A stretch of 64,000 bases of DNA from Nitrososphaerota archaeon (GTDB lineage: Archaea; Thermoproteota; Nitrososphaeria; Conexivisphaerales; UBA164). Below are positions 1 through 64,000 of the stretch, in pieces. The notes beneath the pieces are model-generated. The model ran no database searches, was not told the origin of the DNA, and was given only the letters and a program-made list of their open reading frames with translations. Made by a program: the position numbers and the translations under genes. The DNA is taken from positions 9,395 to 73,394 of the forward strand of contig WYER01000019.1 in NCBI GenBank assembly GCA_009903795.1. The letters are read 5' to 3'. Within the stretch, counting starts at the first letter, position 1. Each line of letters begins with the position of its first letter.

Positions 1-945
1 TAGAGGCCTGTAAAGGTTTTTCTTGTAAATCTTTTCTAGCAAAGTGCCCTCTACAACCAGCGTAGGGTAGATCTTTACCATATCAGGTTTAAACCTCTCA
101 TCATAGAAAAGTTTCCTGAAAGATTCTAGGTCTTTTTCCCTGTCAGAACCAGGGTAGCCGGGCATCATATGCGCTACTACTTTAAAGCCAGCATCTTTGG
201 CTATCCTGAAAGCCTCAACAGTATCAGCAACAGTATGTCCGCGGTGAGTCTTTTTAAGAAGAGAATCGTCAAGGGTCTGGACTCCAATTTCTACCCTTGT
301 CCCGCCATACCTTAACATCATATCAACGTGCTCCTCCTTGCAAAAATCTGGCCTCGTTTCTATTGTAAGCCCTACGCACCTGTGATTTGCTTTCTCGTTT
401 TCTTCTATAGCTTCTTCAAGAGTCGCGCTTATCCTGCCGTTCAAAGCATCGTAGATGTTCTTGACAAACCATTCTTGATAATCTTGCGGATAGCTTAAAA
501 ACGTTCCCCCCATTATAATTATTTCGTTTTTAGTTGTAGTGTGCCCAAGGCTTTCAAGATGTTCTAGCCTGTGATAAACTTGCTGAAAAGGATCGTAGTT
601 AAACTGCTTACCCCTAGCTGAAGCAGGTTCAAAACCAGTATAAGATTTAGGCGTCCCATATTCAATTCCGCCTGGACAGTATATGCACTGGGCCTGGGGA
701 GGACATGGAAAAGGTTTTGACATTACAGCAATTACAGTTACTCCAGAAATTGCTCGCGTTGGTTTAACAACGAGGTTTAGGTTTAAACCTTCGATCTTAG
801 CAAACCTTATTATGTCAGAGTTTTTTGGCACCCTATCCAAGTGATACTTTTTCGCCACCTCTATCTTCATTTTTTCAAGATCTTTTAAGCTATCATTTTC
901 ACGAATCCTTTGAACAAGCTCTTTTATCGCAACTTCATAAGACAC
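1..945 (-). CDS. elp3: tRNA uridine(34) acetyltransferase Elp3 (radical SAM/KAT), N-terminal part; runs off the window edge
   Basis: Absent from the ORF track. Manual minus-strand translation from GTG at 945: MSYEVAIKELV...KPTRAISGVTVIAVMSKPFPCPPQAQCIYCPGG...IMGGTF...GLTIETRPD...RVEIGVQT...HMMPG...PDMVKIYPTLV; open to position 1. Confidence 0.93.
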   Translation of the reverse strand, partial: MSYEVAIKELVQRIRENDSLKDLEKMKIEVAKKYHLDRVPKNSDIIRFAKIEGLNLNLVVKPTRAISGVTVIAVMSKPFPCPPQAQCIYCPGGIEYGTPKSYTGFEPASARGKQFNYDPFQQVYHRLEHLESLGHTTTKNEIIIMGGTFLSYPQDYQEWFVKNIYDALNGRISATLEEAIEENEKANHRCVGLTIETRPDFCKEEHVDMMLRYGGTRVEIGVQTLDDSLLKKTHRGHTVADTVEAFRIAKDAGFKVVAHMMPGYPGSDREKDLESFRKLFYDERFKPDMVKIYPTLVVEGTLLEKIYKKNLYRPL

Positions 946-995
946 GTTCAGATGTTTCTATCTTTATTATATTTATTTTTCTGAAAATGTTTTTA

Positions 996-1517
996 TTAAC
1001 GCCAATTTTCACCTGCTATAAACCTGACAAGCGCCATTACGATTCCTTCCTTTAAATAGTCTTTTCTCGTTACTTTTCCTTTTGTGTATATACCTATAGC
1101 ACCTAATCCTTTTTTCAGGCCTTTCATGCCAGTTATTTCGTCAATGACATCCCCTAGTTCTTCGCCATTTTTAATTCTCATCCAAACGCTATCAGGTACA
1201 GGGAAGCTGCCAGTCATTCCGCATGAAATCAAGCCGTCTTTCCGTGTTATGCATACTGCTGTAGTTATGAACCTATAGCTATAAAGCTCAAGGGCTCCAC
1301 CCTCTATTCCTACACCATACTCAGCACCAGGAACAAGGTTTATTGACTTTAAGGCTCTGTTCCTTGCTCCTATGAAAAGCATCTCGTTAAAGGGCTGGGG
1401 CGGCACTTCAGGATCTACTTCTACGCCTTTAACGTTTACGTCTTCGAAAAATGTTCGGAAAGCTTCAAGCGTAGCCTCAACTTTTATTGCGTTAGATGTG
1501 CCAACTGCAACAATCAT
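996..1517 (-). CDS. yjjX: Inosine/xanthosine triphosphatase (YjjX family non-canonical NTPase)
   Basis: IVAVGTSNAIKVEA N-terminus, QPF...GARNRA, GVGIEGG, GAIGIYT..VTR motifs. Confidence 0.88.
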   Translation of the reverse strand: MIVAVGTSNAIKVEATLEAFRTFFEDVNVKGVEVDPEVPPQPFNEMLFIGARNRALKSINLVPGAEYGVGIEGGALELYSYRFITTAVCITRKDGLISCGMTGSFPVPDSVWMRIKNGEELGDVIDEITGMKGLKKGLGAIGIYTKGKVTRKDYLKEGIVMALVRFIAGENWR

Positions 1518-1580
1518 ACAATGGGTTTAATAAAGAAGGTTAATAAAATTTGGAAAAACATTAGAAAACAAATCATTAAA

Positions 1581-3833
1581 TTAAAAAAGCAGATGGCTTA
1601 TAGCTGCTGTTAGATAAGGCGACATAGATAAAGAGTAAGTCCCTAAAAGCTTGTCGAGGATGACTATAGCTGAAGCAAAAACCACTGAAACAGTATTTAC
1701 AACTTTTATCAATGGGTTAAGTGAAGGTCCTGTTGTGTCCTTAAATGGATCGCCAACTACATCACCAACTACAGCGTTCTTGTGTGCAAGGCTTCCCTTA
1801 CTACCAAGAGAAGGATCACCATTAGCTTCGATGAATTTCTTTGCATTGTCCCACGCGCCCCCTGCGTTAGCCATAAGAAGAGCTCTTGGAAAGCCTACTA
1901 TGATAGTTCCGAGTATAAGCCCTACAAGCGTAACCCATCCAAGAAATACTCCAACAACTATCGGCAGTATTACTGCAAGTAATCCTGGAAACATGAACTC
2001 TGCAAGCGCGTGTCTTGTAACTATGTCTATAGCCTTTTCGTATTCAGGGCTTGATTTTCCCTCTAGTATTCCGGGTATTTCTCTGAACTGCCTTCTTATT
2101 TCTTGCACTAGCTCCATAGCTGTTTTGCTCACTGAGCCCAATGTTCTGCTGCTGAAGGTGTAAACCAATACAGCTCCAAGAAAAGCCCCTATTATAAGAT
2201 CAGGGTTTAGCACTGAAGTGCTTGAAAACGCAAGATCAATTATTTTAGTTACTGGTAAGCCAACGTAAGATCTCTTGACTACTTCATAAACAAACCCTAT
2301 AAAGAGAACTATAGCGGCAAGCCCTGCAGAGGCTATTGCATAACCTTTTGTTGTTGCCTTTGTAGTGTTACCTATAGCATCCAGAACATCAGTATGCTTT
2401 TTTACATCTTCAGTCAAACCTGCCATTTCGGCGAGTCCTGAAGCATTATCAGAAACAGGCCCAAAAGAATCTAAAGTTATTATTATGCCTGCCATAGAAA
2501 GAAGCCCTGTAGATGCAACTGCCGTGCCGTATATACCTGCTGTTACAGGTGTGGGATAAGCTATCAAAAAGTACCCAAGGTAAAAGCTTATGCCAAGTAC
2601 AGCTGAAACTGTTAAAAGCACAGGAACTGCGCTCATAAGCCCGTAAGCGTATCCAGTAACTATCACGTTGGATGGGCTGATAACTGATTGCTTTGCAATA
2701 TCCTTTACAGGCCTGTGAGTATAATGCGTATAGTACTCTGTTATGTGTAAAGCCATTATGGTTGTTATCATTCCAAGCAGGTCGCATATCCAAAGAGCTA
2801 TAGAGCTCGTGTTAAGCCCAAAGAAATAATAAAGAAATCCAAGGACTAAAATAGCTGTAATTGCCGTAACAGAGTAAAGCGAAAAGTTAAGCTTCTTCAT
2901 GACATCTTCTGCATTTTCGGCTTTGCCTCTTACAACCTGCAAACCAGCTATGGTGCTTAAAAGCGCAGATGCAACTATTATAAGAGGTAGGAAATAAAAC
3001 TTCTCTTGCATACCGAAAACAGATGCTATGAACATAGAACCGGTTACCACTACTACGAGGCTTTCATAAACATCGCTGGACATCCCTGCGACGTCTCCTA
3101 CGTTATCTCCTACGTTGTCCGCTATCGTTCCCGGGTTTCTTGGATCGTCTTCAGGAATGTTTTCTTCTACCTTCCCTACAATGTCAGCTCCCCAGTCTGC
3201 AGCCTTTGTGTAGATACCTCCTGCAACCCTTATGAAAAGGCTCATAAGGCTGGCTCCAAAAGCAACTGGAATCAGAGCTTCAGCCCACTGCTGGTTCCGA
3301 ACAAAAAGCAAAAACAAAACTGATATTACAAGTAGAGCTATGCTTGCTAAAATAGTTCCCATAACGCTGCCAGCCCTGAAGGAGACGCTTAATGCTCCTC
3401 CAAGACCATTTTTCTTAGCTGCCTGGGCTGTCCTCGAAGCGCTTCTAGTAGTTATGTACATTCCAAAATAACCCGCAAGACCGCTGCCCAAAGCCCCTAG
3501 CACAAATGATATGACAGCCATAAAAGCAAGCGTCGTGCTGTTAAAGCCAAAAAAGTAAACAGCCCCAACGAACAAAGCCAACAAAGTCCCAACTGGAAGT
3601 ATAGTTTTATATTCTCTTGAAAGGAAAGCCCTTGCACCTGAAGCTATTAAGGAGCTTATTTTTTGCATGTATTCGGTTCCAGGGTCCTGTTTTAGAACCC
3701 AATAAGCCATGTAGCCTCCATAAAACAAACCTACTAAAGAAATTATCAAAGGAAAAGCTAGGACGCTGTAGTTATACCCTAATCCTAGAAGGGTAATAAA
3801 ATAAAATGAGAGATTTATGAACATTTTTTTCAT
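1581..3833 (-). CDS. hppA: Membrane-bound H+-translocating pyrophosphatase, K+-independent type
   Basis: 750 aa polytopic protein; GGIYTKAADWGAD, EDDPRNP..IADNVGDNVGD, DSFGPVSDNA, GNTTKA (Lys marks the K+-independent type), GGAWDNAKK, GDPFKDT. Confidence 0.95.
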   Translation of the reverse strand: MKKMFINLSFYFITLLGLGYNYSVLAFPLIISLVGLFYGGYMAYWVLKQDPGTEYMQKISSLIASGARAFLSREYKTILPVGTLLALFVGAVYFFGFNSTTLAFMAVISFVLGALGSGLAGYFGMYITTRSASRTAQAAKKNGLGGALSVSFRAGSVMGTILASIALLVISVLFLLFVRNQQWAEALIPVAFGASLMSLFIRVAGGIYTKAADWGADIVGKVEENIPEDDPRNPGTIADNVGDNVGDVAGMSSDVYESLVVVVTGSMFIASVFGMQEKFYFLPLIIVASALLSTIAGLQVVRGKAENAEDVMKKLNFSLYSVTAITAILVLGFLYYFFGLNTSSIALWICDLLGMITTIMALHITEYYTHYTHRPVKDIAKQSVISPSNVIVTGYAYGLMSAVPVLLTVSAVLGISFYLGYFLIAYPTPVTAGIYGTAVASTGLLSMAGIIITLDSFGPVSDNASGLAEMAGLTEDVKKHTDVLDAIGNTTKATTKGYAIASAGLAAIVLFIGFVYEVVKRSYVGLPVTKIIDLAFSSTSVLNPDLIIGAFLGAVLVYTFSSRTLGSVSKTAMELVQEIRRQFREIPGILEGKSSPEYEKAIDIVTRHALAEFMFPGLLAVILPIVVGVFLGWVTLVGLILGTIIVGFPRALLMANAGGAWDNAKKFIEANGDPSLGSKGSLAHKNAVVGDVVGDPFKDTTGPSLNPLIKVVNTVSVVFASAIVILDKLLGTYSLSMSPYLTAAISHLLF

Positions 3834-3975
3834 TATATATATGTTTTGTGTCCTTATAACTTTTATCCTCTATGAACGTGAATAAGGGCTGTAATAGGAT
3901 TAAAAAATTGTAATAGCTTGTATAAATTTAACAAACGTTTATATTTTTATAATAATAATAATTTATAGAATAAAA

Positions 3976-4614
3976 TTGTATGTTGGAGAACCAGAAATTC
4001 AAGCAAAGAGGAAGATACTTGCTGTACTAGTTGATGAGTGTAGAAAATCAGTAGATGCCATAAGGGAACTTTCGAAGATGATCGGCGATAGCAGGAATGC
4101 TGATGAAAGTTACTTAAAGATAAAGAGCGCTACAGAAGATGTAAGCGGCTACAGAAGGGCTCTTACTAGAAGCCTTGCTGAGCTCGGAAGCATGATAATA
4201 AACAAAGAAGACATAATGAGAGCAGCGTATCAAATTGAGGATCTTCTTGGCCTGATCGAGGGTACAGCTTTCAGGCTTAAGCAGTTAGCTCCAGAAAAAT
4301 ATTCAAAGTATGGGCTTAATGACACATTAACGAAACTTAGTGATAGGTTGATCGAAATGATAATAAAGCTTAACGACATGGTAAAAATGTTACAGATAAA
4401 CCCAGAAAAAGTCGTTGAAATGCTACCAGGGATCGAGTCTATCGAAAAAGACATAGACAATACATACAGACAAACGCTTGTTGACGCGTTTAACAACATA
4501 AGCGATGCAAAGCTTTACATAATGATTAAAGACATACTGGAAAGAATCGACGAAATTTCAGACCTGGTTCTTTCAATTTCAGATTCTATAATGATAATTT
4601 CGATAGGGCTTTGA
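3976..4614 (+). CDS. DUF47 / PhoU-like phosphate transport regulator
   Basis: All-helical 212 aa protein with duplicated helical repeats (RRALTRSL...NKEDIMR; IEKDIDNTYR...ERIDEISD) typical of DUF47. Confidence 0.75.
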   Translation: MYVGEPEIQAKRKILAVLVDECRKSVDAIRELSKMIGDSRNADESYLKIKSATEDVSGYRRALTRSLAELGSMIINKEDIMRAAYQIEDLLGLIEGTAFRLKQLAPEKYSKYGLNDTLTKLSDRLIEMIIKLNDMVKMLQINPEKVVEMLPGIESIEKDIDNTYRQTLVDAFNNISDAKLYIMIKDILERIDEISDLVLSISDSIMIISIGL

Positions 4615-5150
4615 TAAAACCAGCTAAAGGAATTTTATCTGAAAAAAACGTGATAATCTGGGACATCGATCAAGCTAATTTTATCTATTTTTCAGGATTC
4701 TTTGGAAAACCAATGAACATAAAAAAACCAAAGGGACCTTTTAAAGAACCGTTGGTGCTTGATCCAATAGAGAGCATTTATCTTTCAGAAAAAAACCAGC
4801 TTGAGGTTTATGATGGAGATAAAAAGATTGGGCCAGCAAAGCTCATGGATTTTTTTAAGAAAAGTTATGAAAATTTGGAGGAAAAGTATGCGGTTTACTC
4901 TTATCTAAGGGACAAAGGTTATGTTGTTCTGCCAGGGATAAAGTTTGGTGGAGACTTTGCAGTTTACAGAAAGGGTCCAGGACTTGAACACGCTCCGTAC
5001 ATTTTAAACGTGATAAAAAAAGATAAAATTCTTTCTGTAACAGAAATAGTTTTAGCAGGAAGGTTGGCCAGATCCGTAAAGAAAAAGTACATTTTTGCTG
5101 TAGTTTCAGAAAAGCCACTCTTTATAGGGCTCGAATGGTGGAAGCCTTAA
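4611..5150 (+). CDS. endA: tRNA-intron endonuclease, catalytic subunit
   Basis: VYSYLRDKGYVVLPGIKFGGDFAVY, GPGLEHAPY and RLARSVKKK supply the Tyr/His/Lys triad; TTGA overlap with the DUF47 stop. Confidence 0.92.
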   Translation: MIKPAKGILSEKNVIIWDIDQANFIYFSGFFGKPMNIKKPKGPFKEPLVLDPIESIYLSEKNQLEVYDGDKKIGPAKLMDFFKKSYENLEEKYAVYSYLRDKGYVVLPGIKFGGDFAVYRKGPGLEHAPYILNVIKKDKILSVTEIVLAGRLARSVKKKYIFAVVSEKPLFIGLEWWKP

Positions 5151-5171
5151 AATAGAAAATAAAAAATTTAA

Positions 5172-5246
5172 CGGGCCCGGTGGGATTCGAACCCACGACC
5201 TACAGCTTAGGAGGCTGCCGCGCTATCCAGGCTGCGCCACGGGCCC
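5172..5246 (-). tRNA. tRNA-Arg(CCT)
   Basis: GGGCCCG acceptor stem, anticodon arm GCAGC-CT-CCT-AA-GCTGT, GGTTCGAATCC T-loop; no intron, no encoded CCA. Confidence 0.95.
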
Positions 5247-5247
5247 T

Positions 5248-5332
5248 TGCGGGGGGTGGGATTTGAACCCACGCACCCCAACGGGACGAGGTTCTAAGCC
5301 TCGCGCCATTGACCAGGCTAGGCGACCCCCGC
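5248..5332 (-). tRNA. tRNA-Leu(TAG)
   Basis: GCGGGGG acceptor stem, anticodon arm CGAGG-CT-TAG-AA-CCTCG, long variable arm, GGTTCAAATCC. Confidence 0.95.
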
Positions 5333-5334
5333 GA

Positions 5335-5406
5335 TGGACCGGGGGGGACTCGAACCCCCGACCTCTCCCATGCCACGGGAGCGTTCTACCCCTGAACTAC
5401 CGGCCC
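5335..5406 (-). tRNA. tRNA-Ala(GGC)
   Basis: GGGCCGG/CCGGTCC acceptor stem with the G3:U70 Ala identity pair; anticodon arm CTCCC-GT-GGC-AT-GGGAG. Confidence 0.93.
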
Positions 5407-5561
5407 GCATTTATATTTAAAACCTGGTCCGTTTTTATCCTTTTTGTTCAGATTTAAGTAACTACCTAGTGCTTCTAAGCTCATCGCTGAACTTAACGCA
5501 TCAGCTCATTCGTTATGACTTTTTTCTAACGAAGTTTCTTTCCTCTTATCCTTGTGTTCTC

Positions 5562-5713
5562 GGTGCCGTTAACTTAAGCTCATAACCCGTTTACCTTATG
5601 TAATCAACAAAATTGACTTAATCCGTTCTGAAAGCTGATTTTTGATGTTGCACTGAACCAATTTCTTCGTGAGCACATAATAAAAGAACCTTAAGGCTTA
5701 AGTTAACGGCACC
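5562..5713. mobile_element. Putative MITE, 152 bp, with perfect 18-bp terminal inverted repeats
   Basis: GGTGCCGTTAACTTAAGC at 5562-5579 and its exact reverse complement at 5696-5713; non-coding interior; flanks TTCTC / TTCGC (4 of 5 identical). Confidence 0.7.
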
Positions 5714-5755
5714 TTCGCGTATAACTAAAATAAAAAGGAATTAATCAACAGAGCA

Positions 5756-6952
5756 TTATAATTTTGTATTATATTGTTCATGGTTTACTTCTTTAAAGAA
5801 TTTTAATAATAAAATGATCGAAGAAATTTGAAGAATGATAATATATGTAATGATTATACTAATTTGCTTGAAAAAATATCCTACTAAGATGTCAGCTACT
5901 AATAACCCATATCCATAAGAAGTATTTAATATCCCGAATATGGATCCTCTTTGTTTCTCCTCTACATAACTGCCTACTATTGATCTTGCAACTGTATCGT
6001 TGATCCCAGTAAATGCACCAAATAATAGACCAAGTAACATGTAAAACAAAATATTGTGAAAACTAACCATTGAAATGATTAATATTGCTAATATAGGACC
6101 AAAAATTATTATCTCTTTTCCAATTTTATCGTATGCTATGCCAAAGATAAATCCGAATACACCTTCACCTGCCATAGCAAGCGTGAATATCAATGTTACC
6201 TCATACCGTGCTAAAAATCCCTGAGCCGAAACCAATATAAATGGGATATTATAGATTCCAGCTGCGCTCAAGCCTATTCCTAGAACATAGTACATAAGAT
6301 GTCTTTTTTTAATTCCTTTTTCTATATTTTTTCGAGCTTCAAAGTTTTTCTCCTTTTTTGAATATCTATATGAAGTATATAGAAATAGAATACTCAAAGT
6401 TGCTGGTATTGCCAAAAATAGAAATGCATGCCTGAAACCATAATTATAAAAAAGCATCGCAGAAATTATTAAGGGACCTATTACAGCACCAGCTTGATCA
6501 AGCAAATTCTGTAATGCAAATGAATAGCCTATCCTATTTTCAGAACCCATCGTTGAGATAACATAATCCCTTGGCGGAATTCTTGTTGCACGACCCAACC
6601 TCTCCATAATGATTAAAATTGCCGCAATAATGTAATTATTTGCTAGCGCAAGTAATGGTACTGCAAAAAGATTTATTATATAACCTAAAAACATCATCCC
6701 CCAGTAGTTTCCTGTTTTGTCTGAAATCTTTCCTGACACGGATCTGAATGAATATCCCAAAAAGTCTCCAAGACCCATTACAATGCCTAAGGCAAATACG
6801 GACCCGCCAAGCACATATGTAAAATATTGCGGTATTATGCTTCTTGCGCTTTCGTATGTCATGTCAGCAAAAAAACTCACTATACCTATCAGAATTATTA
6901 GCTTTAAATTTGGACTTATTTTCTTTATTCCCTTACTCATATTTGAACTCAC
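5756..6952 (-). CDS. MFS transporter
   Basis: About 12 hydrophobic segments; SGKISDKTG (MFS motif A-like), ERLGRATRIPPRD, GIAYDKIG. Confidence 0.88.
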   Translation of the reverse strand: MSSNMSKGIKKISPNLKLIILIGIVSFFADMTYESARSIIPQYFTYVLGGSVFALGIVMGLGDFLGYSFRSVSGKISDKTGNYWGMMFLGYIINLFAVPLLALANNYIIAAILIIMERLGRATRIPPRDYVISTMGSENRIGYSFALQNLLDQAGAVIGPLIISAMLFYNYGFRHAFLFLAIPATLSILFLYTSYRYSKKEKNFEARKNIEKGIKKRHLMYYVLGIGLSAAGIYNIPFILVSAQGFLARYEVTLIFTLAMAGEGVFGFIFGIAYDKIGKEIIIFGPILAILIISMVSFHNILFYMLLGLLFGAFTGINDTVARSIVGSYVEEKQRGSIFGILNTSYGYGLLVADILVGYFFKQISIIITYIIILQISSIILLLKFFKEVNHEQYNTKL

Positions 6953-7107
6953 TCAGAATTGTGTGCATTTCCATCAGCCTATTTATTTTTGATTTTTATA
7001 AATTTTTTATCTTGTTTAAAATTAAGAATTGTGACATAAGCCCAGAAAGATTAAATGCAAAGACTTGATTTTCATTTAATATTTGGAATATTTCAAATTT
7101 ATCAATC

Positions 7108-8599
7108 TGACCTCTTCCCTGCCCTTGAAGAGGCGAGGGTTTCCTGAGGTCTCAAGGGTTACACCCCTTTACGGGTGCTACTCTTTTGTGATCTACTATG
7201 AAAGATATAGGCTTCTTTACTTTTGAAACAATTACGTTCGCTGCTTTTTTGAGAATGTTCAATGCGCCGTTAAGGTCTGAATGAAGTCTATGTCCTTTAG
7301 GGCAAATAACTACTCCTCTTGGTATTCTTTTGACTTCTACATCATGATAAGCGCAGTTCTTTGAAGTATTATACTCAACAACCTCAAACACTTTTATCCC
7401 ATACTCTTGAGCCTTAAGTTCTATTGCATCTATTAACTTGCGATAAGACCACAAGTTTACTGTAAATTTATTGCCCTTCTCCTGAGCTATCTCAAAAGGG
7501 TAGCCTAAGTATATAGTTGAAACGCCTTGTTTATGTAACTCTTTTATTAAGTGCGAAGCTAAGTTCTTGTACAAGTGACGAAGCCTTCTCTTTAACTTCC
7601 CGTGCAACCTTTTCTTCTCTTTTAATAACTCCTCATACGCTTTATATTTACCCATGTTTTTCGTTTTGTCTGCCAATGATTGTACTTCTGCTATCTTCTT
7701 CTCAAAGTAAAAATAATCTTCCTTAGCCCTAACGCCTTTATAGAGCAACCAAGTTCCGTCTTCTACTATCACGCTTGCCAAAACGTTGATACCTAAGTCT
7801 ATTGAAGCCATTTTGTTTCCTTTAGGCGATTCAACCTGAACGCTTTTCCTTTCACCGTGAACGATATATTTGCTTTTATTTCCCTTTTTAGTTATTTCAA
7901 CTCCTACATTAACAGGGATTGAAGCGTACCACGCATTCTTTGCTTCGTCGTAGTATATCTCAAGCCTACCCTGTTTGCCGTACCACCTTGACCTGCCTGC
8001 AAAATCAATTTCCATGTTGAAGTCTTTAAGAATTAACTTATGGTTCTGCTCGTCTACAATGTATCTATCTTGCCTTATCGCGAGAATTAGCTTCCTCCTT
8101 TTTTTCTTTGTCTTTCCAGTAATTCGGTGGGCTAACGCGTTTTATGAATGGTGGCAATTTTCCTTCTTTCTTCAGCTTCAGCAAGGAGAAAAAGGAAGAC
8201 TAAGCTTCGTTGTTCTTTTTTATGACTGCTTGAGCGTTAACTCCTAATTCTTCTTTGTACTTTTCGTAGTATTTGTCCCACGTTGTATTGAAGTCCACGT
8301 GGTGTTGCTGAAAGAACTGTTGTCTCCTTTCGTAGTTAATTTCGTTGAAGAGTTTCGCCGATATATTCGCTAACCTTTTTAGTTTCCTTTCCTGAAAACC
8401 GTTCGGAAAAAGGCACACGACGTTTGTCCTCTTATTCGTGTGCTTAGCTTCGTAGATGCCCTCCTCTGGCATTGCGGGAGAATTCGGCTCCCGCCCCTCA
8501 TGTCCTAAGAGTTGACCAGAGGAGAGCATCTCAAAACAAAATAGCAGTTTTAATTTAAAAGCTTTTGCCCCGCCATTTATGGCGAGGTTTGTCATTCAC
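7108..8599 (-). mobile_element. IS200/IS605-family tnpB-only element, inactivated
   Basis: Left-end hairpin CCTCGCC-ATAAAT-GGCGGGG near 8569-8588; right-end hairpin CCCTCGCCTCTTCAAGGGCAGGG followed by GAGGTCA ending at 7108; tnpB pseudogene inside; no tnpA. Confidence 0.85.
7152..8472 (-). pseudogene. tnpB: TnpB RNA-guided endonuclease, disrupted
   Basis: Starts MPEEG at 8472; in-frame TAG at 8200-8202 (NNEA*SSFFSLLK, expected Trp) plus a frameshift in the T7 run near 8099-8105; C-terminal part keeps SIDLGINVLA, LGYP, CAYH..CPKGH and SDLNGALNIL. Confidence 0.9.
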
Positions 8600-9110
8600 T
8601 TTATCAATCAGTAGGTTACAGCAGCTTTACGACGAATACAAAAGGCACATTAAATGTTAAGAAAAAGGCTGGAAGGCATAAACGGTCCTTGAATAAGATG
8701 TAAGGGAGAAGATAACATTTATGGTTGGGAAGGTTAATCATCCTCAAACGAACGTAAAAGATGGGTTCTTCGACATATTTGTGAAGAAGGTTTAAGTTCT
8801 TCGATTCTATTGATGAATTCATGCAATGGTACAGCTTCATAAGGCCTCTTGAAGCGTTTGACATTGAAAGGTTTGAAACTCCAACAATAATCTATTATAA
8901 GAGGCTTAAAAGGAGATCGTTGAACAGTCATTCTTAGATATGCTGGAAAGGGGTGTAATAATTTGGGAATAAAACTCACTGCAAAAAGTTCCTATATGGT
9001 TAAATATTACTTGGAGCGGTTTATTAACATGCTCCTAAAGGAGCATAAACGGGATGGAGTCCCCTATTAACCGCCTTTTAGGCTGATGACTCCTATCGAG
9101 GCGATATTAA

Positions 9111-10598
9111 TTGGAGTATAAAAGCCTATTAGGTTCAAAAGGATCAAAGGCCAATGAAGAGACAATTAGAGACCTAAGAATAGAAGAACTCATAAATGAT
9201 ATTTTGGGGAATGATAAAAACCAGTTTTTAATTGATGTATTTAAAGAGCCACTAAGCGACAAGAATGCAATTGATTTTAGGCTAAAAATATTCAACGATC
9301 TTATGGATGAAAAAATTTATAATGTCATAAAAAATTTTGTAAATAAAATAAAAGATTGCAACAGGTTGATGGATTTAGAGGCTAAAACATATGAAGAGTT
9401 TAAGTACGGTTTTCATATTGATGTAGCTCTAATTTATATAAACACTGTAGAAAATACATTAAATTTGATGCGCGAATTAAATATAAAATCAGATGGTATA
9501 CTTTATTTCATTAACTATCTCGAAAATCTGATTCAGAGTGATAGATTTCAGGCTTTGAAGAGGATTACATATGAAGCAAAGACTGCCAGGGAAAAAATAA
9601 AGGTCAAAATAAACATAAACGGGGACCGAATAAGGGTTGCAAAGGAAGAAAACGGAGAAGATTTAACATCTAAGATTGAACAGTTGTTTTCGAGATTTAA
9701 AGGGCAGCAGGTCCATGAACTTAAGTTTGATAGATATTATGAGCAAATTACTCATATACACGCTGGAATATTAAATGGTGTTTATAGGATCTTTAAAGAA
9801 GAATTTAACATTATGAAAAAATTAAAAGACGAATTCCCAGACATAGTAGATGAAGGCATCAAATCGTTTGCGAATGAGTTTGAGTTCTATCTTAAATATA
9901 TCGAATATATGAAAAGCATTCAATCTAATGGATACAAATTTTCGATACCTCAATTTACCGAAGATGGCTCAATACACGTCAAAGGATTTTATAATTTGTT
10001 ATTGGCTAGGAAAAATGTTGCTGTAGCTAATGATATCCATACTACAGGTAATAAAAGGGTATTTATAATAACAGGCATAAATAGCGGGGGAAAAACTACG
10101 TTTGCCATTACTTTTGGACAATTAGCATTTCTCTCTTTAATAGGCGTGCCTGTCCCTGCAGAAGAGGCCAAAATATGCCTGTTCTCTAATATTATGACGG
10201 CTTTTCCAATAGAAGAGGATAAAATGGAAGATTTAAGCAGGTTAGAAAAGGATGTAGAAAGAGTATACAACATTTTAAAAACAGCTGATGATAAAACGCT
10301 CATCATAGTTAACGAGCTTTTCTCTTCCACAACTTCAGAGGAAGGCTTTGAACTTGCAAAGCGTTTTATAGAAAAAATAACAAGCAAAGGATCATATCTT
10401 ATTTACGTGACATTTATTACAAAGATAGCCACACTTGAAAACGTTATCAGTCTTGTGACACAAATTCAAGACGAGAAACCAACTTTCAAAATCATAGAAA
10501 GCAATCCTCTTCCTAAATATATGGCAATTCAAATAGCATCTAAGCATCGCCTACTTTATGAAGATATTAAAAAAGTGATCTTGAATGATTCAGTTTGA
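9111..10598 (+). CDS. MutS-like ATPase (domain V, no mismatch-recognition domain), copy A of a tandem pair
   Basis: FIITGINSGGKTT Walker A, GVPVPAEEA, LIIVNELFSSTTSEEG, C-terminal HTH-like YMAIQIASKHRL. Confidence 0.85.
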   Translation: MEYKSLLGSKGSKANEETIRDLRIEELINDILGNDKNQFLIDVFKEPLSDKNAIDFRLKIFNDLMDEKIYNVIKNFVNKIKDCNRLMDLEAKTYEEFKYGFHIDVALIYINTVENTLNLMRELNIKSDGILYFINYLENLIQSDRFQALKRITYEAKTAREKIKVKININGDRIRVAKEENGEDLTSKIEQLFSRFKGQQVHELKFDRYYEQITHIHAGILNGVYRIFKEEFNIMKKLKDEFPDIVDEGIKSFANEFEFYLKYIEYMKSIQSNGYKFSIPQFTEDGSIHVKGFYNLLLARKNVAVANDIHTTGNKRVFIITGINSGGKTTFAITFGQLAFLSLIGVPVPAEEAKICLFSNIMTAFPIEEDKMEDLSRLEKDVERVYNILKTADDKTLIIVNELFSSTTSEEGFELAKRFIEKITSKGSYLIYVTFITKIATLENVISLVTQIQDEKPTFKIIESNPLPKYMAIQIASKHRLLYEDIKKVILNDSV

Positions 10599-12045
10599 CC
10601 TTCTAAAGCTAAGCGATGCCCCTGAAATTGAAGACAAAAATAATCTAAAGAAAGATTTAGAGCTGGAGAAAATAATAGAAACAATAGCCCAAAAGGATGA
10701 TCTGGTAAAAAAGGTATGGGAACACGTGCTTTTGTTATCTAAAGCCGATATCAATTCTATAAAATACAGACAGGAAGCTGTTAAAGATGCTATTCAGAAT
10801 AGAGATACAGTATTAAACTTGTACAAATTTACGGGGGAGGTCATAGATAGGACAAAAAGGGCGACATTTATTGTTACGTACGATAATCCAGAGTTAATAG
10901 TTTACGATACAGCAAATGGGATAAAGGTAATGATAGATGCGCTAAAAGATTTAAAAGACATTCTTGATAGATCAAGCTTCTCATCTGAAGCTTTTCGGGA
11001 ACTGATAAGCTCTATAAAAGAGAACATAGATGATAATTTTATAGTTTCCGCAAAAGAACTAATGAGTTATCTTGATATTAGAAGTGGAATAGAATTTTCT
11101 GTTAGGTTGAGCACGTACAACACTTTAAGTGACCCTGTATTTTTAATTCCTGAAAAGGAAAGGAGCTTATTGAAAAGAATAATTAGCAGAAAAAATGATT
11201 ACGTTTTTAGATTAGAGCCGCGGGATGAAATAGGTGCAGAAATTTTGGGGAAGATTAATGAATGGGTTTTAAGTGGTTTGGCTCCAACAATGCTTAAGGC
11301 TTATGAGCATTTATTGCAGTTTTTCACAACCTTACATACGCAACTGGCTTTCTTTGTAGGCGCCATAAACCTTTACGATTTCTTTAAAAAGATCGAACTA
11401 CCTTTGGCTTATCCAGATTTTTCTGAAGGTACAATATCATTTCGCGATCTATACTGCCTCTCCTTGGCAATATCAAAAAATGAAAAACCTGTTCCAAATT
11501 CTCTTGATGTCCATAACATAAATACATTCATAATAAGTGGGATCAATAAAGGCGGCAAAACTACATTCTTAAAAGCTATAGGTCAAGCAATACTGCTTGC
11601 AAGGGCTGGGCTCTTTGTGCCGGCCAATAATTTTATAATTCCATCATCGGGGAATGTTTTTACTCATTTTCAGAGAGAGGAGGAAAGGACACTGTCATAT
11701 GGGAAATTTGAAGAAGAAATAATAAGGTTCAGAAAAATAATTGAGTCGCTAAAGGCTGGAGACTATGTTTTAATGAACGAAAGCTTCTCATCAACTAACC
11801 AGGTTGAGGCATCCGTAGTAGCTAAACAAGTTGTATCTGCCCTAATAAATAGCAAAATTACTGTTTTTTACGTTACGTTTTTGCAGGACTTCATATATGA
11901 TTTTATTAAAGAAAATAAAAATAAGGCAATTCTATTAACCCCTGAAAGGCTAAAAGATGGAACAAGAACGTTTAAGTTAGTACAAGGCTTTGTTCAGTCA
12001 GGATATGCGTTAGAGATATGGGACAAATATTTTATGGAAAATTAA
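10585..12045 (+). CDS. MutS-like ATPase, copy B of a tandem pair
   Basis: IISGINKGGKTTFLKAIG, GLFVPA, THFQREE, VLMNESFSSTNQVEA, YVTF; overlaps copy A by 14 nt. Confidence 0.85.
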   Translation: MIQFDLLKLSDAPEIEDKNNLKKDLELEKIIETIAQKDDLVKKVWEHVLLLSKADINSIKYRQEAVKDAIQNRDTVLNLYKFTGEVIDRTKRATFIVTYDNPELIVYDTANGIKVMIDALKDLKDILDRSSFSSEAFRELISSIKENIDDNFIVSAKELMSYLDIRSGIEFSVRLSTYNTLSDPVFLIPEKERSLLKRIISRKNDYVFRLEPRDEIGAEILGKINEWVLSGLAPTMLKAYEHLLQFFTTLHTQLAFFVGAINLYDFFKKIELPLAYPDFSEGTISFRDLYCLSLAISKNEKPVPNSLDVHNINTFIISGINKGGKTTFLKAIGQAILLARAGLFVPANNFIIPSSGNVFTHFQREEERTLSYGKFEEEIIRFRKIIESLKAGDYVLMNESFSSTNQVEASVVAKQVVSALINSKITVFYVTFLQDFIYDFIKENKNKAILLTPERLKDGTRTFKLVQGFVQSGYALEIWDKYFMEN

Positions 12046-12376
12046 AAATATAACTAGATCAAACTCTTAAACCCATTCCCATAACTAGCGTTATTATTGT
12101 AGCTATTATAAAAGCTAATCGTTACCTAGCAACCCAATAACGCTTGTTCTAAGGTCTTCGGCAAGCTTTTTATAGAAAACCTTCTATAAGTCATCGAATG
12201 CAATATTTTGTTGTATTTTTGTATCCAAACTCTGTGTACTTCTCCCGCTACCTCTAGCTATAAGTTTTTGTTTTGTCCAATATTTAGGAAACTTTGCATA
12301 CTTACAACAACCTCATCTGGGAATCTTGCCCCTTAAAACCCAAAAAAGTTAAATCTTAAAATATTCAAGGCTTGTT

Positions 12377-13021
12377 ATGATTTCTGGCGTGGTGTTTGAT
12401 CTTGATGGGACGCTGATAGATAGTGCAGAACAGCTTGCAATAGCATGGTCTAAAGCTTTTAAAGAGTTTGGGTACGATGTAAAGCCATCAGAAATAAGAA
12501 AGTATGTTGGTCTTTCGCCAGCTGTGCTTATCTCAAAGTTCATGAGCAACCTGAGTAACGATGATTTAGAAAGGATAAAGAGCTTAAGGAAAAAGTACTT
12601 TATAGAAAACATAAATAGAATTAAGATGTTTCCAGATGCTGTTTCCTGCTTATCAAATTTAAGGAGTATTGGGGTCAATGCTTCAATAGCAACAAGCTTG
12701 GGCAGGGATATGATTGATGAAATAGTAAAGCACTTTAACCTTGATAGGATGGTCTGCTGCTGGGTTACCGGTGAAGACGTAAAAAACCCAAAGCCAGAGC
12801 CCGACATATTCTTAAAGGCATTTGAAAAAATGAATTTAACGCCAAGGGAGGGCATCGTTGTGGGAGACAGAGAATATGACATAATAGGTGGTAAAAGGGC
12901 CGGTTCACTTACAGCATTAATTGTAAGGGATCAATACAGCAAAACAAATAGCGTGCAGCCAGACTACATAATACACAGCTTGGATGAACTTCTTGAAATA
13001 ATAAAGAAGATTAATTTCTAA
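12377..13021 (+). CDS. HAD-superfamily hydrolase, subfamily IA (phosphoglycolate phosphatase / beta-PGM-like)
   Basis: FDLDGTLID motif I, KPEPD motif III, VGDREYDI motif IV. Confidence 0.9.
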   Translation: MISGVVFDLDGTLIDSAEQLAIAWSKAFKEFGYDVKPSEIRKYVGLSPAVLISKFMSNLSNDDLERIKSLRKKYFIENINRIKMFPDAVSCLSNLRSIGVNASIATSLGRDMIDEIVKHFNLDRMVCCWVTGEDVKNPKPEPDIFLKAFEKMNLTPREGIVVGDREYDIIGGKRAGSLTALIVRDQYSKTNSVQPDYIIHSLDELLEIIKKINF

Positions 13022-13437
13022 CACATCATATGTTCTGAAGGTCATAATTTTATTGCTTCCCAAAAACCCCTAACATTCTATAAGAGCTTTTCCTTTTCTT
13101 TGTGAGTGATTTTTGCTTCATTTCCAGGCTTGACCTTATGCCGTTAAGCTTCCTACTAACTCAGTTCCCTCGCAAGTACAGCATTTAATTGCAATTAACA
13201 ATGCAATAAATTATTTTGTTTTTGATTAACTTTGGCTTAAAACCACGTAGCTTTGTTTAAATCAAATTTTAATCCTTAGCTCATAGTTCAAACGGCCTCT
13301 TATTCAAAATAAGATTGATGAGCCTATAATAAATTTCCTATAAAGGTGAAGCGTTATACTTGCGGAAGTACTGGCGTGCAAAAATTTAGAGATTTATACA
13401 AATCGTTTAAATTTTTTTGTAAACACATATTTTATAA

Positions 13438-14460
13438 GTGGTGAAGAGGATGCCATCTATAGGTATAGCAGGGCTAGGTCCTGCAGGAGCTTACCTCGGA
13501 GCGCTGTTGCAGGATAAAGCCGAAATCTTCGAAGCACAGAAAGAGGAAAGGTTTACTTCGGTTTGTGCGTGGGGGACAGGTTATTATCGTATGAAGGACC
13601 TTATAAAACAAACCGGTTTAAACTTCGATGATTATATTTTGCATAAAGGTAAAAAAATCTTCGTTGGATGGAAAGGGAAACTTATAGAATTTGATGCGTA
13701 CGGCCTTAGCACGTTTGACAAACCAAGGTTATTGAAAGATTTAGCAAAGAACATAAAGGTTCACTTTAGTTCGAGGGTCGATAGGGGCTATCTTGAGTCA
13801 CGTTACATATTAGCTGTAGATGCCACAGGGGTCAACAGAACTCTTTTAGGCAGGCCCAACAAAGATTTTTTGGTTCCAACAATAGAGTATAAAGTTAAAT
13901 TTGAAAACCCTCCGTTTGACGATTTTTATATAGAACCGTTTAGCGGCTATTCAGGTTATCTTTGGTACTTTCCGCTGTCTGAAAAAGAGTACTTCGTTGG
14001 TGCCGGAGATGTATATTTGAACCACGAAGAAAGAGTTTTAGAATTCATAAAAAAACACCGGGGAAAAATTGTAGAAGGTTCAAGAGTAGGCAAAGCAATA
14101 AGGCTTCTTCCAACTGAATACATGGAGCCTCTTTACTTTATGAACGCTGTAGCAATCGGCGAGGCTGCGGGCGCTGTCTACCCTTTGTTGGGTGAAGGTA
14201 TACTTCCCAGCATGATCTCGGCTAAAATACTTTATGATAACGACCTTAACGTTAGAAAGTATATAGTTAACCTTAAGAACTATTTCTTGCCTTATAAAAA
14301 GGCATACGATTACCTTGTCAAAAAAATGAAAGGGCAAGGGAACGCTCTCAGCGATGCCATAAGCGTCTTCAGCATAGTAAGGGATGCGATTAAGTTTAAG
14401 GACGTACTTGGGGTGGATCTAAAGATCTCTTACATTTTTAAGATACTCTCAATACTATAA
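13438..14460 (+). CDS. Geranylgeranyl reductase-family FAD-dependent oxidoreductase
   Basis: IAGLGPAG dinucleotide-binding motif, VDATG, GYLWYFP, IGEAAGAVYPLLGEGI. Confidence 0.75.
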   Translation: MVKRMPSIGIAGLGPAGAYLGALLQDKAEIFEAQKEERFTSVCAWGTGYYRMKDLIKQTGLNFDDYILHKGKKIFVGWKGKLIEFDAYGLSTFDKPRLLKDLAKNIKVHFSSRVDRGYLESRYILAVDATGVNRTLLGRPNKDFLVPTIEYKVKFENPPFDDFYIEPFSGYSGYLWYFPLSEKEYFVGAGDVYLNHEERVLEFIKKHRGKIVEGSRVGKAIRLLPTEYMEPLYFMNAVAIGEAAGAVYPLLGEGILPSMISAKILYDNDLNVRKYIVNLKNYFLPYKKAYDYLVKKMKGQGNALSDAISVFSIVRDAIKFKDVLGVDLKISYIFKILSIL

Positions 14461-15411
14461 TTGATACATAATAAAGTTGCTTTCAGCAGGGCTGGCATTC
14501 TTATAAAACATAACGATAAAATAATAGCTTTGGATCCGGAAGAAAGGGTAAAGGCTGACCTTACCTTTGTCTCACACGCTCATATGGATCATCTGTTAAA
14601 GAACGAAAAAAATACTGTGTTAGCTTCAAAGGAGACTATCGAGCTTGCGAGGGAAAGAGGAATTAAAATACGGAACTTTGTTGAAGCTTTTGATGATGTA
14701 CAGCTGATAGACTCCGGACACATACTTGGTTCAAGAGCAATAATCATCGGAAAAAATGAAATAATGTATACAGGAGATTTTTCTCAAAGGGATAGAGGTT
14801 TCTTAAAGAAGCTTGAACCTGTGAACGTAAGGTTACTCATCATAGAAAGCACTTACGGGAAAAAAGGTTACAAGTTTCCGCCAACTGCGACTATAATAGA
14901 AAGCGTAATGAAGATTATATCAAAAGCATATGATGCAGGGATGGGCGTTTCTCTTCACGGCTACACTTTGGGCAAAGCGCAGCTTATTGAATACCTTTTT
15001 CAGAGCTGGAGACCCCTTGTAGTACACAGAAACATAGAAAGAATGAACGCAGTTTACAGAAAGTTTGGGATAAACATACCTAAGCCAGATGTCATAGTAC
15101 AAAACCTTTCACATTTTCCGGATACGCCTTATGTATACGTAGCGCCTACTTATGAAAATGTAAACAATGTATACGCTAGCATAAGGTTCACAGGATGGGC
15201 TAAGCACATAAGCAATTATGCTGTGCCGCTCAGCGACCACGCAGATCATGATGAACTCATTAGTTTTGTCAAAAAAGTTAACCCTGAAATGATAATAACA
15301 GTTCACGGTTTTGATAAAGAATTTGCAAAAGAGCTCAGAAGCTTAGGGTTCAGAGCTTTTGCCTTTTCAGATCAGCAGCTTGACCTCGATTCTTTTATTT
15401 ATAAATTCTGA
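14461..15411 (+). CDS. Metallo-beta-lactamase / beta-CASP-like nuclease
   Basis: SHAHMDH, SGHILGS, YTGDF, ESTYG, LGKAQ, SDHAD. Confidence 0.85.
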   Translation: MIHNKVAFSRAGILIKHNDKIIALDPEERVKADLTFVSHAHMDHLLKNEKNTVLASKETIELARERGIKIRNFVEAFDDVQLIDSGHILGSRAIIIGKNEIMYTGDFSQRDRGFLKKLEPVNVRLLIIESTYGKKGYKFPPTATIIESVMKIISKAYDAGMGVSLHGYTLGKAQLIEYLFQSWRPLVVHRNIERMNAVYRKFGINIPKPDVIVQNLSHFPDTPYVYVAPTYENVNNVYASIRFTGWAKHISNYAVPLSDHADHDELISFVKKVNPEMIITVHGFDKEFAKELRSLGFRAFAFSDQQLDLDSFIYKF

Positions 15412-15430
15412 AGAGTTATAGCTGGGTAGT

Positions 15431-16987
15431 TTACGCTGTTATTGTAAGTGCTCTTTCCGGGTCGTAACCCCTTGCTCTTCCCCAAGCTCCAAGTGCGTCC
15501 AAAATTTTTTTAGAACCGTACCTGAAGAACCTGGTCAAGATCCCCTTTGCCAACGAATTCTTAACTACGTGCGGTAAAAACCTTTCAACTTCAAGAACTG
15601 TATGTCTCCAGGTTCTGTATATAAGGTAAAACCTTGTTTCTGTAAGCTGCGATTCTACGTCAAAGAATTCGCTGTCAGCTAAATTTGCAAGAGGATCGAA
15701 ACTAAGAACTGTTACTGTCCAGTGTGCTTTTTCCCCTATTTTTTCAGGAAGCTCCTTTTCCATTCTATCGATAAGCCTTATCGTATCTATGACGTCATCG
15801 TCAGTTTCTCCTGGAAATCCTACTATCGCTGTATATGCGGGAACCCAGTAGTTTTCGTTTAACACCTTAGTCCCTTCAAAAACCACTTCTGGCCACTCCT
15901 CTGCTGAAAAAGGAAGCGCTTTCCTCGGCATGTACTTTTTAACAAGTCTTACAGAGCCTGTTTCAAGCCCAGGCTGGAGCCCGATTATGTTGTCAGGGGA
16001 AGCTTTCATGACTTCAGAAAGCTTTTTAAACGCTTCCGGGTTTGAAGCTGGCGCTGAAATCGTTCCGTGAGTTGGGTTTGTATGTCGTACGCCTTCCGCA
16101 CCTACTATGGCGCTGAAAAGTTCTATAAGCGCATCCCAGTTAGGGTTCATGTACCTGTGATCTTCGAGATTATAGAGAAATATATCTTCGCTCTGAGCCC
16201 AAACGTTATATTCTCCATACTTAACGTTAACGCTTATGTTTTTAAGTATGTGCTCAATAGGTAAGTTCCTTGCGCTCCTTAAGTTAGGCAAACAGAATTC
16301 GCAGTTTCTTCCGCATCCCCTGTTAACTTCTAGCAGTCCATGCAACGTTGCTCCTTTGATCAGAGGTATCTGGTCTACTTTTGGATAATCTTTTACCCTT
16401 ATTATCCTGTCAGCTCTGCCTTCAACAATATCGTCCATTATCTGGGGCAGAACGTGTTCTGTTTCTCCCACAACAAGGTGGTCTATTCCTAGTTCATCCA
16501 TCACTTTACTTCTTATCTCTATCTGCCACGTCCCAGGACCTCCAACCACTATCTTAAACCTTTTGCCGTTTGCATTTCTTAGAACGTTAAGCTTTCTCAT
16601 AAGCTGATAAAAGTAATACTTTGTATACCCTGTGTCACGACCGCCATTAGTAAACATCATAGTTACAGGACCAAGCCCTAGCGGGTCCATTGTTGATACG
16701 CCAACTACTTTTGTATTATCATTTATGTACCTCTCTATGTTCTTTGGCGTGACGACCTTGACTTTTTCTCTCCCAAGGTAATCTACAAGGACGCTTTCAA
16801 CAAGCCTTAAATCATAAGGAGCTCTAACTGGCAAACCATCTTGCAGCTCTGTATACGGAGAAAGGGCGTCAAAGATCACCTTTGGTACTTTTTCAACAGG
16901 CGCACACCCTAGAAACTGCAGGAGCGGTATATTTCTGTACTCACTGAAGAGGGTTTTATCAGCGGTAAGTAAGACGTTATAGTCCAT
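15431..16987 (-). CDS. B12-binding-domain radical SAM protein, probable GDGT ring synthase (Grs) family
   Basis: CGRNCEFC radical SAM motif; N-terminal LTADKTLF, APYDLRLVE and VGVSTMDPLGLGP resemble my recollection of GrsA/GrsB-type proteins; family assignment not verified. Confidence 0.65.
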   Translation of the reverse strand: MDYNVLLTADKTLFSEYRNIPLLQFLGCAPVEKVPKVIFDALSPYTELQDGLPVRAPYDLRLVESVLVDYLGREKVKVVTPKNIERYINDNTKVVGVSTMDPLGLGPVTMMFTNGGRDTGYTKYYFYQLMRKLNVLRNANGKRFKIVVGGPGTWQIEIRSKVMDELGIDHLVVGETEHVLPQIMDDIVEGRADRIIRVKDYPKVDQIPLIKGATLHGLLEVNRGCGRNCEFCLPNLRSARNLPIEHILKNISVNVKYGEYNVWAQSEDIFLYNLEDHRYMNPNWDALIELFSAIVGAEGVRHTNPTHGTISAPASNPEAFKKLSEVMKASPDNIIGLQPGLETGSVRLVKKYMPRKALPFSAEEWPEVVFEGTKVLNENYWVPAYTAIVGFPGETDDDVIDTIRLIDRMEKELPEKIGEKAHWTVTVLSFDPLANLADSEFFDVESQLTETRFYLIYRTWRHTVLEVERFLPHVVKNSLAKGILTRFFRYGSKKILDALGAWGRARGYDPERALTITA

Positions 16988-17050
16988 AAAGTATTTTTTA
17001 TGAAGATCTTAAAAAACGCTTCGCACAAAATTTTTATTATTTTGATAAAA

Positions 17051-18586
17051 TTAATCTTTTTTGGGCTTGATTATAACCCTTTTACCAACTTCTTTCTCTA
17101 ATTTTTCTATGTTCTCTCCGCCTTTGCCTATAATTTTCCCTATAACGTCACGGTTAACTCTTATTATAACGTTCTTTTTTCCTATTTCTATTACAGCTGT
17201 TTTGTCGTACTGTGACACCATTTCTTGTATCTTATTTTTTATTGCTCCCAGAGGGACAACAACCTTTTCGTCCCCATACATGTATATTTCATATTCGAGC
17301 TGTTTGGTTTCAAAATTTCTCACTTCGACTACAGGCCTGGCCAGGTCTTCTGAAGTCATCCCTGTAGGAACTTTAACTACTAAGTTTAGCTCGTAAACTG
17401 TCTTGATCTGCCCGCTCTGAAGGAATATTACAGTATCGACAATCCTTGGTACCATACCTATGTCTATTCTTTCAATAAGTCTCTGGACTGCATCTATAGG
17501 GCTGCTTGAATGAACAACCCCGACCATACCAACGCCAGCAAGCCTCATGTCAGCATAGACTTTAAAGTCCTGAGTTTTTCTTACCTCGTCAAAAATAGTA
17601 TAGTCTGGCCTTACTAGCAAAAGTATTTCAGCAGTCTTTTCAAAGTCGCCTTCCAGGGGAGCGTATTGTGTTATTTCTGGACTAACCTGAAGGTCTCTTG
17701 GAGATTCTAAAGTCTTAACAACTTTTCCTTTTTTAGTGTAAAACTCAGCAAGAGACGCAGCAAGCGTGGACTTACCTGAGCCTGGAGGACCCGCTATTAT
17801 TATTCCTTCTGCCCTTTCCAATCTTTCTCTTAAAGCTGCTGAAACATTGTAATCTTCTAAGGTGAGCTTTATTATTGGTCTAACCAAAGTAACTTCAAGA
17901 CCATCAGAAAAAGGTGGCCTTGCTATTGTTATCCTGTAGTTTCCTAACTGTATGACAGTTGCGCCCCCCGTTTTCATTTCTATGAATGAATCTGGTTCGA
18001 CCCTTGCCCTTTCGTTTATTTCAGAAATTATTTCCTCAAGCTCATCAGCAGTAATTGGCTTATCTGAAACTTTCTCAAGTCTAAAGTCTCCAGGTTTCCC
18101 CCTCTTAACATATGGGGGCACGTTCTCTTTCAAGTGCACGCTCATTACATCCTCTTTGAGATAGTTTTCTATTTTCATAGGTTTTTTCTCTTCTTCTCGA
18201 ATCATATACTTTGAGTTTACACCTTCAGCTTCTGCAACCAGATGCAGAACGTAATCTGAGGTGTAAAGGATTGCTTTGTTCTTTTTTGCTAATTCCAGTA
18301 TCATATAATCTATTCTTCCAGAATGAGCAAGCTTTATGTCTTCGATCGAAGGCAAAGAACCTTTTACTACATACTTAATGTTTTTCTCAACGCTTAGTTC
18401 TCTTATCTTTTTTAACTCTTGAAGACCTTTAAATCCTATTTCAAGACCTTTCGTAGCCTGATTTTGTAGCTCTCCAATAACAGCTCTAGGAACTATAATG
18501 GTTGCCTCTTTAATTTCTCCCTTTTCAATAAGTTTTGAAACAAAACCGTTTATGATAACGCTTGTGTCGAGCAGTATTTTTTCCAA
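17051..18586 (-). CDS. PIN-domain ATPase with C-terminal KH domain (PINA family)
   Basis: ILLDTSVII PIN start, GPPGSGKST Walker A, LESPRDL, IFDEVR, DMRLAGVGMVGVVH, KH motif IIGKGG. Confidence 0.88.
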   Translation of the reverse strand: MEKILLDTSVIINGFVSKLIEKGEIKEATIIVPRAVIGELQNQATKGLEIGFKGLQELKKIRELSVEKNIKYVVKGSLPSIEDIKLAHSGRIDYMILELAKKNKAILYTSDYVLHLVAEAEGVNSKYMIREEEKKPMKIENYLKEDVMSVHLKENVPPYVKRGKPGDFRLEKVSDKPITADELEEIISEINERARVEPDSFIEMKTGGATVIQLGNYRITIARPPFSDGLEVTLVRPIIKLTLEDYNVSAALRERLERAEGIIIAGPPGSGKSTLAASLAEFYTKKGKVVKTLESPRDLQVSPEITQYAPLEGDFEKTAEILLLVRPDYTIFDEVRKTQDFKVYADMRLAGVGMVGVVHSSSPIDAVQRLIERIDIGMVPRIVDTVIFLQSGQIKTVYELNLVVKVPTGMTSEDLARPVVEVRNFETKQLEYEIYMYGDEKVVVPLGAIKNKIQEMVSQYDKTAVIEIGKKNVIIRVNRDVIGKIIGKGGENIEKLEKEVGKRVIIKPKKD

Positions 18587-18591
18587 TTTGA

Positions 18592-19185
18592 TTACCTAGA
18601 AGCAGCTGCCATTTTTTCCTGTTCCTGCTTCTTTCTTATAGCATATGAGTTCGGGTCATTGTTTGCTGCAAGGATGAGCTCTTCAGCCAAAGCTTCTTCG
18701 ATAGGTTTGCCTGTCTTCCAAGATGCCATTCTAGCTCCCTGCGAAATGAACCTAAGCGCAAGGTCAAGCCTTCTGTTAGGAGATACATCTACTGAAACGT
18801 GATAAACGACACCACCGTAGCTTATTCTTGTAGTGTCTTCATTTGGTCCTGCGTTTATAACTGCGTCAACAAGAACTTGGATAGGGTTCTTTTTCGTTTT
18901 AAGGTAGATCATTTCAAAAGCTGACTTTACTATGTTTATAGCCTTCTGTTTCTTTCCAGCCATCCTTCCTGTGTTTTTTGCCCATATTTTTCCATAGTGC
19001 ATTAAATTGTTGACCAACCTTTCAACTATGTTTACTTTTTCCTTTGCAAACCTTCTTTTAGCGTGCCTGCCAAAAGAGTGCGGATAATAAACAGGGTTGA
19101 GGCTTATTACTTGCTTAAGACTTATATCTTTTACTTGTACCTCAGAAAAGTCCCATTTATCAAAAAGAAGTATTTTTTCGCTCAT
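18592..19185 (-). CDS. rps7: 30S ribosomal protein S7 (uS7)
   Basis: [53 protein letters not shown]. Confidence 0.97.
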
Positions 19186-19625
19186 CTTTTCGGCTTCTCC
19201 TTTTTACCCAAAACTAAAAGTTTTAACGGTACCCCGTTAACTTTTACGACTTTCCACCTTACACCAGGAATGTCGCCCATGGATCTGCCTTGTGATCCGC
19301 CTATGCCTTCTACAAGTACTTCATCATGTTCATCTACATAGTTCAAAGCGCCATCCCCTGGAAGGAATGCAGTAATCTGTTTTCCGTTCTTTATGAGCTG
19401 TACTCTAACGCATTTTCTTACAGCTGAGTTTGGCTGTTTTGATTCTATCCCAACTTTCTCTATGACTATACCCTTTGCCATGGGTGCGCCCTCAAGAGGA
19501 TCAGCCTTAATGTCGAGCTGTAGCATTCTCCTTTTGTAGTACTTATCAGACCACCTGAACTTCTGTCTTTTCTTTTTAAGACCTCTTGCACCAAATTCAC
19601 CTAACGGAGATTTACCTTTTCCCAT
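19182..19625 (-). CDS. rps12: 30S ribosomal protein S12 (uS12)
   Basis: [32 protein letters not shown]. Confidence 0.97.
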
Positions 19626-19627
19626 TT

Positions 19628-20062
19628 TTAAACCACCTTGACATAAGACACGTTAAAATAACGTTTTAATAATAACTTAATCTTTTCTATGTTTTGCCCC
19701 CTAGTTCCAAAAACCATACCTTTTTGTTCCTGCGGAACTTGAATTATTACAGTTTTTTCGCCATTAGGCGAAGAAGATTCTTTAACGCTTAAGTTCACGT
19801 TTTCCCCCACCATACCCTTTACAAACTCTGTCAAATCATCAGAATAACCAACAATCACTACATCTTTCTTTATTGTTTTCTTTATATAATTTACGTTGAT
19901 ACCTTCTTTTCCGATAGCTTTTGCTACATTGTCCTTTTTTACTACGACTATCATCCTGTTAAACCTGTCATCCCTTATTACGTCCATTGGGAATACTCCT
20001 GTTACTGAAGAAAACAGCTTCATAAAATTGATGTCCTCGTTCGTATACTTGATTTCTGACAG
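19628..20062 (-). CDS. nusA: Archaeal NusA (two KH domains); probable CTG start at 20062
   Basis: AIGKEGINV and GTRGQNI KH motifs; frame extends 13 codons upstream of the tracked ATG ([13 protein letters not shown]) to a CTG preceded by GGTGA. Confidence 0.88.
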
Positions 20063-20063
20063 T

Positions 20064-20357
20064 TCAGCTCACCTTTTTCAGTTCTAGCTCTACCCTTTCG
20101 CTCAAGTTTTTCAACCCCACAACCTTTACAGGATGGTTTCTTCCCAAAGCTCTACCTAATTGGTATGGGGATCCATCGTACACTAACAATTTAGCGTCCT
20201 TTGACATTATAGAATCAACTTCATCTTTCTTCAAGTCTTTGGAATAGATGATTAATTTCATCATTTTTAAATCTTTCTTTACTTCTTTCAAGCCCATGGC
20301 TATCTTTTTTTCCTGCGCGATTACCTTTAAAAGTTCTTCTATTCCCATATTTTTCAC
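20064..20357 (-). CDS. rpl30e: 50S ribosomal protein L30e
   Basis: GLKEVKK, YDGSPYQLGRALGRNHPV; canonical position between rpoA and nusA. Confidence 0.8.
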   Translation of the reverse strand: MKNMGIEELLKVIAQEKKIAMGLKEVKKDLKMMKLIIYSKDLKKDEVDSIMSKDAKLLVYDGSPYQLGRALGRNHPVKVVGLKNLSERVELELKKVS

Positions 20358-23300
20358 CTACATGTATATTTGAACCATGCCAGTGCCTACAGGTATTGTG
20401 GAGCCAACTATAACGTTTTCTGTTACTCCAAGGAGTTCATCTGAAAGGCCTCTGGCCGCAGCTTCTGCAATAGTTGGAACAGTTATTTCGAAAGCTGCCT
20501 TTGCAAGCACGCTAGTCTTAAATCCAACTATTCCATGCCTTCCAACTGGCAGCACAATGCCCCTGCTCGTCATGATGTCAGCTATTAGCGAAATATGTCT
20601 ATAATCGACTTCAAGACCTTGCTCATTCAATACTTCAAGTATTTCTTTAATGAGCACGTTTCTTGCGGCCTCTATGCCAAGCACGTTTGCAACTTCATGA
20701 ATGTTGTTGGAGATAGTTCTTGTAGGATCTACGTGTGGAATAGCAAGCACTTTTGAAAGGTTGGACCCGCTGGTCTCTATCATCCATTCTCCTTCTTTGT
20801 TAACGACTGAAGCGTTTATGATTCCTGGAACTCCGCTTATTCTAGAATTAAGCATCTTCTTCTGTATGGCTTGAAGCGCTGTAAGTTCATATGTGTTAGC
20901 GTACACAATTATCTGATTGCCGCTAACTTCAATCTTTCTTTTGCCCCCTTCAATAGCCTTTGCAACGTCTTCTGGAGTAAGGCCTCTGTCCTTTAATTTT
21001 TGCGGCGACAGAGTAAAGACTATTATTCCCTCAGTAGGTTCCACTGCAGCATCAGAAACCACGTTTTCAAGCTTTGTAAATATTATTGACCTTGCAACCT
21101 CCTGAGCTTTCTCTGCTGACGATCTGTATTCCTCATCAAGGTATATCTCCATTACCGGCGTTGTAGGTTCTTTGCGCGCGTCAAGGAGTTCTATCAACCT
21201 TGGCAGACCAAGCGTTACATCTCTTTCTCTTACTCCTGCAAAGTGGAAAGTTCTGAGCGTCATCTGCGTACCTGGTTCTCCAACAGATTGAGCCGCTACA
21301 ACTCCGACAGCTTCTCCTGGTTCCACTAAGCTGTTAACGTATTTTTCAACCGTTTTGTTGCATACTTCAGTTACTGCTTTTTCGCTTAATCCTGAATTAA
21401 GCAAAGCGCTCTCCAGATCTTTTACGAGCTTCGGGTTTAATTTTTCCTTTACTTTTTCAACTTCTGACTTTATGTAACTTGCTGAAGCTGGCTTTCCAGA
21501 ATCTGTTGTTTTGATTATTTCGACAAGCCTCTTTACGTTAACTGCAAGGCCATGGTCGCTCTTTGATACGTCAACTCCATCTTCTCCATATTTAAACTGT
21601 ATAATTCCCCCTTCAGGATCCCTTATTGTAAGGTCGTACTCAACCCTTGTGTGTTCCAAAGCATTTATGAGCCTTCTCTGAAGGTAACCGCTTTGTTGTG
21701 TCCTAACAGCTGTATCTACTAAGCCTTCCCTTCCTGCCATCGAATGGAACACAAACTCAAGTACGTTCAACCCATCCCTGAAACTGCTACTCACGAAGCC
21801 CGTTGCTTCAGGAGTAATGTCTCCTTTCTTAAAGTGGCTCAAAGCCCTCTGCGTATAACCTCTAGTTATTCTCTTGCCCCTGATGCTTTGTTGTCCAAGC
21901 ATAGCCATCATCTGCCCGAGGTTAAGGCTGCTTCCCCTAGCTCCTGTTTTGGCCATTATAAAGCCGCTATTTTCTTCGCTAATTACCTTTTCAACTATTT
22001 TGGCTGCTTTATCCCTAGCTCTGCTCAGTTCGTTCATTATGTAGTTTTCAAGCATGTCTTCTGGCTTAACTCCTTTAAGTATAGGCAGCTTGTTTTCCCT
22101 GTACTGAGTTATATAGTTAAGAACGTTCTCGTACGCTTCTTTAACAATTTCCTTTAGCTGCCTCTTGACGCTCTCAGGTATTTCAAGCTCATCGTATCCG
22201 TAAGAAAAGCCTCTGCGAGTTAGGTATTCTATGAATATCTTTAACAGCGAGTTCAATAGATTTCTCGAAGTTTGAGGGCCGTAGTCTTTTGTTATCCTGT
22301 GTAGCATGCTATCTGGTTCTTCAGCTCCAAGCGAAGCCTTATCAAGAACTCCAGAAATCAGTTGACCGTTTTTAACAAGTATGTCATTTTTACCGCCCCC
22401 TACCCATTTTGACGTTCCAACAAAATTAAAGTCCTTTGGCAGGAACAAAGACACGAGCTCTTTTCCAGTATAATATTGCTTTTCTGGTATTTCACCTTTA
22501 TAACCTCCAACGTATGCAAGGTTCATCATATCCTGTTTGCTCAGCTTTGTTTTATCTCTAGTAAGCAAATAAGCGCCCGTTATGTAATCCCTTATTGCTC
22601 CCATTATTGGCGCTCCGTACCTGGGCGTTATTATCTGGTTCTGAACTGCCATCAGGTGCATTGCTTCTGCTTGAGCGTCAAGGCTTTGAGGTACGTGAAG
22701 GTTCATTTCGTCACCATCAAAGTCAGCGTTGTAAGGCGGACAGACAGCTGGATGTAGTCTGAAAGTTCTGCCAGGCAAAACTCTAACGAAATGTGCCATT
22801 ATCGACATCCTGTGCAAGGAAGGCTGCCTGTTAAATAAAACAACGTCGCCGTTCATTAAGTGTCTTTCCACAACATAATCATATGTTAAAGTGTTTGCCA
22901 GAGATTCTCTATCCTGTACATAATCTAGCCTTATCTTAATTCCATCGGGCCTTATGACGTAGTTAGCCCCAGGATAGTTATCTGGCCCGTTCTTGACAAG
23001 TTCTCTCAAGAATTCGATGTTCCATGGAGTAACTCTTTCTGGAACCGTTAACCTCTTTGCTACTTCAATAGGTATTCCAACTTCAGCTATATCTATGTTT
23101 GGATCCGGTGAAATGACTGTCCTGCTTGAGAAATCAACCCTTTTCCCAGAAAGGTTTCCCCTGAACCTCCCTTCCTTACCCTTAAGCCTTTGCGCTAAAG
23201 TTCTTAGAGGCCTTCCCGACCTGTGATGAGCTTGAGGTATTCCTGAGACCTCGTTATCGAAATAAGTTGTTACGTGGTACTGCAAAAGATCTGCTAAATC

Positions 23301-24101
23301 CTGAATTATCAGCGGCGGTGTACCAGATTCCTTTGCTTCAGCTACCCTTTGATTAACTCTCAGTATGTCAACTAGCTTATGGGTTAGATCGTCTTCAGAC
23401 CTTGTACCTGTTTCAAGTATTATGCTAGGCCTTACAGAAACTGGAGGGACTGGAAGCACTTGAAGAACCATCCATTCTGGCCTAGCAGACCTTGGATCGT
23501 ATCCCAAAACTTCAACATCAGAGTCAGGAATCCTTTCTAACCACTCTCTTATCTGGGATGGCATCAACCTTACAGGCGCTCCATCCTCAGTTATTTCATG
23601 GAACGTATGAGGCTTTGTAAATTCGATTTCAAGTTTCTTTGCTCCACAGTGGGGGCATATTTTTGTTTTCTTTGCTTTTGCGACTATTTCTTTTGTTATC
23701 TTTTGTAGAACGATTGGGTTACCACGCGCTTCGTCGAGCTGTTTTCGGTAAGCCTCTATTTCATCATCAGGCAAAAGAATTCTGCCGCATTTTTTACACG
23801 TAGTTACGAGGAACTTGTGAATGTCGTCTACAAAAGCAATGTGCAATACAGGTTCAGCTAGCTCTATGTACCCAAAGTGACCTGGACAGTTGCTAGCTGT
23901 ATTTCCGCACGTTTTACATTTTTGTCCAGGTTCAAGAACTCCAAGGCGGTTATCCATAAGACCGCCTTGAACTGGCATTCCATCTTCATCATACGTCTCT
24001 GGAACAGTTATCTCCACTACTGCGTACTTTCTTATTTCAGTAGGAGACATTAAAGTAAACTTGATTGCACCTATTTTGTTTAAAAATACGTTTTCGCTCA
24101 T
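20358..24101 (-). CDS. rpoA: DNA-directed RNA polymerase subunit A, unsplit (A' and A'' fused)
   Basis: CKTC..CPGHFG, GKRVDFS, NRQPSLH, catalytic NADFDGDEMN, DTAVRT, then directly GTQMTLRTFHFAGV and GTGMV. Confidence 0.97.
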   Translation of the reverse strand: MSENVFLNKIGAIKFTLMSPTEIRKYAVVEITVPETYDEDGMPVQGGLMDNRLGVLEPGQKCKTCGNTASNCPGHFGYIELAEPVLHIAFVDDIHKFLVTTCKKCGRILLPDDEIEAYRKQLDEARGNPIVLQKITKEIVAKAKKTKICPHCGAKKLEIEFTKPHTFHEITEDGAPVRLMPSQIREWLERIPDSDVEVLGYDPRSARPEWMVLQVLPVPPVSVRPSIILETGTRSEDDLTHKLVDILRVNQRVAEAKESGTPPLIIQDLADLLQYHVTTYFDNEVSGIPQAHHRSGRPLRTLAQRLKGKEGRFRGNLSGKRVDFSSRTVISPDPNIDIAEVGIPIEVAKRLTVPERVTPWNIEFLRELVKNGPDNYPGANYVIRPDGIKIRLDYVQDRESLANTLTYDYVVERHLMNGDVVLFNRQPSLHRMSIMAHFVRVLPGRTFRLHPAVCPPYNADFDGDEMNLHVPQSLDAQAEAMHLMAVQNQIITPRYGAPIMGAIRDYITGAYLLTRDKTKLSKQDMMNLAYVGGYKGEIPEKQYYTGKELVSLFLPKDFNFVGTSKWVGGGKNDILVKNGQLISGVLDKASLGAEEPDSMLHRITKDYGPQTSRNLLNSLLKIFIEYLTRRGFSYGYDELEIPESVKRQLKEIVKEAYENVLNYITQYRENKLPILKGVKPEDMLENYIMNELSRARDKAAKIVEKVISEENSGFIMAKTGARGSSLNLGQMMAMLGQQSIRGKRITRGYTQRALSHFKKGDITPEATGFVSSSFRDGLNVLEFVFHSMAGREGLVDTAVRTQQSGYLQRRLINALEHTRVEYDLTIRDPEGGIIQFKYGEDGVDVSKSDHGLAVNVKRLVEIIKTTDSGKPASASYIKSEVEKVKEKLNPKLVKDLESALLNSGLSEKAVTEVCNKTVEKYVNSLVEPGEAVGVVAAQSVGEPGTQMTLRTFHFAGVRERDVTLGLPRLIELLDARKEPTTPVMEIYLDEEYRSSAEKAQEVARSIIFTKLENVVSDAAVEPTEGIIVFTLSPQKLKDRGLTPEDVAKAIEGGKRKIEVSGNQIIVYANTYELTALQAIQKKMLNSRISGVPGIINASVVNKEGEWMIETSGSNLSKVLAIPHVDPTRTISNNIHEVANVLGIEAARNVLIKEILEVLNEQGLEVDYRHISLIADIMTSRGIVLPVGRHGIVGFKTSVLAKAAFEITVPTIAEAAARGLSDELLGVTENVIVGSTIPVGTGMVQIYM

Positions 24102-24107
24102 ATTTCG

Positions 24108-27100
24108 CTACACCTCCTCCTTAACCTTAATTCTAGGCGCAATCCCAAGACTCATAATCTCTTGTAAAAGTAGCTTAAAAGCATATGCTACGTTCAGCGG
24201 AACTATTTTAACGTCTGAACCATCCTGAGGACACTCAAACTTCTTGGTTTTTGCGTTGTAATGGGCTAAAAGTCCGCACTTTGTACAAACATAAATGGTC
24301 GTTTTATCTGACTCTTCTAGCAGCCTGTCCTTCAAAACCATAGCTGCGCCGTAAGCTACTAGGCAATCCCTTTCCATTTCTCCAAACCTTAAACCTCCAC
24401 CCCTAGACCTTCCTTCTGTAGGCTGTCTCGTAAGCATCTGTACTTGCCCTCTGGCCCTTGCATGTATCTTATCAGCAACCATGTGGTGAAGCTTTTGATA
24501 GTATACTATACCTATAAATATTTGAGCCTCAAACTTTCTTCCTGTAACACCATCGTACATAACTTCTTTTCCAGTCGGGGAAAATCCGTACTGTTTGAGA
24601 ATTTCTCCAAGATCTTTAACGTTCTCACCTTCAAAAGGAGTGCCGTCAACTTCTTTACCTCTTAAAGCTGCAGCTTTGCCAGCTATAGACTCAAGGAATT
24701 GACCTACAGTCATTCTTGATGGAAAAGCGTGAGGGTTAATTATTATGTCAGGAATGACGCCATCTTCTGTATAAGGCATATCCTTAGGGTCAACTATCAT
24801 GCCAATTACCCCTTTTTGGCCATGCCTTGATGCGAACTTATCTCCAAGCTCAGGAATTCTGTGATCCCTTACTCTAACCTTGTACATGCGGTTGCCTTCA
24901 ACGCTTTCTGACATCACAACGGTATCTACAACTCCGTTTTCGCTTGGACGCATCGATACTGAAGTATCCCTCATGTAAAGGCCTTTTATTTCAATTCCTT
25001 TGTACTCCTCACTAAACCTTGGTGGGCTAAGCTTTGATATAAGTACGTCGCCGCCTTTGACCTCTGCTTCGGGATATGTGACCCCGTCTGCTTGAAGGTT
25101 TCTGTAATATTTTTCCCCCTTATATCCTCTTACATTGCCTTCCGGTTGTGGTATTTCAAACTTGTCCTTTAGTCCTCCAAGGTATTGCTGTGCTTCAGCT
25201 TCATAAAGCCTGTAAAAGAATGATCTTCCAAGGCCTCTTTCTATGCTTGCCCTATTAATCACTATAGCGTCTTCTATGTTATATCCTTCAAAGCTTATTA
25301 TTGCTACGACAGCGTTAAAACCTATTGGGGATTCGTTAAGGTTTAACAAGTTAAATGCTTTAGTTGTGACGAGCGGTTTTTGCGGGTACTCAAGTAGATG
25401 ACCCCTAACATAAAGCGCTTGGTTAAGATTAGCGACGCTAAAGCCTAAAGCCTGTTTTGCCATGGCAGATTCGTAAGTATTTCTGGGCGACTGGTTATAT
25501 TCAATGTACGGAATTATTGAAGCTACTGCGCCAAGTATAGCAGGCGGATATATTTCCATGTGAGTTGTTTCTGGCGTTATATGGTATTCGTCAACTGCTA
25601 CTAACATGTTATCTTCTTCATCAGCATCTAGAAGCTCTATTACACCAAGACGTATAAGGTCTTTCCAGGTTAACTCTCCGTTTTCTATCTTCTCTATATG
25701 TTCATCTGTTAGCTTTGGTTTTCCTTTCTCAACTATGATAAGAGGCCTGAGAACCCTTCCAGCGGTTGCGTTGATGAAAAGCCTTTTTTCGCCACGCGGA
25801 TCAGCAGGATAATAGATAAAAATGCTTACATCGTAAGGGATCTCACCGTTTCTTCTCATTTCTCTTAATTTTCTTGCAGTTTTTTCTACATCAGTATACC
25901 CAATAAACCTTCCGTCGAGGAAAACTTTGTCACCCTTTCCTGTAAGAGTTGTAATTATTTTCTCCTTAAGGGGCTCAAAATCGTGATTAACAGAAATTAT
26001 CGCAGAAAGAGCAAGGTTCTTAACTAAACCACAGTTGCTTCCTTCAGGAGTTTCAACTGGGCATATTCTGCCGAACTGCGTTCCGTGCAGTTCTCTTGCT
26101 TCAAAGTTAGGCTGCGTCCTGCTTAAAGGCGATTGTATTCTTCTAAGATGGCTTATCGTAGAAAGCCTGTTGGTTCTATCAAGGAGCTGCGTTATTCCAA
26201 CTCTTCCTCTTCCCCAGTTTCCAGTAGCTATAGCGTTAGTAATCTTGTCCGTTATTATTCCAGGCCTTATTACAGCAGATACTATGTTTGGACCTTTCTT
26301 TGGACCTGCTCTGTCAAGCTGATATTTCATATCTCTAATAAGGTTCTTGAACGAAGTTCTGAATATATCAGCAAGCTGTTCGCCTGCAAATTTGATTACT
26401 TTGTTTCCATAATGGTCCCTGTCATCTGGAACAATATAACCAAGCTTTAACTGAATCAGCTTGTTAGCCATTTCCGCTAGGAACATTGCTTTATCATACC
26501 TTGTGTCAGGCGTCCTACCTAAATGTGGGAGAATATACATATCTATTAGCTGTTCAGCCCTCTTATACCTGATTTCGTCAGGCTGGCCATGGGCGAGCCT
26601 GTTACCTATGTACATTATAGCTTCATCTTGAGTTTTGACCTCAACCTTTTCAAGCGTTGGAACAAGCTCTTCTTGTATGTCTTCTCTTGTTGAAACAGCA
26701 TTTGCAATGTCTACGTCTTTTACCACACCAAGAGCTTTCATCAAAACTGAAAACGAAATTTCTGTCGGAAGTATTGGAACCTTAACGTATATTACGTTAT
26801 CATTTTTTATTACCATCTCTACCTTAGATCTAAAACCAACTATAGAAGAATGTACTATAGCTCTGTAAACTATAGAAGAACCGCTTTTTTCTTTTTCAAC
26901 CAGTATTTTGTTTGGCGAAATGTCCTCTAGCCCTATGATCAACCTTTCGCTTCCGTTTATTATAAAATACCCTCCAGGATCGTTTGGATCCTCGCCGACG
27001 TCAATAAGCTCCTGTTCATTTAGATTATGTAAAACACAAATGTCAGACTTGACCATGACGGGCAAGTTTCCGATGTGAACCTTAAAAGGCCTATTAATCG

Positions 27101-27422
27101 AAGGGTCTGAATCAACTATTTGCATTTCAAGATACAGCGGAGCTGCATAAGTTAGGTTCCTTAACCTGGCTTCCATGGGTTTTATATAATTTTCAGAACC
27201 ATCATGTTCAACAACTCTGGGCTTCCCGATTTCAATTTTGCCGAGCTTTATCTTATATTTTCCTGATATAGTTTCTATTTCAACTTCCCCAACCTCGTTT
27301 ACTATGCTCTGCATTCCCTTTTTTATAAATTGATTATAGGAATTAAGGTGTTGCCTTGCTATACCCTCGGTTTCAAGTATATTCTTAATTATAGGCCACC
27401 TTTTCTCAAATATAGATTTCAT
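24108..27422 (-). CDS. rpoB: DNA-directed RNA polymerase subunit B, unsplit
   Basis: [56 protein letters not shown]. Confidence 0.98.
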
Positions 27423-27661
27423 TCTTCAACCACCACTCTATAATATTCAGTTATTCCCGCAGTTTCGCTTTCCCTTATTATTTTTACAACATCACCTGGT
27501 TTAGCCCCTATAGCCCTGATTACGGGATCAGTAGCTTTAATCTTAGGTAACTGCTCTAATTTAGCGTGATATTTCTTTAATAGCGCATCTACCTCTTCTT
27601 TAGAAAGTATAATGTGTTTTGGAACATACTTATTTTTAAGTATATCAATTTTAGAAGACAT
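27419..27661 (-). CDS. rpoH: RNA polymerase subunit H (Rpo5)
   Basis: [35 protein letters not shown]. Confidence 0.95.
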
Positions 27662-28451
27662 TATCCTTAATCGCCACTCAAATAGTTATATTTAAAGATT
27701 ATTTAAATTTTTATTCGGGTTAATGATTGCAAGCGTATGTTTTTTAATTGCTAACGCGTGATAAATTGTGCACTTATATATAAGGCGAAACATAAAGCAT
27801 TTAGTTAAGATCTTTTATGATAAATTTAAGTACTTTCACAAACACAACATTTTAATTGTAAAATGATATTTTATAAACTTTTTAGGCCAAATTTTAGCCC
27901 CTAACTTATAGTTCTAGGATCTCTATATCAGCCTGTTTAGATCAGATTACTAGTTAAGAGGTCCTAATCTGCTTAAAGTCATTTCCATTTTAACAATAAG
28001 CTTGAAAAAGTACGCTCTCGTGTTTTGAATTTCAACACGCTTGTTTCTTTTCTATATAGTTCTTCTCAAACTCGGAGCTGTACCTGGAGCCTATAAAACG
28101 GGAAAAATCCCATAAAGTTTTCATATTAAATAATTCTTCTCAAATCAAGCCATTTATTTATTTTTTATTAACACTTTGCGTTTGTAAGTTTTTTGCTGCC
28201 TGCATTTTACCCAGTATACCTTGATCATGTATGTTATTCACAGAGGCAGACTGGGTATGTTTTAAAATAGTTCGAGTTCGCTAATTTATAAAGGAAAGAA
28301 TCTGAGGCCAATAACTAAAGCGATTTCCTGTTTAGTTCTTTTAAGCTATGAATTGATAAGTTCTTAAAATAATGAAATTTGCAGCAGGTTCAAAATTTTT
28401 AATCAAATTTTAAAAAAGTTTTTATTGGTAAAATGAGTTAGTTTAAAACAT

Positions 28452-28524
28452 GCCTCGGTAGCTCAGCAGGTAGAGCGTCCGCCTCGTAAGCGGAAGGTCG
28501 CGGGTTCAAAGCCCGCCCGAGGCT
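28452..28524 (+). tRNA. tRNA-Thr(CGT)
   Basis: GCCTCGG/CCGAGGC acceptor stem, anticodon arm TCCGC-CT-CGT-AA-GCGGA, GGTTCAAAG T-loop. Confidence 0.94.
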
Positions 28525-28560
28525 AATAAACTTTTTGTGTATGAACCTACCAGCGTTTGT

Positions 28561-29259
28561 TTAGGCGTTGCAAACCTTGCAACTGTAGCTATTGATGATG
28601 GTTCATGAATGCTCTTCAAGGGCGGATCAGCGCTATCTGAATTCAAGAAGATAACAAAGCGCATTGTTAAGGAAAAGAAGAGGCTTGCAAAGCACGGCCT
28701 TAAAACTAGCAGGAAGCTTGAAATGCTGTATAATAGATGTACTGTCCTGCTAAAGAATGTAAGGGAAGGATTAGCTAGGGAAGTTGTAGAATCTCTCTAT
28801 GATAAAGGTGTAGGAGAAATAGACATAGGCTATCCAAAGGGTATAGCTCAGAGCAAAGGAAATGAAATAAATTCAAACTACTGGATCTATTCTGCAATAA
28901 TAGGCTGCATCAAGGAGGCAGCAAAGGAATATGGTATAAAGGTTAAGCCTGTTAATGAAGCGAATACATATAAAATGTGTTCTCTGTGTGGGGAAACTAA
29001 CGAAAATGAAAGAATTAAAATGGGCTTATTCGAGTATCCTCGCACAGGGAAAGTAATAAACGCTGATCTGAATGAAGCAATAAACATGATGAAAAATATC
29101 CCCAAATCCTATGATGATAGGGGTAAATGGCTGAAGGCACAGCCTGTGGTCTGTAGCGGGTGTGCAACCACTAGCAATGAAACAATTAAAGCGATAAACC
29201 ACGAACCTATGATCAGCCTTGAAGGAACCACATTTCCTTTAGGGCTGTGAGGATGTCAG
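28561..29259 (+). mobile_element. tnpB: 5'-truncated IS200/IS605 tnpB remnant with right end retained
   Basis: LGVANLATVAIDDGS* (TGA 28606-28608) in frame with MLFKG...IGYP...CSLC...NADLNEAINM; ends GAGGATGTCAG at 29259; N-terminal half missing. Confidence 0.85.
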
Positions 29260-29751
29260 CTTCCTTCATCAAATATTATGATATATACTCAAAAGCTTCA
29301 TGAGCTCATCTTTAACTGAAAACCTTGGTGATTAAAATTGAGTCTAATGGAGATTATAAACTTAATTGATCTTTAAAGATTCGGCTGGACAATGTCATAT
29401 AAGAAAGAAAAACCCAGGTCAAGAACGTCATGGTTAAAATCGATCTACCCATTAAGCAACTTAGCGTTCTCATTGTTACATAAAGCAGCTTGAGAAACAT
29501 GTGCATGTACCTGACAAGATAAGGACCATCTTTACCTTCGGTATGTGCCGATGGCCGTGTTACAATCCTTCGATGTTCTCTAACATAGAGAATATGCTTT
29601 ATAAGTCAAATGCAGGCTTTTATCAGCTAACTAAGGTGACCATAAGGCGATACTGTCCCAAGCTAACACAGCAGACATCAGTTTTCTTTACCGTACTGGC
29701 TGATCATACACCGCGTTTAGGTAAAAATAGTATTTTTATTTTATATATACT

Positions 29752-30474
29752 TTAATAACCATTCATTGACCGCAGAATCTCAAGCCCATTCACAAAGGCT
29801 CTATTACCAGTCAAAAATCTGGTTACAGCAATGATATCCTCAAGTTCAGCAGCATTTCCGCCGTTTTTTATGAATTGATCCAAGTAAACCTTCTGACACT
29901 CTCTATCATGAATGGAAACACTTACGGCATAAGCTATTGCAAATATATATTTTTTATCAAGTGCCTTGGGTTTTAGTAGTTCGTCTCTTTCTCTTAGATG
30001 TTCCTTCAACAACGAAGTTGAAACCGTTGCAGTTAAGGATAGCCTTTCTGGCACAATTCCTGTTTCCGCCTTTAGCTTTCTCAATATAATTTCAGAATCC
30101 GTATCTTTGTTAAGAAGCTCTTCTTTCCCCATATCAATTATCGATGATGCTACATCAAGCGTAGATGACATCAATGCCATTTTTGTTGCTCTCATCGCAT
30201 CTACTATTTCGTCATTGCTTGCACCATATCTTTTAGCTAACTTAAAGTGTATCTTCGCTGATTCCTTTGGTCCATTGGCTAGTGCAACAGACATAGCTAT
30301 AATAGCTAGAATCTTTTTTGGAATGTTTTTCCTGCCTAAATACAATATGTTATTTTCATTAAATTGCTCCAATGCTGCAGCTTAATTTAATTTATAAAGC
30401 TGGACAATGACTTCAGGCATCTCGCCAAGTGTTGCCTCCGCAAACCTTTTAATTTTCTCACATTCGGCTTCCAT
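29752..30474 (-). pseudogene. Tandem AhpD/carboxymuconolactone decarboxylase-like protein with a premature stop
   Basis: Two CMD-like repeats (KKILAIIAMSVALA...A.RYGAS.DEI; LDKKYIFAIAYAVS...AAELEDI); frame opens at ATG 30474 but has TAA at 30382-30384; a shorter TTG start at 30372 cannot be excluded. Confidence 0.6.
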
Positions 30475-30659
30475 GCCTTTTTTCTATCATTAATAAATAA
30501 AAAAATTTGGTCAAATAATTTGAGAAAAACATACAATTTTAACAATTATTTTAGTATCACTCTCTTATCTGGAAATTATTTCATGGTCTTAAACATATAG
30601 CTGATAAAAGCAAACTAAGCAGATTTTGGCTAAACCTAATGAAGAGGTATGGGCTAGCA

Positions 30660-31290
30660 TGCTTAGCGAAGATGAGATTAATGCATCGTTAATGCTAAGC
30701 TTGAAGGAAAACTTATTACAGGGAAATTGCAAGCGTGCAAGGAATATCAACCAGAAGTGTGCAACAGCTTTACAGCAAATACAAAAGTACAGGGTTATTC
30801 ATGTTCAGAAAAAAGTTGGAAGACATAAACAGCCTTTGCCTGAGCAAGTTAAATGTTAAACCAAAACTTTACAAAATGTACAGAGCCAATGTGAGCTATA
30901 TCGGCAAAATTCTCAGAACGAAATGATACAGCATTAATAACAACATGATCAATCAAGTACTCAAGGAGGCTGGATTTGCAATGAGTGAGCCTAAAAAGTA
31001 ATATAGATAGAAGTGGATAAAGAGAACATTTTAATTTATTGTGGCACGTTGATTGGCACGAAATAAAGGATCCTAGGTGGAAAGGTTTAGGGTTAATAGT
31101 TTATGAAGATGATTCTTTTAGGTTTGTAGTTGGCCACGGCGTTTATCCAATTCCGACATCTCAGTTGATGTGTTAAGGAAAGCAACAGACGTAAGAATAA
31201 ATCGCAAACTTTGCTTCGCAAGAGTTTTAACTACGTGAGATCACAAATCAATCAACGCGCTTATGTTCCTTTCACGAGAGAAACGTTTGT
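30660..31290 (+). mobile_element. Decayed IS481-family transposase remnant (boundaries approximate)
   Basis: Frameshifted fragments VNAKLEGKL, QGISTRSVQQLYSKYKSTG (HTH), NQVLKEAGFA, LWHVDWHEIKDPRWKG, VYEDDSFRFVVGHG (integrase core). Confidence 0.75.
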
Positions 31291-31403
31291 AATACAAAAA
31301 TTACAAATTTCGCCATTTATAGTGCAAAGGAGTCAGTTATAAAACTAAACTTATCCAAAAGCTTTAATAACCTTTTTTACTACTACATTCGAAGGTGAAG
31401 CCT

Positions 31404-31781
31404 ATGAGCCAAAAGCCTAGTTACGTAAAGTTTGATACGCCAAACGAGCTTGCTCAAGCTGCGCTCGACGCAGTAAAGCAGGCTAAAGAGTCCGGTAAAA
31501 TCAGAAAAGGAACAAATGAAGTCACAAAAGCTGTAGAAAGAGGGGAGGCAAAGTTAGTAATAATTGCAGAAGACGTCGATCCTCCAGAAATAGTAGCGCA
31601 CCTACCATTGATATGTAGCGAAAGAAAGATTCCCTATATGTACGTTAAATCAAAGAAGGACTTAGGAGCTGCTGCAGGTTTACAGGTAAGCGCGGCATCT
31701 GTAGCTATAATCGATCCAGGACAGGCCAAACAGATAGTTGATCAGATTACATCGCAGTTATCAAAAATAATAGGTGTATGA
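31404..31781 (+). CDS. rpl7ae: 50S ribosomal protein L7Ae
   Basis: [35 protein letters not shown]; ATG 31404 follows a GGTGA SD-like site. Confidence 0.97.
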
Positions 31782-31788
31782 AATTTAA

Positions 31789-31998
31789 ATGAGCGAAGAA
31801 GAGCACCTAACCCCTGCACAGGTCGTTCAAATAGTGGGTAGGACAGGCGTAGCTGGAGAAATAACCCAAGTTAGATTAAAAATTATGGACGGACCAGAAA
31901 AAGGGAGAATTCTGACAAGGGATGTTAAGGGGCCTGTTAAGCTTGGGGACGTAATTATGCTTAGAGAAACGGAAAGAGAAGCCAGAAAAATAAAGTGA
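31789..31998 (+). CDS. rps28e: 30S ribosomal protein S28e
   Basis: [30 protein letters not shown]. Confidence 0.96.
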
Positions 31999-32004
31999 TA
32001 AGTT

Positions 32005-32190
32005 ATGATCACACAAAAAGTATGTTCTTTTTGTGGAAGGCCGATAAAACCTGGTACCGGAATAACAGTGATAATGAACGACGGCAGCGTTCTTAGGTTT
32101 TGCAGCTTAAGATGCAGAGTATATATGCTCGAACATAAAAAGGATCCGAGAAAACTTAAATGGACAGCAAAACATACATCAACGATATGA
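32005..32190 (+). CDS. rpl24e: 50S ribosomal protein L24e
   Basis: [13 protein letters not shown]...FCS..C...PRKLKWT. Confidence 0.95.
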
Positions 32191-32591
32191 GCGAAAAAAC
32201 TTTAATAGTAATTAAACCTGATGCGGTAAAAAGAGGGCTTGTCGGACAGATATTGAGTCGTTTTGAAGCAAAAGGATTTATAATAAAAGAACTCAGAATG
32301 ATGCAGCTTTCAAGAGAAAAAGCAGAAGATTTCTATTCGGTTCATAAAGGAAAGCCTTTCTTTAAAGACTTAGTAGATTTTATAACTTCTGGACCGATAG
32401 TTGCTGCTATACTAGAAGGAAGGAATGCTATAGAAGCTGTAAGGATAATGATAGGAAGCACTGATGCGTCAAAAGCTCCACCAGGATCTATTCGTGGCGA
32501 TTATTCTCTTGGACTAACTGATAATAGCATACATGCAAGCGACTCAGTAGAAAGTTTTCAGAGAGAAGCAAAAGTTCTTGATTTGATTTGA
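32187..32591 (+). CDS. ndk: Nucleoside diphosphate kinase
   Basis: [35 protein letters not shown]; ATGA overlap with the L24e stop puts the start at 32187. Confidence 0.96.
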
Positions 32592-33685
32592 CAGAAGGTT
32601 ACAAAGAATTTGCTACTTATAATGGTTTAAATTTTATAAAAAATTATGCAGAACTTAAAAAATATGAAGCAATAGCTTTTGACATTGATGGCACGCTCAT
32701 TGATTCTAGGGTTTCTTATAACGAGACGATCTATCAAACTGTTTCTATGTTTTATCAGTGGGTCGTTGGCTTTAAACCTCCAAAGGATGAAATAAACAGC
32801 TCTGTAGCAAGGCTCAGGCTTACCGGCGGTTTTAATAACGACTGGGATACCGCTTATACGATTTTGATGGGACTTTATTCGGGTTTTCCGGATGAGATAC
32901 TAAAAGTCTTATCTTTTACTGACTACAAGTTTTTTAAAGATTACATAAAGGTAAAGGTTAACAAGGAAAGCCTTATAGAAACCTCGATAAAGGCGTTAAA
33001 TTATTTATTGATGTATGCAGACAGCAAAGGATTACAGAGCATAGAAGAAGGGCTTAAAAAGCTCTACAATAAAAAGGATAAATTAAATTACCTGATAAAG
33101 ATCAAAGAGAAGCTTAACTATCCTAATTTGCCTAGGAAAAGCCTTCTTTCTACAGTTTTTGAGGAGCTTTACCTAGGTATGGATCTTTTTAAAGAAACTT
33201 GGCAAGCTGAGCCAGTTTTCAAAATCAAAAAAGGGTTTATAGAAGATGAAAAGGTGGTTCTTGAAAACGACGTAAAAACTTTCTTAAAAAAGAAATTTGG
33301 CAACAAAATAGGAATCGCTAGCGGAAGGCCTAAAAAAGCTGCTGTAAAGATTTTAAAAGATTTGCTAGGAAATTTCTTTAATCCTGAGAGTTCTTTTTTC
33401 ATAGATGATGTCTATGCAAGATCAAAAGAACAATGGTTAGGAAAACCAAATCCATTTCTTATTGAACAGGTAATAAAAAACTTAAATGTTAAGAGCTGCC
33501 TTTACGTAGGTGATTCATACGAAGATATATTAATGGTAAAAAATACTAGAGAGTTAGGCTATGAAGTGGGTTTCGTTGGCGTATATGGTTTTTCTCTTGA
33601 TGTGAAAAACTTTATACAAAAATTTATGGAAGCTGATGCAGATGCGATAATTCCTTCTGTAAACGATTTAAAATTTTTGTTTTAA
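32588..33685 (+). CDS. HAD-superfamily hydrolase with a large cap insertion
   Basis: [34 protein letters not shown]. Confidence 0.8.
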
Positions 33686-33842
33686 TAAATTTTTTACATG
33701 TTTTTCTCAAAGGTTACATAAAAGCAAGTAGTTTACTAAATGAGGTTTTATTAAAATATAACAGCTATTTTGCATTAAGTATTATGTAAAAAGCCTCAAT
33801 TTAATAGTAGCATTTAAAACTTTTGATTAAAAGATCATAAAT

Positions 33843-34286
33843 ATGGCAGTCGAAGAAATTGAACATTCAGCTGGGGGGGTAGTATTTAAAGAAAGTAAGA
33901 GCGGCCCTCTCTACCTTGTATTAATAAGTAAAAGGAGAAGATGGGAATTTCCTAAGGGCCATATTGAACCAGGAGAAGATACAAAGATGGCAGCTATAAG
34001 AGAAGTAAAAGAAGAAACTGGATTAAGCGATTTGGAAGTGTTTGACGGTTTTTCTTTCACAGTTACTTATGAATTTTTTAAAAACGGTAACAAGGTGAAA
34101 AAAGACGTCGTTTATTATTTAATGAAAACAAATTCTCAAACGGTTAAAATCAGCGACGAACATATAGGTTATATGTGGCTATCTTATGAAAAAGCTCTTA
34201 ATACTTTAACTCATAAAAACTCAAAAAACCTACTGAGAGAAGCTAATTCTTGGTTGATGGCTCTATATGGATCATGGAGGGCATGA
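33843..34286 (+). CDS. NUDIX hydrolase, bis(5'-nucleosyl)-tetraphosphatase-like
   Basis: SAGGVVF, WEFPKGHIEPGED..AAIREVKEETG Nudix box, ISDEH..YMW. Confidence 0.88.
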   Translation: MAVEEIEHSAGGVVFKESKSGPLYLVLISKRRRWEFPKGHIEPGEDTKMAAIREVKEETGLSDLEVFDGFSFTVTYEFFKNGNKVKKDVVYYLMKTNSQTVKISDEHIGYMWLSYEKALNTLTHKNSKNLLREANSWLMALYGSWRA

Positions 34287-34385
34287 ATATCGATCAAAAT
34301 TTATGTATAAATATTTTGTTTTAAAACAAAAATTTTTTGACAATCATAACTTTATATACTTCTATTAACTAGTAGTCTAAGAGAT

Positions 34386-36188
34386 TTGAGCAGCAACCTT
34401 ATGACAAAAAGGCTAAAAATCATCTTTTCTGTACTAGCCTCAAAAAGCAGACTAGAAATAATTAGAATACTTGCAGCAAAAGGAGGAATGACGTACACAG
34501 AGCTCAAAGAAGCTTCAGGGTTTACTCCAAAGAGAGAATCAGGTAAATTTGCTTATCATCTTAAAAAGCTGGTGCAGCAAAATTTAGTAGTGCAGAACAA
34601 ACAAGAAAGAAAATACATGATAACGCCACTAGGTAGGCTTGTCCTATCGCTTGCTAAGCAGATCGAAGAGGAGTCTCTCGTTTCTTCAGGGCGCTTATAC
34701 GTCAGGGAATCATCACAAAGAATTGAAGAGTTTGATACCTCAAAAATAGTTCAAAGCCTTATAAAAGAAGCCAATGTGCCCCTAGAAGTAGCTCAAAACA
34801 TAGCAAGCGAAGCTGAATCTCGTATATACAAGTTTCAACTTACATATCTCACATCGCCGCTCATCAGAGAGGTTGTAAATTCAATTTTGTTAGAGCAAGG
34901 TTTAGAACAGTATTGGAAAAAACTAAGCAGGCTAGGCATGCCTGTTTATGACTTGGAAGTTATGCTTGAAGAAACAAGCAAAGAAGGAGAGGGGTTTGAG
35001 GACGTTGTGTACAAAGCGGCTGAAAGAATATTTTCTGACTATCTTGTGAGATCTGATCTTCCAACAGATTTGATAGATGCCCACTTTAACGGGAAGATAC
35101 ATCTATCTTTTCCCGAAAACTGGATGTTTAAACCCGATGTTATTGCGTTAGACCTTAATTTGCTAGACGGTATAGCAAACAAAGAAAGTTTAACGTTTGA
35201 AAATTTCATAAAACTTGTTTATGGTCTTTCTAGAGAGGCCAATGCGGAAGTTTTTATTAAAATCAACGAGCCGATGATTGAAAAATTGAAAAAGGAATCC
35301 TTTTTTATGTTACAAAGCTTGCTTCCAAGCACAACTAGATCTCCTGTATTGACAATACACGTTGATAAAGTTGACGATGAGATAATCAATGAATACAATA
35401 GGTTTTTACTTAAAGTAAAAAAACCAAAAGTTTTGCTTAGCACAAACATGAAAGTTCAAGCGCCTTTATTGCTTGTAAACAACGACAACAAGACTTCCAT
35501 AGGTTTTAAACTGAACGAAGAAAAAGGCCTTGAAATAGGAATAATATCCGCATCAATAAATCTGCCACATTTGGCTAATGAGGCTCAGAACGAAGAAAGT
35601 TACTTTAAGGTTAAAGTACTTTTATTAAAAGACATCTTACAAGACGCTATTACGCAAAAGAATAAGCTCATTAATAACAGGCTTTTGATGGGCCTTCTTC
35701 CAACGTTAAAAGAATTAGCAGTTAAACATCCATCAGAATATATTTCTCCACTAGTAAATTTGGCAGGACTAAAAGAAAGTATGATAATGTTAAACATAAA
35801 CCAAGAGGATGTAATAAAAAAGGAAATCGAGCTTATAAACCTTCTACAGGAAAAGATCGGTTACCCTGTCTCATGGATACAAGATGATTCTGGAGAACGT
35901 TTGGCGCACTTAGATTCTCAAAAGCTTGGAAAAAGGTTCAGCCTGCGCCCATATTCTTTAGGATTAGAAATTTATGATGAAAATAATTTTAATGAACAGG
36001 AAATAAAGGAACTTAATAAACATTTGAAAGGAGGTTTAAGGCTAACGTTAGGTTTTCATATAAATGAAAAAACTACATACCTTTACAAAGAAAAGGAAGT
36101 AAAATGCAAAAAATGTGGATGGAACAACCCAATCTCTTTGAAAAATTGCAGAAACTGTGGATACCCTTTAGAACCTGCAAAAACCTAG
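34386..36188 (+). CDS. wHTH + ATP-cone + degenerate NrdD-like barrel + Zn ribbon fusion protein
   Basis: N-terminal RLEIIRIL..MTYTELK..FAYHLKKL..KYMITPLG (ArsR-like wHTH); YVRESSQRIEEFDTSKIVQSLIKE (ATP-cone); DAHFNGKIHL, SINLPHLA, GERLAHLD (NrdD-like); CKKC/CRNC; no glycyl-radical loop. Confidence 0.75.
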   Translation: MSSNLMTKRLKIIFSVLASKSRLEIIRILAAKGGMTYTELKEASGFTPKRESGKFAYHLKKLVQQNLVVQNKQERKYMITPLGRLVLSLAKQIEEESLVSSGRLYVRESSQRIEEFDTSKIVQSLIKEANVPLEVAQNIASEAESRIYKFQLTYLTSPLIREVVNSILLEQGLEQYWKKLSRLGMPVYDLEVMLEETSKEGEGFEDVVYKAAERIFSDYLVRSDLPTDLIDAHFNGKIHLSFPENWMFKPDVIALDLNLLDGIANKESLTFENFIKLVYGLSREANAEVFIKINEPMIEKLKKESFFMLQSLLPSTTRSPVLTIHVDKVDDEIINEYNRFLLKVKKPKVLLSTNMKVQAPLLLVNNDNKTSIGFKLNEEKGLEIGIISASINLPHLANEAQNEESYFKVKVLLLKDILQDAITQKNKLINNRLLMGLLPTLKELAVKHPSEYISPLVNLAGLKESMIMLNINQEDVIKKEIELINLLQEKIGYPVSWIQDDSGERLAHLDSQKLGKRFSLRPYSLGLEIYDENNFNEQEIKELNKHLKGGLRLTLGFHINEKTTYLYKEKEVKCKKCGWNNPISLKNCRNCGYPLEPAKT

Positions 36189-36504
36189 TTTTTAACAAGA
36201 TCTTTTAATTTTTAGAGTTTGATTCCTATTAATAATTTTAATGTATAGTTAAATATTAAACTTGTGATAAACATATGTTTGATTTACTGGGCATATTTTG
36301 CAAAAATGTTCAATTTTTTAAAAAATTAAGAAACAAAATATAATAAACTCTTCAAATTATTTGACATTATACAATAAGAAGTCAAATGTTTTTATCTTAC
36401 AGATAAACCTATTATTTTATTTTGTTAGACAAATGACTAACAAAGCCCTTTATTGATTAAAAATTTTTTACATTTATATAATTACGCGCTTTTTTTTATT
36501 TAAA

Positions 36505-37791
36505 TTGGATCCTGTAGAGTATTCAAGAAAGTATGGGGGTAAAATACAGATAATACCTAAAGTACCGTTAAAAAGCTATGATGACTTTGCTATAATATAC
36601 ACGCCGGGCGTAGCTCAAGTTTCTAAAGTCATTGAAGCTGATGAAGATAAAAGTTTCGAGCTGACAAGTAGAGGAAATACAATAGCAGTGTTAACAAACG
36701 GGACAAGGGTTCTTGGGCTAGGGCCTATTGGTCCTATAGCTGGTCTACCTGTCATGGAAGGAAAAGCTCTCCTTTACAAATTTTTAGGCGGAGTAGATGC
36801 GGTGCCTTTAGCTGTTAAAGCAGATACTGTTGATGAAATGTTAAAAATAGCTGAAGCAATTCAGCCTTCTTTTGGTGGAATAAATTTAGAAGACATAGAA
36901 AGCCCGATGTGTTTTGAAGTATGGGAAAGGCTTCTTGAAAAGCTTAAGATACCTGTATGGCACGATGACCAGCACGGTACAGCTGGAGCTATACTTGCTG
37001 GTTTGATAAACGCCATAAAACTTGCAGGAAAAAAGAAAGAAAACGTTAAAGTTGTGCTTTTTGGAGCTGGGGCAGCAAACATAAGGACAGCTTATGTTCT
37101 CATAGATTATGGGTTTAACCCAAAAAACATAATTCTTATAGACAGCAAAGGGCCACTTCACGCTAACAGGGAAGATGTAGACAGGCTTATGTTTGTTCAT
37201 AAATGGAAATATGAACTTGCAATAAAGACAAACGGTGAGAACGCGATAACAATAGAAGACGCTTTTAAAGGCGCTGACATTCTCGTTGCAGCTAGCAAAC
37301 CAGGGCCAGGTACTATAGATAAGCGCTGGATAATGCAAATGAACGACAAAGCGATAACTTTCCTGTTGGCTAATCCAGTTCCTGAAATGATGCCTGATGA
37401 AGCAAAAGAAGCTGGGGCCTACATAGTTGCTACCGGAAGAAGCGACTTTCCCAATCAGGTTAACAATTCTTTGGTCTTTCCTGCTGTTTTCAGAGGCGTG
37501 CTTGACAGCAAAAGCACTAAAGTTGATAACCAGATAGTTATTGCAGCCGCTGAAGAGCTGGCAAGACAGGCAGAAATAAAAGGAATTTCTGAAAATTATA
37601 TATTACCAAGAATGGATGAATGGGAAGTGTTTATAGAAGAGGCAGCGTCAGTTGCTGATGCTTCAGCAAGGCTCGGGTACGCGAGGGTTAAGTTATCTAG
37701 AGAAGAGTACAGAGAAATCGCAAAGCATAAGATAGAAAGCAGCAGGAAGATCTTAAACAGCATAATACAATTTATTGAAAACGGTCAATAA
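36505..37791 (+). CDS. NAD(P)-dependent malic enzyme
   Basis: [49 protein letters not shown]. Confidence 0.93.
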
Positions 37792-37803
37792 TTAAATTAG
37801 TTC

Positions 37804-39012
37804 TTATGTAACGAGATTTGCTAAAAGCTCAGATATATCCATGACCGATTCATCTTTATATAGGTTTACAAAACATATTGGGCATGAGGTTATGATGATT
37901 TCTGCCTTTGTTTGCTTGAGTTCTTTAAATCTTTTATCTGAAATCTTTTCAGAAGCTTTAGGATAAAAAGCTTCAATAGGTCCGCCACAACAGTACGTGT
38001 TTTTTCCATTATGTATGGGTAGGATCAGATTTGTAATGCTTTCAATAAAACCTTTCGGCACGTTATGATCGGTATGTCTTACAAGGTGACACGGTTCATG
38101 ATAAGTTACAATTTTATCTAATCTTGAGAATTTTAGCGTGCTCAGATGGTCAAGGTAAAATGTTACGTTAAAATCAAAGCCTTTTACATATTTTGTATAC
38201 TTGTTGAGTAAAACGTCGTAAGTGTGAGGGTCAACTGTAATTATGTTCTTTACACCTTTTTTATGAAACAAATCAGTAACCCACTGAGCGTATTGTTTAA
38301 ACTCATTCACATAACCCATATCTATCATCAGCGTACCAGGATATGGTTCTTCCACTCCTAGATAAGAAAATTTAACGCCTGCTTTTTTTAAGAGAAAGTA
38401 AATGTTCTTTAGTTGACTTTCAGACCTTTCTTTAATCTTTTTATCGTAAAACTTTGAGAAAATAAAAGAAGGATTGCCTAAAGATGAAAGTAAAGGGGCC
38501 AAGAATCTGTAAAGCTCTCCTATTGATTTCAGCATTTCGCTAAGTTTTTTGTTGTAAGCCATGAGCTGATGCATGTGCCCAGTATAGAGTATAGTTTCGT
38601 ATGAATTTTCAAATTCAAGGCCTTTTGACCATTCGGTTAATTCTTTTTTTAAACCTAAAGGGTCCTTGTATTTAAAAACAATTTTGGTTATCATCTCGGC
38701 TACCTGATGCTTCTGGTTCTCTATCTGGCCCTCAGCTATGGCCTGTTTCATAAGCTCACTGACAACACCAGAGTTTACGTGTGCAGGACATACCTGAAAA
38801 CAAGCATAACAGTCAAGGCAAGATTCAAAAGGATCTCTAAAGTTAAGGCTATGGTTACCGCTCAAAAACTCTTTGGCTAAGTTTATTCTCCCTCTTGCGC
38901 CCATTGATGTTTTATAGTCAAAAGCAGGTATTGTAGGGCAGACAGCTTCACAGAAGCCGCAGTTAATGCAGTTTGATGCTTCTGAAGAGAGAGCTCTTAT
39001 AACTTCATTCAA
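37804..39012 (-). CDS. Fe-S subunit of glycolate/lactate dehydrogenase (GlcF-like)
   Basis: CINCGFCEAVCP and CLDCYACFQVCP 4Fe-4S motifs plus CCG-domain motifs (YHEPCHL, CCGG, SCPIC); probable TTG start at 39012 overlapping the upstream stop. Confidence 0.85.
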   Translation of the reverse strand: MNEVIRALSSEASNCINCGFCEAVCPTIPAFDYKTSMGARGRINLAKEFLSGNHSLNFRDPFESCLDCYACFQVCPAHVNSGVVSELMKQAIAEGQIENQKHQVAEMITKIVFKYKDPLGLKKELTEWSKGLEFENSYETILYTGHMHQLMAYNKKLSEMLKSIGELYRFLAPLLSSLGNPSFIFSKFYDKKIKERSESQLKNIYFLLKKAGVKFSYLGVEEPYPGTLMIDMGYVNEFKQYAQWVTDLFHKKGVKNIITVDPHTYDVLLNKYTKYVKGFDFNVTFYLDHLSTLKFSRLDKIVTYHEPCHLVRHTDHNVPKGFIESITNLILPIHNGKNTYCCGGPIEAFYPKASEKISDKRFKELKQTKAEIIITSCPICFVNLYKDESVMDISELLANLVT

Positions 39013-40363
39013 TGAGCTTTCCCCTGTTGAGTATATTCTTTGGATCAAATACGTTCTTGATCTTTTTCATAAGTTCAAGGTTTATCTGGTTGTTCCTATA
39101 AGCGAACTCTTTTAATAGAAGCTCTTTTTTCTCTAAGCCTATTCCGTGTTCTGCTGAAACGCAGCCTTCATGTTTTACTGCTATCATTCCTGTTTCAAGC
39201 AACAACTCTTTTGCTTTATCAAAATCGTTAGGGCCGGCGAAGATATTTACGTGTACGTTGCCATCGCCTATGTGTCCAAAAACAGCAATCTTTAAACCGA
39301 TCGATTTAGCTGCATTGTATATTTCCTCTATAGTTTCTGAAATTTTCGATGGAGGGACAACTATATCCCCTATTATAACTCTTTGCTCAGGGGTTTCCCT
39401 CTCTAAAAGTAAAGAAGAGTATAGACCTTTCCTGAGCTTTAACGTATCGTCCATCTCTTTTTTATCCTTTATTGTTCTTAACTCAATTGGTGACGTTTCT
39501 TTAATCGCTTTTAAAACTTGATCGCTCATTTCTGAAGTTATTATAATAAGTAGCGCCTTAGCATTGTCCGGATATGGTATGCCGTAGCTCTTTACTGCGT
39601 TCATTGAAACCTCATCTAAAAACTCAGCTGTCAGCGGTATAAGTCCTCTCTCATTAAGCGTGCTTATTACATCTCCAAATCTTTTATAGCTATCATAGAA
39701 AGCGAGAAACATGGCTTCCCTTTCAGGCAATGGGGCTATTTTTAATGTTGCTTTGGTGACTACGCCTAAAGTGCCCTCGCTGCCTATCATTAAAGCGGTA
39801 AGATCATAGCCTTCTGACCTTTTGAGAGTCTTTTCGCCAAACTGGGTAATAGTGCCATCAGGAAGAACTACTTCAAGGCCTAAAACCCATTCCTTAGTTG
39901 CTCCATACTTGGCTCCTCTCACGCCTCCAGCATTGGTGTTTATCGATCCGCCTATGGTTGCTGCTATATCGCTTGCTGGATCAGGAGGATACATGTATCC
40001 GTATTTTTCTAAATATGAATTAAGCTCTCCAACCCTGACACCGGCTTCCGCGATTACATACCTATCTTTTATGTTTACTTCAAGTATTTTGTCAAACCTA
40101 AGCATGCTCATGACTATGCCGCCTTCAGGTACAGATGAACCTGTTAAAGAAGTGCCTCCTCCTCTCACGTATACTGGCACATCATTTTCGTAACAAAGCT
40201 TTAGAACCTTAGACACCTCAAAAACGTTCCCAGGAATAACAACAGCTATAGGTTTTTCCCCTTCGATGTAAGATGCGTCCTTAACGTACGGAACAATCTC
40301 CTCATATTTTGTTAAAACATACTTTTTGCCAACTATATTTGCAAGCTCATTTGCAATGTTCAT
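39005..40363 (-). CDS. FAD-linked glycolate/D-lactate dehydrogenase subunit (GlcD-like)
   Basis: RGGGTSLTG, PPDPAS, TIGGSINTNAGG, KYGAT, HIGDGNVH, SAEHGIG, FDPKNILNRGK. Confidence 0.88.
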   Translation of the reverse strand: MNIANELANIVGKKYVLTKYEEIVPYVKDASYIEGEKPIAVVIPGNVFEVSKVLKLCYENDVPVYVRGGGTSLTGSSVPEGGIVMSMLRFDKILEVNIKDRYVIAEAGVRVGELNSYLEKYGYMYPPDPASDIAATIGGSINTNAGGVRGAKYGATKEWVLGLEVVLPDGTITQFGEKTLKRSEGYDLTALMIGSEGTLGVVTKATLKIAPLPEREAMFLAFYDSYKRFGDVISTLNERGLIPLTAEFLDEVSMNAVKSYGIPYPDNAKALLIIITSEMSDQVLKAIKETSPIELRTIKDKKEMDDTLKLRKGLYSSLLLERETPEQRVIIGDIVVPPSKISETIEEIYNAAKSIGLKIAVFGHIGDGNVHVNIFAGPNDFDKAKELLLETGMIAVKHEGCVSAEHGIGLEKKELLLKEFAYRNNQINLELMKKIKNVFDPKNILNRGKLIE

Positions 40364-40451
40364 TGTTGTTAAATATTGTAAATGTATTTATAAAATATGA
40401 TTTAAAATGCGTTAATAAAATCGTTTATAAAATATAAAATCAGTCAATTTT

Positions 40452-43178
40452 TTAAAATAAATCATAGATATAATCGTGAATTTGCAGAATTTTTCTTGAT
40501 ATTTTCCTTCTCTTAACAGCCTTTACTAGCTCCTCTCTTGATGGGTTTCCGTATTTATCCCTATAAACCGGATTTAGGTTCTTATCCAAGTAATATATTG
40601 CGTCAAGTAGCTTTTGTCTTGTTTTTGTATCTTTATCAGCTAAAGAGAATAGAACTCTAGCGCTGTGCTGAATGTATTTGGGAGAGAATATTTGTCTTTT
40701 AAGTATGTCCATTATTGTAAGAGCTTCCCTACGGTCAAACATTGGTTCGTTTGCTTTTATTATTTCTAGAGCTTGTTTGTACTTAAGCCCAAGTTTTCTA
40801 GATATGTTTCTCGCAGCTTCGTTCAGAGTGATCTTTTTTTCATATGTCGGTTCTTTGCCATAAGCTTTTGAAACAAAATCTTGTACTGCTTGTATATTCT
40901 TACTTATCTTCAGCATATTATCAGTATACTGAAATCCAAGAAGGCTTGCTATCTTTTTAAAGGCGCTTTCGTCAAGCGAGTTATAAAGAACTATTTCCTT
41001 TAAAACGTCATCGAGCTTTTGTATTATTTCTTCATACGTTTTGCCCCCGTCTAAGCCTATCTTAATTATTGCTAACCTATAAGCTACTAACCTATCGTAA
41101 TCTTTGTAAAACTCTGTAGTCCATTTATAATGCTGCTCCCAAATTTTTTCGAACATTTGCTTATCAAAAGTTGTTCCAGCCTTTATATGGTACACATCTT
41201 CATCTGGTATTACTCCGTCCTTTGTAAGCTTAGGCCCTTTTATTGACCCATCCTTTGTAACTTTCGCGCCGTTGTTAGCAAGAGTCCAGAGCCAAGAAAC
41301 GAATATCCTGTAAGTAGCAAGATCGTTCATAAACCTTACGAGCCTGTTAGCAAAGGCTTTGTAATCGTCTATTGCTGCCGCAAGGTTTCCGTTAAGTACC
41401 TGAAAGCCATAGTTTGCTGCCATGTAAAATGCATGCTGTATGTTTTCAACAGTTACGTCTCCTTCTTGTATATCGTAAAGGCTGTTCCAAAGATCTTTTC
41501 CCCTCCAAAGTTTTTCTGATGCAATGAACTTTTCAGGCGTTTCGAACATATCTCTTGTTACTATCCACGGAGTTATTTTGCCGTTTTCATCTATAAGCCC
41601 AAGGCTGTAAAAAAGCTTCTTTTCGTCTTCCGTTAATCCGCTCTCAACCTTCGGAGCTACCTTTTCACCGTTTTGTTCTTCCCAAATAACAGGAGCATCT
41701 AACATTTTTTGCAGCTCTAATATGCCGGCCCTTAAGGGCCCGTTCCCTGCTGCAACGTACTGTTCATCAGGGGATGCCACCCAGCTCTGTCTGTACGCAT
41801 CGTACAGCTTCCCTTTTACTGTTCCTTTTATAATATCATCTAACGTTACTTTTTTACCAGAAACGTCTTCTTCAGGAACAAAGATAAGGCCTATCAACCT
41901 CTCCCTTAATTTATCAAGCTTCATTGCTCTTAATGTTACTGCGTTGTGCCTGTACCTACTGTATGCGTCAGATTTCTGATACAGCATAACAGCTGCCATT
42001 CCACCTATAGGTGCACCGCTCTTCAGCTCACCATCCTTTACGCCTGCCATCACGTTTAACAGAGCGTTGTACCTTTGATAAGCCATCATATGAGGTGAAA
42101 CCATTCCCATACGAGAGTTATTCTGTGGGTCTGAAAGGATCCTCTCGTTCTTCCACATTTCGATCAAGCTCGCAGTATAGTCCCACCTACCTACGTTTGT
42201 CCCTATCAACCAGTACCTCCAGGTCCACATTATTGCGGGAAGGTGCCTACCAGCGTTTCCCTCTTCATAAAGAGCCTTAAACTTAATGAGACTTCCTGGC
42301 TTTTCAGCTCCCATCAACCTCTCTAACTTCCAGATCGCTTTTGCTATCATAAAAGCTTCCTGTGGGGTTTGAGTCTTTGGTATGTAGAATAACAACATCC
42401 TTCCAGATTTATTTAGCGAGTCAAAATCATTTAACGCGTGTATTACCATATCAACTATAAAAGAAGGGGCTGGTTTCCCGTCTATTTTAACGTTAAAAGT
42501 TAATAGATGGATTCCGGGTATCCTGTGAAAGCTAGCGGGCCATTTTTCCATTGGTTTCTGTATTTTGTAGACTCTAAGTTGACCCTTTTTCATCATCTTG
42601 ACTTCAAGCAGCTGACCTGCAAGTATCTTCTTTTCGTTTAACCTAGATTCAAAGAGAGGTATTGAAGATCTATCTCTGCTATTGTAAGGTATGTAGTCTG
42701 GGGGAGCAGCATCTTCGTCATCAGGTCCCATAGTAGCCGCAACATCAGCGTTTATCTGTTTTATCGCCATGTCTGGAGGGTTCCAAGGACCAGTTATTTC
42801 GAGTCCAGGGTTCTTAAGCGGATGCGCGTAATCTGGTATAGGTACCACATCGTTCAAACGCCATGCAAGCTGAGTTTTCTTTCCCAAAAAATTATCGATC
42901 AGCCCCTGAACTATTTCCCTGTAAGTCCTCTTTTCCCCAGTAACTGGATCTTCATAAACTTCGTCCAATTTTGGTATTGAATATTTTTCCCTTACTTTGA
43001 GCGGAGAGTCAAGAATTTCTCTCCTCTTTTTTAGTGAGGCTTCCCAGAGGTCCTTCACTTCATCGTAGACTTGGGCTATAACGTCTTCAACAACAAGCTT
43101 TCTACCGTTTACGGTTTTTTCGCCAAAAAGCTCAGAATACTTCTTAATTACTTTTCTAGAAAGTTTTACTCTTTCCAA
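40452..43178 (-). CDS. Malate synthase, long archaeal (Sulfolobales-like) type
   Basis: LEITGP, DDEDA, FYIPKTQ, LYEE, NVGRWDY, PIGGMAA, DKLRE, MNDLATYRI, YIQHSARVL. Confidence 0.82.
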   Translation of the reverse strand: MERVKLSRKVIKKYSELFGEKTVNGRKLVVEDVIAQVYDEVKDLWEASLKKRREILDSPLKVREKYSIPKLDEVYEDPVTGEKRTYREIVQGLIDNFLGKKTQLAWRLNDVVPIPDYAHPLKNPGLEITGPWNPPDMAIKQINADVAATMGPDDEDAAPPDYIPYNSRDRSSIPLFESRLNEKKILAGQLLEVKMMKKGQLRVYKIQKPMEKWPASFHRIPGIHLLTFNVKIDGKPAPSFIVDMVIHALNDFDSLNKSGRMLLFYIPKTQTPQEAFMIAKAIWKLERLMGAEKPGSLIKFKALYEEGNAGRHLPAIMWTWRYWLIGTNVGRWDYTASLIEMWKNERILSDPQNNSRMGMVSPHMMAYQRYNALLNVMAGVKDGELKSGAPIGGMAAVMLYQKSDAYSRYRHNAVTLRAMKLDKLRERLIGLIFVPEEDVSGKKVTLDDIIKGTVKGKLYDAYRQSWVASPDEQYVAAGNGPLRAGILELQKMLDAPVIWEEQNGEKVAPKVESGLTEDEKKLFYSLGLIDENGKITPWIVTRDMFETPEKFIASEKLWRGKDLWNSLYDIQEGDVTVENIQHAFYMAANYGFQVLNGNLAAAIDDYKAFANRLVRFMNDLATYRIFVSWLWTLANNGAKVTKDGSIKGPKLTKDGVIPDEDVYHIKAGTTFDKQMFEKIWEQHYKWTTEFYKDYDRLVAYRLAIIKIGLDGGKTYEEIIQKLDDVLKEIVLYNSLDESAFKKIASLLGFQYTDNMLKISKNIQAVQDFVSKAYGKEPTYEKKITLNEAARNISRKLGLKYKQALEIIKANEPMFDRREALTIMDILKRQIFSPKYIQHSARVLFSLADKDTKTRQKLLDAIYYLDKNLNPVYRDKYGNPSREELVKAVKRRKISRKILQIHDYIYDLF

Positions 43179-43202
43179 TTTTAAATTAAATTAGAAATGG
43201 AA

Positions 43203-43210
43203 TTATATAA
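43203..43210 (-). promoter_or_regulatory. TATA box of the malate synthase gene (leaderless geometry)
   Basis: TTTATATA 25-32 nt upstream of the TTG at 43178, preceded by purine-rich AAAAGG (BRE-like). Confidence 0.6.
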
Positions 43211-43286
43211 ACCTTTTAGCGCACAAACAGATTATTCACACGCTAAACTTTTTATTGTATGTAAAATCGAGATTTTCAATATATGG

Positions 43287-44390
43287 TTAAGCTTTCTTTT
43301 TGCTATTAAGTTTATATAAAATAAGCAGAAAAAGCAAAGATAAAATAGATGAAAGCACCATTAGGAACCATCCATAAAATATACTTTTCTCTGATACGTA
43401 TCCTATGCCGATACTTCCTATGAGGCCACCTATGTTTTTTCCCGTATAAAGTATGCTAGTAAGAGAAGCAGAATAAGCTTCACCCATATAGTCTCCTACA
43501 AGTGCAAAGAACAGCGGGATCAAAGAGCCCCCGAGGAAGCCTATGAGTAATTCAGGCAACAGTGGGACGTTAAGAGCTCCAAGTATTCCTGCTAACATTA
43601 ATATGCTCAAAGATATAAAAATAGTCTTTATCCTCCCGATCGTATCAGAAAATCTACCCATAAATGGCCTTCCGAGACCGCTCATTAAAGGAAAAGTGAT
43701 TATTGCTATAAGCAGGGAGTAACCGCTTCTCAAAATAAAGAGGCTTGATGAGAGAGAAATCAAAGGAACAGTCCCAAGAGAATATGAGAGATAAATCAGC
43801 AGAAATGGCAAAGTAAAGACTGCTTCACGAGGTCTTTTTCCGCTAAGTTTTTCCGGGTATGAAAGGTTCATTACAAGGAGAGGCAAAATTATGATTTCAA
43901 GAAAAAACATTATGACGCTTATCTCCTGAAGGCTGTGAATGCCCAGAAACACAGGGTTGAAGATCATTGCGCCAGCTCCGAAACCAAGAGAGACAATGCC
44001 AACAGCAAGACCTCTGTTGTCCTTGTGCCATTTTAAAGCTGAGTTTGTAGCTATACCGTAAAGTATCCCTTCGCCAGCGGAACCTCCGGCCCAGAGCAGG
44101 AACCTAAAAAGCAGATTTATGTCTTTCATAAATGCTATGTAACCTGCGGCAGAGAAGACAGCCGCTATCAAGCCAATTGACCTCGGGCCTTTTATATCAG
44201 AAATATAACCTCCAAGAATCTGAAGAAAAGTGCTCATAAAAACAAAAATAAAGAACATGACTTCCGTTATCATGACCGATAAACCGTAATATTTTGCCAG
44301 ATACATCGCGAAGACGTTCCATGAGTACTGGTAAACTGAATTGAAAAGCATTATTACAAGTGCAGAAACCAGTATTCGTTTCTTTAACAA
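43287..44390 (-). CDS. MFS transporter, oxalate:formate antiporter (OFA) family-like
   Basis: FNSVYQYSWNVF, GGYISDIKGPR, RGLAVGIVSLGFGAG, GRFSDTIGR. Confidence 0.8.
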   Translation of the reverse strand: MLKKRILVSALVIMLFNSVYQYSWNVFAMYLAKYYGLSVMITEVMFFIFVFMSTFLQILGGYISDIKGPRSIGLIAAVFSAAGYIAFMKDINLLFRFLLWAGGSAGEGILYGIATNSALKWHKDNRGLAVGIVSLGFGAGAMIFNPVFLGIHSLQEISVIMFFLEIIILPLLVMNLSYPEKLSGKRPREAVFTLPFLLIYLSYSLGTVPLISLSSSLFILRSGYSLLIAIITFPLMSGLGRPFMGRFSDTIGRIKTIFISLSILMLAGILGALNVPLLPELLIGFLGGSLIPLFFALVGDYMGEAYSASLTSILYTGKNIGGLIGSIGIGYVSEKSIFYGWFLMVLSSILSLLFLLILYKLNSKKKA

Positions 44391-44501
44391 TGCTAAATGA
44401 TGAAGTAAATAAATTAATAACTTTTATGCCGGATAAAAACCTAGGTAGTTCACTTTTATAAAACAGGAGGGCACAAATAACAGTTAAAGTAAATTAACGG
44501 C

Positions 44502-44968
44502 ATGAAAGTTAATATACACGCGATAGTTTTTGAAAAAGGTTGCTTTTGATCTGGCATAACTCAAAACCGCTTCTGATAGTTAAGAACAAGGGAAAATTTT
44601 ACGCTATGGAAGCAATATGCGCTCATATGGGTTGTGCTTTATTAAGTGAAGTAAACAGAACCACAGCAGTTTGTCCTGCACACTGCGCCAAGTACGATGT
44701 AAGAATAGGAGAACTTATAGTGAAGCCGGTCGTTAAATCTGAAGTCCCATGTGAATCCGAAAGTCTCAAGATTCCATTGAAGACTTACAATGTTTCCGTT
44801 TCAGTCGACGGTTTTCTGGAAATAAGTCCATTAAATATTTTTAATAAAGAGATTCCGAAACCTTTCTTTAAACCTGTTTCCGTTTATTGGTTTGAAGTAT
44901 ATCCTATAAAGGAAATCTTTGCGGTATTCCAGGAAAAATGCACCCCTCATGGTCCCCGGTTTCGTTAA
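44502..44968 (+). pseudogene. Rieske [2Fe-2S] ferredoxin-like gene, probably decaying
   Basis: CAHMGC and CPAHCAKYD Rieske boxes; likely ATG at 44502 is out of frame with the main ORF (shift near 44539); the C-terminus runs on past KTYNV..LEI into a tail that does not look like Rieske sequence. Confidence 0.55.
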
Positions 44969-45297
44969 AATCCTTACATGACTCTGTCTGATGAAGGGAA
45001 TATCTTAATGTATTTAAAAGATTCTGCAGACGCATTATTTATTGAGATACAAATTAAAGGCTTTTTCATATCCTTGAATTGTTTGCAGCATTTATCTCGA
45101 GTTTATCTTTCAGAGCTTTAAGCAGAGTTTATACAGCTAGCCAATTTCCTGTTGGGCTCTATTATCTTGCTTATGCCCTAAAACATTAAAAATGATAAAG
45201 CCGCTAATAAATTTTCTTGTAAAGATGATGCATTATAACTTGCGGGACTACTGAAAACCGCAAAATTGATAAATTACATAATATATGCTAAATAATT

Positions 45298-46560
45298 GTG
45301 TATTCAGAAGGCAGGTCATTCTTAGATGTACTTAATACTCCATCGTACGTAAGCTTAGTTGAAGGCAAACCTGGATCTGGAAAAACTACCATAGCCCTTG
45401 CAGCGTGCGCACAAAAAGGAAGTTGTACTTATATTTCTTACTCTGAACCTGAAGCTTCTATTATAAAAAAGATGAAGCTTGTTGATCCAGATTTCAAAGG
45501 AAAGCTTTCTGTAGTAAGCATTATGACTGGAAATCCAGCAAATGTTTTTTCTACAATCTCCGATGCGCTAAGCAAAGGTGAAATTGTAACTGTTGATTCG
45601 CTCGACGCAATGTTTTATGGCATAAATGGTGAACAAGAAATCAGACCATTCCTTCAGCTAATATATGGCACGGCAAAGGTAAAACAAGGTTCCCTTGTAT
45701 TGATTTCGGAGGGACTTAACCCTGCATCTAACCAGGTCAGGTTTGTGGCAGACGCCTTAATAAGCGTTGATTATGAAGATATATTAGGAGGCAAGGCTAG
45801 AAGAGTTTCAATTGTCAAGGACAGAGATTTTTACATAGAAAATCCTTACAGTTATTTTACAATGGGTAAAAGGCTTGCAATATTAAGACCTCTTGATAGA
45901 CAAAATCTACAATATCCTTCCAAAGTCGAGCTTCTGCCTAGGCCCCCTGAGGCAATGCCGGAGTACGAGCTTAATGTCACAATAAATGTTGTTACCGAAG
46001 TGAAAAGAACAGTTGACTTCTCAATCTATAGCCTGTACAAATTATGGGTCGCCGCTGATCTGCTATTAAGAGGGTACCCGGTAAACTATGTAATTAGCCC
46101 ATTTGAAAGCGTTGACAGCGTTACTAAAACACTAGAAAAAATGACCGGCGGATCCATAAAAAGGTTGAATGTGCTCAAATTTGATCCGCATGGATTGGAA
46201 AAAGATGTGCGGAGCTATGTTAAAATGGCATCGGATTCTTATTTATCAGTTGGAGCTAGGGCTTTTGTAATAGTAGATCTACTTTCATACGAGGATCTTG
46301 CGGTTAGGAACCCAGCAATTTATGAACAGTTTTTGAAAGAAGTAACAGAAATTGATTCAAAAAATGGCATATCGGCGCTTCTCTTCGGTTATGAAGGGTT
46401 TGAATCCATTAGAATAGAAAAAAAGTACGCTGCTTCTATAAGGGAAATGGACTTTCGGAACGGAACGCTGTTCTGGAGAAGCATAACACCTCAGGGATCT
46501 CTATATGCTCTTGAGTTCAAATTAAATGAAGGTAAAGTAGATTTTATCAGGGTAGTTTAG
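45298..46560 (+). CDS. KaiC/GvpD-like RecA-superfamily ATPase with a second, degenerate domain
   Basis: VEGKPGSGKTT Walker A, VTVDSLD Walker B, LVLISE, FVADALISV; the C-terminal half repeats the fold without a P-loop. Confidence 0.78.
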   Translation: MYSEGRSFLDVLNTPSYVSLVEGKPGSGKTTIALAACAQKGSCTYISYSEPEASIIKKMKLVDPDFKGKLSVVSIMTGNPANVFSTISDALSKGEIVTVDSLDAMFYGINGEQEIRPFLQLIYGTAKVKQGSLVLISEGLNPASNQVRFVADALISVDYEDILGGKARRVSIVKDRDFYIENPYSYFTMGKRLAILRPLDRQNLQYPSKVELLPRPPEAMPEYELNVTINVVTEVKRTVDFSIYSLYKLWVAADLLLRGYPVNYVISPFESVDSVTKTLEKMTGGSIKRLNVLKFDPHGLEKDVRSYVKMASDSYLSVGARAFVIVDLLSYEDLAVRNPAIYEQFLKEVTEIDSKNGISALLFGYEGFESIRIEKKYAASIREMDFRNGTLFWRSITPQGSLYALEFKLNEGKVDFIRVV

Positions 46561-46561
46561 A

Positions 46562-46855
46562 ATGCCAAGAAAGAGCTCAAAAGATCTTTTAAAAAGGGTT
46601 GTTGAAGAAACTTTGGCTGAATACGGGGGAGAGCCAGTTAAGAACGCTGTCATCTTTTACCTTACAAAAATGCATGGTATAAGGCCTGAAGACGTTATAC
46701 AAAAACCAGAAGAGTTCGTTAAGGCTCTGAACGATATTTACGGTTCGTTTGAAAAGATCATAGAAACGGTGTTGTGTGAAAAGATTGCAAAGATCTACGG
46801 TTTAAACTGTAAAAATGGGTTTATTGAACTAATAAAAGAGCTAAAAAAGAAATGA
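46562..46855 (+). CDS. Small helical DUF3227/NitrOD5-like protein
   Basis: VEETL...AVIFYL...EDVIQKPEEFVKALNDIYG..EKIIE pattern; 1 nt downstream of the KaiC-like gene. Confidence 0.6.
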   Translation: MPRKSSKDLLKRVVEETLAEYGGEPVKNAVIFYLTKMHGIRPEDVIQKPEEFVKALNDIYGSFEKIIETVLCEKIAKIYGLNCKNGFIELIKELKKK

Positions 46856-46993
46856 TTAACAAAAAGATTTTAATTGTTTTAAAGTAATATTGCGTTAAAT
46901 TTAAAGTAATTGAAAAAACTTGTACAAATATATCTGAAAATGAAACATTAATAATGCTTATGATAAAATATTCATTAAAATAATAAATAAATT

Positions 46994-48400
46994 TTAAGAT
47001 ATCTTTGCGGCTTCTTCTAAACTCTTTTTTGCAAGCTCAGGTCCTAATACTATTTCAGCGAATGCCCCTATAAGCATCACGATGCCAGTTATGACAAATA
47101 TTGGCAGAAGCCCAGAAATTTTTCCAACAAAGGAAGCCAAGGCGAACGGAGCAATTATTCCGCCAAGCCTTCCAAATCCTACTGCTGTCCCCATTGCTGA
47201 ACCCCTTGCTTTTGTAGGAAACATTTCGCCTATCTGCGGGTACAGGACGCCTGCAGCTGCATAAACGAAGAAATACATAAGCACTAGCAGAACAAGGAAA
47301 GCTGAAAACGATATTGCTGTCACAATCAGGCCGATTATTATGGAAATAATTCCTCCTAGTCCGTAGGATAGGGTTATCGTTGGCCTTCTTCCAATTATAT
47401 CAAGAGCCCATGACATAACGAAGACACCAAGCACGCCTGCCCCTGTCATAGCTGCAAGGAACAGTGCAACCTTTGACCCAGGAAAATCGAAGACCTTTGT
47501 CAGCGCAAGCGAGATAACTGAAAAAGCTGAATAGTATGGCCAAGTCTCCGTAAAATTAAGCGTCCAAGCCAATATCAGCCTTTTTTTATATTCACCGAAA
47601 AGCCTTCTGTAACCACCTGCTTCTGACCCCTTGCTGAAATCAAGCTCTATGGGCTGTACTGGCTCTAGCTTTAAGCCTTTTTCAGTAGCATGCTTTTCAA
47701 CACTCTCTGCTATTTTCTCAGCTTCTTCAACCCTTCCTTTTGATAGCAGATATCTTGGTGACTCAGGCAATCCTATCCTGCCCACATATATTGCGGCTGC
47801 AATAACAACGCCAACAAGAAATGCAGTTCCAACAGCAAGTGAAGTTGGCAGTAAAGAAAGCAAAAGGGCAGCAACTAGCGATGCAACTACTGTACCCAAG
47901 TCAAAAAGCACAGCATTACCTGTTCCCGTAAAAAGTCCTCTAATCTTTGCTGGAGTAAACTCCTGCAAAGCTGCTATAGAAGCCCCAAACTCTCCTCCTA
48001 CCCCGAACCCGGTAATAGCCCTGAGAGTTACAAACAGAGCATAGTTAAGCCCGTGTACTATGAAAAGTATTCCTACAAGGACGTCGCCAGTCATTATTAT
48101 AGCTAGGCTTGTAAGAAAAAGCGTTTTTCTCCCTTTATTATCCGCTAGGTACCCAAGTATAACAGCCCCAAAAAGTTCACCTATAAGAAATATAGGGGTA
48201 ACAGCCAGAGCTTCTATAGTGCTGAGATGGAGCAGTTTTTCTATCGTTCCTAGCTGAGTACCAGCTATGCTTACTGTAAAGCCTTCCAAAAATAGTCCGC
48301 TTCCAAGTATGAAAATGTAATAGTGCCAGCGAGTTATAGGAACCCTGTCAAGCCGTGGAGGGATGTCAGTTATTACCTTCCCTTCTTCTTGCTTTGACAT
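46994..48400 (-). CDS. MFS transporter (sugar / aromatic acid:H+ symporter-like)
   Basis: RLDRVP, GYLADNKGRK, RAITGFGVGGE, EFTPAKIRG, PESPRYL, EMFPTKARG. Confidence 0.88.
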   Translation of the reverse strand: MSKQEEGKVITDIPPRLDRVPITRWHYYIFILGSGLFLEGFTVSIAGTQLGTIEKLLHLSTIEALAVTPIFLIGELFGAVILGYLADNKGRKTLFLTSLAIIMTGDVLVGILFIVHGLNYALFVTLRAITGFGVGGEFGASIAALQEFTPAKIRGLFTGTGNAVLFDLGTVVASLVAALLLSLLPTSLAVGTAFLVGVVIAAAIYVGRIGLPESPRYLLSKGRVEEAEKIAESVEKHATEKGLKLEPVQPIELDFSKGSEAGGYRRLFGEYKKRLILAWTLNFTETWPYYSAFSVISLALTKVFDFPGSKVALFLAAMTGAGVLGVFVMSWALDIIGRRPTITLSYGLGGIISIIIGLIVTAISFSAFLVLLVLMYFFVYAAAGVLYPQIGEMFPTKARGSAMGTAVGFGRLGGIIAPFALASFVGKISGLLPIFVITGIVMLIGAFAEIVLGPELAKKSLEEAAKIS

Positions 48401-48685
48401 AAATATCGTTGTGTTTTTTTTTTGCAGATATAAACCTATCTTTTTTAGTCTTTATAAAATATATAAAATAAAAATGTAATACTAATAATTTATTAGTTTA
48501 TCTGTCTTTTTATCGTAGAAAAGCATTTTATCTTCTACAAATCTAATCTTTATGCCCATTCGTGCTTAAGCTTTACCAGCTCTGCGTACTGGGCTGTAAG
48601 CTTCGTGTTGCCCACTTTTATTTCCAGATAAGTTACAGCTCTCATGGGTTCAACATCGCTATTCAGAACTGTGAGGTGTTCAGCA

Positions 48686-49948
48686 TTAACCTTTGTTTCT
48701 GATCTCTTCTATGACCTTCTTTGCAGTATCAAAGTTGATGCTGTTAAGTTCTATCATCCTGTTAACCACAGTGTCAATTTCTTCTAACCTAGCTCCAGCG
48801 CTCAGTGCCAAACTTCTTGCATGAAGTTTCATATGTCCCTTCTGAATTCCTTCAGTTACGAGGGCGAGCAACGCAGCAAAGTTTTGAGCAAGGCCTACCG
48901 ATGCCATTATCTCTGCAAGCTCTTTTGAAGTTGGATTGCCCATGAGCTTTAAGGCTATCTTGTTAACCTTGTTAAGCCCTACTGAACCTCCTACAGTAGC
49001 AACCTGCAACGGTAGCTCGATCTGCCCAACCACATAATTTCCTTCTATCCTGTAATCCGTCAAAGGCTGATATTTCCCTGTTCTTGATGCGTATGAATGG
49101 GCTCCAGCTTCGATAGCTCTGGTGTCGTTGTTTATTGCGTTTGCAATAGCTATTATCCCGTTCATTATGCCTTTGTTGTGAGTAACAGCCCTGAACACGT
49201 CTGCTTTTGCCAGGTTATAAGCGTAAATCAAATCCATAGCTACGCGATCCCCATCCTTTCCGAGCTCCTCGATCGGGAATTTTGCTCTTGCCCTTGCAAT
49301 CCTCTTCAAAGCGTAGTTTGAAAGTATGCGCAACAAGTACCTTCCTTTTACAAGGTCAGCTATGTAAGGCGCGAGGCCCTCCGCAACTGTATCTATTGTG
49401 TTTGCACCCATCGCATCAAGTACGTGAACATAAAAGTAAAGCTCCAACATCTCCCCTACATCAGTATAAAGGACTTTTAAGTCGAACCCCTCAAAACCTC
49501 CAGCTTTCTTTATTATTTCTGGAAGCATCTCATTTGCCATTCTTTTTATGTTTTCTCTCTGTTCCATCACCTTGTGAACTGCTTCGTTTATGTCCTTAAT
49601 CTCAACAAACTGTATTGTTCCGATCATTATTGGTTCATCAGCTTCTGCAGTAAATCCTCCTCCGCTCCTAGCTATCTTAGCTGCTTTGCTTGCAGCAGCA
49701 ACAACTGAAGGTTCTTCAAGCGACATCGGCACAAGCACGTCTTTTCCGTTGATCAAAAAGTTGGTCGCTATGCCAAGCGGGTAAGAAATAATACCTATTA
49801 CATTTTCTATCATCTTGTCAGCTACGGAAATTTCAAGACCTCCACTATTTAAACTCTGGATATCTTCGTCTGTCAGATAGCCTAACTTTTTTAAAAGCTC
49901 TCTCCTTTCTTCTATGCTCATCTTATAAAAACCGCTTATGCTCGACAT
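48686..49948 (-). CDS. mvaA: HMG-CoA reductase, class II (bacterial/degradative type)
   Basis: ENVIG, VPMSLEEPSVVAAAS, DAMGANTID, THNKGIMNG, NDTRAIEAGAH, GLAQNFAAL, GIQKGHMKLH. Confidence 0.92.
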   Translation of the reverse strand: MSSISGFYKMSIEERRELLKKLGYLTDEDIQSLNSGGLEISVADKMIENVIGIISYPLGIATNFLINGKDVLVPMSLEEPSVVAAASKAAKIARSGGGFTAEADEPIMIGTIQFVEIKDINEAVHKVMEQRENIKRMANEMLPEIIKKAGGFEGFDLKVLYTDVGEMLELYFYVHVLDAMGANTIDTVAEGLAPYIADLVKGRYLLRILSNYALKRIARARAKFPIEELGKDGDRVAMDLIYAYNLAKADVFRAVTHNKGIMNGIIAIANAINNDTRAIEAGAHSYASRTGKYQPLTDYRIEGNYVVGQIELPLQVATVGGSVGLNKVNKIALKLMGNPTSKELAEIMASVGLAQNFAALLALVTEGIQKGHMKLHARSLALSAGARLEEIDTVVNRMIELNSINFDTAKKVIEEIRNKG

Positions 49949-50017
49949 AGCTCTAATATAACAAAAGATGTTTTAATTAACGTTTTTGTCTGAGAAAAAA
50001 GTTAGCTTTTTGACAAA

Positions 50018-50869
50018 TTACTTTATCAAAGACCTGATGACTGAAGCCTTTGATTCGCGATCAACGATTATGTCCTTAATCGTTTCATCGGTATAGACCC
50101 CTGCTTTTACAGCAACGCGCTTTGCCTTGTTGTACCTGTCAGCTATTACGAGGCTAAGGATTTCAGGATACGGCAGCTCAAGGGCGTAAGCCAGCTTGAA
50201 CGCTTTCTGATAGCTTTCAATAACATTGTTCTTGTAAGCTTCAACGTCTATCTTCAGGTCTTCCCCTTTAATCACAAGCCCATCAAAGTACGCAGCTTTT
50301 ATTGAAAGGCCAGACCTTATAGGCTTTATGCCGAGCTTTGAAAGCAGAGAAGCTAGCTTTTCGTTTATAACTTCTCCTTTTTTTGCAACTATTGTGTCCT
50401 TTGTAACAAAAACACTCCCGGTTTCTATCCTTGTGGGTATTTTAAGCTCCTTAAACTCGCTAAGAACAGGACCAGCCTGTAAGCCTGTGTTTCCCGCAGG
50501 AACTATAATGTCGTCTGTAGCGATATCGCCAGCCTTTGCTGGCAGGTAGACCTGGTTCTTCTCAAGAACAATGTTAAGCTCAAAAGGATCCATGTCAAAG
50601 AACATCAGCAAGCTTTGTCCTTTTATGAACTCTGAAAGTTTTTCATACTTTGTAGACTTTAAAGCCTTCTCTGCTATTTTGTTCTTTACTCCGAGAAAAA
50701 CTACTTGTCCTTTTAGCTTCTTTCTGAGCTCGCCTATCTGTATCGACCTTAACTTGTAAAGGTTTACAACAGCTACGTTTTTATGCGACTCAAGGTTCTT
50801 TTTAATCTTCTCCATTAGCTCTTTTTTCTTTGTAGGATAATCCTTCTTTCTTTGATAAGTGGTCATCAT
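50018..50869 (-). CDS. rpl10: 50S ribosomal protein L10 (P0/uL10)
   Basis: LRKKLK..KNK, AKAGDIATDDIIVPAGNTGLQAGP, IPTRI..G, LLSKLGIKP. Confidence 0.93.
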   Translation of the reverse strand: MMTTYQRKKDYPTKKKELMEKIKKNLESHKNVAVVNLYKLRSIQIGELRKKLKGQVVFLGVKNKIAEKALKSTKYEKLSEFIKGQSLLMFFDMDPFELNIVLEKNQVYLPAKAGDIATDDIIVPAGNTGLQAGPVLSEFKELKIPTRIETGSVFVTKDTIVAKKGEVINEKLASLLSKLGIKPIRSGLSIKAAYFDGLVIKGEDLKIDVEAYKNNVIESYQKAFKLAYALELPYPEILSLVIADRYNKAKRVAVKAGVYTDETIKDIIVDRESKASVIRSLIK

Positions 50870-50871
50870 TT

Positions 50872-51507
50872 TTACGCTACCTCTTCATAATTTGCTTTTA
50901 CAGGCACTCCCATGGTCAACTTAAACCCTACCTTGCTAATTGACTTTGGCGGAAGTTTTTTCTCAAGGTATTCTAAGAAAGCTTTAGCGTTCTTTATTAT
51001 GTCTTCTTTCTTCATGCTTTCAACTCCTATCTTTGCCTGGATGCCAAAGACGTTTCTGCCCCTTATCCTTGTGCTTCCCAAAAGCCTTTCAAATGCTGAG
51101 TTAAGAGCAGCTGCGTTAGGAATAGCTATAGGCATCTTGCCCCTAGGGGCAAGAATGGGGCCCAGGGCTTTACCTACCCTTGGCATCACAGAAGCCTCAG
51201 CTATAAAAGCGTAATTCTTTGAAGCCAATTTTTTAGCTTCCCTTTTGTTGCTAGCTAACCTGTCCAGGGCATCAGGCTCAATTAGTTTTATGTTCTGCTT
51301 TTTTGCCTGAAGCGCCGTTTCTCCTCCTGCTATTACAACTATTTCATCTGGGGACCTGAACTTAACTGGTAAATACACTATCTCGTTAAATGTTTGGGCC
51401 TTTACCCTGTTCTTGTTAAATGTTACTATGATGTCTACTGACTGTTCAAAATTCCTCTTTTTAGACTTCTGAATCGTTTGATCGTACAGTTCTTCTAGTG
51501 TGACCAA
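50872..51507 (-). CDS. rpl1: 50S ribosomal protein L1 (uL1)
   Basis: KRNFEQSVD, LGPILAPRGKMP, KLTMG. Confidence 0.93.
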   Translation of the reverse strand: MVTLEELYDQTIQKSKKRNFEQSVDIIVTFNKNRVKAQTFNEIVYLPVKFRSPDEIVVIAGGETALQAKKQNIKLIEPDALDRLASNKREAKKLASKNYAFIAEASVMPRVGKALGPILAPRGKMPIAIPNAAALNSAFERLLGSTRIRGRNVFGIQAKIGVESMKKEDIIKNAKAFLEYLEKKLPPKSISKVGFKLTMGVPVKANYEEVA

Positions 51508-51576
51508 TTCTAACGTAAACCCTCATGTTTTAGCAATAAATAAGCTTTTAGTGTAAACCAACTTAAGCGAACAGAT

Positions 51577-51876
51577 TTAAAAGGCTCCTGGAGACTCTTC
51601 TTTCGCCACTTTATCTTTCAGAAACCTTACAGTTACGTGGTGGTTCATACTCAAGTGCTTCTTTAGTTCTTCTTCATCAAACAGGGGCTTCTTACAGTTA
51701 GAACAGTAAACCCAGCCCATTTCTTTTAGCGCATTGAACAGGTCTTCAAAATTTACTTTTTTAAATCCATCGCAATAAAAATCCTTGTCGACGATCTTGT
51801 TGTGAAGCTTGCATAAACCTATGTTGGAATAAACTGGATGAACATAAAAGAAGATACAATCGTAACACCTTTTCAT
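51577..51876 (-). CDS. Small Cys/His-rich putative zinc-binding protein
   Basis: CYDC..C..H..C at the N-terminus and CSNC(x12)H..H C2H2-like motif; likely start at ATG 51876. Confidence 0.6.
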   Translation of the reverse strand: MKRCYDCIFFYVHPVYSNIGLCKLHNKIVDKDFYCDGFKKVNFEDLFNALKEMGWVYCSNCKKPLFDEEELKKHLSMNHHVTVRFLKDKVAKEESPGAF

Positions 51877-51969
51877 AATTTTACTAAATAAACAGATTAT
51901 ATAAACGTAGCACACAAAATAGCTTTGAAGGGTTGTTTGGCTAGAATTTATTTTTTTACTTCTTTAAAA

Positions 51970-53040
51970 TCAGATCGTTATCAGAGCCCTTGAAGATCTC
52001 GTAAGCCTTTTGGCCCTGTTTTTTAATATAACGTCATCCTCGATTCTGACGCCGAATTTTCCTTCAAGATAAATTCCAGGCTCAACAGTAAAAACCATAT
52101 TGTTTTCGATCTTTAGTGTGTTGTGGGAATCGAGAAAAGGCTGCTCATGAACCTCAAGGCCTATCCCGTGACCTGTTCTGTGCGTGAAGTTTGGTCCATA
52201 TCCTCTAGCTTCTATAACTGACCTTGCGGCTTTATCTATTTCTCTTGCCTCAACTCCTGGCTTTACAAATTTTATTGCAGCTTCTTGAGCCTTTTTTACG
52301 GTCTCATAAACCTCAAGGAATTTCGTTTCAACGCTGCCATAATAAACAGTTCTTGTTATGTCTGAAACGTAACCCTTGTACCTTGCGCCGTAATCAATTA
52401 TTATCGCGTCTCCTTTCCTTATTTTTCTTTTTCCAGTAATGTGGTGAGGCTCTGCTGAGTTTGGACCTGAAGCAACGATAGTTTCGAAAGCTAAACCATC
52501 TGCTCCATAGTACATCATATATTCGTTCAAAACTTGGGCCAGCTCAATTTCAGTTACACCTGAATATATTTCTTGAACAATTTTTTTGAAAGCTTTGTCA
52601 ACTATACTTGTTGCTTTCTTTATAAGCTCGACTTCCTCTTCGCTTTTAACAGCCCTGAGCTTTGACATTAAAGAAGATAGCAGATCAAACGAGTAGCCTT
52701 CAAGGTTTATCTGAATCCTTAAAGCATGAGAAGCAGACATTAAATCGTCTAGGAGCACGGTTCCTTTTTTGAGCCTTTTTGCTAATATTAAAAACGGATC
52801 TTCGCCATCCTTGTAGAGAATTTTTTCTACTGCTATGTTTTTTATGTCAGGGACGTATAACTCTGGCGCGAGGATAAATGGCTCATCATCTGCAGGTACT
52901 ATAAGGAAAAAAGGTCTTTCCATTGAAGCTAATGGCCAAACGCCTGTCAAATAAAAGAAGTTAGGGCCAGCATTAACTATAGCATAATCAGCAACACCTT
53001 TTAGAGCGTTTTGTAGCTTCTTTATTTTAAGCTCGCTCAT
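51970..53040 (-). CDS. pepQ: Xaa-Pro peptidase (M24B, prolidase)
   Basis: IDYGA..GYVSDITRT, HRTGHGIGLEVHE, FTVEPGIY, GVRIEDD. Confidence 0.9.
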   Translation of the reverse strand: MSELKIKKLQNALKGVADYAIVNAGPNFFYLTGVWPLASMERPFFLIVPADDEPFILAPELYVPDIKNIAVEKILYKDGEDPFLILAKRLKKGTVLLDDLMSASHALRIQINLEGYSFDLLSSLMSKLRAVKSEEEVELIKKATSIVDKAFKKIVQEIYSGVTEIELAQVLNEYMMYYGADGLAFETIVASGPNSAEPHHITGKRKIRKGDAIIIDYGARYKGYVSDITRTVYYGSVETKFLEVYETVKKAQEAAIKFVKPGVEAREIDKAARSVIEARGYGPNFTHRTGHGIGLEVHEQPFLDSHNTLKIENNMVFTVEPGIYLEGKFGVRIEDDVILKNRAKRLTRSSRALITI

Positions 53041-53113
53041 CTTAGATATAAATTTTTATGGGAATTATAAATTATTGTACGTTTCTTTGCATTAAATACT
53101 TAAGAGGCTATAA

Positions 53114-53665
53114 TTATTTGCTAAATTCATCAAAAACATGTTCAGATTTGAGCATTTGGAAAAGCTGCTCATGAATAACATCTCTGTTTGATTCTGTGAC
53201 TTCAATCTTAGCTTTGGCTGACTTTAAAACTTCCTTCATCAGATCGTGCGAAAAGGATCTGTGAACAACTGCTATTATAACCTTATCTGTTTTGAGCAAA
53301 TCTTCAACGGCTTTTTTAAAAGAACTACTAGAAAGCTCCATAGGTCCTATTTCATCTATTATTATTATTTTTGAATTTTCTATAGCTCTTTGAATGACTT
53401 TGGGCACAAATTGATCTATATTTTTTACCTTAACCCTATAACGGCCAAACTTTATGCCCTCGCCGTTTGTTGATGCTAATGTAACAGTATCGCCTGTCTT
53501 TACATCAACTAAAGAAAAACCTTTTCTTTCACCTTTATCTTTTATTTCTACAGAATAAAAACCGTCAACATCTATACCAGCATTTTTCAGCATTTTTGTC
53601 AATCTTATCAAAGCTGTCGTTTTTCCAATTCCAGGCACCCCAGTGATGACATAAACAGATGCCAT
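53114..53665 (-). CDS. Nucleoside-triphosphatase (THEP1 family)
   Basis: ITGVPGIGKTT, GERKGF, IIIDEIGPMEL. Confidence 0.9.
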   Translation of the reverse strand: MASVYVITGVPGIGKTTALIRLTKMLKNAGIDVDGFYSVEIKDKGERKGFSLVDVKTGDTVTLASTNGEGIKFGRYRVKVKNIDQFVPKVIQRAIENSKIIIIDEIGPMELSSSSFKKAVEDLLKTDKVIIAVVHRSFSHDLMKEVLKSAKAKIEVTESNRDVIHEQLFQMLKSEHVFDEFSK

Positions 53666-53672
53666 TAATTAT

Positions 53673-53979
53673 CTGACATCCTCCCCGCCTTAAAAGGCTA
53701 TTTCTTTAAGGCGGATCATAGGTTTGTGGTTTATCGCCTTCATCTTCATCTCTTCATAGCTAGTAGTTACCCACCGCTCCGTTCGTCCAGCGATAGACCA
53801 CGGGCTGTGCCTTCAGCCATTTACCCTATCCTCAAAGAACTCGGGGATATGTAGAATGTTTATTGCCCCGTTCAGATCATCGTTTATTACCTTCCCTGTG
53901 TGAGGACACTTAAACAAGCCTCTTTCAATCCTTCCGTCTTCGTGAATTTCCCACACAGGGCAATACTGCAGACTTTTGG
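53673..53979 (-). mobile_element. tnpB: 3' remnant of an IS200/IS605 tnpB element with right-end hairpin
   Basis: GRIERGLFKCPHTGKVINDDLNGAINIL; right end CCGCCTTAAAG...CCTTTTAAGGCGGGGAGGATGTCAG; shares GCGATAAACCAC.AACCTATGATC with the 28561-29259 copy. Confidence 0.85.
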
Positions 53980-54195
53980 GATATTGTAGTGGATAGCAAT
54001 TACAGGGGGATGGGGATTGGAGGTGCGCTAATAAAAAGGGTCGAGGAGTTTGCAGTTTCAAAAGGAGCCAAAATGATATTTCTTGACGTTAACTGGAGGA
54101 ACCTAAAGGCCATGAACATTTATGAAAAATTTGGCTACAGAAAAATTTCAGTTATAATGGCCAAAGGAGACATGAAAAATGGCATCAAAAGTTAA
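53980..54195 (+). pseudogene. 5'-truncated GNAT acetyltransferase
   Basis: DIVVDSNYRGMGIGGALI (motif A), LDV..N..A...YEKFGY; the N-terminal half is lost at the IS junction. Confidence 0.75.
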
Positions 54196-54313
54196 CCTAT
54201 GGGGGCTGGGCTTAATTGTTGCTGCAACAACAGATAAATTCTTCTATAATGATCTTAATAAAAGGCTTGATGAACTAAATTATGAGTTTGTTTCTTAAAA
54301 AGGCGTAAAGCCA

Positions 54314-54631
54314 ATGAAGGAACGCACTCATACTTTATTCACAACGCTTTTAAACTTTGGTCAGGATTACCTCAAACTTAGTCAGGTAATTTTTGAGGTC
54401 CCTGGCATAAGCGCAGAAATACAACATATTAAAAACCTCGAATCTAAATTATTTGTAAAGGCATGTGACAGCGGCGTCTTTATATTTTACTTTCTGATTA
54501 ATTTCGGCGGAGTATCAAAATCAACAGATGAAATAATACGCATGCTCGACAGCAGAAGCATAAAATTCAAGCTTAACGAAGATCTGTTGACGGCTGAAAA
54601 AAATGGTTCAAAAAGTTTTGAACAACCTTAG
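54314..54631 (+). CDS. Hypothetical protein, possibly a pseudogene fragment
   Basis: 105-aa ORF in a decayed region; no family recognised. Confidence 0.35.
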   Translation: MKERTHTLFTTLLNFGQDYLKLSQVIFEVPGISAEIQHIKNLESKLFVKACDSGVFIFYFLINFGGVSKSTDEIIRMLDSRSIKFKLNEDLLTAEKNGSKSFEQP

Positions 54632-54832
54632 GAACGTAGGGGCGCCATTATGTTTATTTTGTAACCACATTTGCAGAAGTACGAAGATACGGGGCAAGAT
54701 GAACTTTATTGCATTATAAACAATGCTATTACAGAGCACTGCTAAACCGCTTTCATGCCTTGTCTTCCATAAAATAGCAGCACCTAAAAGTGATTATAGT
54801 ATTACTTCAAAATTAATTATGATTTTTAGGAA

Positions 54833-54906
54833 TGGGCCCGGTGGGACTTGAACCCACGACCGCCCGGTTATGAGCCGGGCGCTCTGCCATCCTGAGCTAC
54901 GGGCCC
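54833..54906 (-). tRNA. tRNA-Ile2(CAT), the agmatidine-modified AUA decoder
   Basis: CAT anticodon in arm CCCGG-CT-CAT-AA-CCGGG; GGGCCCG acceptor stem matches archaeal Ile tRNAs rather than the initiator (AGCGGG). Confidence 0.85.
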
Positions 54907-54945
54907 TTTTATTTGGTTGTTATCTTTTGTTTTTAACTTTGTCGT

Positions 54946-55320
54946 TTATTTAATAAGAACTCCTGAAAGTGCACCATTTTTTGATGGCTTTGAAGTTATC
55001 CTAACCTTTCCCAATTCAGTTTCTACAATAGCTCCCTTAGTTATAACGCCTCTTCTTTCATAATCTCTGTTAGCAGGGTTTGAAATCACAGATATTATCT
55101 TTACGTTTTTTGTTCCTTCAGGAGTAGCAACATTTACCTTATCGGTTCTTACGACATAAGATATAAAGTTTCCACCCCTAACTCTCCTCTTCTTTATCAA
55201 AGGCGGCCCCACTTCAACTACACGAGGCTGTGCTTTCCTTTCTCTCCTTCTCCTACCCCTGTAAGCTTTCCTTTTTCCGCCTGTAACCTTTCTTTTGGTT
55301 AAATTTTCAATGTTGGGCAT
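54946..55320 (-). CDS. rps8e: 30S ribosomal protein S8e
   Basis: RKVTGGK, RVRGGN, NPANRDYERRGVITKGAIVETELG..RITSKP...G. Confidence 0.96.
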   Translation of the reverse strand: MPNIENLTKRKVTGGKRKAYRGRRRRERKAQPRVVEVGPPLIKKRRVRGGNFISYVVRTDKVNVATPEGTKNVKIISVISNPANRDYERRGVITKGAIVETELGKVRITSKPSKNGALSGVLIK

Positions 55321-55437
55321 TTGTCTTGCTTTCCTTTCATTTTATATAAATATAACTTTTTCTAGCAAAACTCTCGTGATAATTCAACAAACAACAAGAG
55401 TTTTGTTTTTATAAGGGAAGAATAGATTATTAAAACG

Positions 55438-56745
55438 ATGGGAAAAAATAATTTGCGAAGCTTCTTAAGTAGTCTTCAAGATAAAAAACTGCTTAAAGAT
55501 TTAGGTGAAGCCGAAACAAAATATGAAGTTGCGCTTTTTGAAAAAAATACAAACTCACCTATTAGATTAAGACCTAAGGGAAAAAATGGCTACATAGTAT
55601 CTAACCTTATAATATCAGAAGAAACTATGGCCATCGCTTTAGGAACAGATCCACAAAACGTTCACGATAAGTTCATTTCCTCTGTTGAATCACCAAAGAA
55701 AATTTCGCTTAATGAGACTGATTTAAAAGAATATGTTAAAATTTCAGATGAAAATATCCCAGCAGTATGGCACTTCGAAAATGACCTCGGTTACTACATT
55801 ACTTCTAGCATAGCTATAGCTCAGAGCCCTGATAAAAAAATATTAAACGCCAGCGTGCACAGGATAAGGCTGCTTGGAAATGAAAAAGGCGTTATAAGAA
55901 TGGTAGAAGGCAGACACCTTCATACCATTTGGAACATGTGGAAGAACGCGGGCAAAGACATGCCTGTAGCCATCGTTATAGGGGTTCACCCAGCTGTAGA
56001 GCTTGCAGCTGCTTATCAAGCTCCTTTGGGCACATTCGAAATGGATATTGCTAATTCTCTTGTTGATGGTCTAGAATTTTATAGAAGCCCTGAACACGGG
56101 TTGCCTATACCCGAAGCGGAATTTATCATTGAAGGATATGTAAGCAAAGATGAAAAGGATTATGACAGCATGGTGGAGATGCTTGGCAACTATGACCATA
56201 TAAGACAACAGCCTGTAATTAGGTTTGAAAAAATATACAGTAAAAACGAACCAATTTATTGGGATGTTTTGCCAGGAAGTACTGAGCACAGATGGCTCAT
56301 GGGTTTCCCCGTAGAAGCTAAACTGAACAAAGAAGTAAAAAGCTCTGTTCCATCGGTAAAAAAAGTTTATTTGACAGAAGGAGGTAGCAAATGGCTTCAT
56401 GCGGTCATTCAGATTAACAAAAAACTTGAAGGCGAGCCCGTTAACGCTATGATAGCGGCATTCGCTGCTCATCCTTCACTTAAGCTTGTAATAGTAGTTG
56501 ATGAGGATATAGATCCCAAAAACCCTGTTGATGTCGAAAGAGCTATAGCTACGCGTTTTCAGGCATCAAGGGGTTTGCTCGTTATCAAGAATGCCAAAGG
56601 TTCAAGCCTTGATCCTTCAAGCGATCAAGAAATGCTTCTGACTGACAAGCTTGGCATAGATGCCACGATACCTTTAAAAGCAAACAAAGATAGGTTTAGA
56701 GAAGCAAAAATACCTGGCGAATCAAAAAATGAACATAAAAGCTGA
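55438..56745 (+). CDS. UbiD-family decarboxylase, probable anhydromevalonate phosphate decarboxylase
   Basis: YITSSI, NASVHR, RMVEGRHL, GVHP, EFIIEG, EH..LMG, VVDEDID, KLGIDAT; coupled to DUF126. Confidence 0.85.
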   Translation: MGKNNLRSFLSSLQDKKLLKDLGEAETKYEVALFEKNTNSPIRLRPKGKNGYIVSNLIISEETMAIALGTDPQNVHDKFISSVESPKKISLNETDLKEYVKISDENIPAVWHFENDLGYYITSSIAIAQSPDKKILNASVHRIRLLGNEKGVIRMVEGRHLHTIWNMWKNAGKDMPVAIVIGVHPAVELAAAYQAPLGTFEMDIANSLVDGLEFYRSPEHGLPIPEAEFIIEGYVSKDEKDYDSMVEMLGNYDHIRQQPVIRFEKIYSKNEPIYWDVLPGSTEHRWLMGFPVEAKLNKEVKSSVPSVKKVYLTEGGSKWLHAVIQINKKLEGEPVNAMIAAFAAHPSLKLVIVVDEDIDPKNPVDVERAIATRFQASRGLLVIKNAKGSSLDPSSDQEMLLTDKLGIDATIPLKANKDRFREAKIPGESKNEHKS

Positions 56746-57133
56746 AGTAATAGTAGAAGGCCCATCAATGATAAGGTCTACGCTAAAAGTAATAGATAAA
56801 CCGATTTCGTTCCTTGGCATGGTTAATCCTAAGACGGGAATTTTAAAGGCTGATGATAATCCTATTGAAATAACGGGGGTTATTCTTTCTTTTCCTTATA
56901 TGATAGGTAGCACAGTAGCTCCGTACATAATTTACAGCCTCAAGAAAAATAAAAAGGCACCTTTAGCTATAATATGCTCATCAGTAAACGCGCTCCTTGC
57001 TTCAGGCTGTGCGATAAGCGATATACCGCTTTTAATAGTTTCACAAAGCGATTTTGAACTTCTTAAAAAATACAAAGAAAGAATAATAAAAGTAAACACA
57101 AAAAGCGGGGAGATCTTAATCGATGAGCAATAG
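56729..57133 (+). CDS. DUF126 / AcnX swivel domain, probable phosphomevalonate dehydratase small subunit
   Basis: PISFLGMVNPKTG, GSTVAPYIIYSLKKNKKAP, LLASGCAISDIP. Confidence 0.85.
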   Translation: MNIKAEVIVEGPSMIRSTLKVIDKPISFLGMVNPKTGILKADDNPIEITGVILSFPYMIGSTVAPYIIYSLKKNKKAPLAIICSSVNALLASGCAISDIPLLIVSQSDFELLKKYKERIIKVNTKSGEILIDEQ

Positions 57134-57911
57134 AATAGATCTCGAAGCTCTCTTATCGTTAATTTATGAAAGGTACAGAGTGACAAAACCTATCGAGCGC
57201 GAAGAAATTTTACCTTATGTAAAAGATGAAATGCTTGCTGAAGACGTTGTCAATTCATACCGGCACATCATCTCGGAAAAAAATTATTTAAAAAAAGGAA
57301 AGTTTTTAGTAGTCTCTGGAATCGATAAATCTGGTAAAGAAACTCAAACGATTTCGGGCGGCGGATGTGTTAAACCTTTAAGCAAATTTTTAACCGAAAA
57401 AGGTTACAGAGTTTATACCATAATGCAGCCTTCTTACGAAACAAGGCTGGGAGGGCTAATAAAATATTACCTTACTGAAAACAAAAAAACAATAAAGCTG
57501 GCATGGATACTTTGGAGCCTTGACAGGGCCCAGCACGCTGAAAACGTTATCAGATGGTTAGGTGAGGAAAAGAACATAGTTTTAGCAAAACGCTGGAGCG
57601 AAAGCAACGTAGTTTATCATGTAGCAAAAGGCATAAAGGCTGATGAAATAATTAGCTTTGAGAAAAACATACCAAAGCAGGATCTTACTCTGATACTCGA
57701 TATAAAGCCAGAAACTTCTTTAAAGCGTAATGCAAACCCTGATGCTTACGAAAACCTTGGCTTTCTTAAGCTTGTTTGGAAGAATTATATAAACTTAAAC
57801 AACTATTATCCTTATGGAGATAAAATATACATAGAAGGAGAAGATGATCCTTGCACTGTAAATTTTACCCTGCTTTCCGTTGTGAACGATTACCTTGAAC
57901 GCCAGGTTTGA
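57123..57911 (+). CDS. tmk: Thymidylate kinase with N-terminal extension
   Basis: VSGIDKSGKETQ P-loop, LDRAQH, KRWSESNVVY, QDLTLILDI, AYEN..FL. Confidence 0.82.
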   Translation: MSNRIDLEALLSLIYERYRVTKPIEREEILPYVKDEMLAEDVVNSYRHIISEKNYLKKGKFLVVSGIDKSGKETQTISGGGCVKPLSKFLTEKGYRVYTIMQPSYETRLGGLIKYYLTENKKTIKLAWILWSLDRAQHAENVIRWLGEEKNIVLAKRWSESNVVYHVAKGIKADEIISFEKNIPKQDLTLILDIKPETSLKRNANPDAYENLGFLKLVWKNYINLNNYYPYGDKIYIEGEDDPCTVNFTLLSVVNDYLERQV

Positions 57912-57923
57912 TTTTTAAAAACC

Positions 57924-58409
57924 TTATTCTTGTACCAAGTACTGAGAGAATTTTTTTAAATCTTCTATATGGTTTACACCTTTTGCTATTTCTCTGACCT
58001 TTTTTCTTAAGTTCAGGTCTATTGTAACGCCCCCATATGATAGCTTTTCTATAATAGACTTGGTAAGGCTTTCTCCTTTTTTATCATAATCGAGCATGAG
58101 TATTACTTTTTTATAAAATGAAAGTTCGGATGCAAGGTTTCCTGTACCTTTTCCGCTGCCGCAAAGCTGAAAAATCTTCCCCCTGTATCCAAGACTCTTG
58201 ATAGCTAGAAAATCTCTTTTTCCCTCAACTACAATGATTGTTTTTTCATCATTAATTTCAGAAAAAATTTTATGTAACGTAGTGGCAACTTTCCTTTTAT
58301 TTTCTATCTGCCATTTATTTATCTGCTTTCTATCTTTCAATGTGTTCTGTTTCCTTATTTTTATGATGTAATTGCTAATAAAATTTTTTCTTATAATCAT
58401 TACTCTCAC
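57924..58409 (-). CDS. Small stand-alone TOPRIM protein (RNase M5 / primase-like)
   Basis: IVVEGKRD, LMLDYDKKGE (DxD), HIEDL; true start may lie further downstream. Confidence 0.8.
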   Translation of the reverse strand: MRVMIIRKNFISNYIIKIRKQNTLKDRKQINKWQIENKRKVATTLHKIFSEINDEKTIIVVEGKRDFLAIKSLGYRGKIFQLCGSGKGTGNLASELSFYKKVILMLDYDKKGESLTKSIIEKLSYGGVTIDLNLRKKVREIAKGVNHIEDLKKFSQYLVQE

Positions 58410-58563
58410 AAGTACGCTCCTTTTATCGTACTTATCCGAAAATTGCTCAAAAGTGCTGCTAGCACGTGGATGAAATAATATTTGATAATAGATTGTGTTT
58501 AAAAATACAAAGAAGAATTTATTAATTGTTTTTGTAACAAATTAGACAAAACAGAAAAGGCGT

Positions 58564-59295
58564 ATGCACAATAAACTTTTGCCTACTTACATAAAGTTCG
58601 TGGAGGGCTATCCAGCCCTTTTAATATTTAACAGATACTTAGCTATAGCAGACCTTCACATAGGATACGAAATTTCAGAAAGAGAAAACGGTATTCATAT
58701 ACCAATACAGAAAGCGAGGTACGTAAAAAGAATAAAAGAACTTAAGGATCTTACGGGTGCTGAAGAGCTTATAATAGTTGGAGATGTAAAGGACAGCATA
58801 ATGATGCCTAATGCAGAAGAAATAAGCGAACTGATATCAATTTTTGAAGAAATTTCCAAGCTATTTAAGATAACCATTATACAGGGAAACCATGATGCAT
58901 ACATAGATAAAATTCTAAGGAATTTTGCCAGCTTTGCGGGGGCTGAGGGTATAGTTCTAAAAAATGGAAGGGCAAAAGTTGCGCTTGCTCACGGCCATGC
59001 AAGACCTTCTGATGAATGCATGAAAAGCAGCACGCTGATTCTTGCACATCTGCATTTTTACATAAAATATGAAAACAGCAAGTATCCGGTTTGGCTTGTT
59101 GGAAGAAAAAACAAAAAGACCATAATTCTAATGCCCCCGTTTAACGATCTGTTATCTGGATATTATGTAGAAGACGTTGAAGCAAAGGTGCCTTTTACCG
59201 ATTTTAAGCTTCAGGAGTTAAAAGTAATAACTCTGGATGGCTACGACTTAGGTACGCTGAAAAACCTTAAAAGCATAATAGAAGAAGCTGATTAA
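58564..59295 (+). CDS. Calcineurin-like metallophosphoesterase
   Basis: IADLHIGYE, GDVKD, GNHD, HGH, AHLH, MPPFN. Confidence 0.85.
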   Translation: MHNKLLPTYIKFVEGYPALLIFNRYLAIADLHIGYEISERENGIHIPIQKARYVKRIKELKDLTGAEELIIVGDVKDSIMMPNAEEISELISIFEEISKLFKITIIQGNHDAYIDKILRNFASFAGAEGIVLKNGRAKVALAHGHARPSDECMKSSTLILAHLHFYIKYENSKYPVWLVGRKNKKTIILMPPFNDLLSGYYVEDVEAKVPFTDFKLQELKVITLDGYDLGTLKNLKSIIEEAD

Positions 59296-59367
59296 AAATG
59301 CCAAGACTTTAAACAAGAGCTTTGCGAATCAAAATGCTTTTTAATACGTTGTTACCATGATTTTGAT

Positions 59368-59613
59368 ATGAATACAGATCAAATTTTGGGTGCAGCAATA
59401 ATGATTATAAGCATAATAGCTATAATTGTATATGGATATTTGATCTTCACGTATCCCCTGATAGTTTTGCAGATAACGGTTTTCCTTGTTATAGCTGTTA
59501 TTTTGGGCATCCTTGCATGGATAGGTTATACGCTTTTAATAACGCCTGCTCCTAAGCCCGTTGAAGAAACATCAGAAAGCAACAAACAAATTGAACAAAC
59601 AGAACAGAAATGA
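59368..59613 (+). CDS. Small two-TM membrane protein with a polar tail
   Basis: Two hydrophobic helices, AWIGYTLLITPAPKP, charged C-terminus; ATGA overlap with the next gene. Confidence 0.7.
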   Translation: MNTDQILGAAIMIISIIAIIVYGYLIFTYPLIVLQITVFLVIAVILGILAWIGYTLLITPAPKPVEETSESNKQIEQTEQK

Positions 59614-60335
59614 AGAATTATGCGATAATTTTTGACCCAAGGCTCAAAAAATTAGCTTCTTCTCTATCAAAAATTAGTGAAGCACCAGCATATCAGGCAG
59701 GAACTAATGTAATTTACGATAGGTATATGGTGCTTTGGAGTTACAGGACAAACTATGAACAAGAGAGAATAAAACTTCAGAGAATTTTAAAAGAACTGAA
59801 CGATTTGGGTTACATAGAAGTACTGCTTTTGCTCCCAGCGCCATATCAAAAGGGAGGAGATCAATCAAAATTTATGGAAGAAATGGCCGCGTTTGATTTT
59901 GTTGGCAGAATAATATTTTTCGACTTGACACCAGTTAGCAAGATAGGGCTTACGCCGAGACCTTCAGTTAACCTTTCTGCTATACCAACTCTTATCAAGT
60001 TTCTAAAAGAAAACGGTATAAAAACAAGGGTCATGACTTTTAATTCAGAACTTACGACTCAGGCGAAGATAATAGAAAATTCTGTGGGAAAAAGCGAAGA
60101 TTTTGTTATGCTGATAGATAACTACGTAGATGATCCTGAAAAATACATTCCTATACTCGAGACCTACAAGGAAAAAGGAATAAAAACATATCTTTTTTCC
60201 ACTTTTTTTGCATTATCACCAGAACCGATAAGCGGCATGACTCAAGTCATTACAACTAACGCTATACCATGGGATGGAGCCATAATTCTTGATATATCAT
60301 CTTCAATAGCTGAATTTGTTGATGCTGTAAGTTGA
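59610..60335 (+). CDS. Degenerate ribose-phosphate pyrophosphokinase (PRS)-like protein, predicted inactive
   Basis: Collinear with archaeal PRS (ELNDLG..V..LLP, NLSAIPTL, VITTNAIP, LDISSSIAEF); MLIDNYVDDPEK replaces IIDDIISTGGT; no RQDR; catalytic loop missing. Confidence 0.65.
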   Translation: MKNYAIIFDPRLKKLASSLSKISEAPAYQAGTNVIYDRYMVLWSYRTNYEQERIKLQRILKELNDLGYIEVLLLLPAPYQKGGDQSKFMEEMAAFDFVGRIIFFDLTPVSKIGLTPRPSVNLSAIPTLIKFLKENGIKTRVMTFNSELTTQAKIIENSVGKSEDFVMLIDNYVDDPEKYIPILETYKEKGIKTYLFSTFFALSPEPISGMTQVITTNAIPWDGAIILDISSSIAEFVDAVS

Positions 60336-61210
60336 GATGCGCAATAGCTGTCGATGTAGGAGCTACGAACTTAAGGCTGGCAACTTTCACAGGTAAGGAG
60401 CTTAAGGATAGGGTTTCTTTTAAACTGCAAGGTTCTGTTAACCCGTTGAACTATATAATCGGTTACCTTGAAAAGTTTTCAAAATCATGCAACTATATCG
60501 GCATAGCCAGTGCTGGACCAATGAATTTAAAAAAGGCTACGGTTACTTTAATAAACTATAACAATTTAACAATTAATTACTTAGATTCTTTAAAAGGATA
60601 CGGCAAGGTTTACATAACCAACGACTGCATAGCAGGCATTTTGGCTGAAAAAAAGTTTGGAGAAGCAAAATGGGCAGAAAACGCAGTTTACCTTACGTTC
60701 AGCAGCGGCATAGGGGCTGGCGTTATGGTGGACGGCCACATATTGATAGGTAAAGATGGAAACGCACACGAAGTAGGACACATTGTGTTGAATTATGAAG
60801 ATAGTATTGAATGCGGATGCGGAAAAACGGGTCATTGGGAAGCTTTTTGCGGCGGAAAGTCCATGCCGAAATTTTTTCAAAAAACAACAGGTAAAATTGT
60901 TAATAGCCCTGAAGAAATTTTTAAGTTGTACTACGATGGCAATCAGAAGGCTGCAGAGTTTATAGAAAAATGCATGAACATAAACGCAGCAGGATTGGCC
61001 AGTATTATAAACGTTTATGATCCAGAAGTTATTGTATTAAGTGGCAGTGTTTACCTTCATAACGAAGAACTTTTCTTAAAAAAACTTCCGCAACTTACAA
61101 AAAAATACGTGATGAACAGAATGCCAGCTATTAAAACAGCGACTCTCAGGGAAGATGCTGTTATAGTCGGAGCCGGCATTTTGGCATTTTTAAACGGTAA
61201 GCTTCCTTAA
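60332..61210 (+). CDS. ROK-family sugar kinase (glucokinase-like)
   Basis: AVDVGATN, NDCIAG, GIGAG, EVGH, CGCGKTGHWEA. Confidence 0.9.
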   Translation: MRCAIAVDVGATNLRLATFTGKELKDRVSFKLQGSVNPLNYIIGYLEKFSKSCNYIGIASAGPMNLKKATVTLINYNNLTINYLDSLKGYGKVYITNDCIAGILAEKKFGEAKWAENAVYLTFSSGIGAGVMVDGHILIGKDGNAHEVGHIVLNYEDSIECGCGKTGHWEAFCGGKSMPKFFQKTTGKIVNSPEEIFKLYYDGNQKAAEFIEKCMNINAAGLASIINVYDPEVIVLSGSVYLHNEELFLKKLPQLTKKYVMNRMPAIKTATLREDAVIVGAGILAFLNGKLP

Positions 61211-61214
61211 GAAT

Positions 61215-61745
61215 CTAACCTATTTCGCTTATCCCTTTTGATGCCGTTGAGTTACAAAGATCATTAACAAGCTCTTCAACGCTATCGTAAAATCTGAGTC
61301 TTCCATTTTTTCTTTGATCAGGAAACTCCCCCAAATTTTCTAGCTTGTCTGAAGGCATTCCATTGCCTTTTAAAACAAATACTTCCTTTCCCATAGCATA
61401 ACCCATAAGCGCTTCAATCATAGTTCCCGCACTACCTCCAAGCGCTATCAAAAAATCTGAAGATCTGACCAAAGGCACAGACCTAGCCCTGTACTCTTCA
61501 CCAGTTTTTATCAAATAGACGCCTTTAGGAACTTTTACGTTTTCGTTTTCAATCGGAAGCAAAAGTAAAGCTGTTAAATTAAGTTTGGAAGCTTGATCCA
61601 CCACTGTCTTCATTAGACCCCAGTATCCCCCTAAGAGCAAAACTGGATCTTCACAATGTTTCTTTATAAGTTCCAAGAGTTTTTGCGTTTCTTTAATGAG
61701 CTTTTCTGGGACGTCTCCACTATGAGCGGCTATCCCTATTTGCAT
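61215..61745 (-). CDS. LOG / Rossmann-fold nucleotide-binding family protein
   Basis: LLGGYWGLMK, RSVPLVRSSD..IALGGSAGT..E. Confidence 0.8.
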   Translation of the reverse strand: MQIGIAAHSGDVPEKLIKETQKLLELIKKHCEDPVLLLGGYWGLMKTVVDQASKLNLTALLLLPIENENVKVPKGVYLIKTGEEYRARSVPLVRSSDFLIALGGSAGTMIEALMGYAMGKEVFVLKGNGMPSDKLENLGEFPDQRKNGRLRFYDSVEELVNDLCNSTASKGISEIG

Positions 61746-61822
61746 GATCTAATAGGTCATCAGCTGTTTTATAAAATTACCTCAAGACGGTTTTTAACAA
61801 AAGGTTATTGATTCAAAACTGT

Positions 61823-62548
61823 TCAAACAGTTTTTTTATTTTCCTCGTTTTTATTTTTGTTTTTATTAATACTTTCTATTACGAGCGGTGCTACTTCTTC
61901 AAAAGCGTACCTTACTATATCATCAACCGTTCCTCTTGAAAACATTGTTATAACACAATTTCTGGTTAAACCTATTATTTGCGATATGCTTTTAGCTCTT
62001 ACTACTATATACCATAAAAGTCCGTGTTCTTGGTACATTTTAAAAAGATCTGTCTGGGAAAGCGCATCCCCATAAAGGGCAAGGACGTTTACGTTTGGTA
62101 TGTCTATCTGATCAAAGTACGCAACCCTCGTTTCTTCGAGGCTTTTATTATAGTAATCTAGGAATATGTTAGGGTCTATTCTTGCTTCAACTACATACCC
62201 TGGCCTAATAAACACTGCTTTGCTAAATTCGTTTGCCAAATAATTGGCAAAAGGCTTTTTAGCAAGTATGAAAAGGAAATAGTAACCTCCTATGTTTTTC
62301 ACGAAAAACTGAACCTTCAGCGTTGAAACCTCGGGTTTGTACCCCTCTTTTGTTCCTACTTTTATAACTTTATCATAGTAGATCGTGCCGTTAAGGGATG
62401 ATTCATCATATCCGTTTACAGAAAATTCAAAATTTAACTGGGCGTGCGTTTCTTCGTCTTCTCTTGTTATTTTAAAGCTCGCTAGCTTCTCCGCTATAAA
62501 TGCAATGCTCTGTTCTGTGTTTATTCTAAACAGCTTTCCTGCTAACAT
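61823..62548 (-). CDS. Conserved archaeal hypothetical protein
   Basis: FDQIDIPNV..LALYG, WYIV, GLTRNCVITMFS resemble a TACK-conserved uncharacterised family I recall; in operon with the PAC2 gene. Confidence 0.7.
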   Translation of the reverse strand: MLAGKLFRINTEQSIAFIAEKLASFKITREDEETHAQLNFEFSVNGYDESSLNGTIYYDKVIKVGTKEGYKPEVSTLKVQFFVKNIGGYYFLFILAKKPFANYLANEFSKAVFIRPGYVVEARIDPNIFLDYYNKSLEETRVAYFDQIDIPNVNVLALYGDALSQTDLFKMYQEHGLLWYIVVRAKSISQIIGLTRNCVITMFSRGTVDDIVRYAFEEVAPLVIESINKNKNKNEENKKTV

Positions 62549-62570
62549 TTTTATGTTTATTATTTCTTTT

Positions 62571-63296
62571 TTAGGTATATATGTTTGTGGGTGGCTTAAA
62601 TTCCTGTTGTGATGTTTCTTTTGCTAGTTCTGCTTCAATTGTTTCTGCTCCTTTTATAAGTGGAGTGACATCTACTTCAAAGCCATAATATTTTGACAGC
62701 GTTTCAACAGCAACGCTTGCAGCTCTAGGATCTACTCTATCAGGAGAAGCATAAGCAAGAAGAGCTATTGCTGGAAAGTTTTTTATCTCGAAATAATTCA
62801 AGAGTATAGCTACTGGTCCAACTATGATATGTTCATCTTCCAAAGGCTTAGCCTCAGAAAGTATTCCCCTGAGCTTATATGCGCTTGTTGCTGCAATTCT
62901 GTACCTGCTGTCATCTGTCCTTAAGGTGGAATCTAACCCCCCAACGAGGAATACCTCTTTAACGCCTTTTTTGATTATCTGATCCGCAAAGCTTCTGTAA
63001 AACTTTAATTCTTTATCTTTCTGTATTGGAACGTCAACCTTAAATATTGCTATGTTTTCATACACAAAAATTTCATAAGGCGTGCTTATCATGCCGTTGA
63101 GCAAGGTAGAAACCGGTGCGGAATCTTCGTAATCAACTATGCAACACCTCTTTACGGGAAGCTTTTGAACGAGATACTTTACAGTCCAGTAACCAGTTGC
63201 GCCTATACCATGAAATCCGCTTATTAAAATTTTACCCTTTAACGATGCATTCTTCGGGTATATAGAGACGTAACTTTTATAACTCAACTTTTTCAC
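62571..63296 (-). CDS. PAC2-family proteasome assembly chaperone
   Basis: LISGFHGIGATG, LVGGLD, IVGPVAILL, VDPRAAS, VDVTPL. Confidence 0.85.
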   Translation of the reverse strand: MKKLSYKSYVSIYPKNASLKGKILISGFHGIGATGYWTVKYLVQKLPVKRCCIVDYEDSAPVSTLLNGMISTPYEIFVYENIAIFKVDVPIQKDKELKFYRSFADQIIKKGVKEVFLVGGLDSTLRTDDSRYRIAATSAYKLRGILSEAKPLEDEHIIVGPVAILLNYFEIKNFPAIALLAYASPDRVDPRAASVAVETLSKYYGFEVDVTPLIKGAETIEAELAKETSQQEFKPPTNIYT

Positions 63297-63326
63297 CTAA
63301 TCAGCTCAGTTTAGCTATGCTTCTTA

Positions 63327-63659
63327 TTAACTTTTTCCCTTAACTTCTTCTTCATATTTTCTTAACACAAGCTCTTCGACTTTCATAAAATATATTTGAG
63401 TTGGCTTTGGCATCTTGCTAAGATTTTTTTCAACCGCTGCTATGAAATATTTAATAGCCCTTTTGCTTACCTTAATGTTAAACTTCATAGGTAATATTGG
63501 ATCCTGTTCGATCTCAAGCTTATCCTTCAGTTCGTCTGGTGCAATCTTGATATAATCTTCCTTAATTATGTTATACCACTCAGAGAGAACTTGAGGTGTA
63601 AGACTCTCCTTCTGCTCTATTATGTACTGGGCTAACTTAAATACTATATCTTCGCTCAC
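63327..63659 (-). CDS. Conserved archaeal hypothetical protein
   Basis: 110-aa ORF with normal codon usage, TATA-like TTTAAATA upstream, heads the PAC2 operon. Confidence 0.65.
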   Translation of the reverse strand: MSEDIVFKLAQYIIEQKESLTPQVLSEWYNIIKEDYIKIAPDELKDKLEIEQDPILPMKFNIKVSKRAIKYFIAAVEKNLSKMPKPTQIYFMKVEELVLRKYEEEVKGKS

Positions 63660-64000
63660 TTTCCTGATTATAATAAGGCAAATCTATTTAAACAAATAAA
63701 AGACAATTTTTTTAAACTTAAAGTTTAGATAAATATACAAAAGCATTTTCATGAGATACTTGCCATTACGAACGTGGTCTTTTCCGAATAGATTATGCTC
63801 AGCTAGTATCCCGTCAATTCACTGCCCTGTCACCAGCGTTTAGGCTGTATCCCACAGGTAAATTCTTATTTATCGCTAATTTCACTCGATCATGGTGCTG
63901 ATCATATTTAAGGAATTGCTAAGTACTATGTCTAGGTTTGAGAGACCATCAAATGCTTATGCCATAATAGGATGCACTGTTTATTATGTCATTCTTGAGC

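Follow-up and report, generated by a model that had tools for sequence, protein, structure and literature searches.

A predicted transcription regulator of Nitrososphaerota and Bathyarchaeia built on a class III ribonucleotide reductase stripped of its catalytic residues

The protein described here, encoded by a Nitrososphaerota archaeon on the 64-kb stretch of DNA that we analysed (the window), is probably a one-component transcription regulator of deoxynucleotide metabolism, derived from a class III ribonucleotide reductase (RNR, NrdD) that lost its radical chemistry; judging from sequence, we give this reading a probability of about 60%. An open reading frame check of the window finds the gene intact, with 600 codons at 34386..36188 of the forward strand. 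Since near-identical database proteins begin at MTKRLK, the ATG at 34401 (MTKRLK..., 595 residues) is more likely the start than the TTG at 34386. Pfam, profile and Foldseek searches confirm both the reading frame and the four-domain layout that an earlier note on this DNA had proposed:

34386..36188, forward strand: coding sequence for a winged helix-turn-helix (wHTH), an ATP-cone-like domain, a dead NrdD barrel and a zinc ribbon, 600 residues from TTG 34386
34422..34670, forward strand: ArsR/SmtB-type wHTH, residues 13-95, from Pfam and the domain profile
34692..34943, forward strand: ATP-cone-like domain, residues 103-186, Pfam PF03477
34998..36080, forward strand: NrdD-type alpha/beta barrel with the catalytic residues gone, residues ~205-565
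36096..36170, forward strand: Cys4 zinc ribbon homologous to the NrdD ribbon, C574, C577, C588 and C591

Of all parts of the protein, the wHTH shows the strongest conservation. Over residues 13-87 it matches Pfam DUF7347 (E 7e-11) and HTH_20 (E 1e-6), and a profile of the N-terminal domain finds ArsR/SmtB wHTH structures only, 6UVU being the best (E 3e-5). Its segment ESGKFAYHL.KL is invariant, and GKFAYHLKKL aligns with the ArsR recognition helix. While the wHTH and its recognition helix are common to the ArsR/SmtB metalloregulators and the family, the former are stand-alone dimers of ~100 residues, whereas the latter carries a C-terminal extension of ~500 residues and has no metal-binding Cys/His sites; the wHTH itself is free of metal-ligand cysteines, the first cysteine of the protein being residue 574. 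The AlphaFold model, which reaches a pLDDT of ~90 in the NrdD-type barrel, is unreliable in the wHTH (pLDDT <56), and structural conclusions on this domain were not taken from it. The ATP-cone-like domain is very highly conserved by family column counts and is recognised as PF03477 at residues 105-179 (34.3 bits against a cutoff of 25.8, E 3e-8); the ATP-cone of the earlier note thus stands as a domain assignment above the gathering score, but it is an atypical one, in which the canonical Lys-Arg pair is replaced. The barrel carries the motifs DAHFNGKIHL at residue 231, SINLPHLA at residue 390 and ERLAHLD at residue 504. As had been claimed, the zinc ligands C574, C577, C588 and C591, which are invariant in the family, are the only cysteines in the protein.

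How close is the relationship to NrdD? From the single sequence the similarity is weak (E 0.003 in a Pfam-type domain search), and the PDB search with it returned one ArsR protein and ribosomal L40e zinc ribbons only and missed NrdD, so that profiles were required. The family profile detects Thermotoga maritima NrdD in the PDB (4COI, E 1e-13). Genuine NrdDs were gathered from a seed, the marginal NrdD match that was all that tblastn against phages returned, and hhalign aligns the family with them over 492 columns at 99.8% probability (E 7e-29). In a Foldseek search with the AlphaFold model the best 27 matches are all class III RNRs (probability 1.0); NrdR appears in one weak partial match (9a6n_B, rank 43, E 2e-3, 113 columns). 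With the NrdDs of T. maritima (4COI), S. thermophilus (9D3X), P. copri (8P2C) and phage T4 (1H78) the family has in common the fold from cone to ribbon and the motifs INLPR, R..LD, Y(S/T)xx and GG. Two intact NrdDs, P0362 and P0379, also possess the unusual [VI]RTS cone hairpin of the family, in P0379 as part of the inner, core-proximal cone next to a second, canonical one, and enzymes of this type are likely to be close to the family's ancestor.

Unlike NrdD, the family has neither the thiyl-radical cysteine nor the second cysteine nor the glycyl-radical domain, its HxHD motif is degraded, and it has gained a wHTH and has no activase gene nearby. The column of the radical cysteine (E. coli C384, T4 C290) holds F374 in the window protein and I, V, L, F, S, M or A in 70/70 aligned relatives, and that of the second cysteine (E. 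coli C175, T4 C79) holds V252 and, again in 70/70, T, V, I, A or S. The family alignment stops at E. coli position 678, before the glycyl-radical motif RVCG681Y, and the chain ends 4-12 residues past the ribbon in all of the 120 listed homologues; the window protein, with 9 residues after C591, has no glycyl-radical loop. Of the HxHD motif, which binds the substrate triphosphate in NrdD (PMC11226230), the first His alone is retained (H-[IL]-[SPAT]-[N/W/Y/R/F] in the family, H-L-S-F in the window protein). Kept in the barrel are INLP(R/H)xA, R505..D510, Y523 and G549-G550. No NrdG-type activase is encoded in the window, where the sole CxxxCxxC reading frame (15431-16987, reverse strand) specifies a generic radical-SAM protein of 518 residues, and the genes called in the eight neighbourhoods of the family that we inspected include none either. 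The earlier note was therefore right on the missing catalytic cysteines, the missing glycyl loop and the lack of an NrdG in the window, and comparison of orthologues with NrdD extends the loss of cysteines and loop to the whole family. Many databases nevertheless name these proteins as functional anaerobic ribonucleoside-triphosphate reductases, and the homology to NrdD and its fold are real. Yet with the radical cysteine, the second cysteine and the glycyl-radical domain missing and HxHD degraded in every member examined, with no NrdG in the window, and with hosts that include aerobic ammonia oxidisers with a class II RNR next door, such a function is scarcely credible; a working NrdD was rejected on account of both cysteines, the glycyl domain and the HxHD motif.

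What, then, can be discerned from the genomic context of the family? A word-indexed search yields 785 matches, with at least 591 GTDB species loci, and a family of this size argues for a gene under selection and against a pseudogene. Among the 71 informative Nitrososphaerota loci, all outside the window's clade, 64 have the orthologue directly beside nrdJ, the gene for the B12-dependent class II RNR (TIGR02504 score 722 against a cutoff of 400). The two genes lie on the same strand in 55 of these loci, with a median gap of 249 bp, and are convergent in 9, with gaps of 8-33 bp or a slight overlap. Relatives in Bathyarchaeia adjoin dcd or pyrH/pyrI, the dcd locus being the same synteny block that holds nrdJ in Conexivisphaerales. 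At locus L018 no nucleotide gene is directly adjacent to the family gene; on its upstream side a UPRTase gene follows at a distance of 2.5 kb, and the downstream genes include those of FEN1 and of a subunit of DNA polymerase. As the relatives' gene adjoins that of a working reductase, a regulatory control of DNA-precursor genes is likely.

A candidate operator agrees with this. The imperfect palindrome GTCAA-N6-TTGAC is over-represented ahead of both nrdJ and the family gene: in counts with crude dereplication only (49/70 sequences) and otherwise uncorrected for phylogenetic relatedness, TTGTCAA occurs at 3.0/kb in nrdJ-upstream intergenic regions against 0.23/kb in the other intergenic regions of the same loci, and the dyad with N6 spacer is found exactly in 7/61 of the former and 0/568 of the latter, or in 25/61 and 23/568 with at most one mismatch. 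Spacers of 4, 7 and 8 show no enrichment, and the matches in the other regions mostly lie upstream of the family gene itself (26 of 83 own-upstream regions). The palindrome often takes a composite form with a third half-site upstream (TTGAC-N5-), of which 53 of 107 matches fall in ~3% of the sequence, with perfect copies at two loci (L079 and L083); the half-sites are spaced 11 bp from centre to centre, roughly one turn of the helix. At nrdJ promoters of Nitrosopumilus and Nitrososphaera the half-site TTGACAA stands beside a TATA box, and many Nitrososphaera nrdJ promoters have at most one half-site. The main dyad of several soil lineages is placed ~85 nt ahead of the nrdJ TATA box, where a classic repressor would not be expected to bind, and the dyad is absent from two Bathyarchaeial loci.

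Could the main action instead be at the level of protein, with the family member serving NrdJ as a non-catalytic partner or allosteric modulator, or buffering nucleotides, while the wHTH is secondary? The tight adjacency to nrdJ would fit, as would the convergent pairs, which cannot be a simple regulator-operator arrangement, and pseudoenzyme partners of active paralogues are common. However, such a role would leave unexplained why the wHTH, with its invariant recognition helix, surpasses all other parts in conservation, and why a spacer-specific palindrome is enriched at the nrdJ and own promoters; furthermore, NrdD is only distantly paralogous to the class II RNRs, hetero-oligomers of the two are not known, and the window clade retains the gene without an adjacent nrdJ. 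We consider a partner role quite improbable.

The window's short clade (591-623 residues), in which nrdJ is not adjacent, shows the gene in a different setting. There is no nrdJ in the 64-kb window, and the gene follows a same-strand cluster, with candidate sites at its own promoter:

32160..32591, forward strand: ndk, nucleoside diphosphate kinase, last gene of an L7Ae-S28e-L24e-ndk array
32588..33685, forward strand: HAD-superfamily hydrolase, 365 residues, linked to the family gene in the window clade
33843..34286, forward strand: Nudix hydrolase, a neighbour in 9/10 window-clade loci
34337..34343, forward strand: TTGACAA half-site of the own promoter, 7 nt before its TATA-like box
34351..34358, forward strand: inferred TATA-like box TTTATATA of the own promoter, read from the sequence and conserved in the window clade
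34365..34390, forward strand: candidate composite operator TTAAC-N5-GTCTA-N6-TTGAG, between TATA box and start codon

The tenth window-clade contig (L014) begins just upstream of the family gene, and the linkage to the HAD-family gene survives local inversions (L009, L014). The position downstream of ndk, HAD and Nudix genes given in the earlier note holds as a same-strand cluster, but the ndk linkage may be partly incidental, because ndk ends the recurrent L7Ae-S28e-L24e-ndk array, which is intact in both window-clade loci examined for it (L006, L007). The candidate operator of the window departs from TTGAC-N5-GTCAA-N6-TTGAC by three mismatches, one per half-site, and in five orthologous loci (L005, L009, L010, L011, L012) the own-promoter half-sites are conserved and the spacers variable. 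Over the whole window, counts are at the level of shuffled sequence (dyad 2 against 2.0 expected, 7-mer 13 against 12.9; composite 3 against 1.9, not significant), so it is position and conservation in orthologues, not abundance, that speak for the own-promoter site. In the Nudix promoter of this clade a block is conserved, but it shows no convincing half-site arrangement, and Nudix is not claimed as a target. Thus, the candidate sites visible in this clade are those of the own promoter and would indicate autoregulation; further candidate targets are the nucleotide genes alongside and an nrdJ located elsewhere in the genome.

Our analysis suggests the following mechanism for a regulator of deoxynucleotide metabolism. 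The NrdD core would still dimerise like real NrdDs and thereby set two wHTHs on the palindrome. Binding of a nucleotide at what is left of the effector or substrate sites of NrdD, at the atypical cone, or at both, would change the conformation or oligomeric state and alter DNA binding, so that the expression of RNR and related genes would follow the (d)NTP pool, with the family gene itself also under control. Since the sites overlap the BRE/TATA region and the presumed start of transcription, the sign of this control may be repression. In the window clade the gene would have moved from nrdJ into the ndk-HAD-Nudix cluster.

Which nucleotide, if any, might be sensed? In an alignment with the cones of NrdJ and E. 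coli NrdD, the family cone has V-R-[T/S/E]-[S/T] in place of the canonical Lys-Arg hairpin pair (V106-R107-x-S109 in the window protein), with an invariant Arg one position earlier. In PcNrdD the equivalent Lys7 and Arg8 contact the triphosphate (PMC11226230). With a cone that lacks this pair and a degraded HxHD, a role of the family protein as an ATP/dATP sensor is plausible only. The same two features would suit a DNA-binding regulator of nrdJ and dNTP genes in which the dead core is only a dimerisation scaffold and which responds to something other than a nucleotide or to no small molecule at all, as would the hairpin of the two-cone P0379: since [VI]RTS there marks the inner cone beside a canonical one, a cone of this kind may never have bound nucleotide. 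Such a design appears unlikely, however, as the cone-like domain and the NrdD nucleotide-pocket motifs (DxHxxGxIH, INLPR, R505..D510, Y523, G549-G550) are invariant across lineages that are only ~35% identical, which would be needless for a mere scaffold, and the genomic theme is always nucleotide metabolism. Within the reading of a nucleotide-responsive regulator, we put forward tentatively, as a possibility well short of even odds, that the dead core retains the specificity site at the dimer interface, and perhaps remains of the active site, and that it reads the balance of all four dNTPs, where NrdR responds to ATP/dATP alone, and sets by it directly how strongly nrdJ, dcd, ndk, Nudix and HAD genes are transcribed.

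Most likely, the protein belongs to the enzyme-derived one-component regulators and works like NrdR without being related to it. NrdR, the bacterial repressor specific to RNR genes, is linked to nucleotides and binds palindromic boxes ahead of these genes and often of its own; a role of this kind is predicted for the family, with a different palindrome enriched at such places. Both are often encoded beside RNR genes, and both combine an ATP-cone-type domain with a Cys4 zinc ribbon. As whole proteins, however, they are not homologous: NrdR, of ~150 residues, binds DNA through an N-terminal zinc ribbon that is followed by the ATP-cone, whereas the family is arranged as wHTH, cone, barrel and C-terminal ribbon over 600 residues, with DNA binding assigned to the ArsR-type wHTH and not to the ribbon, which is NrdD-derived, with a dead RNR barrel of ~400 residues added, and with a cone without the Lys-Arg pair. 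The candidate operator GTCAA-N6-TTGAC is likewise not an NrdR box, and the likeness in operators would be one of function. The archaeal analogue of NrdR proposed in the earlier note gains from the adjacency to nrdJ, the palindrome and the dcd and pyrH/pyrI neighbours of relatives, but in the window clade itself it has the own-promoter site only. Precedents for the design exist. Bacterial NrtR, a Nudix domain joined to a wHTH, is an enzyme-derived one-component regulator, and archaeal RbkR, a riboflavin kinase with a wHTH (PMC5397151), likewise fuses the wHTH to a pathway enzyme as ligand sensor. The genes of such regulators lie next to their targets, as the family gene does to its presumed ones; the putative sensor of the family differs in being a large allosteric enzyme with several potential nucleotide sites. 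Our literature search found no description of an RNR as a sensor module, no paper on the family and none at all on DUF7347.

The transcriptional control of ribonucleotide reductase in archaea is largely unknown, NrdR being reported as rare in this domain (PMC9110341), and the hosts of the family, in at least 591 species-level genomes, include globally abundant ammonia-oxidising archaea. With an operator predicted, the hypothesis is open to direct tests in cultures of Nitrosopumilus and Nitrososphaera. If the family does regulate RNR, a widespread misannotation would be corrected, as an 'anaerobic RNR' in aerobes skews inferences on oxygen tolerance. A reader of all four dNTPs, if real, would be the main regulator of the dNTP pool in Nitrososphaerota and Bathyarchaeia, where NrdR is rare. 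Finally, an RNR regulator of this descent would represent convergent evolution with NrdR, in which an essential radical enzyme was recycled as a sensor for the pathway that it once catalysed.

What is the product of the 600-residue ORF at 34386-36188 on the forward strand? Its translation probably starts at ATG 34401, since near-identical database proteins open with MTKRLK. Pfam bears out the two N-terminal domains of the earlier note, an ArsR-like wHTH at residues 13-87 (DUF7347, E = 7e-11; HTH_20, E = 1e-6) and an ATP-cone at residues 105-179 (E = 3e-8, exceeding the gathering score). Compared with structures, a profile of the N-terminal domain matched only the ArsR/SmtB family (6UVU, E = 3e-5; further ArsR, NmtR, CadC, HlyU, SmtB and CzrA), with the ArsR recognition helix aligned to the invariant GKFAYHLKKL of the family. 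The NrdD-like motifs noted previously lie at residues 231, 390 and 504. While the single-sequence Pfam match to NrdD is only marginal (residues 388-455, E = 0.003), profile methods make the homology firm: the family profile matches the NrdD structures 4COI of T. maritima (E = 1e-13), 9D3X of S. thermophilus and 1H78 of T4, and hhalign aligns the family with genuine NrdDs over 492 columns, from cone to zinc ribbon (99.8% probability, E = 7e-29). With an AlphaFold model (pLDDT 79.9 overall, about 90 in the barrel), each of the best 27 Foldseek matches was a class III RNR (probability 1.0). The C-terminus (36171-36188) reads ...PLEPAKT, against ...PLEPTKPSF in the 99-100% identical database proteins P0001 and P0002, a small difference between near-identical strains.

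Catalysis has been lost throughout the family. Profile-profile alignment places the radical cysteine of E. coli, C384, at F374, in a column holding I, V, L, F, S, M or A in 70/70 relatives and preceded by a conserved Gly, and C175 at V252 (T, V, I, A or S in 70/70), so that the absence of the catalytic cysteines claimed for the window protein extends to its orthologues. The same is true of the glycyl-radical loop: the last aligned E. coli position is 678, immediately short of RVCG681Y, and 120/120 listed homologues end 4-12 residues past the ribbon. The window protein indeed has exactly four Cys (574, 577, 588 and 591) and stops nine residues past the last. HxHD, with which NrdD recognises the triphosphate of its substrate (PMC11226230), is degraded here to H-x-[S/P/A/T]-x. 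As the earlier note had stated, no NrdG was found in the 64-kb window, where the sole radical-SAM-like ORF is a generic member of 518 residues. A functional NrdD is ruled out by the missing radical Cys, C175 equivalent, RVCG681Y and intact HxHD; judged from its sequence, the protein cannot be an enzyme.

The strongest new evidence for a regulatory link is adjacency to nrdJ, the gene of the adenosylcobalamin-dependent class II RNR (TIGR02504 score 722; cutoff 400). Among 71 loci outside the window clade with sufficient flanking DNA, nrdJ lies directly downstream on the same strand in 55 (median gap 249 bp), is convergent and directly adjacent in nine, is separated by one gene in five and lies 4.9 kb away in one; only in L018 is there none nearby. 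In five soil-lineage loci (L039, L044, L057, L062 and L083) about 1.5 kb, probably one extra gene, separates regulator and nrdJ, and the composite operator still directly follows the regulator gene. The nrdJ match at L053:12313-16101 spans about 3.8 kb instead of the usual 2.6 kb or so, possibly through an intein or insertion. In the bathyarchaeial locus L091, a dCTP deaminase starts 17 nt after the family gene, within the block NAC-PUA-HTH_3-GTPase-Trm56-TFIIE-alpha that holds nrdJ in Conexivisphaerales. Set against the Conexivisphaerales-type L003:8001-12559 and L004:8001-12378, L091:8001-10857 shows one dNTP gene exchanged for another while the place in the block (GTPase HflX-like) stayed the same. 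In L090, also bathyarchaeial, the family gene stands between a UMP-kinase-like gene and pyrI.

In the window clade (591-623 residues, identity 54-100%), nrdJ is near the family gene in 0/10 loci, and no RNR was found in the 64-kb window. Here the gene follows a Nudix gene, with HAD and ndk close by, a proximity that outlasts local inversions (L009, L014). The linkage may in part be incidental, as ndk also closes an L7Ae-S28e-L24e-ndk array, though the nucleotide theme recurring in all lineages argues against its being wholly so. In L012, a masked run of N (about 9340-9470) immediately upstream of the Nudix gene leaves no promoter sequence to compare.

A motif search upstream of the genuine RNR genes pointed to a putative operator. 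Of 61 intergenic regions upstream of nrdJ, 32 contain TTGTCAA/TTGACAA (3.0/kb), compared with 29 of the 568 remaining intergenic regions in these loci (0.23/kb). The heptamer is one half of an imperfect palindrome, GTCAA-N6-TTGAC, found exactly in 7/61 against 0/568 and with up to one mismatch in 25/61 against 23/568. The dyad is weakly enriched with an N5 spacer (8/61 against 3/568) and not enriched upstream of nrdJ with spacers of 4, 7 or 8. Most GTCAA-N6-TTGAC matches away from nrdJ precede the family gene (in 26/83 of its upstream regions), usually as GTTAA-ATACWW-TTGAC. For the three-half-site pattern TTGAC-N5-GTCAA-N6-TTGAC (up to three mismatches), 53/107 matches fall in own- and nrdJ-promoter zones covering about 3% of the 1.53 Mb scanned; L079 and L083 carry perfect copies. 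The 11-bp half-site spacing would fit a wHTH dimer on one helix face. Across the whole window the operator patterns are not enriched overall; the 99-bp gap upstream of its family gene contains:

34337-34343, TTGACAA half-site, 7 nt before the TTTATATA box
34351-34358, TTTATATA box
34365-34390, candidate operator TTAAC-tagta-GTCTA-agagat-TTGAG, between the TTTATATA box and the start codon

That five orthologous promoters keep the half-sites while varying the spacers suggests autoregulation in the window clade, probably as repression, since the candidate site spans the expected transcription start. In certain soil lineages, about 85 nt separate the main nrdJ dyad from the TATA box downstream of it.

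The weakest link of the regulator model is the sensing step. In the P. copri NrdD cone, Lys7, Arg8, Arg87 and Arg91 are among the basic side chains coordinating or neighbouring the triphosphates (PMC11226230); at the equivalent of Lys7/Arg8 the family hairpin reads V-R-[T/S/E]-[S/T], its invariant Arg displaced by one position. The main rival, a transcription regulator of dNTP genes that senses no nucleotide, draws on this hairpin and the degraded HxHD, but is unlikely given that few parts of the protein are as well conserved as the cone-like domain and that DxHxxGxIH, INLPR, R505..D510, Y523 and G549-G550, which surround the nucleotide pockets in NrdD, do not vary among proteins of about 35% overall identity. 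Despite the altered motifs, nucleotide sensing by the family protein is plausible on these grounds.

The family is large: a word-indexed search gave 785 relatives, and scanning a single genome for each GTDB species gave at least 591 loci. The best 80 of these carry generic or Nitrososphaerota-type labels (Nitrosopumilus, Nitrosarchaeum, Nitrososphaera, Nitrosomirales, Gagatemarchaeum, Conexivisphaerales). The exceptions are L016 ('Candidatus Micrarchaeota') and L031 ('bacterium'); as the usual pairing of family gene and nrdJ is present in both, and a Nitrososphaerota-type operator in L031, these contigs were probably mis-binned or mislabelled. Databases variously name the proteins 'anaerobic ribonucleoside-triphosphate reductase', 'ArsR family regulator' or 'DUF7347 domain-containing protein', and literature searches found no published description. 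An exhaustive profile search (2245 proteins at E <= 1e-3, 348 at E <= 1e-30) added a second tier of 700-800 residues, mainly from Bathyarchaeia with one from Thorarchaeota, which shares the wHTH and cone, lacks the radical Cys in its barrel and ends in a tail of about 35 residues, without conserved radical Gly, that looks like a vestigial glycyl-radical domain. P0379, P0381 and P0362 are catalytically intact NrdDs without wHTH (HxHD, MGCR/MCCR, RITGY), and P0362 and P0379 have the unusual [VI]RTS cone hairpin of the family. Together with the second tier, this shared hairpin suggests a series in which an intact NrdD of the [VI]RTS subtype acquired the wHTH and lost catalysis (Bathyarchaeia type) and then lost the tail (Nitrososphaerota type). 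In P0362 (1206 residues) an intein interrupts the finger loop at its catalytic Cys-Cys; P0368, P0375, P0383 and P0386 (1100-1700 residues) are known here from lengths and cone-region matches. The NrdD-like P0350 (675 residues) and P0364 (730 residues) have no wHTH and apparently lack both the radical Cys and RxxGY, so that non-catalytic NrdD relatives may exist beyond the wHTH-fused family.

Elsewhere in the window, two adjacent, overlapping forward ORFs of about 490 residues (9111-10598 and 10585-12045), matching MutS domain V (ATPase) only, form a paired MutS-like module, and a reverse-strand ORF of 511 residues (17051-18586) joins an N-terminal PIN domain to a T2SSE/PilT-like ATPase. A single unsplit ORF of 1247 residues (20358-24101, reverse) encodes the largest subunit of RNA polymerase (Rpb1 domains 1-5), as is typical of Nitrososphaerota. 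A cluster at 36505-43178 encodes malic enzyme, an Fe-S protein of CCG-domain type together with an FAD-linked, glycolate-oxidase-like oxidase, and a 908-residue protein with a malate-synthase TIM barrel. With the H+-pyrophosphatase (1581-3833), it suggests a lineage of heterotrophs that do not oxidise ammonia. Among close relatives, L005 also has CO-dehydrogenase-like genes and L007 cytochrome bd.

Of the proposed analogy to NrdR, a part in regulating RNR and dNTP metabolism is supported by nrdJ adjacency and the palindrome, and a nucleotide effector is plausible. Bacterial NrdR, reported to be rare in archaea (PMC9110341), is functionally the closest system, but the family protein is not a member, differing in DNA-binding domain, order of parts, size and operator; to NrdD it is homologous, yet catalytically inert. 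It shares its design with archaeal RbkR, an enzyme-derived one-component regulator (PMC5397151), and we favour, with a probability of roughly 0.6, a transcription regulator of dNTP-metabolism genes in which a dead RNR would act as nucleotide-responsive sensor.

Follow-up and report, generated by a model that had tools for sequence, protein, structure and literature searches.

PRPP is the ribose donor for nucleotides, and its synthesis forms a bottleneck on the way to nucleotides, histidine, tryptophan and NAD. A 241-aa open reading frame (ORF) of a hot-spring archaeon, lying in a 64,000-nt stretch of DNA analysed here as a whole (the window), raises the question of whether a PRPP synthetase (PRS) can lose its catalytic apparatus and still be kept by selection in a prokaryote and, if so, for what role. 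The original prediction regarded it as a dead PRS paralogue, coupled to a small membrane protein (TM) and to a ROK kinase, and possibly anchored to the membrane, which would act as a scaffold or regulator connecting sugar phosphorylation with PRPP metabolism. The features of the locus are as follows:

58564-59295, plus strand: metallophosphoesterase gene (TIGR00024, SbcD-related archaeal type), separated from the operon by a 72-nt gap
59338-59346, plus strand: TATA-like TTTTTAATA, read from the sequence, its centre ~26 nt upstream of the ATG at 59368
59368-59613, plus strand: gene of an 81-aa small membrane protein, with two hydrophobic helices, the conserved motif TPAPKPVEE and, beyond it, an acidic tail
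59610-60335, plus strand: pseudo-PRS gene, 241 aa, a catalytically degenerate PRPP-synthetase fold (identified by fold, alignment and dN/dS)
60332-61210, plus strand: gene of a ROK-family sugar kinase, probable glucokinase, with a TTG start (Pfam ROK, NF045551, 3VOV)
61215-61745, minus strand: gene of a SLOG cluster-4/TIGR00725 (LOG-like) protein, convergent with ROK (Pfam LDcluster4, E 4.8e-15)

The three central ORFs overlap by 4 nt each, exactly as had been described: the ATG of the pseudo-PRS gene (59610) and the TGA that ends the 81-aa ORF run together as ATGA, and the TTG start of the ROK gene (60332) meets the TGA of the pseudo-PRS gene (60333-60335) as TTGA. The ORFs do not share a frame, and they are connected neither by stop read-through nor by a CGGN step. 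The TATA-like TTTTTAATA might possibly be the promoter of a leaderless transcript spanning all three genes. As to the flanks, the metallophosphoesterase matches Pfam Metallophos (E 1.8e-5) and TIGR00024 (E 1.2e-29), both below cutoff, and its gene lies 5' of the TM gene in 12/12 species-level loci covering that DNA; the LOG-like gene adjoins ROK in 12 carrier loci and is co-directional with it in UBA164; and rpiA is found ~4 kb away. The kinase is probably a glucokinase: it matches Pfam PF00480 over its full length (E 3e-43) and the ATP-dependent glucokinase model NF045551 (E 6.5e-72, below cutoff), and its best PDB match is the glucokinase 3VOV (E 2e-31), with which DxGxT, ND, GIGxG and the zinc motif CxCGxxGHxE all align. 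The ATP-binding DxGxT, the catalytic ND and the zinc motif are invariant in its orthologues.

The 241-aa protein passes no Pfam or NCBIfam model, those of PRPP synthetase (EC 2.7.6.1; PF13793 with PF14572/PF00156) included, the only match being PF14572 at E 0.12 (12.7 bits vs a cutoff of 27), and no other enzyme family is matched among Pfam, NCBIfam and PDB sequences; distant members of the family likewise have no Pfam match. Its structure is nonetheless that of a PRS. The AlphaFold (AF2) model (pLDDT 82, pTM 0.75), Foldseek and hhalign agree on two tandem PRTase-type domains in PRS arrangement. Every one of the model's ten best PDB matches is a PRPP synthetase (E 9e-8 to 6e-5, TMq 0.68-0.73, about 0.72), in line with what the original prediction had expected of a structural comparison, and global hhalign places residues 4-237 collinear with residues 1-284 of M. 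jannaschii PRS, at 93% probability, which bears out the end-to-end collinearity also claimed there. In a search of 5.8 billion proteins, the family profile matches a bona fide PRS at E 4e-5. Sub-threshold matches to a HAD hydrolase (E 5e-4) and to PPR repeats in the PDB are short and low-complexity-like, cover residues 127-153 only, and are contradicted by the fold. The protein is thus shown to be an old PRPP-synthetase paralogue that has kept the two-PRTase-domain fold. Kinship with archaeal PRS in particular had been proposed; the PRS part of that proposal stands, while the archaeal part does not, for the hhalign scores of the family profile are nearer to class-I-type PRS than to archaeal class III.

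Loss of the catalytic sites

Seventeen catalytic or ligand-contact positions, taken from the ligand-binding residues of E. coli PRPS (PMC9232217), were transferred onto the pseudo-PRS. Only one of the 17 is invariantly kept, namely D220, which corresponds to D170 of the pseudo-PRS. The replaced and deleted segments, on the plus strand, are:

59841-59861: PYQKGGD (residues 78-84), where PRS has the ATP-binding PY..ARQDR (alignment and site map)
59919-59987: FDLTPVSKIGLTPRPSVNLSAIP, residues 104-126, the most conserved block, equivalent to VDLH..QGFF..PVDNL of PRS, with His131 changed to Thr107
60036-60053: TFNSEL (residues 143-148), where PRS has the PP-loop SPD.GG
60095-60096: deletion of the catalytic flexible loop, between residues 162 and 163 (alignment and site map)
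60117-60143: DNYVDDPEK (residues 170-178), where PRS has the ribose-5-phosphate (R5P) loop DD..(D/S)TGGT (DDMIDTGGT)

In the ATP-binding segment R96 has become K, Q97 and D98 have become G, and R99 has become D; immediately after PYQKGGD, seven residues of the regulatory flexible loop are deleted. In the PP-loop the Mg ligand D170 of the E. coli enzyme is replaced by N145, and G172-G173 by E147-L148. The deletion of the loop bearing K194 and R196 removes E. coli residues 188-212 (25 residues, 28 alignment columns) and is common to every family member found. The roles of the flag, of RQDR and of His131 at the ATP site are known from earlier work (PMC9232217, PMC4363470), and in human PRS1 the K194A and R196A changes abolish activity, while with H130A and F35A it is no longer normal (PMC4363470). 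Hence all three losses named in the original prediction (RQDR to KGGD, deletion of the K194/R196 loop, and DDxxxTGGT to DNYVDDPEK) are real, and the damage goes further: the flag hairpin with F35, D37 and E39 is deleted, and neither His131 nor the PP-loop Asp is retained.

The ATP site, the catalytic loop and the Mg/R5P site of a PRS are therefore all missing. With one position in 17 kept and the K194/R196 loop gone, the comparison shows a protein that has lost the means to bind ATP or ribose-5-phosphate in the manner of PRS and to transfer pyrophosphate.

Conservation, selection and transcription

The closest relatives of the protein (clade A) share 48-94% identity and come from 13 species-level genomes of Nitrososphaeria, and in all of them its length is constant at 241-243 aa, free of frameshifts. 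Its dN/dS is 0.117, within the range of the neighbouring genes (0.086-0.126), and at every distance its conservation slightly exceeds that of the adjacent ROK. Given this dN/dS and the synteny described below, decay is rejected: the pseudo-PRS is maintained by purifying selection, and the strain-specific decay that the original prediction had put up as a refutation is excluded. The reading as a pseudo-PRS, with a PRS fold, an intact frame and lost catalytic elements, holds. Like other PRPS pseudoenzymes, the protein combines descent from PRS and disrupted catalytic residues with purifying selection.

The TM gene lies upstream at 13/13 clade-A loci, by ATGA overlap or near-abutment in all of them, and ROK lies downstream at 12/13, one clade-A lineage being without it. 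One metatranscriptome contig, 99% identical over 59395-59698, crosses the TM/pseudo-PRS junction, and another, from a relative (93% identical over 59494-60666), means that both junctions are crossed within RNA contigs, the possibility of DNA carry-over applying to such data. The proposed coupling of the three genes is accordingly upheld over the whole 48-94% identity range, also at the RNA level.

Beyond clade A the picture is different. The family comprises only ~15 sequence clusters in searches of 1.8 to 5.8 billion proteins, is confined to few archaeal lineages and is absent from most archaea. Its distant members adjoin an adenosine/adenine deaminase (P0010) or a THUMP methyltransferase, and have no TM gene upstream. 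Linkage to ROK, sound in clade A but for the one lineage, fails among them; as a family-wide trait it is ruled out by the contexts of P0010, P0012, P0013, P0018 and P0019.

Within the protein, conservation is densest (0.86-0.93) in the block of residues 95-130, which lines the former active site; residues 107-118, although conserved, have pLDDT below 50. The conserved polar residues in the old cleft are D105, K111, S119, S123, D170, T215, T216, N217, W221 and D222, those invariant family-wide being few (D9, D105, S123, D170 and T198).

Possible modes of action

The account that I favour, and consider rather probable, is that of a selected non-catalytic PRS paralogue, made together with the TM protein and the ROK glucokinase and acting by binding. 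One transcript with coupled translation would yield the pseudo-PRS along with the ROK glucokinase of the cell and the small membrane protein. The pseudo-PRS would most likely act by binding without catalysis: the PRS core that it has kept and the highly conserved yet flexible loop 104-126, located at the bent-dimer and active-site face of PRS, may form a protein-protein or ligand-sensing surface, by which the pseudo-PRS might modulate a partner enzyme on the route from glucose via ribose-5-phosphate to PRPP. As to the partner, canonical PRS, listed as prsA for the carrier MAGs UBA164 and UBA160, would be a tentative choice, by analogy with PAP39/41 in animals, and the co-translated glucokinase a rather doubtful one. 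A PRTase/PRPP motif regex found no match in the six frames of the window, and tblastn with four true PRS sequences against the window and 35 loci (535 kb) found no prs linked to the pseudo-PRS, which counts against this account. Deletion of the flag hairpin, a part of the PRS bent-dimer contact, throughout the clade argues against a PAP-like hetero-oligomer, and the varied neighbours of distant members imply that no single partner serves the whole family. Equally, the conserved polar residues of the cleft could make up a new ligand site.

The latter option leads to the strongest competitor, unlikely but to be taken seriously, in which the cleft was rebuilt for another small molecule (for instance an unphosphorylated pentose or nucleoside, or a hexose phosphate that the ROK kinase produces), so that the protein would serve as sensor or novel catalyst and not as a partner of PRS. 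In its favour, conservation peaks at the former active site and includes the low-pLDDT loop, which could become ordered on ligand; D170, which is the first of the two acidic residues by which PRTases bind the ribose hydroxyls, is invariant in all clades, and the phosphate-binding TGGT has turned into the acidic DDPE. Neighbouring genes are also ribose- or nucleotide-themed (ROK, LOG-like SLOG, phosphoesterase and rpiA, with adenosine/adenine deaminases beside P0010). However, no catalytic constellation can be named, the polar invariants are few, the searches matched no other enzyme family, and gene contexts so varied speak against one shared substrate.

A membrane-tethered complex, in which the 81-aa protein anchors both the pseudo-PRS and the glucokinase so that entering sugar is phosphorylated on site, is improbable. 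The way in which the TM and pseudo-PRS genes overlap or nearly abut throughout clade A is consistent with it, as is the RNA contig crossing their junction, and so is the charged, cytoplasm-type tail that is conserved in the TM family after TTP(A/P)PKP(V/I)EE and could be a docking helix; the 81-aa protein itself is conserved in orthologous loci. Yet a profile search finds the TM family in more than 413 clusters, against ~15 for the pseudo-PRS, spread over Bathyarchaeia, Thermofilaceae, Thermoproteales, Geothermarchaeota and Nitrososphaeria. Outside the carriers its gene is mostly found without a pseudo-PRS, beside unrelated genes such as those for an MG2-like 553-aa protein and glycosyltransferases, and distant pseudo-PRS clades lack it upstream. 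This distribution across TACK archaea rules out the peptide as a dedicated partner and weakens the membrane anchor of the original prediction. Incidentally, the database label of this widespread small membrane protein is "transcriptional regulator".

A broader and similarly improbable scheme joins these elements: an ancient archaeal family of PRPS pseudoenzymes, united by its one common loss of the catalytic loop, would have been recruited, lineage by lineage, to glucokinase, purine deaminases and a tRNA methyltransferase, and in the Conexivisphaerales type a membrane-proximal complex with the TM protein and the glucokinase would gate the flow of imported glucose to ribose-5-phosphate and PRPP. 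If true, control of PRPP supply by pseudoenzymes either predates eukaryotes or arose independently of them.

That the pseudo-PRS might be the organism's real, extremely divergent PRPP synthetase is hardly credible. The JGI pipeline does name the distant member P0019 a phosphoribosylpyrophosphate synthetase. Against this, the loop in which single Ala changes abolish activity (PMC4363470) is missing; nothing is left of His131, the E. coli D170, the RQD motif, the flag residues or TGGT; and the family is missing in most archaea, all of which need PRPP. Moreover, K00948 prsA is listed once each for the carrier MAGs UBA164 and UBA160 and is reported in 16/20 JACIWG01, Conexivisphaerales and related MAGs (KO table, PMC10833072 Supplementary Data 2). 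Recent strain-specific decay or a chance ORF, finally, can be dismissed in view of the constant length without frameshifts in 13 species-level genomes, the low dN/dS, the conservation above that of ROK and the RNA contigs covering the gene.

Comparison with known systems

Class I PRS (E. coli, B. subtilis, human PRPS1/2 and the DPANN class-I-like P0020/P0021) match the pseudo-PRS in fold over the whole length (TM 0.72) and give the best profile score (hhalign probability 86-96%). They share with it D-L at the DLH position, (V/I)xNLSA and TxN(T/S)I; unlike them, the pseudo-PRS is devoid of the flag hairpin, RQD, His131, the PP-loop Asp, the catalytic loop and TGGT. The archaeal class III enzymes (M. 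jannaschii 1U9Y and S. solfataricus 4TWB) resemble it in domain order, collinearity and compact size, but score lower (probability 13-76%), have (N/E)PH rather than DL and possess all the catalytic elements that it has lost.

PurR and PyrR use a PRTase-type domain for sensing and regulation and keep a working PRPP-binding loop. The pseudo-PRS has lost that loop and carries no DNA- or RNA-binding domain.

The nearest parallel is found in PAP39 and PAP41 (PRPSAP1/2; PDB 2C4K and 2JI4) and other eukaryotic PRPS pseudoenzymes, which likewise kept the PRS fold and lost catalytic residues. PAPs are selected alongside an active PRS, and the pseudo-PRS is under selection in a group whose carrier MAGs UBA164 and UBA160 have a listed prsA. 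In both the R5P loop has turned acidic (DDIIDDVES in PAP, DNYVDDPEK here), and PAPs are the best PDB sequence matches of the pseudo-PRS (E ~1e-4), a weak match driven by this degenerate segment. Orthology is ruled out, since the similarity to PAPs is limited to that loop and the family occurs in few archaeal lineages only; the origin of the pseudo-PRS is archaeal and independent. It differs from PAPs in size, having 241 aa and four deletions where PAPs have insertions and 370-379 aa, in that PAPs retain DLH and the greater part of the N-domain, and in its operon partners, which are a membrane protein and a glucokinase.

Non-catalytic PRPS paralogues that modulate the enzyme are known from eukaryotes alone, where pseudoenzymes that retain their interfaces and assemble with active PRPS occur repeatedly (preprint 10.64898/2026.06.01.728777); the same 2026 pan-domain survey catalogues pseudoenzymes in eukaryotes only, none being prokaryotic, and describes archaeal PRPS as confined to classes III and XII. 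Prokaryotic PRPS pseudoenzymes thus appear to be undescribed in the literature, and the pseudo-PRS would seem to be the first prokaryotic equivalent of the PRPS-associated proteins. A strongly conserved and expressed dead PRS in archaea would mean that the formation of pseudoenzymes in the PRS family is no eukaryotic speciality, and it offers a small, thermostable protein for probing what the PRS scaffold can do once catalysis is lost.

A PRPP-synthetase fold without the chemistry

The locus comprises three overlapping genes:

59368-59613, plus strand: TM gene, encoding a small membrane protein of 81 aa
59610-60335, plus strand: pseudo-PRS gene, 241 aa
60332-61210, plus strand: ROK gene, a probable glucokinase of 292 aa with a TTG start

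The best PRS-related Pfam match of the 241-aa protein is PF14572 (E 0.12), NCBIfam gives no match, and PDB sequence searches, both plain and profile-based, recovered only the C-terminal half of PAP39 and PAP41, the human non-catalytic PRPS-associated proteins (E ~1e-4). The best ten Foldseek matches in the PDB of its AlphaFold2 model (ten orthologues, mean pLDDT 82, pTM 0.75) are all PRPP synthetases (human PRPS1/2, B. subtilis), aligned over the whole length (E 9e-8 to 6e-5, probability 1.00, TMq 0.68-0.73); those ranking after them have TM <0.3. Likewise, hhalign aligns the family collinearly with the PRS of M. jannaschii, S. solfataricus and E. coli, residues 4-237 facing 1-284 in M. jannaschii numbering (probability 93%, E 4e-8; references verified against PDB chains 1U9Y, 4TWB and 4S2U), so that the end-to-end collinearity of the original prediction holds. 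A profile including distant members reached, among 5.8 billion proteins, a bona fide PRS (P0020, E 4e-5) carrying PF13793, PF14572 and PF00156. By these methods the fold and homology to PRS are well above chance.

The sites mapped by joint alignment are the ADP, R5P and Mg contacts of E. coli PRPS (PMC9232217) and the residues that inactivate human PRS1 when mutated (PMC4363470). Only D220 is invariantly kept.

Sites of E. coli PRPS and their counterparts in the window protein
F35, D37, E39 (flag hairpin): within a 14-residue deletion
R96-Q97-D98-R99: K81-G82-G83-D84, followed by loss of 7 residues from the regulatory flexible loop
H131: T107
D170 (PP-loop Mg ligand): N145, and EL in place of GG
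K194, R196: absent along with E. coli residues 188-212
D220-D221: D170-N171
D224-T225-G226-G227-T228: D174-D175-P176-E177-K178

The three catalytic losses originally claimed, those of the ATP-binding segment, the catalytic loop and the ribose-5-phosphate loop, are all present, and the map adds three more; the pseudo-PRS is a PRS-fold protein incapable of PRS chemistry. The catalytic-loop deletion is common to all family members, the most distant included, and as such points to one ancient origin.

A conserved and transcribed locus

The two overlaps are as had been claimed: the first junction, aaATGAag, joins the TGA of the 81-aa ORF to the ATG of the 241-aa ORF by overlap, and in the second, gTTGAg, the TGA of the 241-aa ORF overlaps the ROK TTG. 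ROK orthologues start at the same position as the TTG, whose neighbouring ATG at 60337 lies out of frame. The window has a G+C content of 35-43%.

When seven local window proteins were compared by tblastn with 13 species-level loci, the TM gene was found directly upstream of the pseudo-PRS gene in 13/13, ROK directly downstream in 12/13, and a phosphoesterase upstream in all 12 loci covering that stretch. A SLOG gene adjoins ROK in 12 loci, in either orientation. A PAC2 gene and a conserved 241-aa gene without assigned family are also close by, in one of two arrangements, between which the four-gene block shifts as one unit. The coordinates of the further neighbours are:

61215-61745, minus strand: SLOG cluster-4/LOG-like gene (counterpart in the UBA164 locus L031: 11729-12229, plus strand)
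61823-62548, minus strand: 241-aa protein with no Pfam match, always beside the PAC2-family gene at 62571-63296

The latter protein keeps 63-96% identity across the same genomes and is clearly better conserved than pseudo-PRS, ROK and phosphoesterase. The LOG-like gene stays beside ROK even with the flipped orientation of UBA164. Since LOG-type enzymes split ribose-5-phosphate off nucleotides and rpiA lies ~4 kb away, the neighbourhood has a ribose-5-phosphate theme. In the lineage of cluster P0018 (L016-L018, probably also L034) another gene, read from the opposite strand, takes the place of ROK. L016, from this one lineage without an adjacent ROK, has an OrfB_IS605/Cas12f-like TnpB gene (1848-3113) just upstream of the PAC2-to-pseudo-PRS block. 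Elsewhere in the window, 55438-57911 (plus strand) holds a UbiD-family gene, an AcnX-swivel small subunit (both identified through synteny with L010) and a thymidylate-kinase-domain protein of 262 aa with an N-terminal extension of ~60 aa, linked by overlaps; the UbiD/AcnX pair resembles the archaeal mevalonate-pathway decarboxylase/dehydratase set.

The RNA evidence consists of assembled contigs from two metatranscriptome runs, whose libraries may include DNA carry-over. A 304-nt contig (99% identical, 59395-59698) runs from the TM gene into pseudo-PRS, and a 1176-nt contig (59494-60666), from a relative given its 93% identity, runs from the TM gene through pseudo-PRS into ROK. Together with the synteny, these contigs uphold the proposed coupling to both neighbours: the pseudo-PRS is conserved and transcribed, and a glucokinase is encoded with it. 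Upstream of 59368 neither run crosses the 72-nt gap, and a TATA-like element, TTTTTAATA, lies ~26 nt before the ATG at 59368; a leaderless three-gene transcript would fit both.

The TM protein, with an invariant LAWIG.T and a TPAPKP motif in the carriers, belongs to a very well conserved family, widespread in TACK archaea, of at least 413 clusters (75-124 aa; profile search) from Bathyarchaeia, Thermofilaceae, Thermoproteales, Geothermarchaeota, Methanomethylicaceae and other Nitrososphaeria, with the consensus M.KDQ..GA...SI.GI.VY.W...Q.TAF.AVA.VLGILAWIGYTLATTPPPKPIEEIEKE and the motif LGILAWIGYTLATTPPPKPIEEIEKE (e.g. P0059, P0090, P0107, P0062, P0094, P0123). NCBI and JGI often label it 'transcriptional regulator', despite two hydrophobic helices; no HTH match was found. 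In two other contexts the TM gene is upstream of one for a 553-aa MG2-like protein, or is surrounded by glycosyltransferases. With this breadth and these unrelated contexts it is not a private partner of the pseudo-PRS, and the membrane anchoring once envisaged is not implied; rather, in the carrier lineage the pseudo-PRS gene is placed behind a widespread housekeeping-type gene, and coupled translation suggests that the two products are made together. The two helices followed by a charged helix may resemble tethering subunits such as DPM3.

Distribution and selection

A word-indexed search returned nine orthologue clusters from Nitrososphaeria and Conexivisphaerales MAGs, every one exactly 241 aa long, with identities of 56-92%. 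Searching 1.84 billion representatives exhaustively by profile yielded just three more, distant members (P0010, P0012, P0013), and a second added P0018 and P0019. Scanning one genome per GTDB species gave 13 carriers (48-94% identity), all hot-spring Nitrososphaeria MAGs, UBA160 and UBA164 among them. Against its closest relative the pseudo-PRS has a dN/dS of 0.117 (Nei-Gojobori), compared with its neighbours' figures (ROK 0.086, phosphoesterase 0.095, thymidylate kinase 0.126), and it is slightly more conserved than the adjoining ROK at every distance. The gene is maintained, and decay is effectively excluded by this ratio, the 13 carriers and the exact-length orthologues. Residues 95-130 are best conserved (column identity 0.86-0.93) and include a loop, 107-118, with AlphaFold pLDDT <50.

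Degeneration has gone less far in the distant members, which have the flag hairpin and keep the PP-loop Asp, T-H and GYF; the catalytic loop missing from the Conexivisphaerales-type set (clade A) is missing from them too. P0010 (256 aa, ~32% identical) directly follows an adenosine deaminase and adjoins an adenine deaminase, a PRPP-consuming purine-salvage context (L006 1832-3858; L007 166-4117). P0012, P0013 and P0019 (244-259 aa, ~25% identical) lie in a tRNA-processing neighbourhood (L014 8001-9745; L009 2451-4124; L008 149-1758), with a THUMP/UPF0020 RNA methyltransferase gene 3-4 nt downstream and then an RNase-Z-like gene, a coupling quite different from the ROK operon. None of the four has the TM gene upstream. 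Given these other neighbours, ROK linkage belongs to the Conexivisphaerales-type clade and does not extend to the family as a whole.

Candidate partners and relation to known PRS proteins

No active PRS occurs in the window or in 535 kb of loci. As indirect evidence of one, Supplementary Data 2 of PMC10833072 lists K00948 prsA in 16/20 first-listed genomes (JACIWG01, Conexivisphaerales, one new family), counting it once each in UBA164 and UBA160, and K00845 glk in 20/20. Both UBA164 and UBA160 carry the pseudo-PRS (L031, L027). Since clade-A proteins, 'hypothetical' in NCBI and JGI, score nothing against PRS models, the K00948 calls most likely denote a separate canonical gene. The pseudo-PRS would act through binding, its candidate partners being the co-translated ROK glucokinase and the canonical PRS, the latter on the precedent of PAP39/41 and of eukaryotic pseudoenzymes, for which 37 pseudoenzymification events are reported to be interface-preserving (10.64898/2026.06.01.728777). 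The route in question would run from glucose through G6P, F6P, Ru5P and R5P to PRPP; hxlB (reverse RuMP route) is present in these MAGs, and the nearby rpiA also belongs to this logic.

The main alternative to action through binding is a pseudo-PRS with a rebuilt ligand site. A PAP-like assembly is disfavoured, for the clade is without the flag hairpin, which helps form the PRS bent dimer, and a role as sole divergent PRS is effectively excluded.

The literature covered describes no prokaryotic PRPS pseudoenzyme. The protein would work like one, yet it falls outside the PAP orthologous group, and no catalytic criterion places it in the PRS enzyme family. With small profiles, the family scores at 86-96% probability against class-I-type PRS versus 13-76% against class III (M. 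jannaschii, S. solfataricus), and no class III structure is among the Foldseek matches at E <=1e-3, a hint that it is closer to the class-I-type (E. coli, DPANN P0020/P0021), with which it shares DL and xNLSA; its ancestor could have been other than the resident class III gene.
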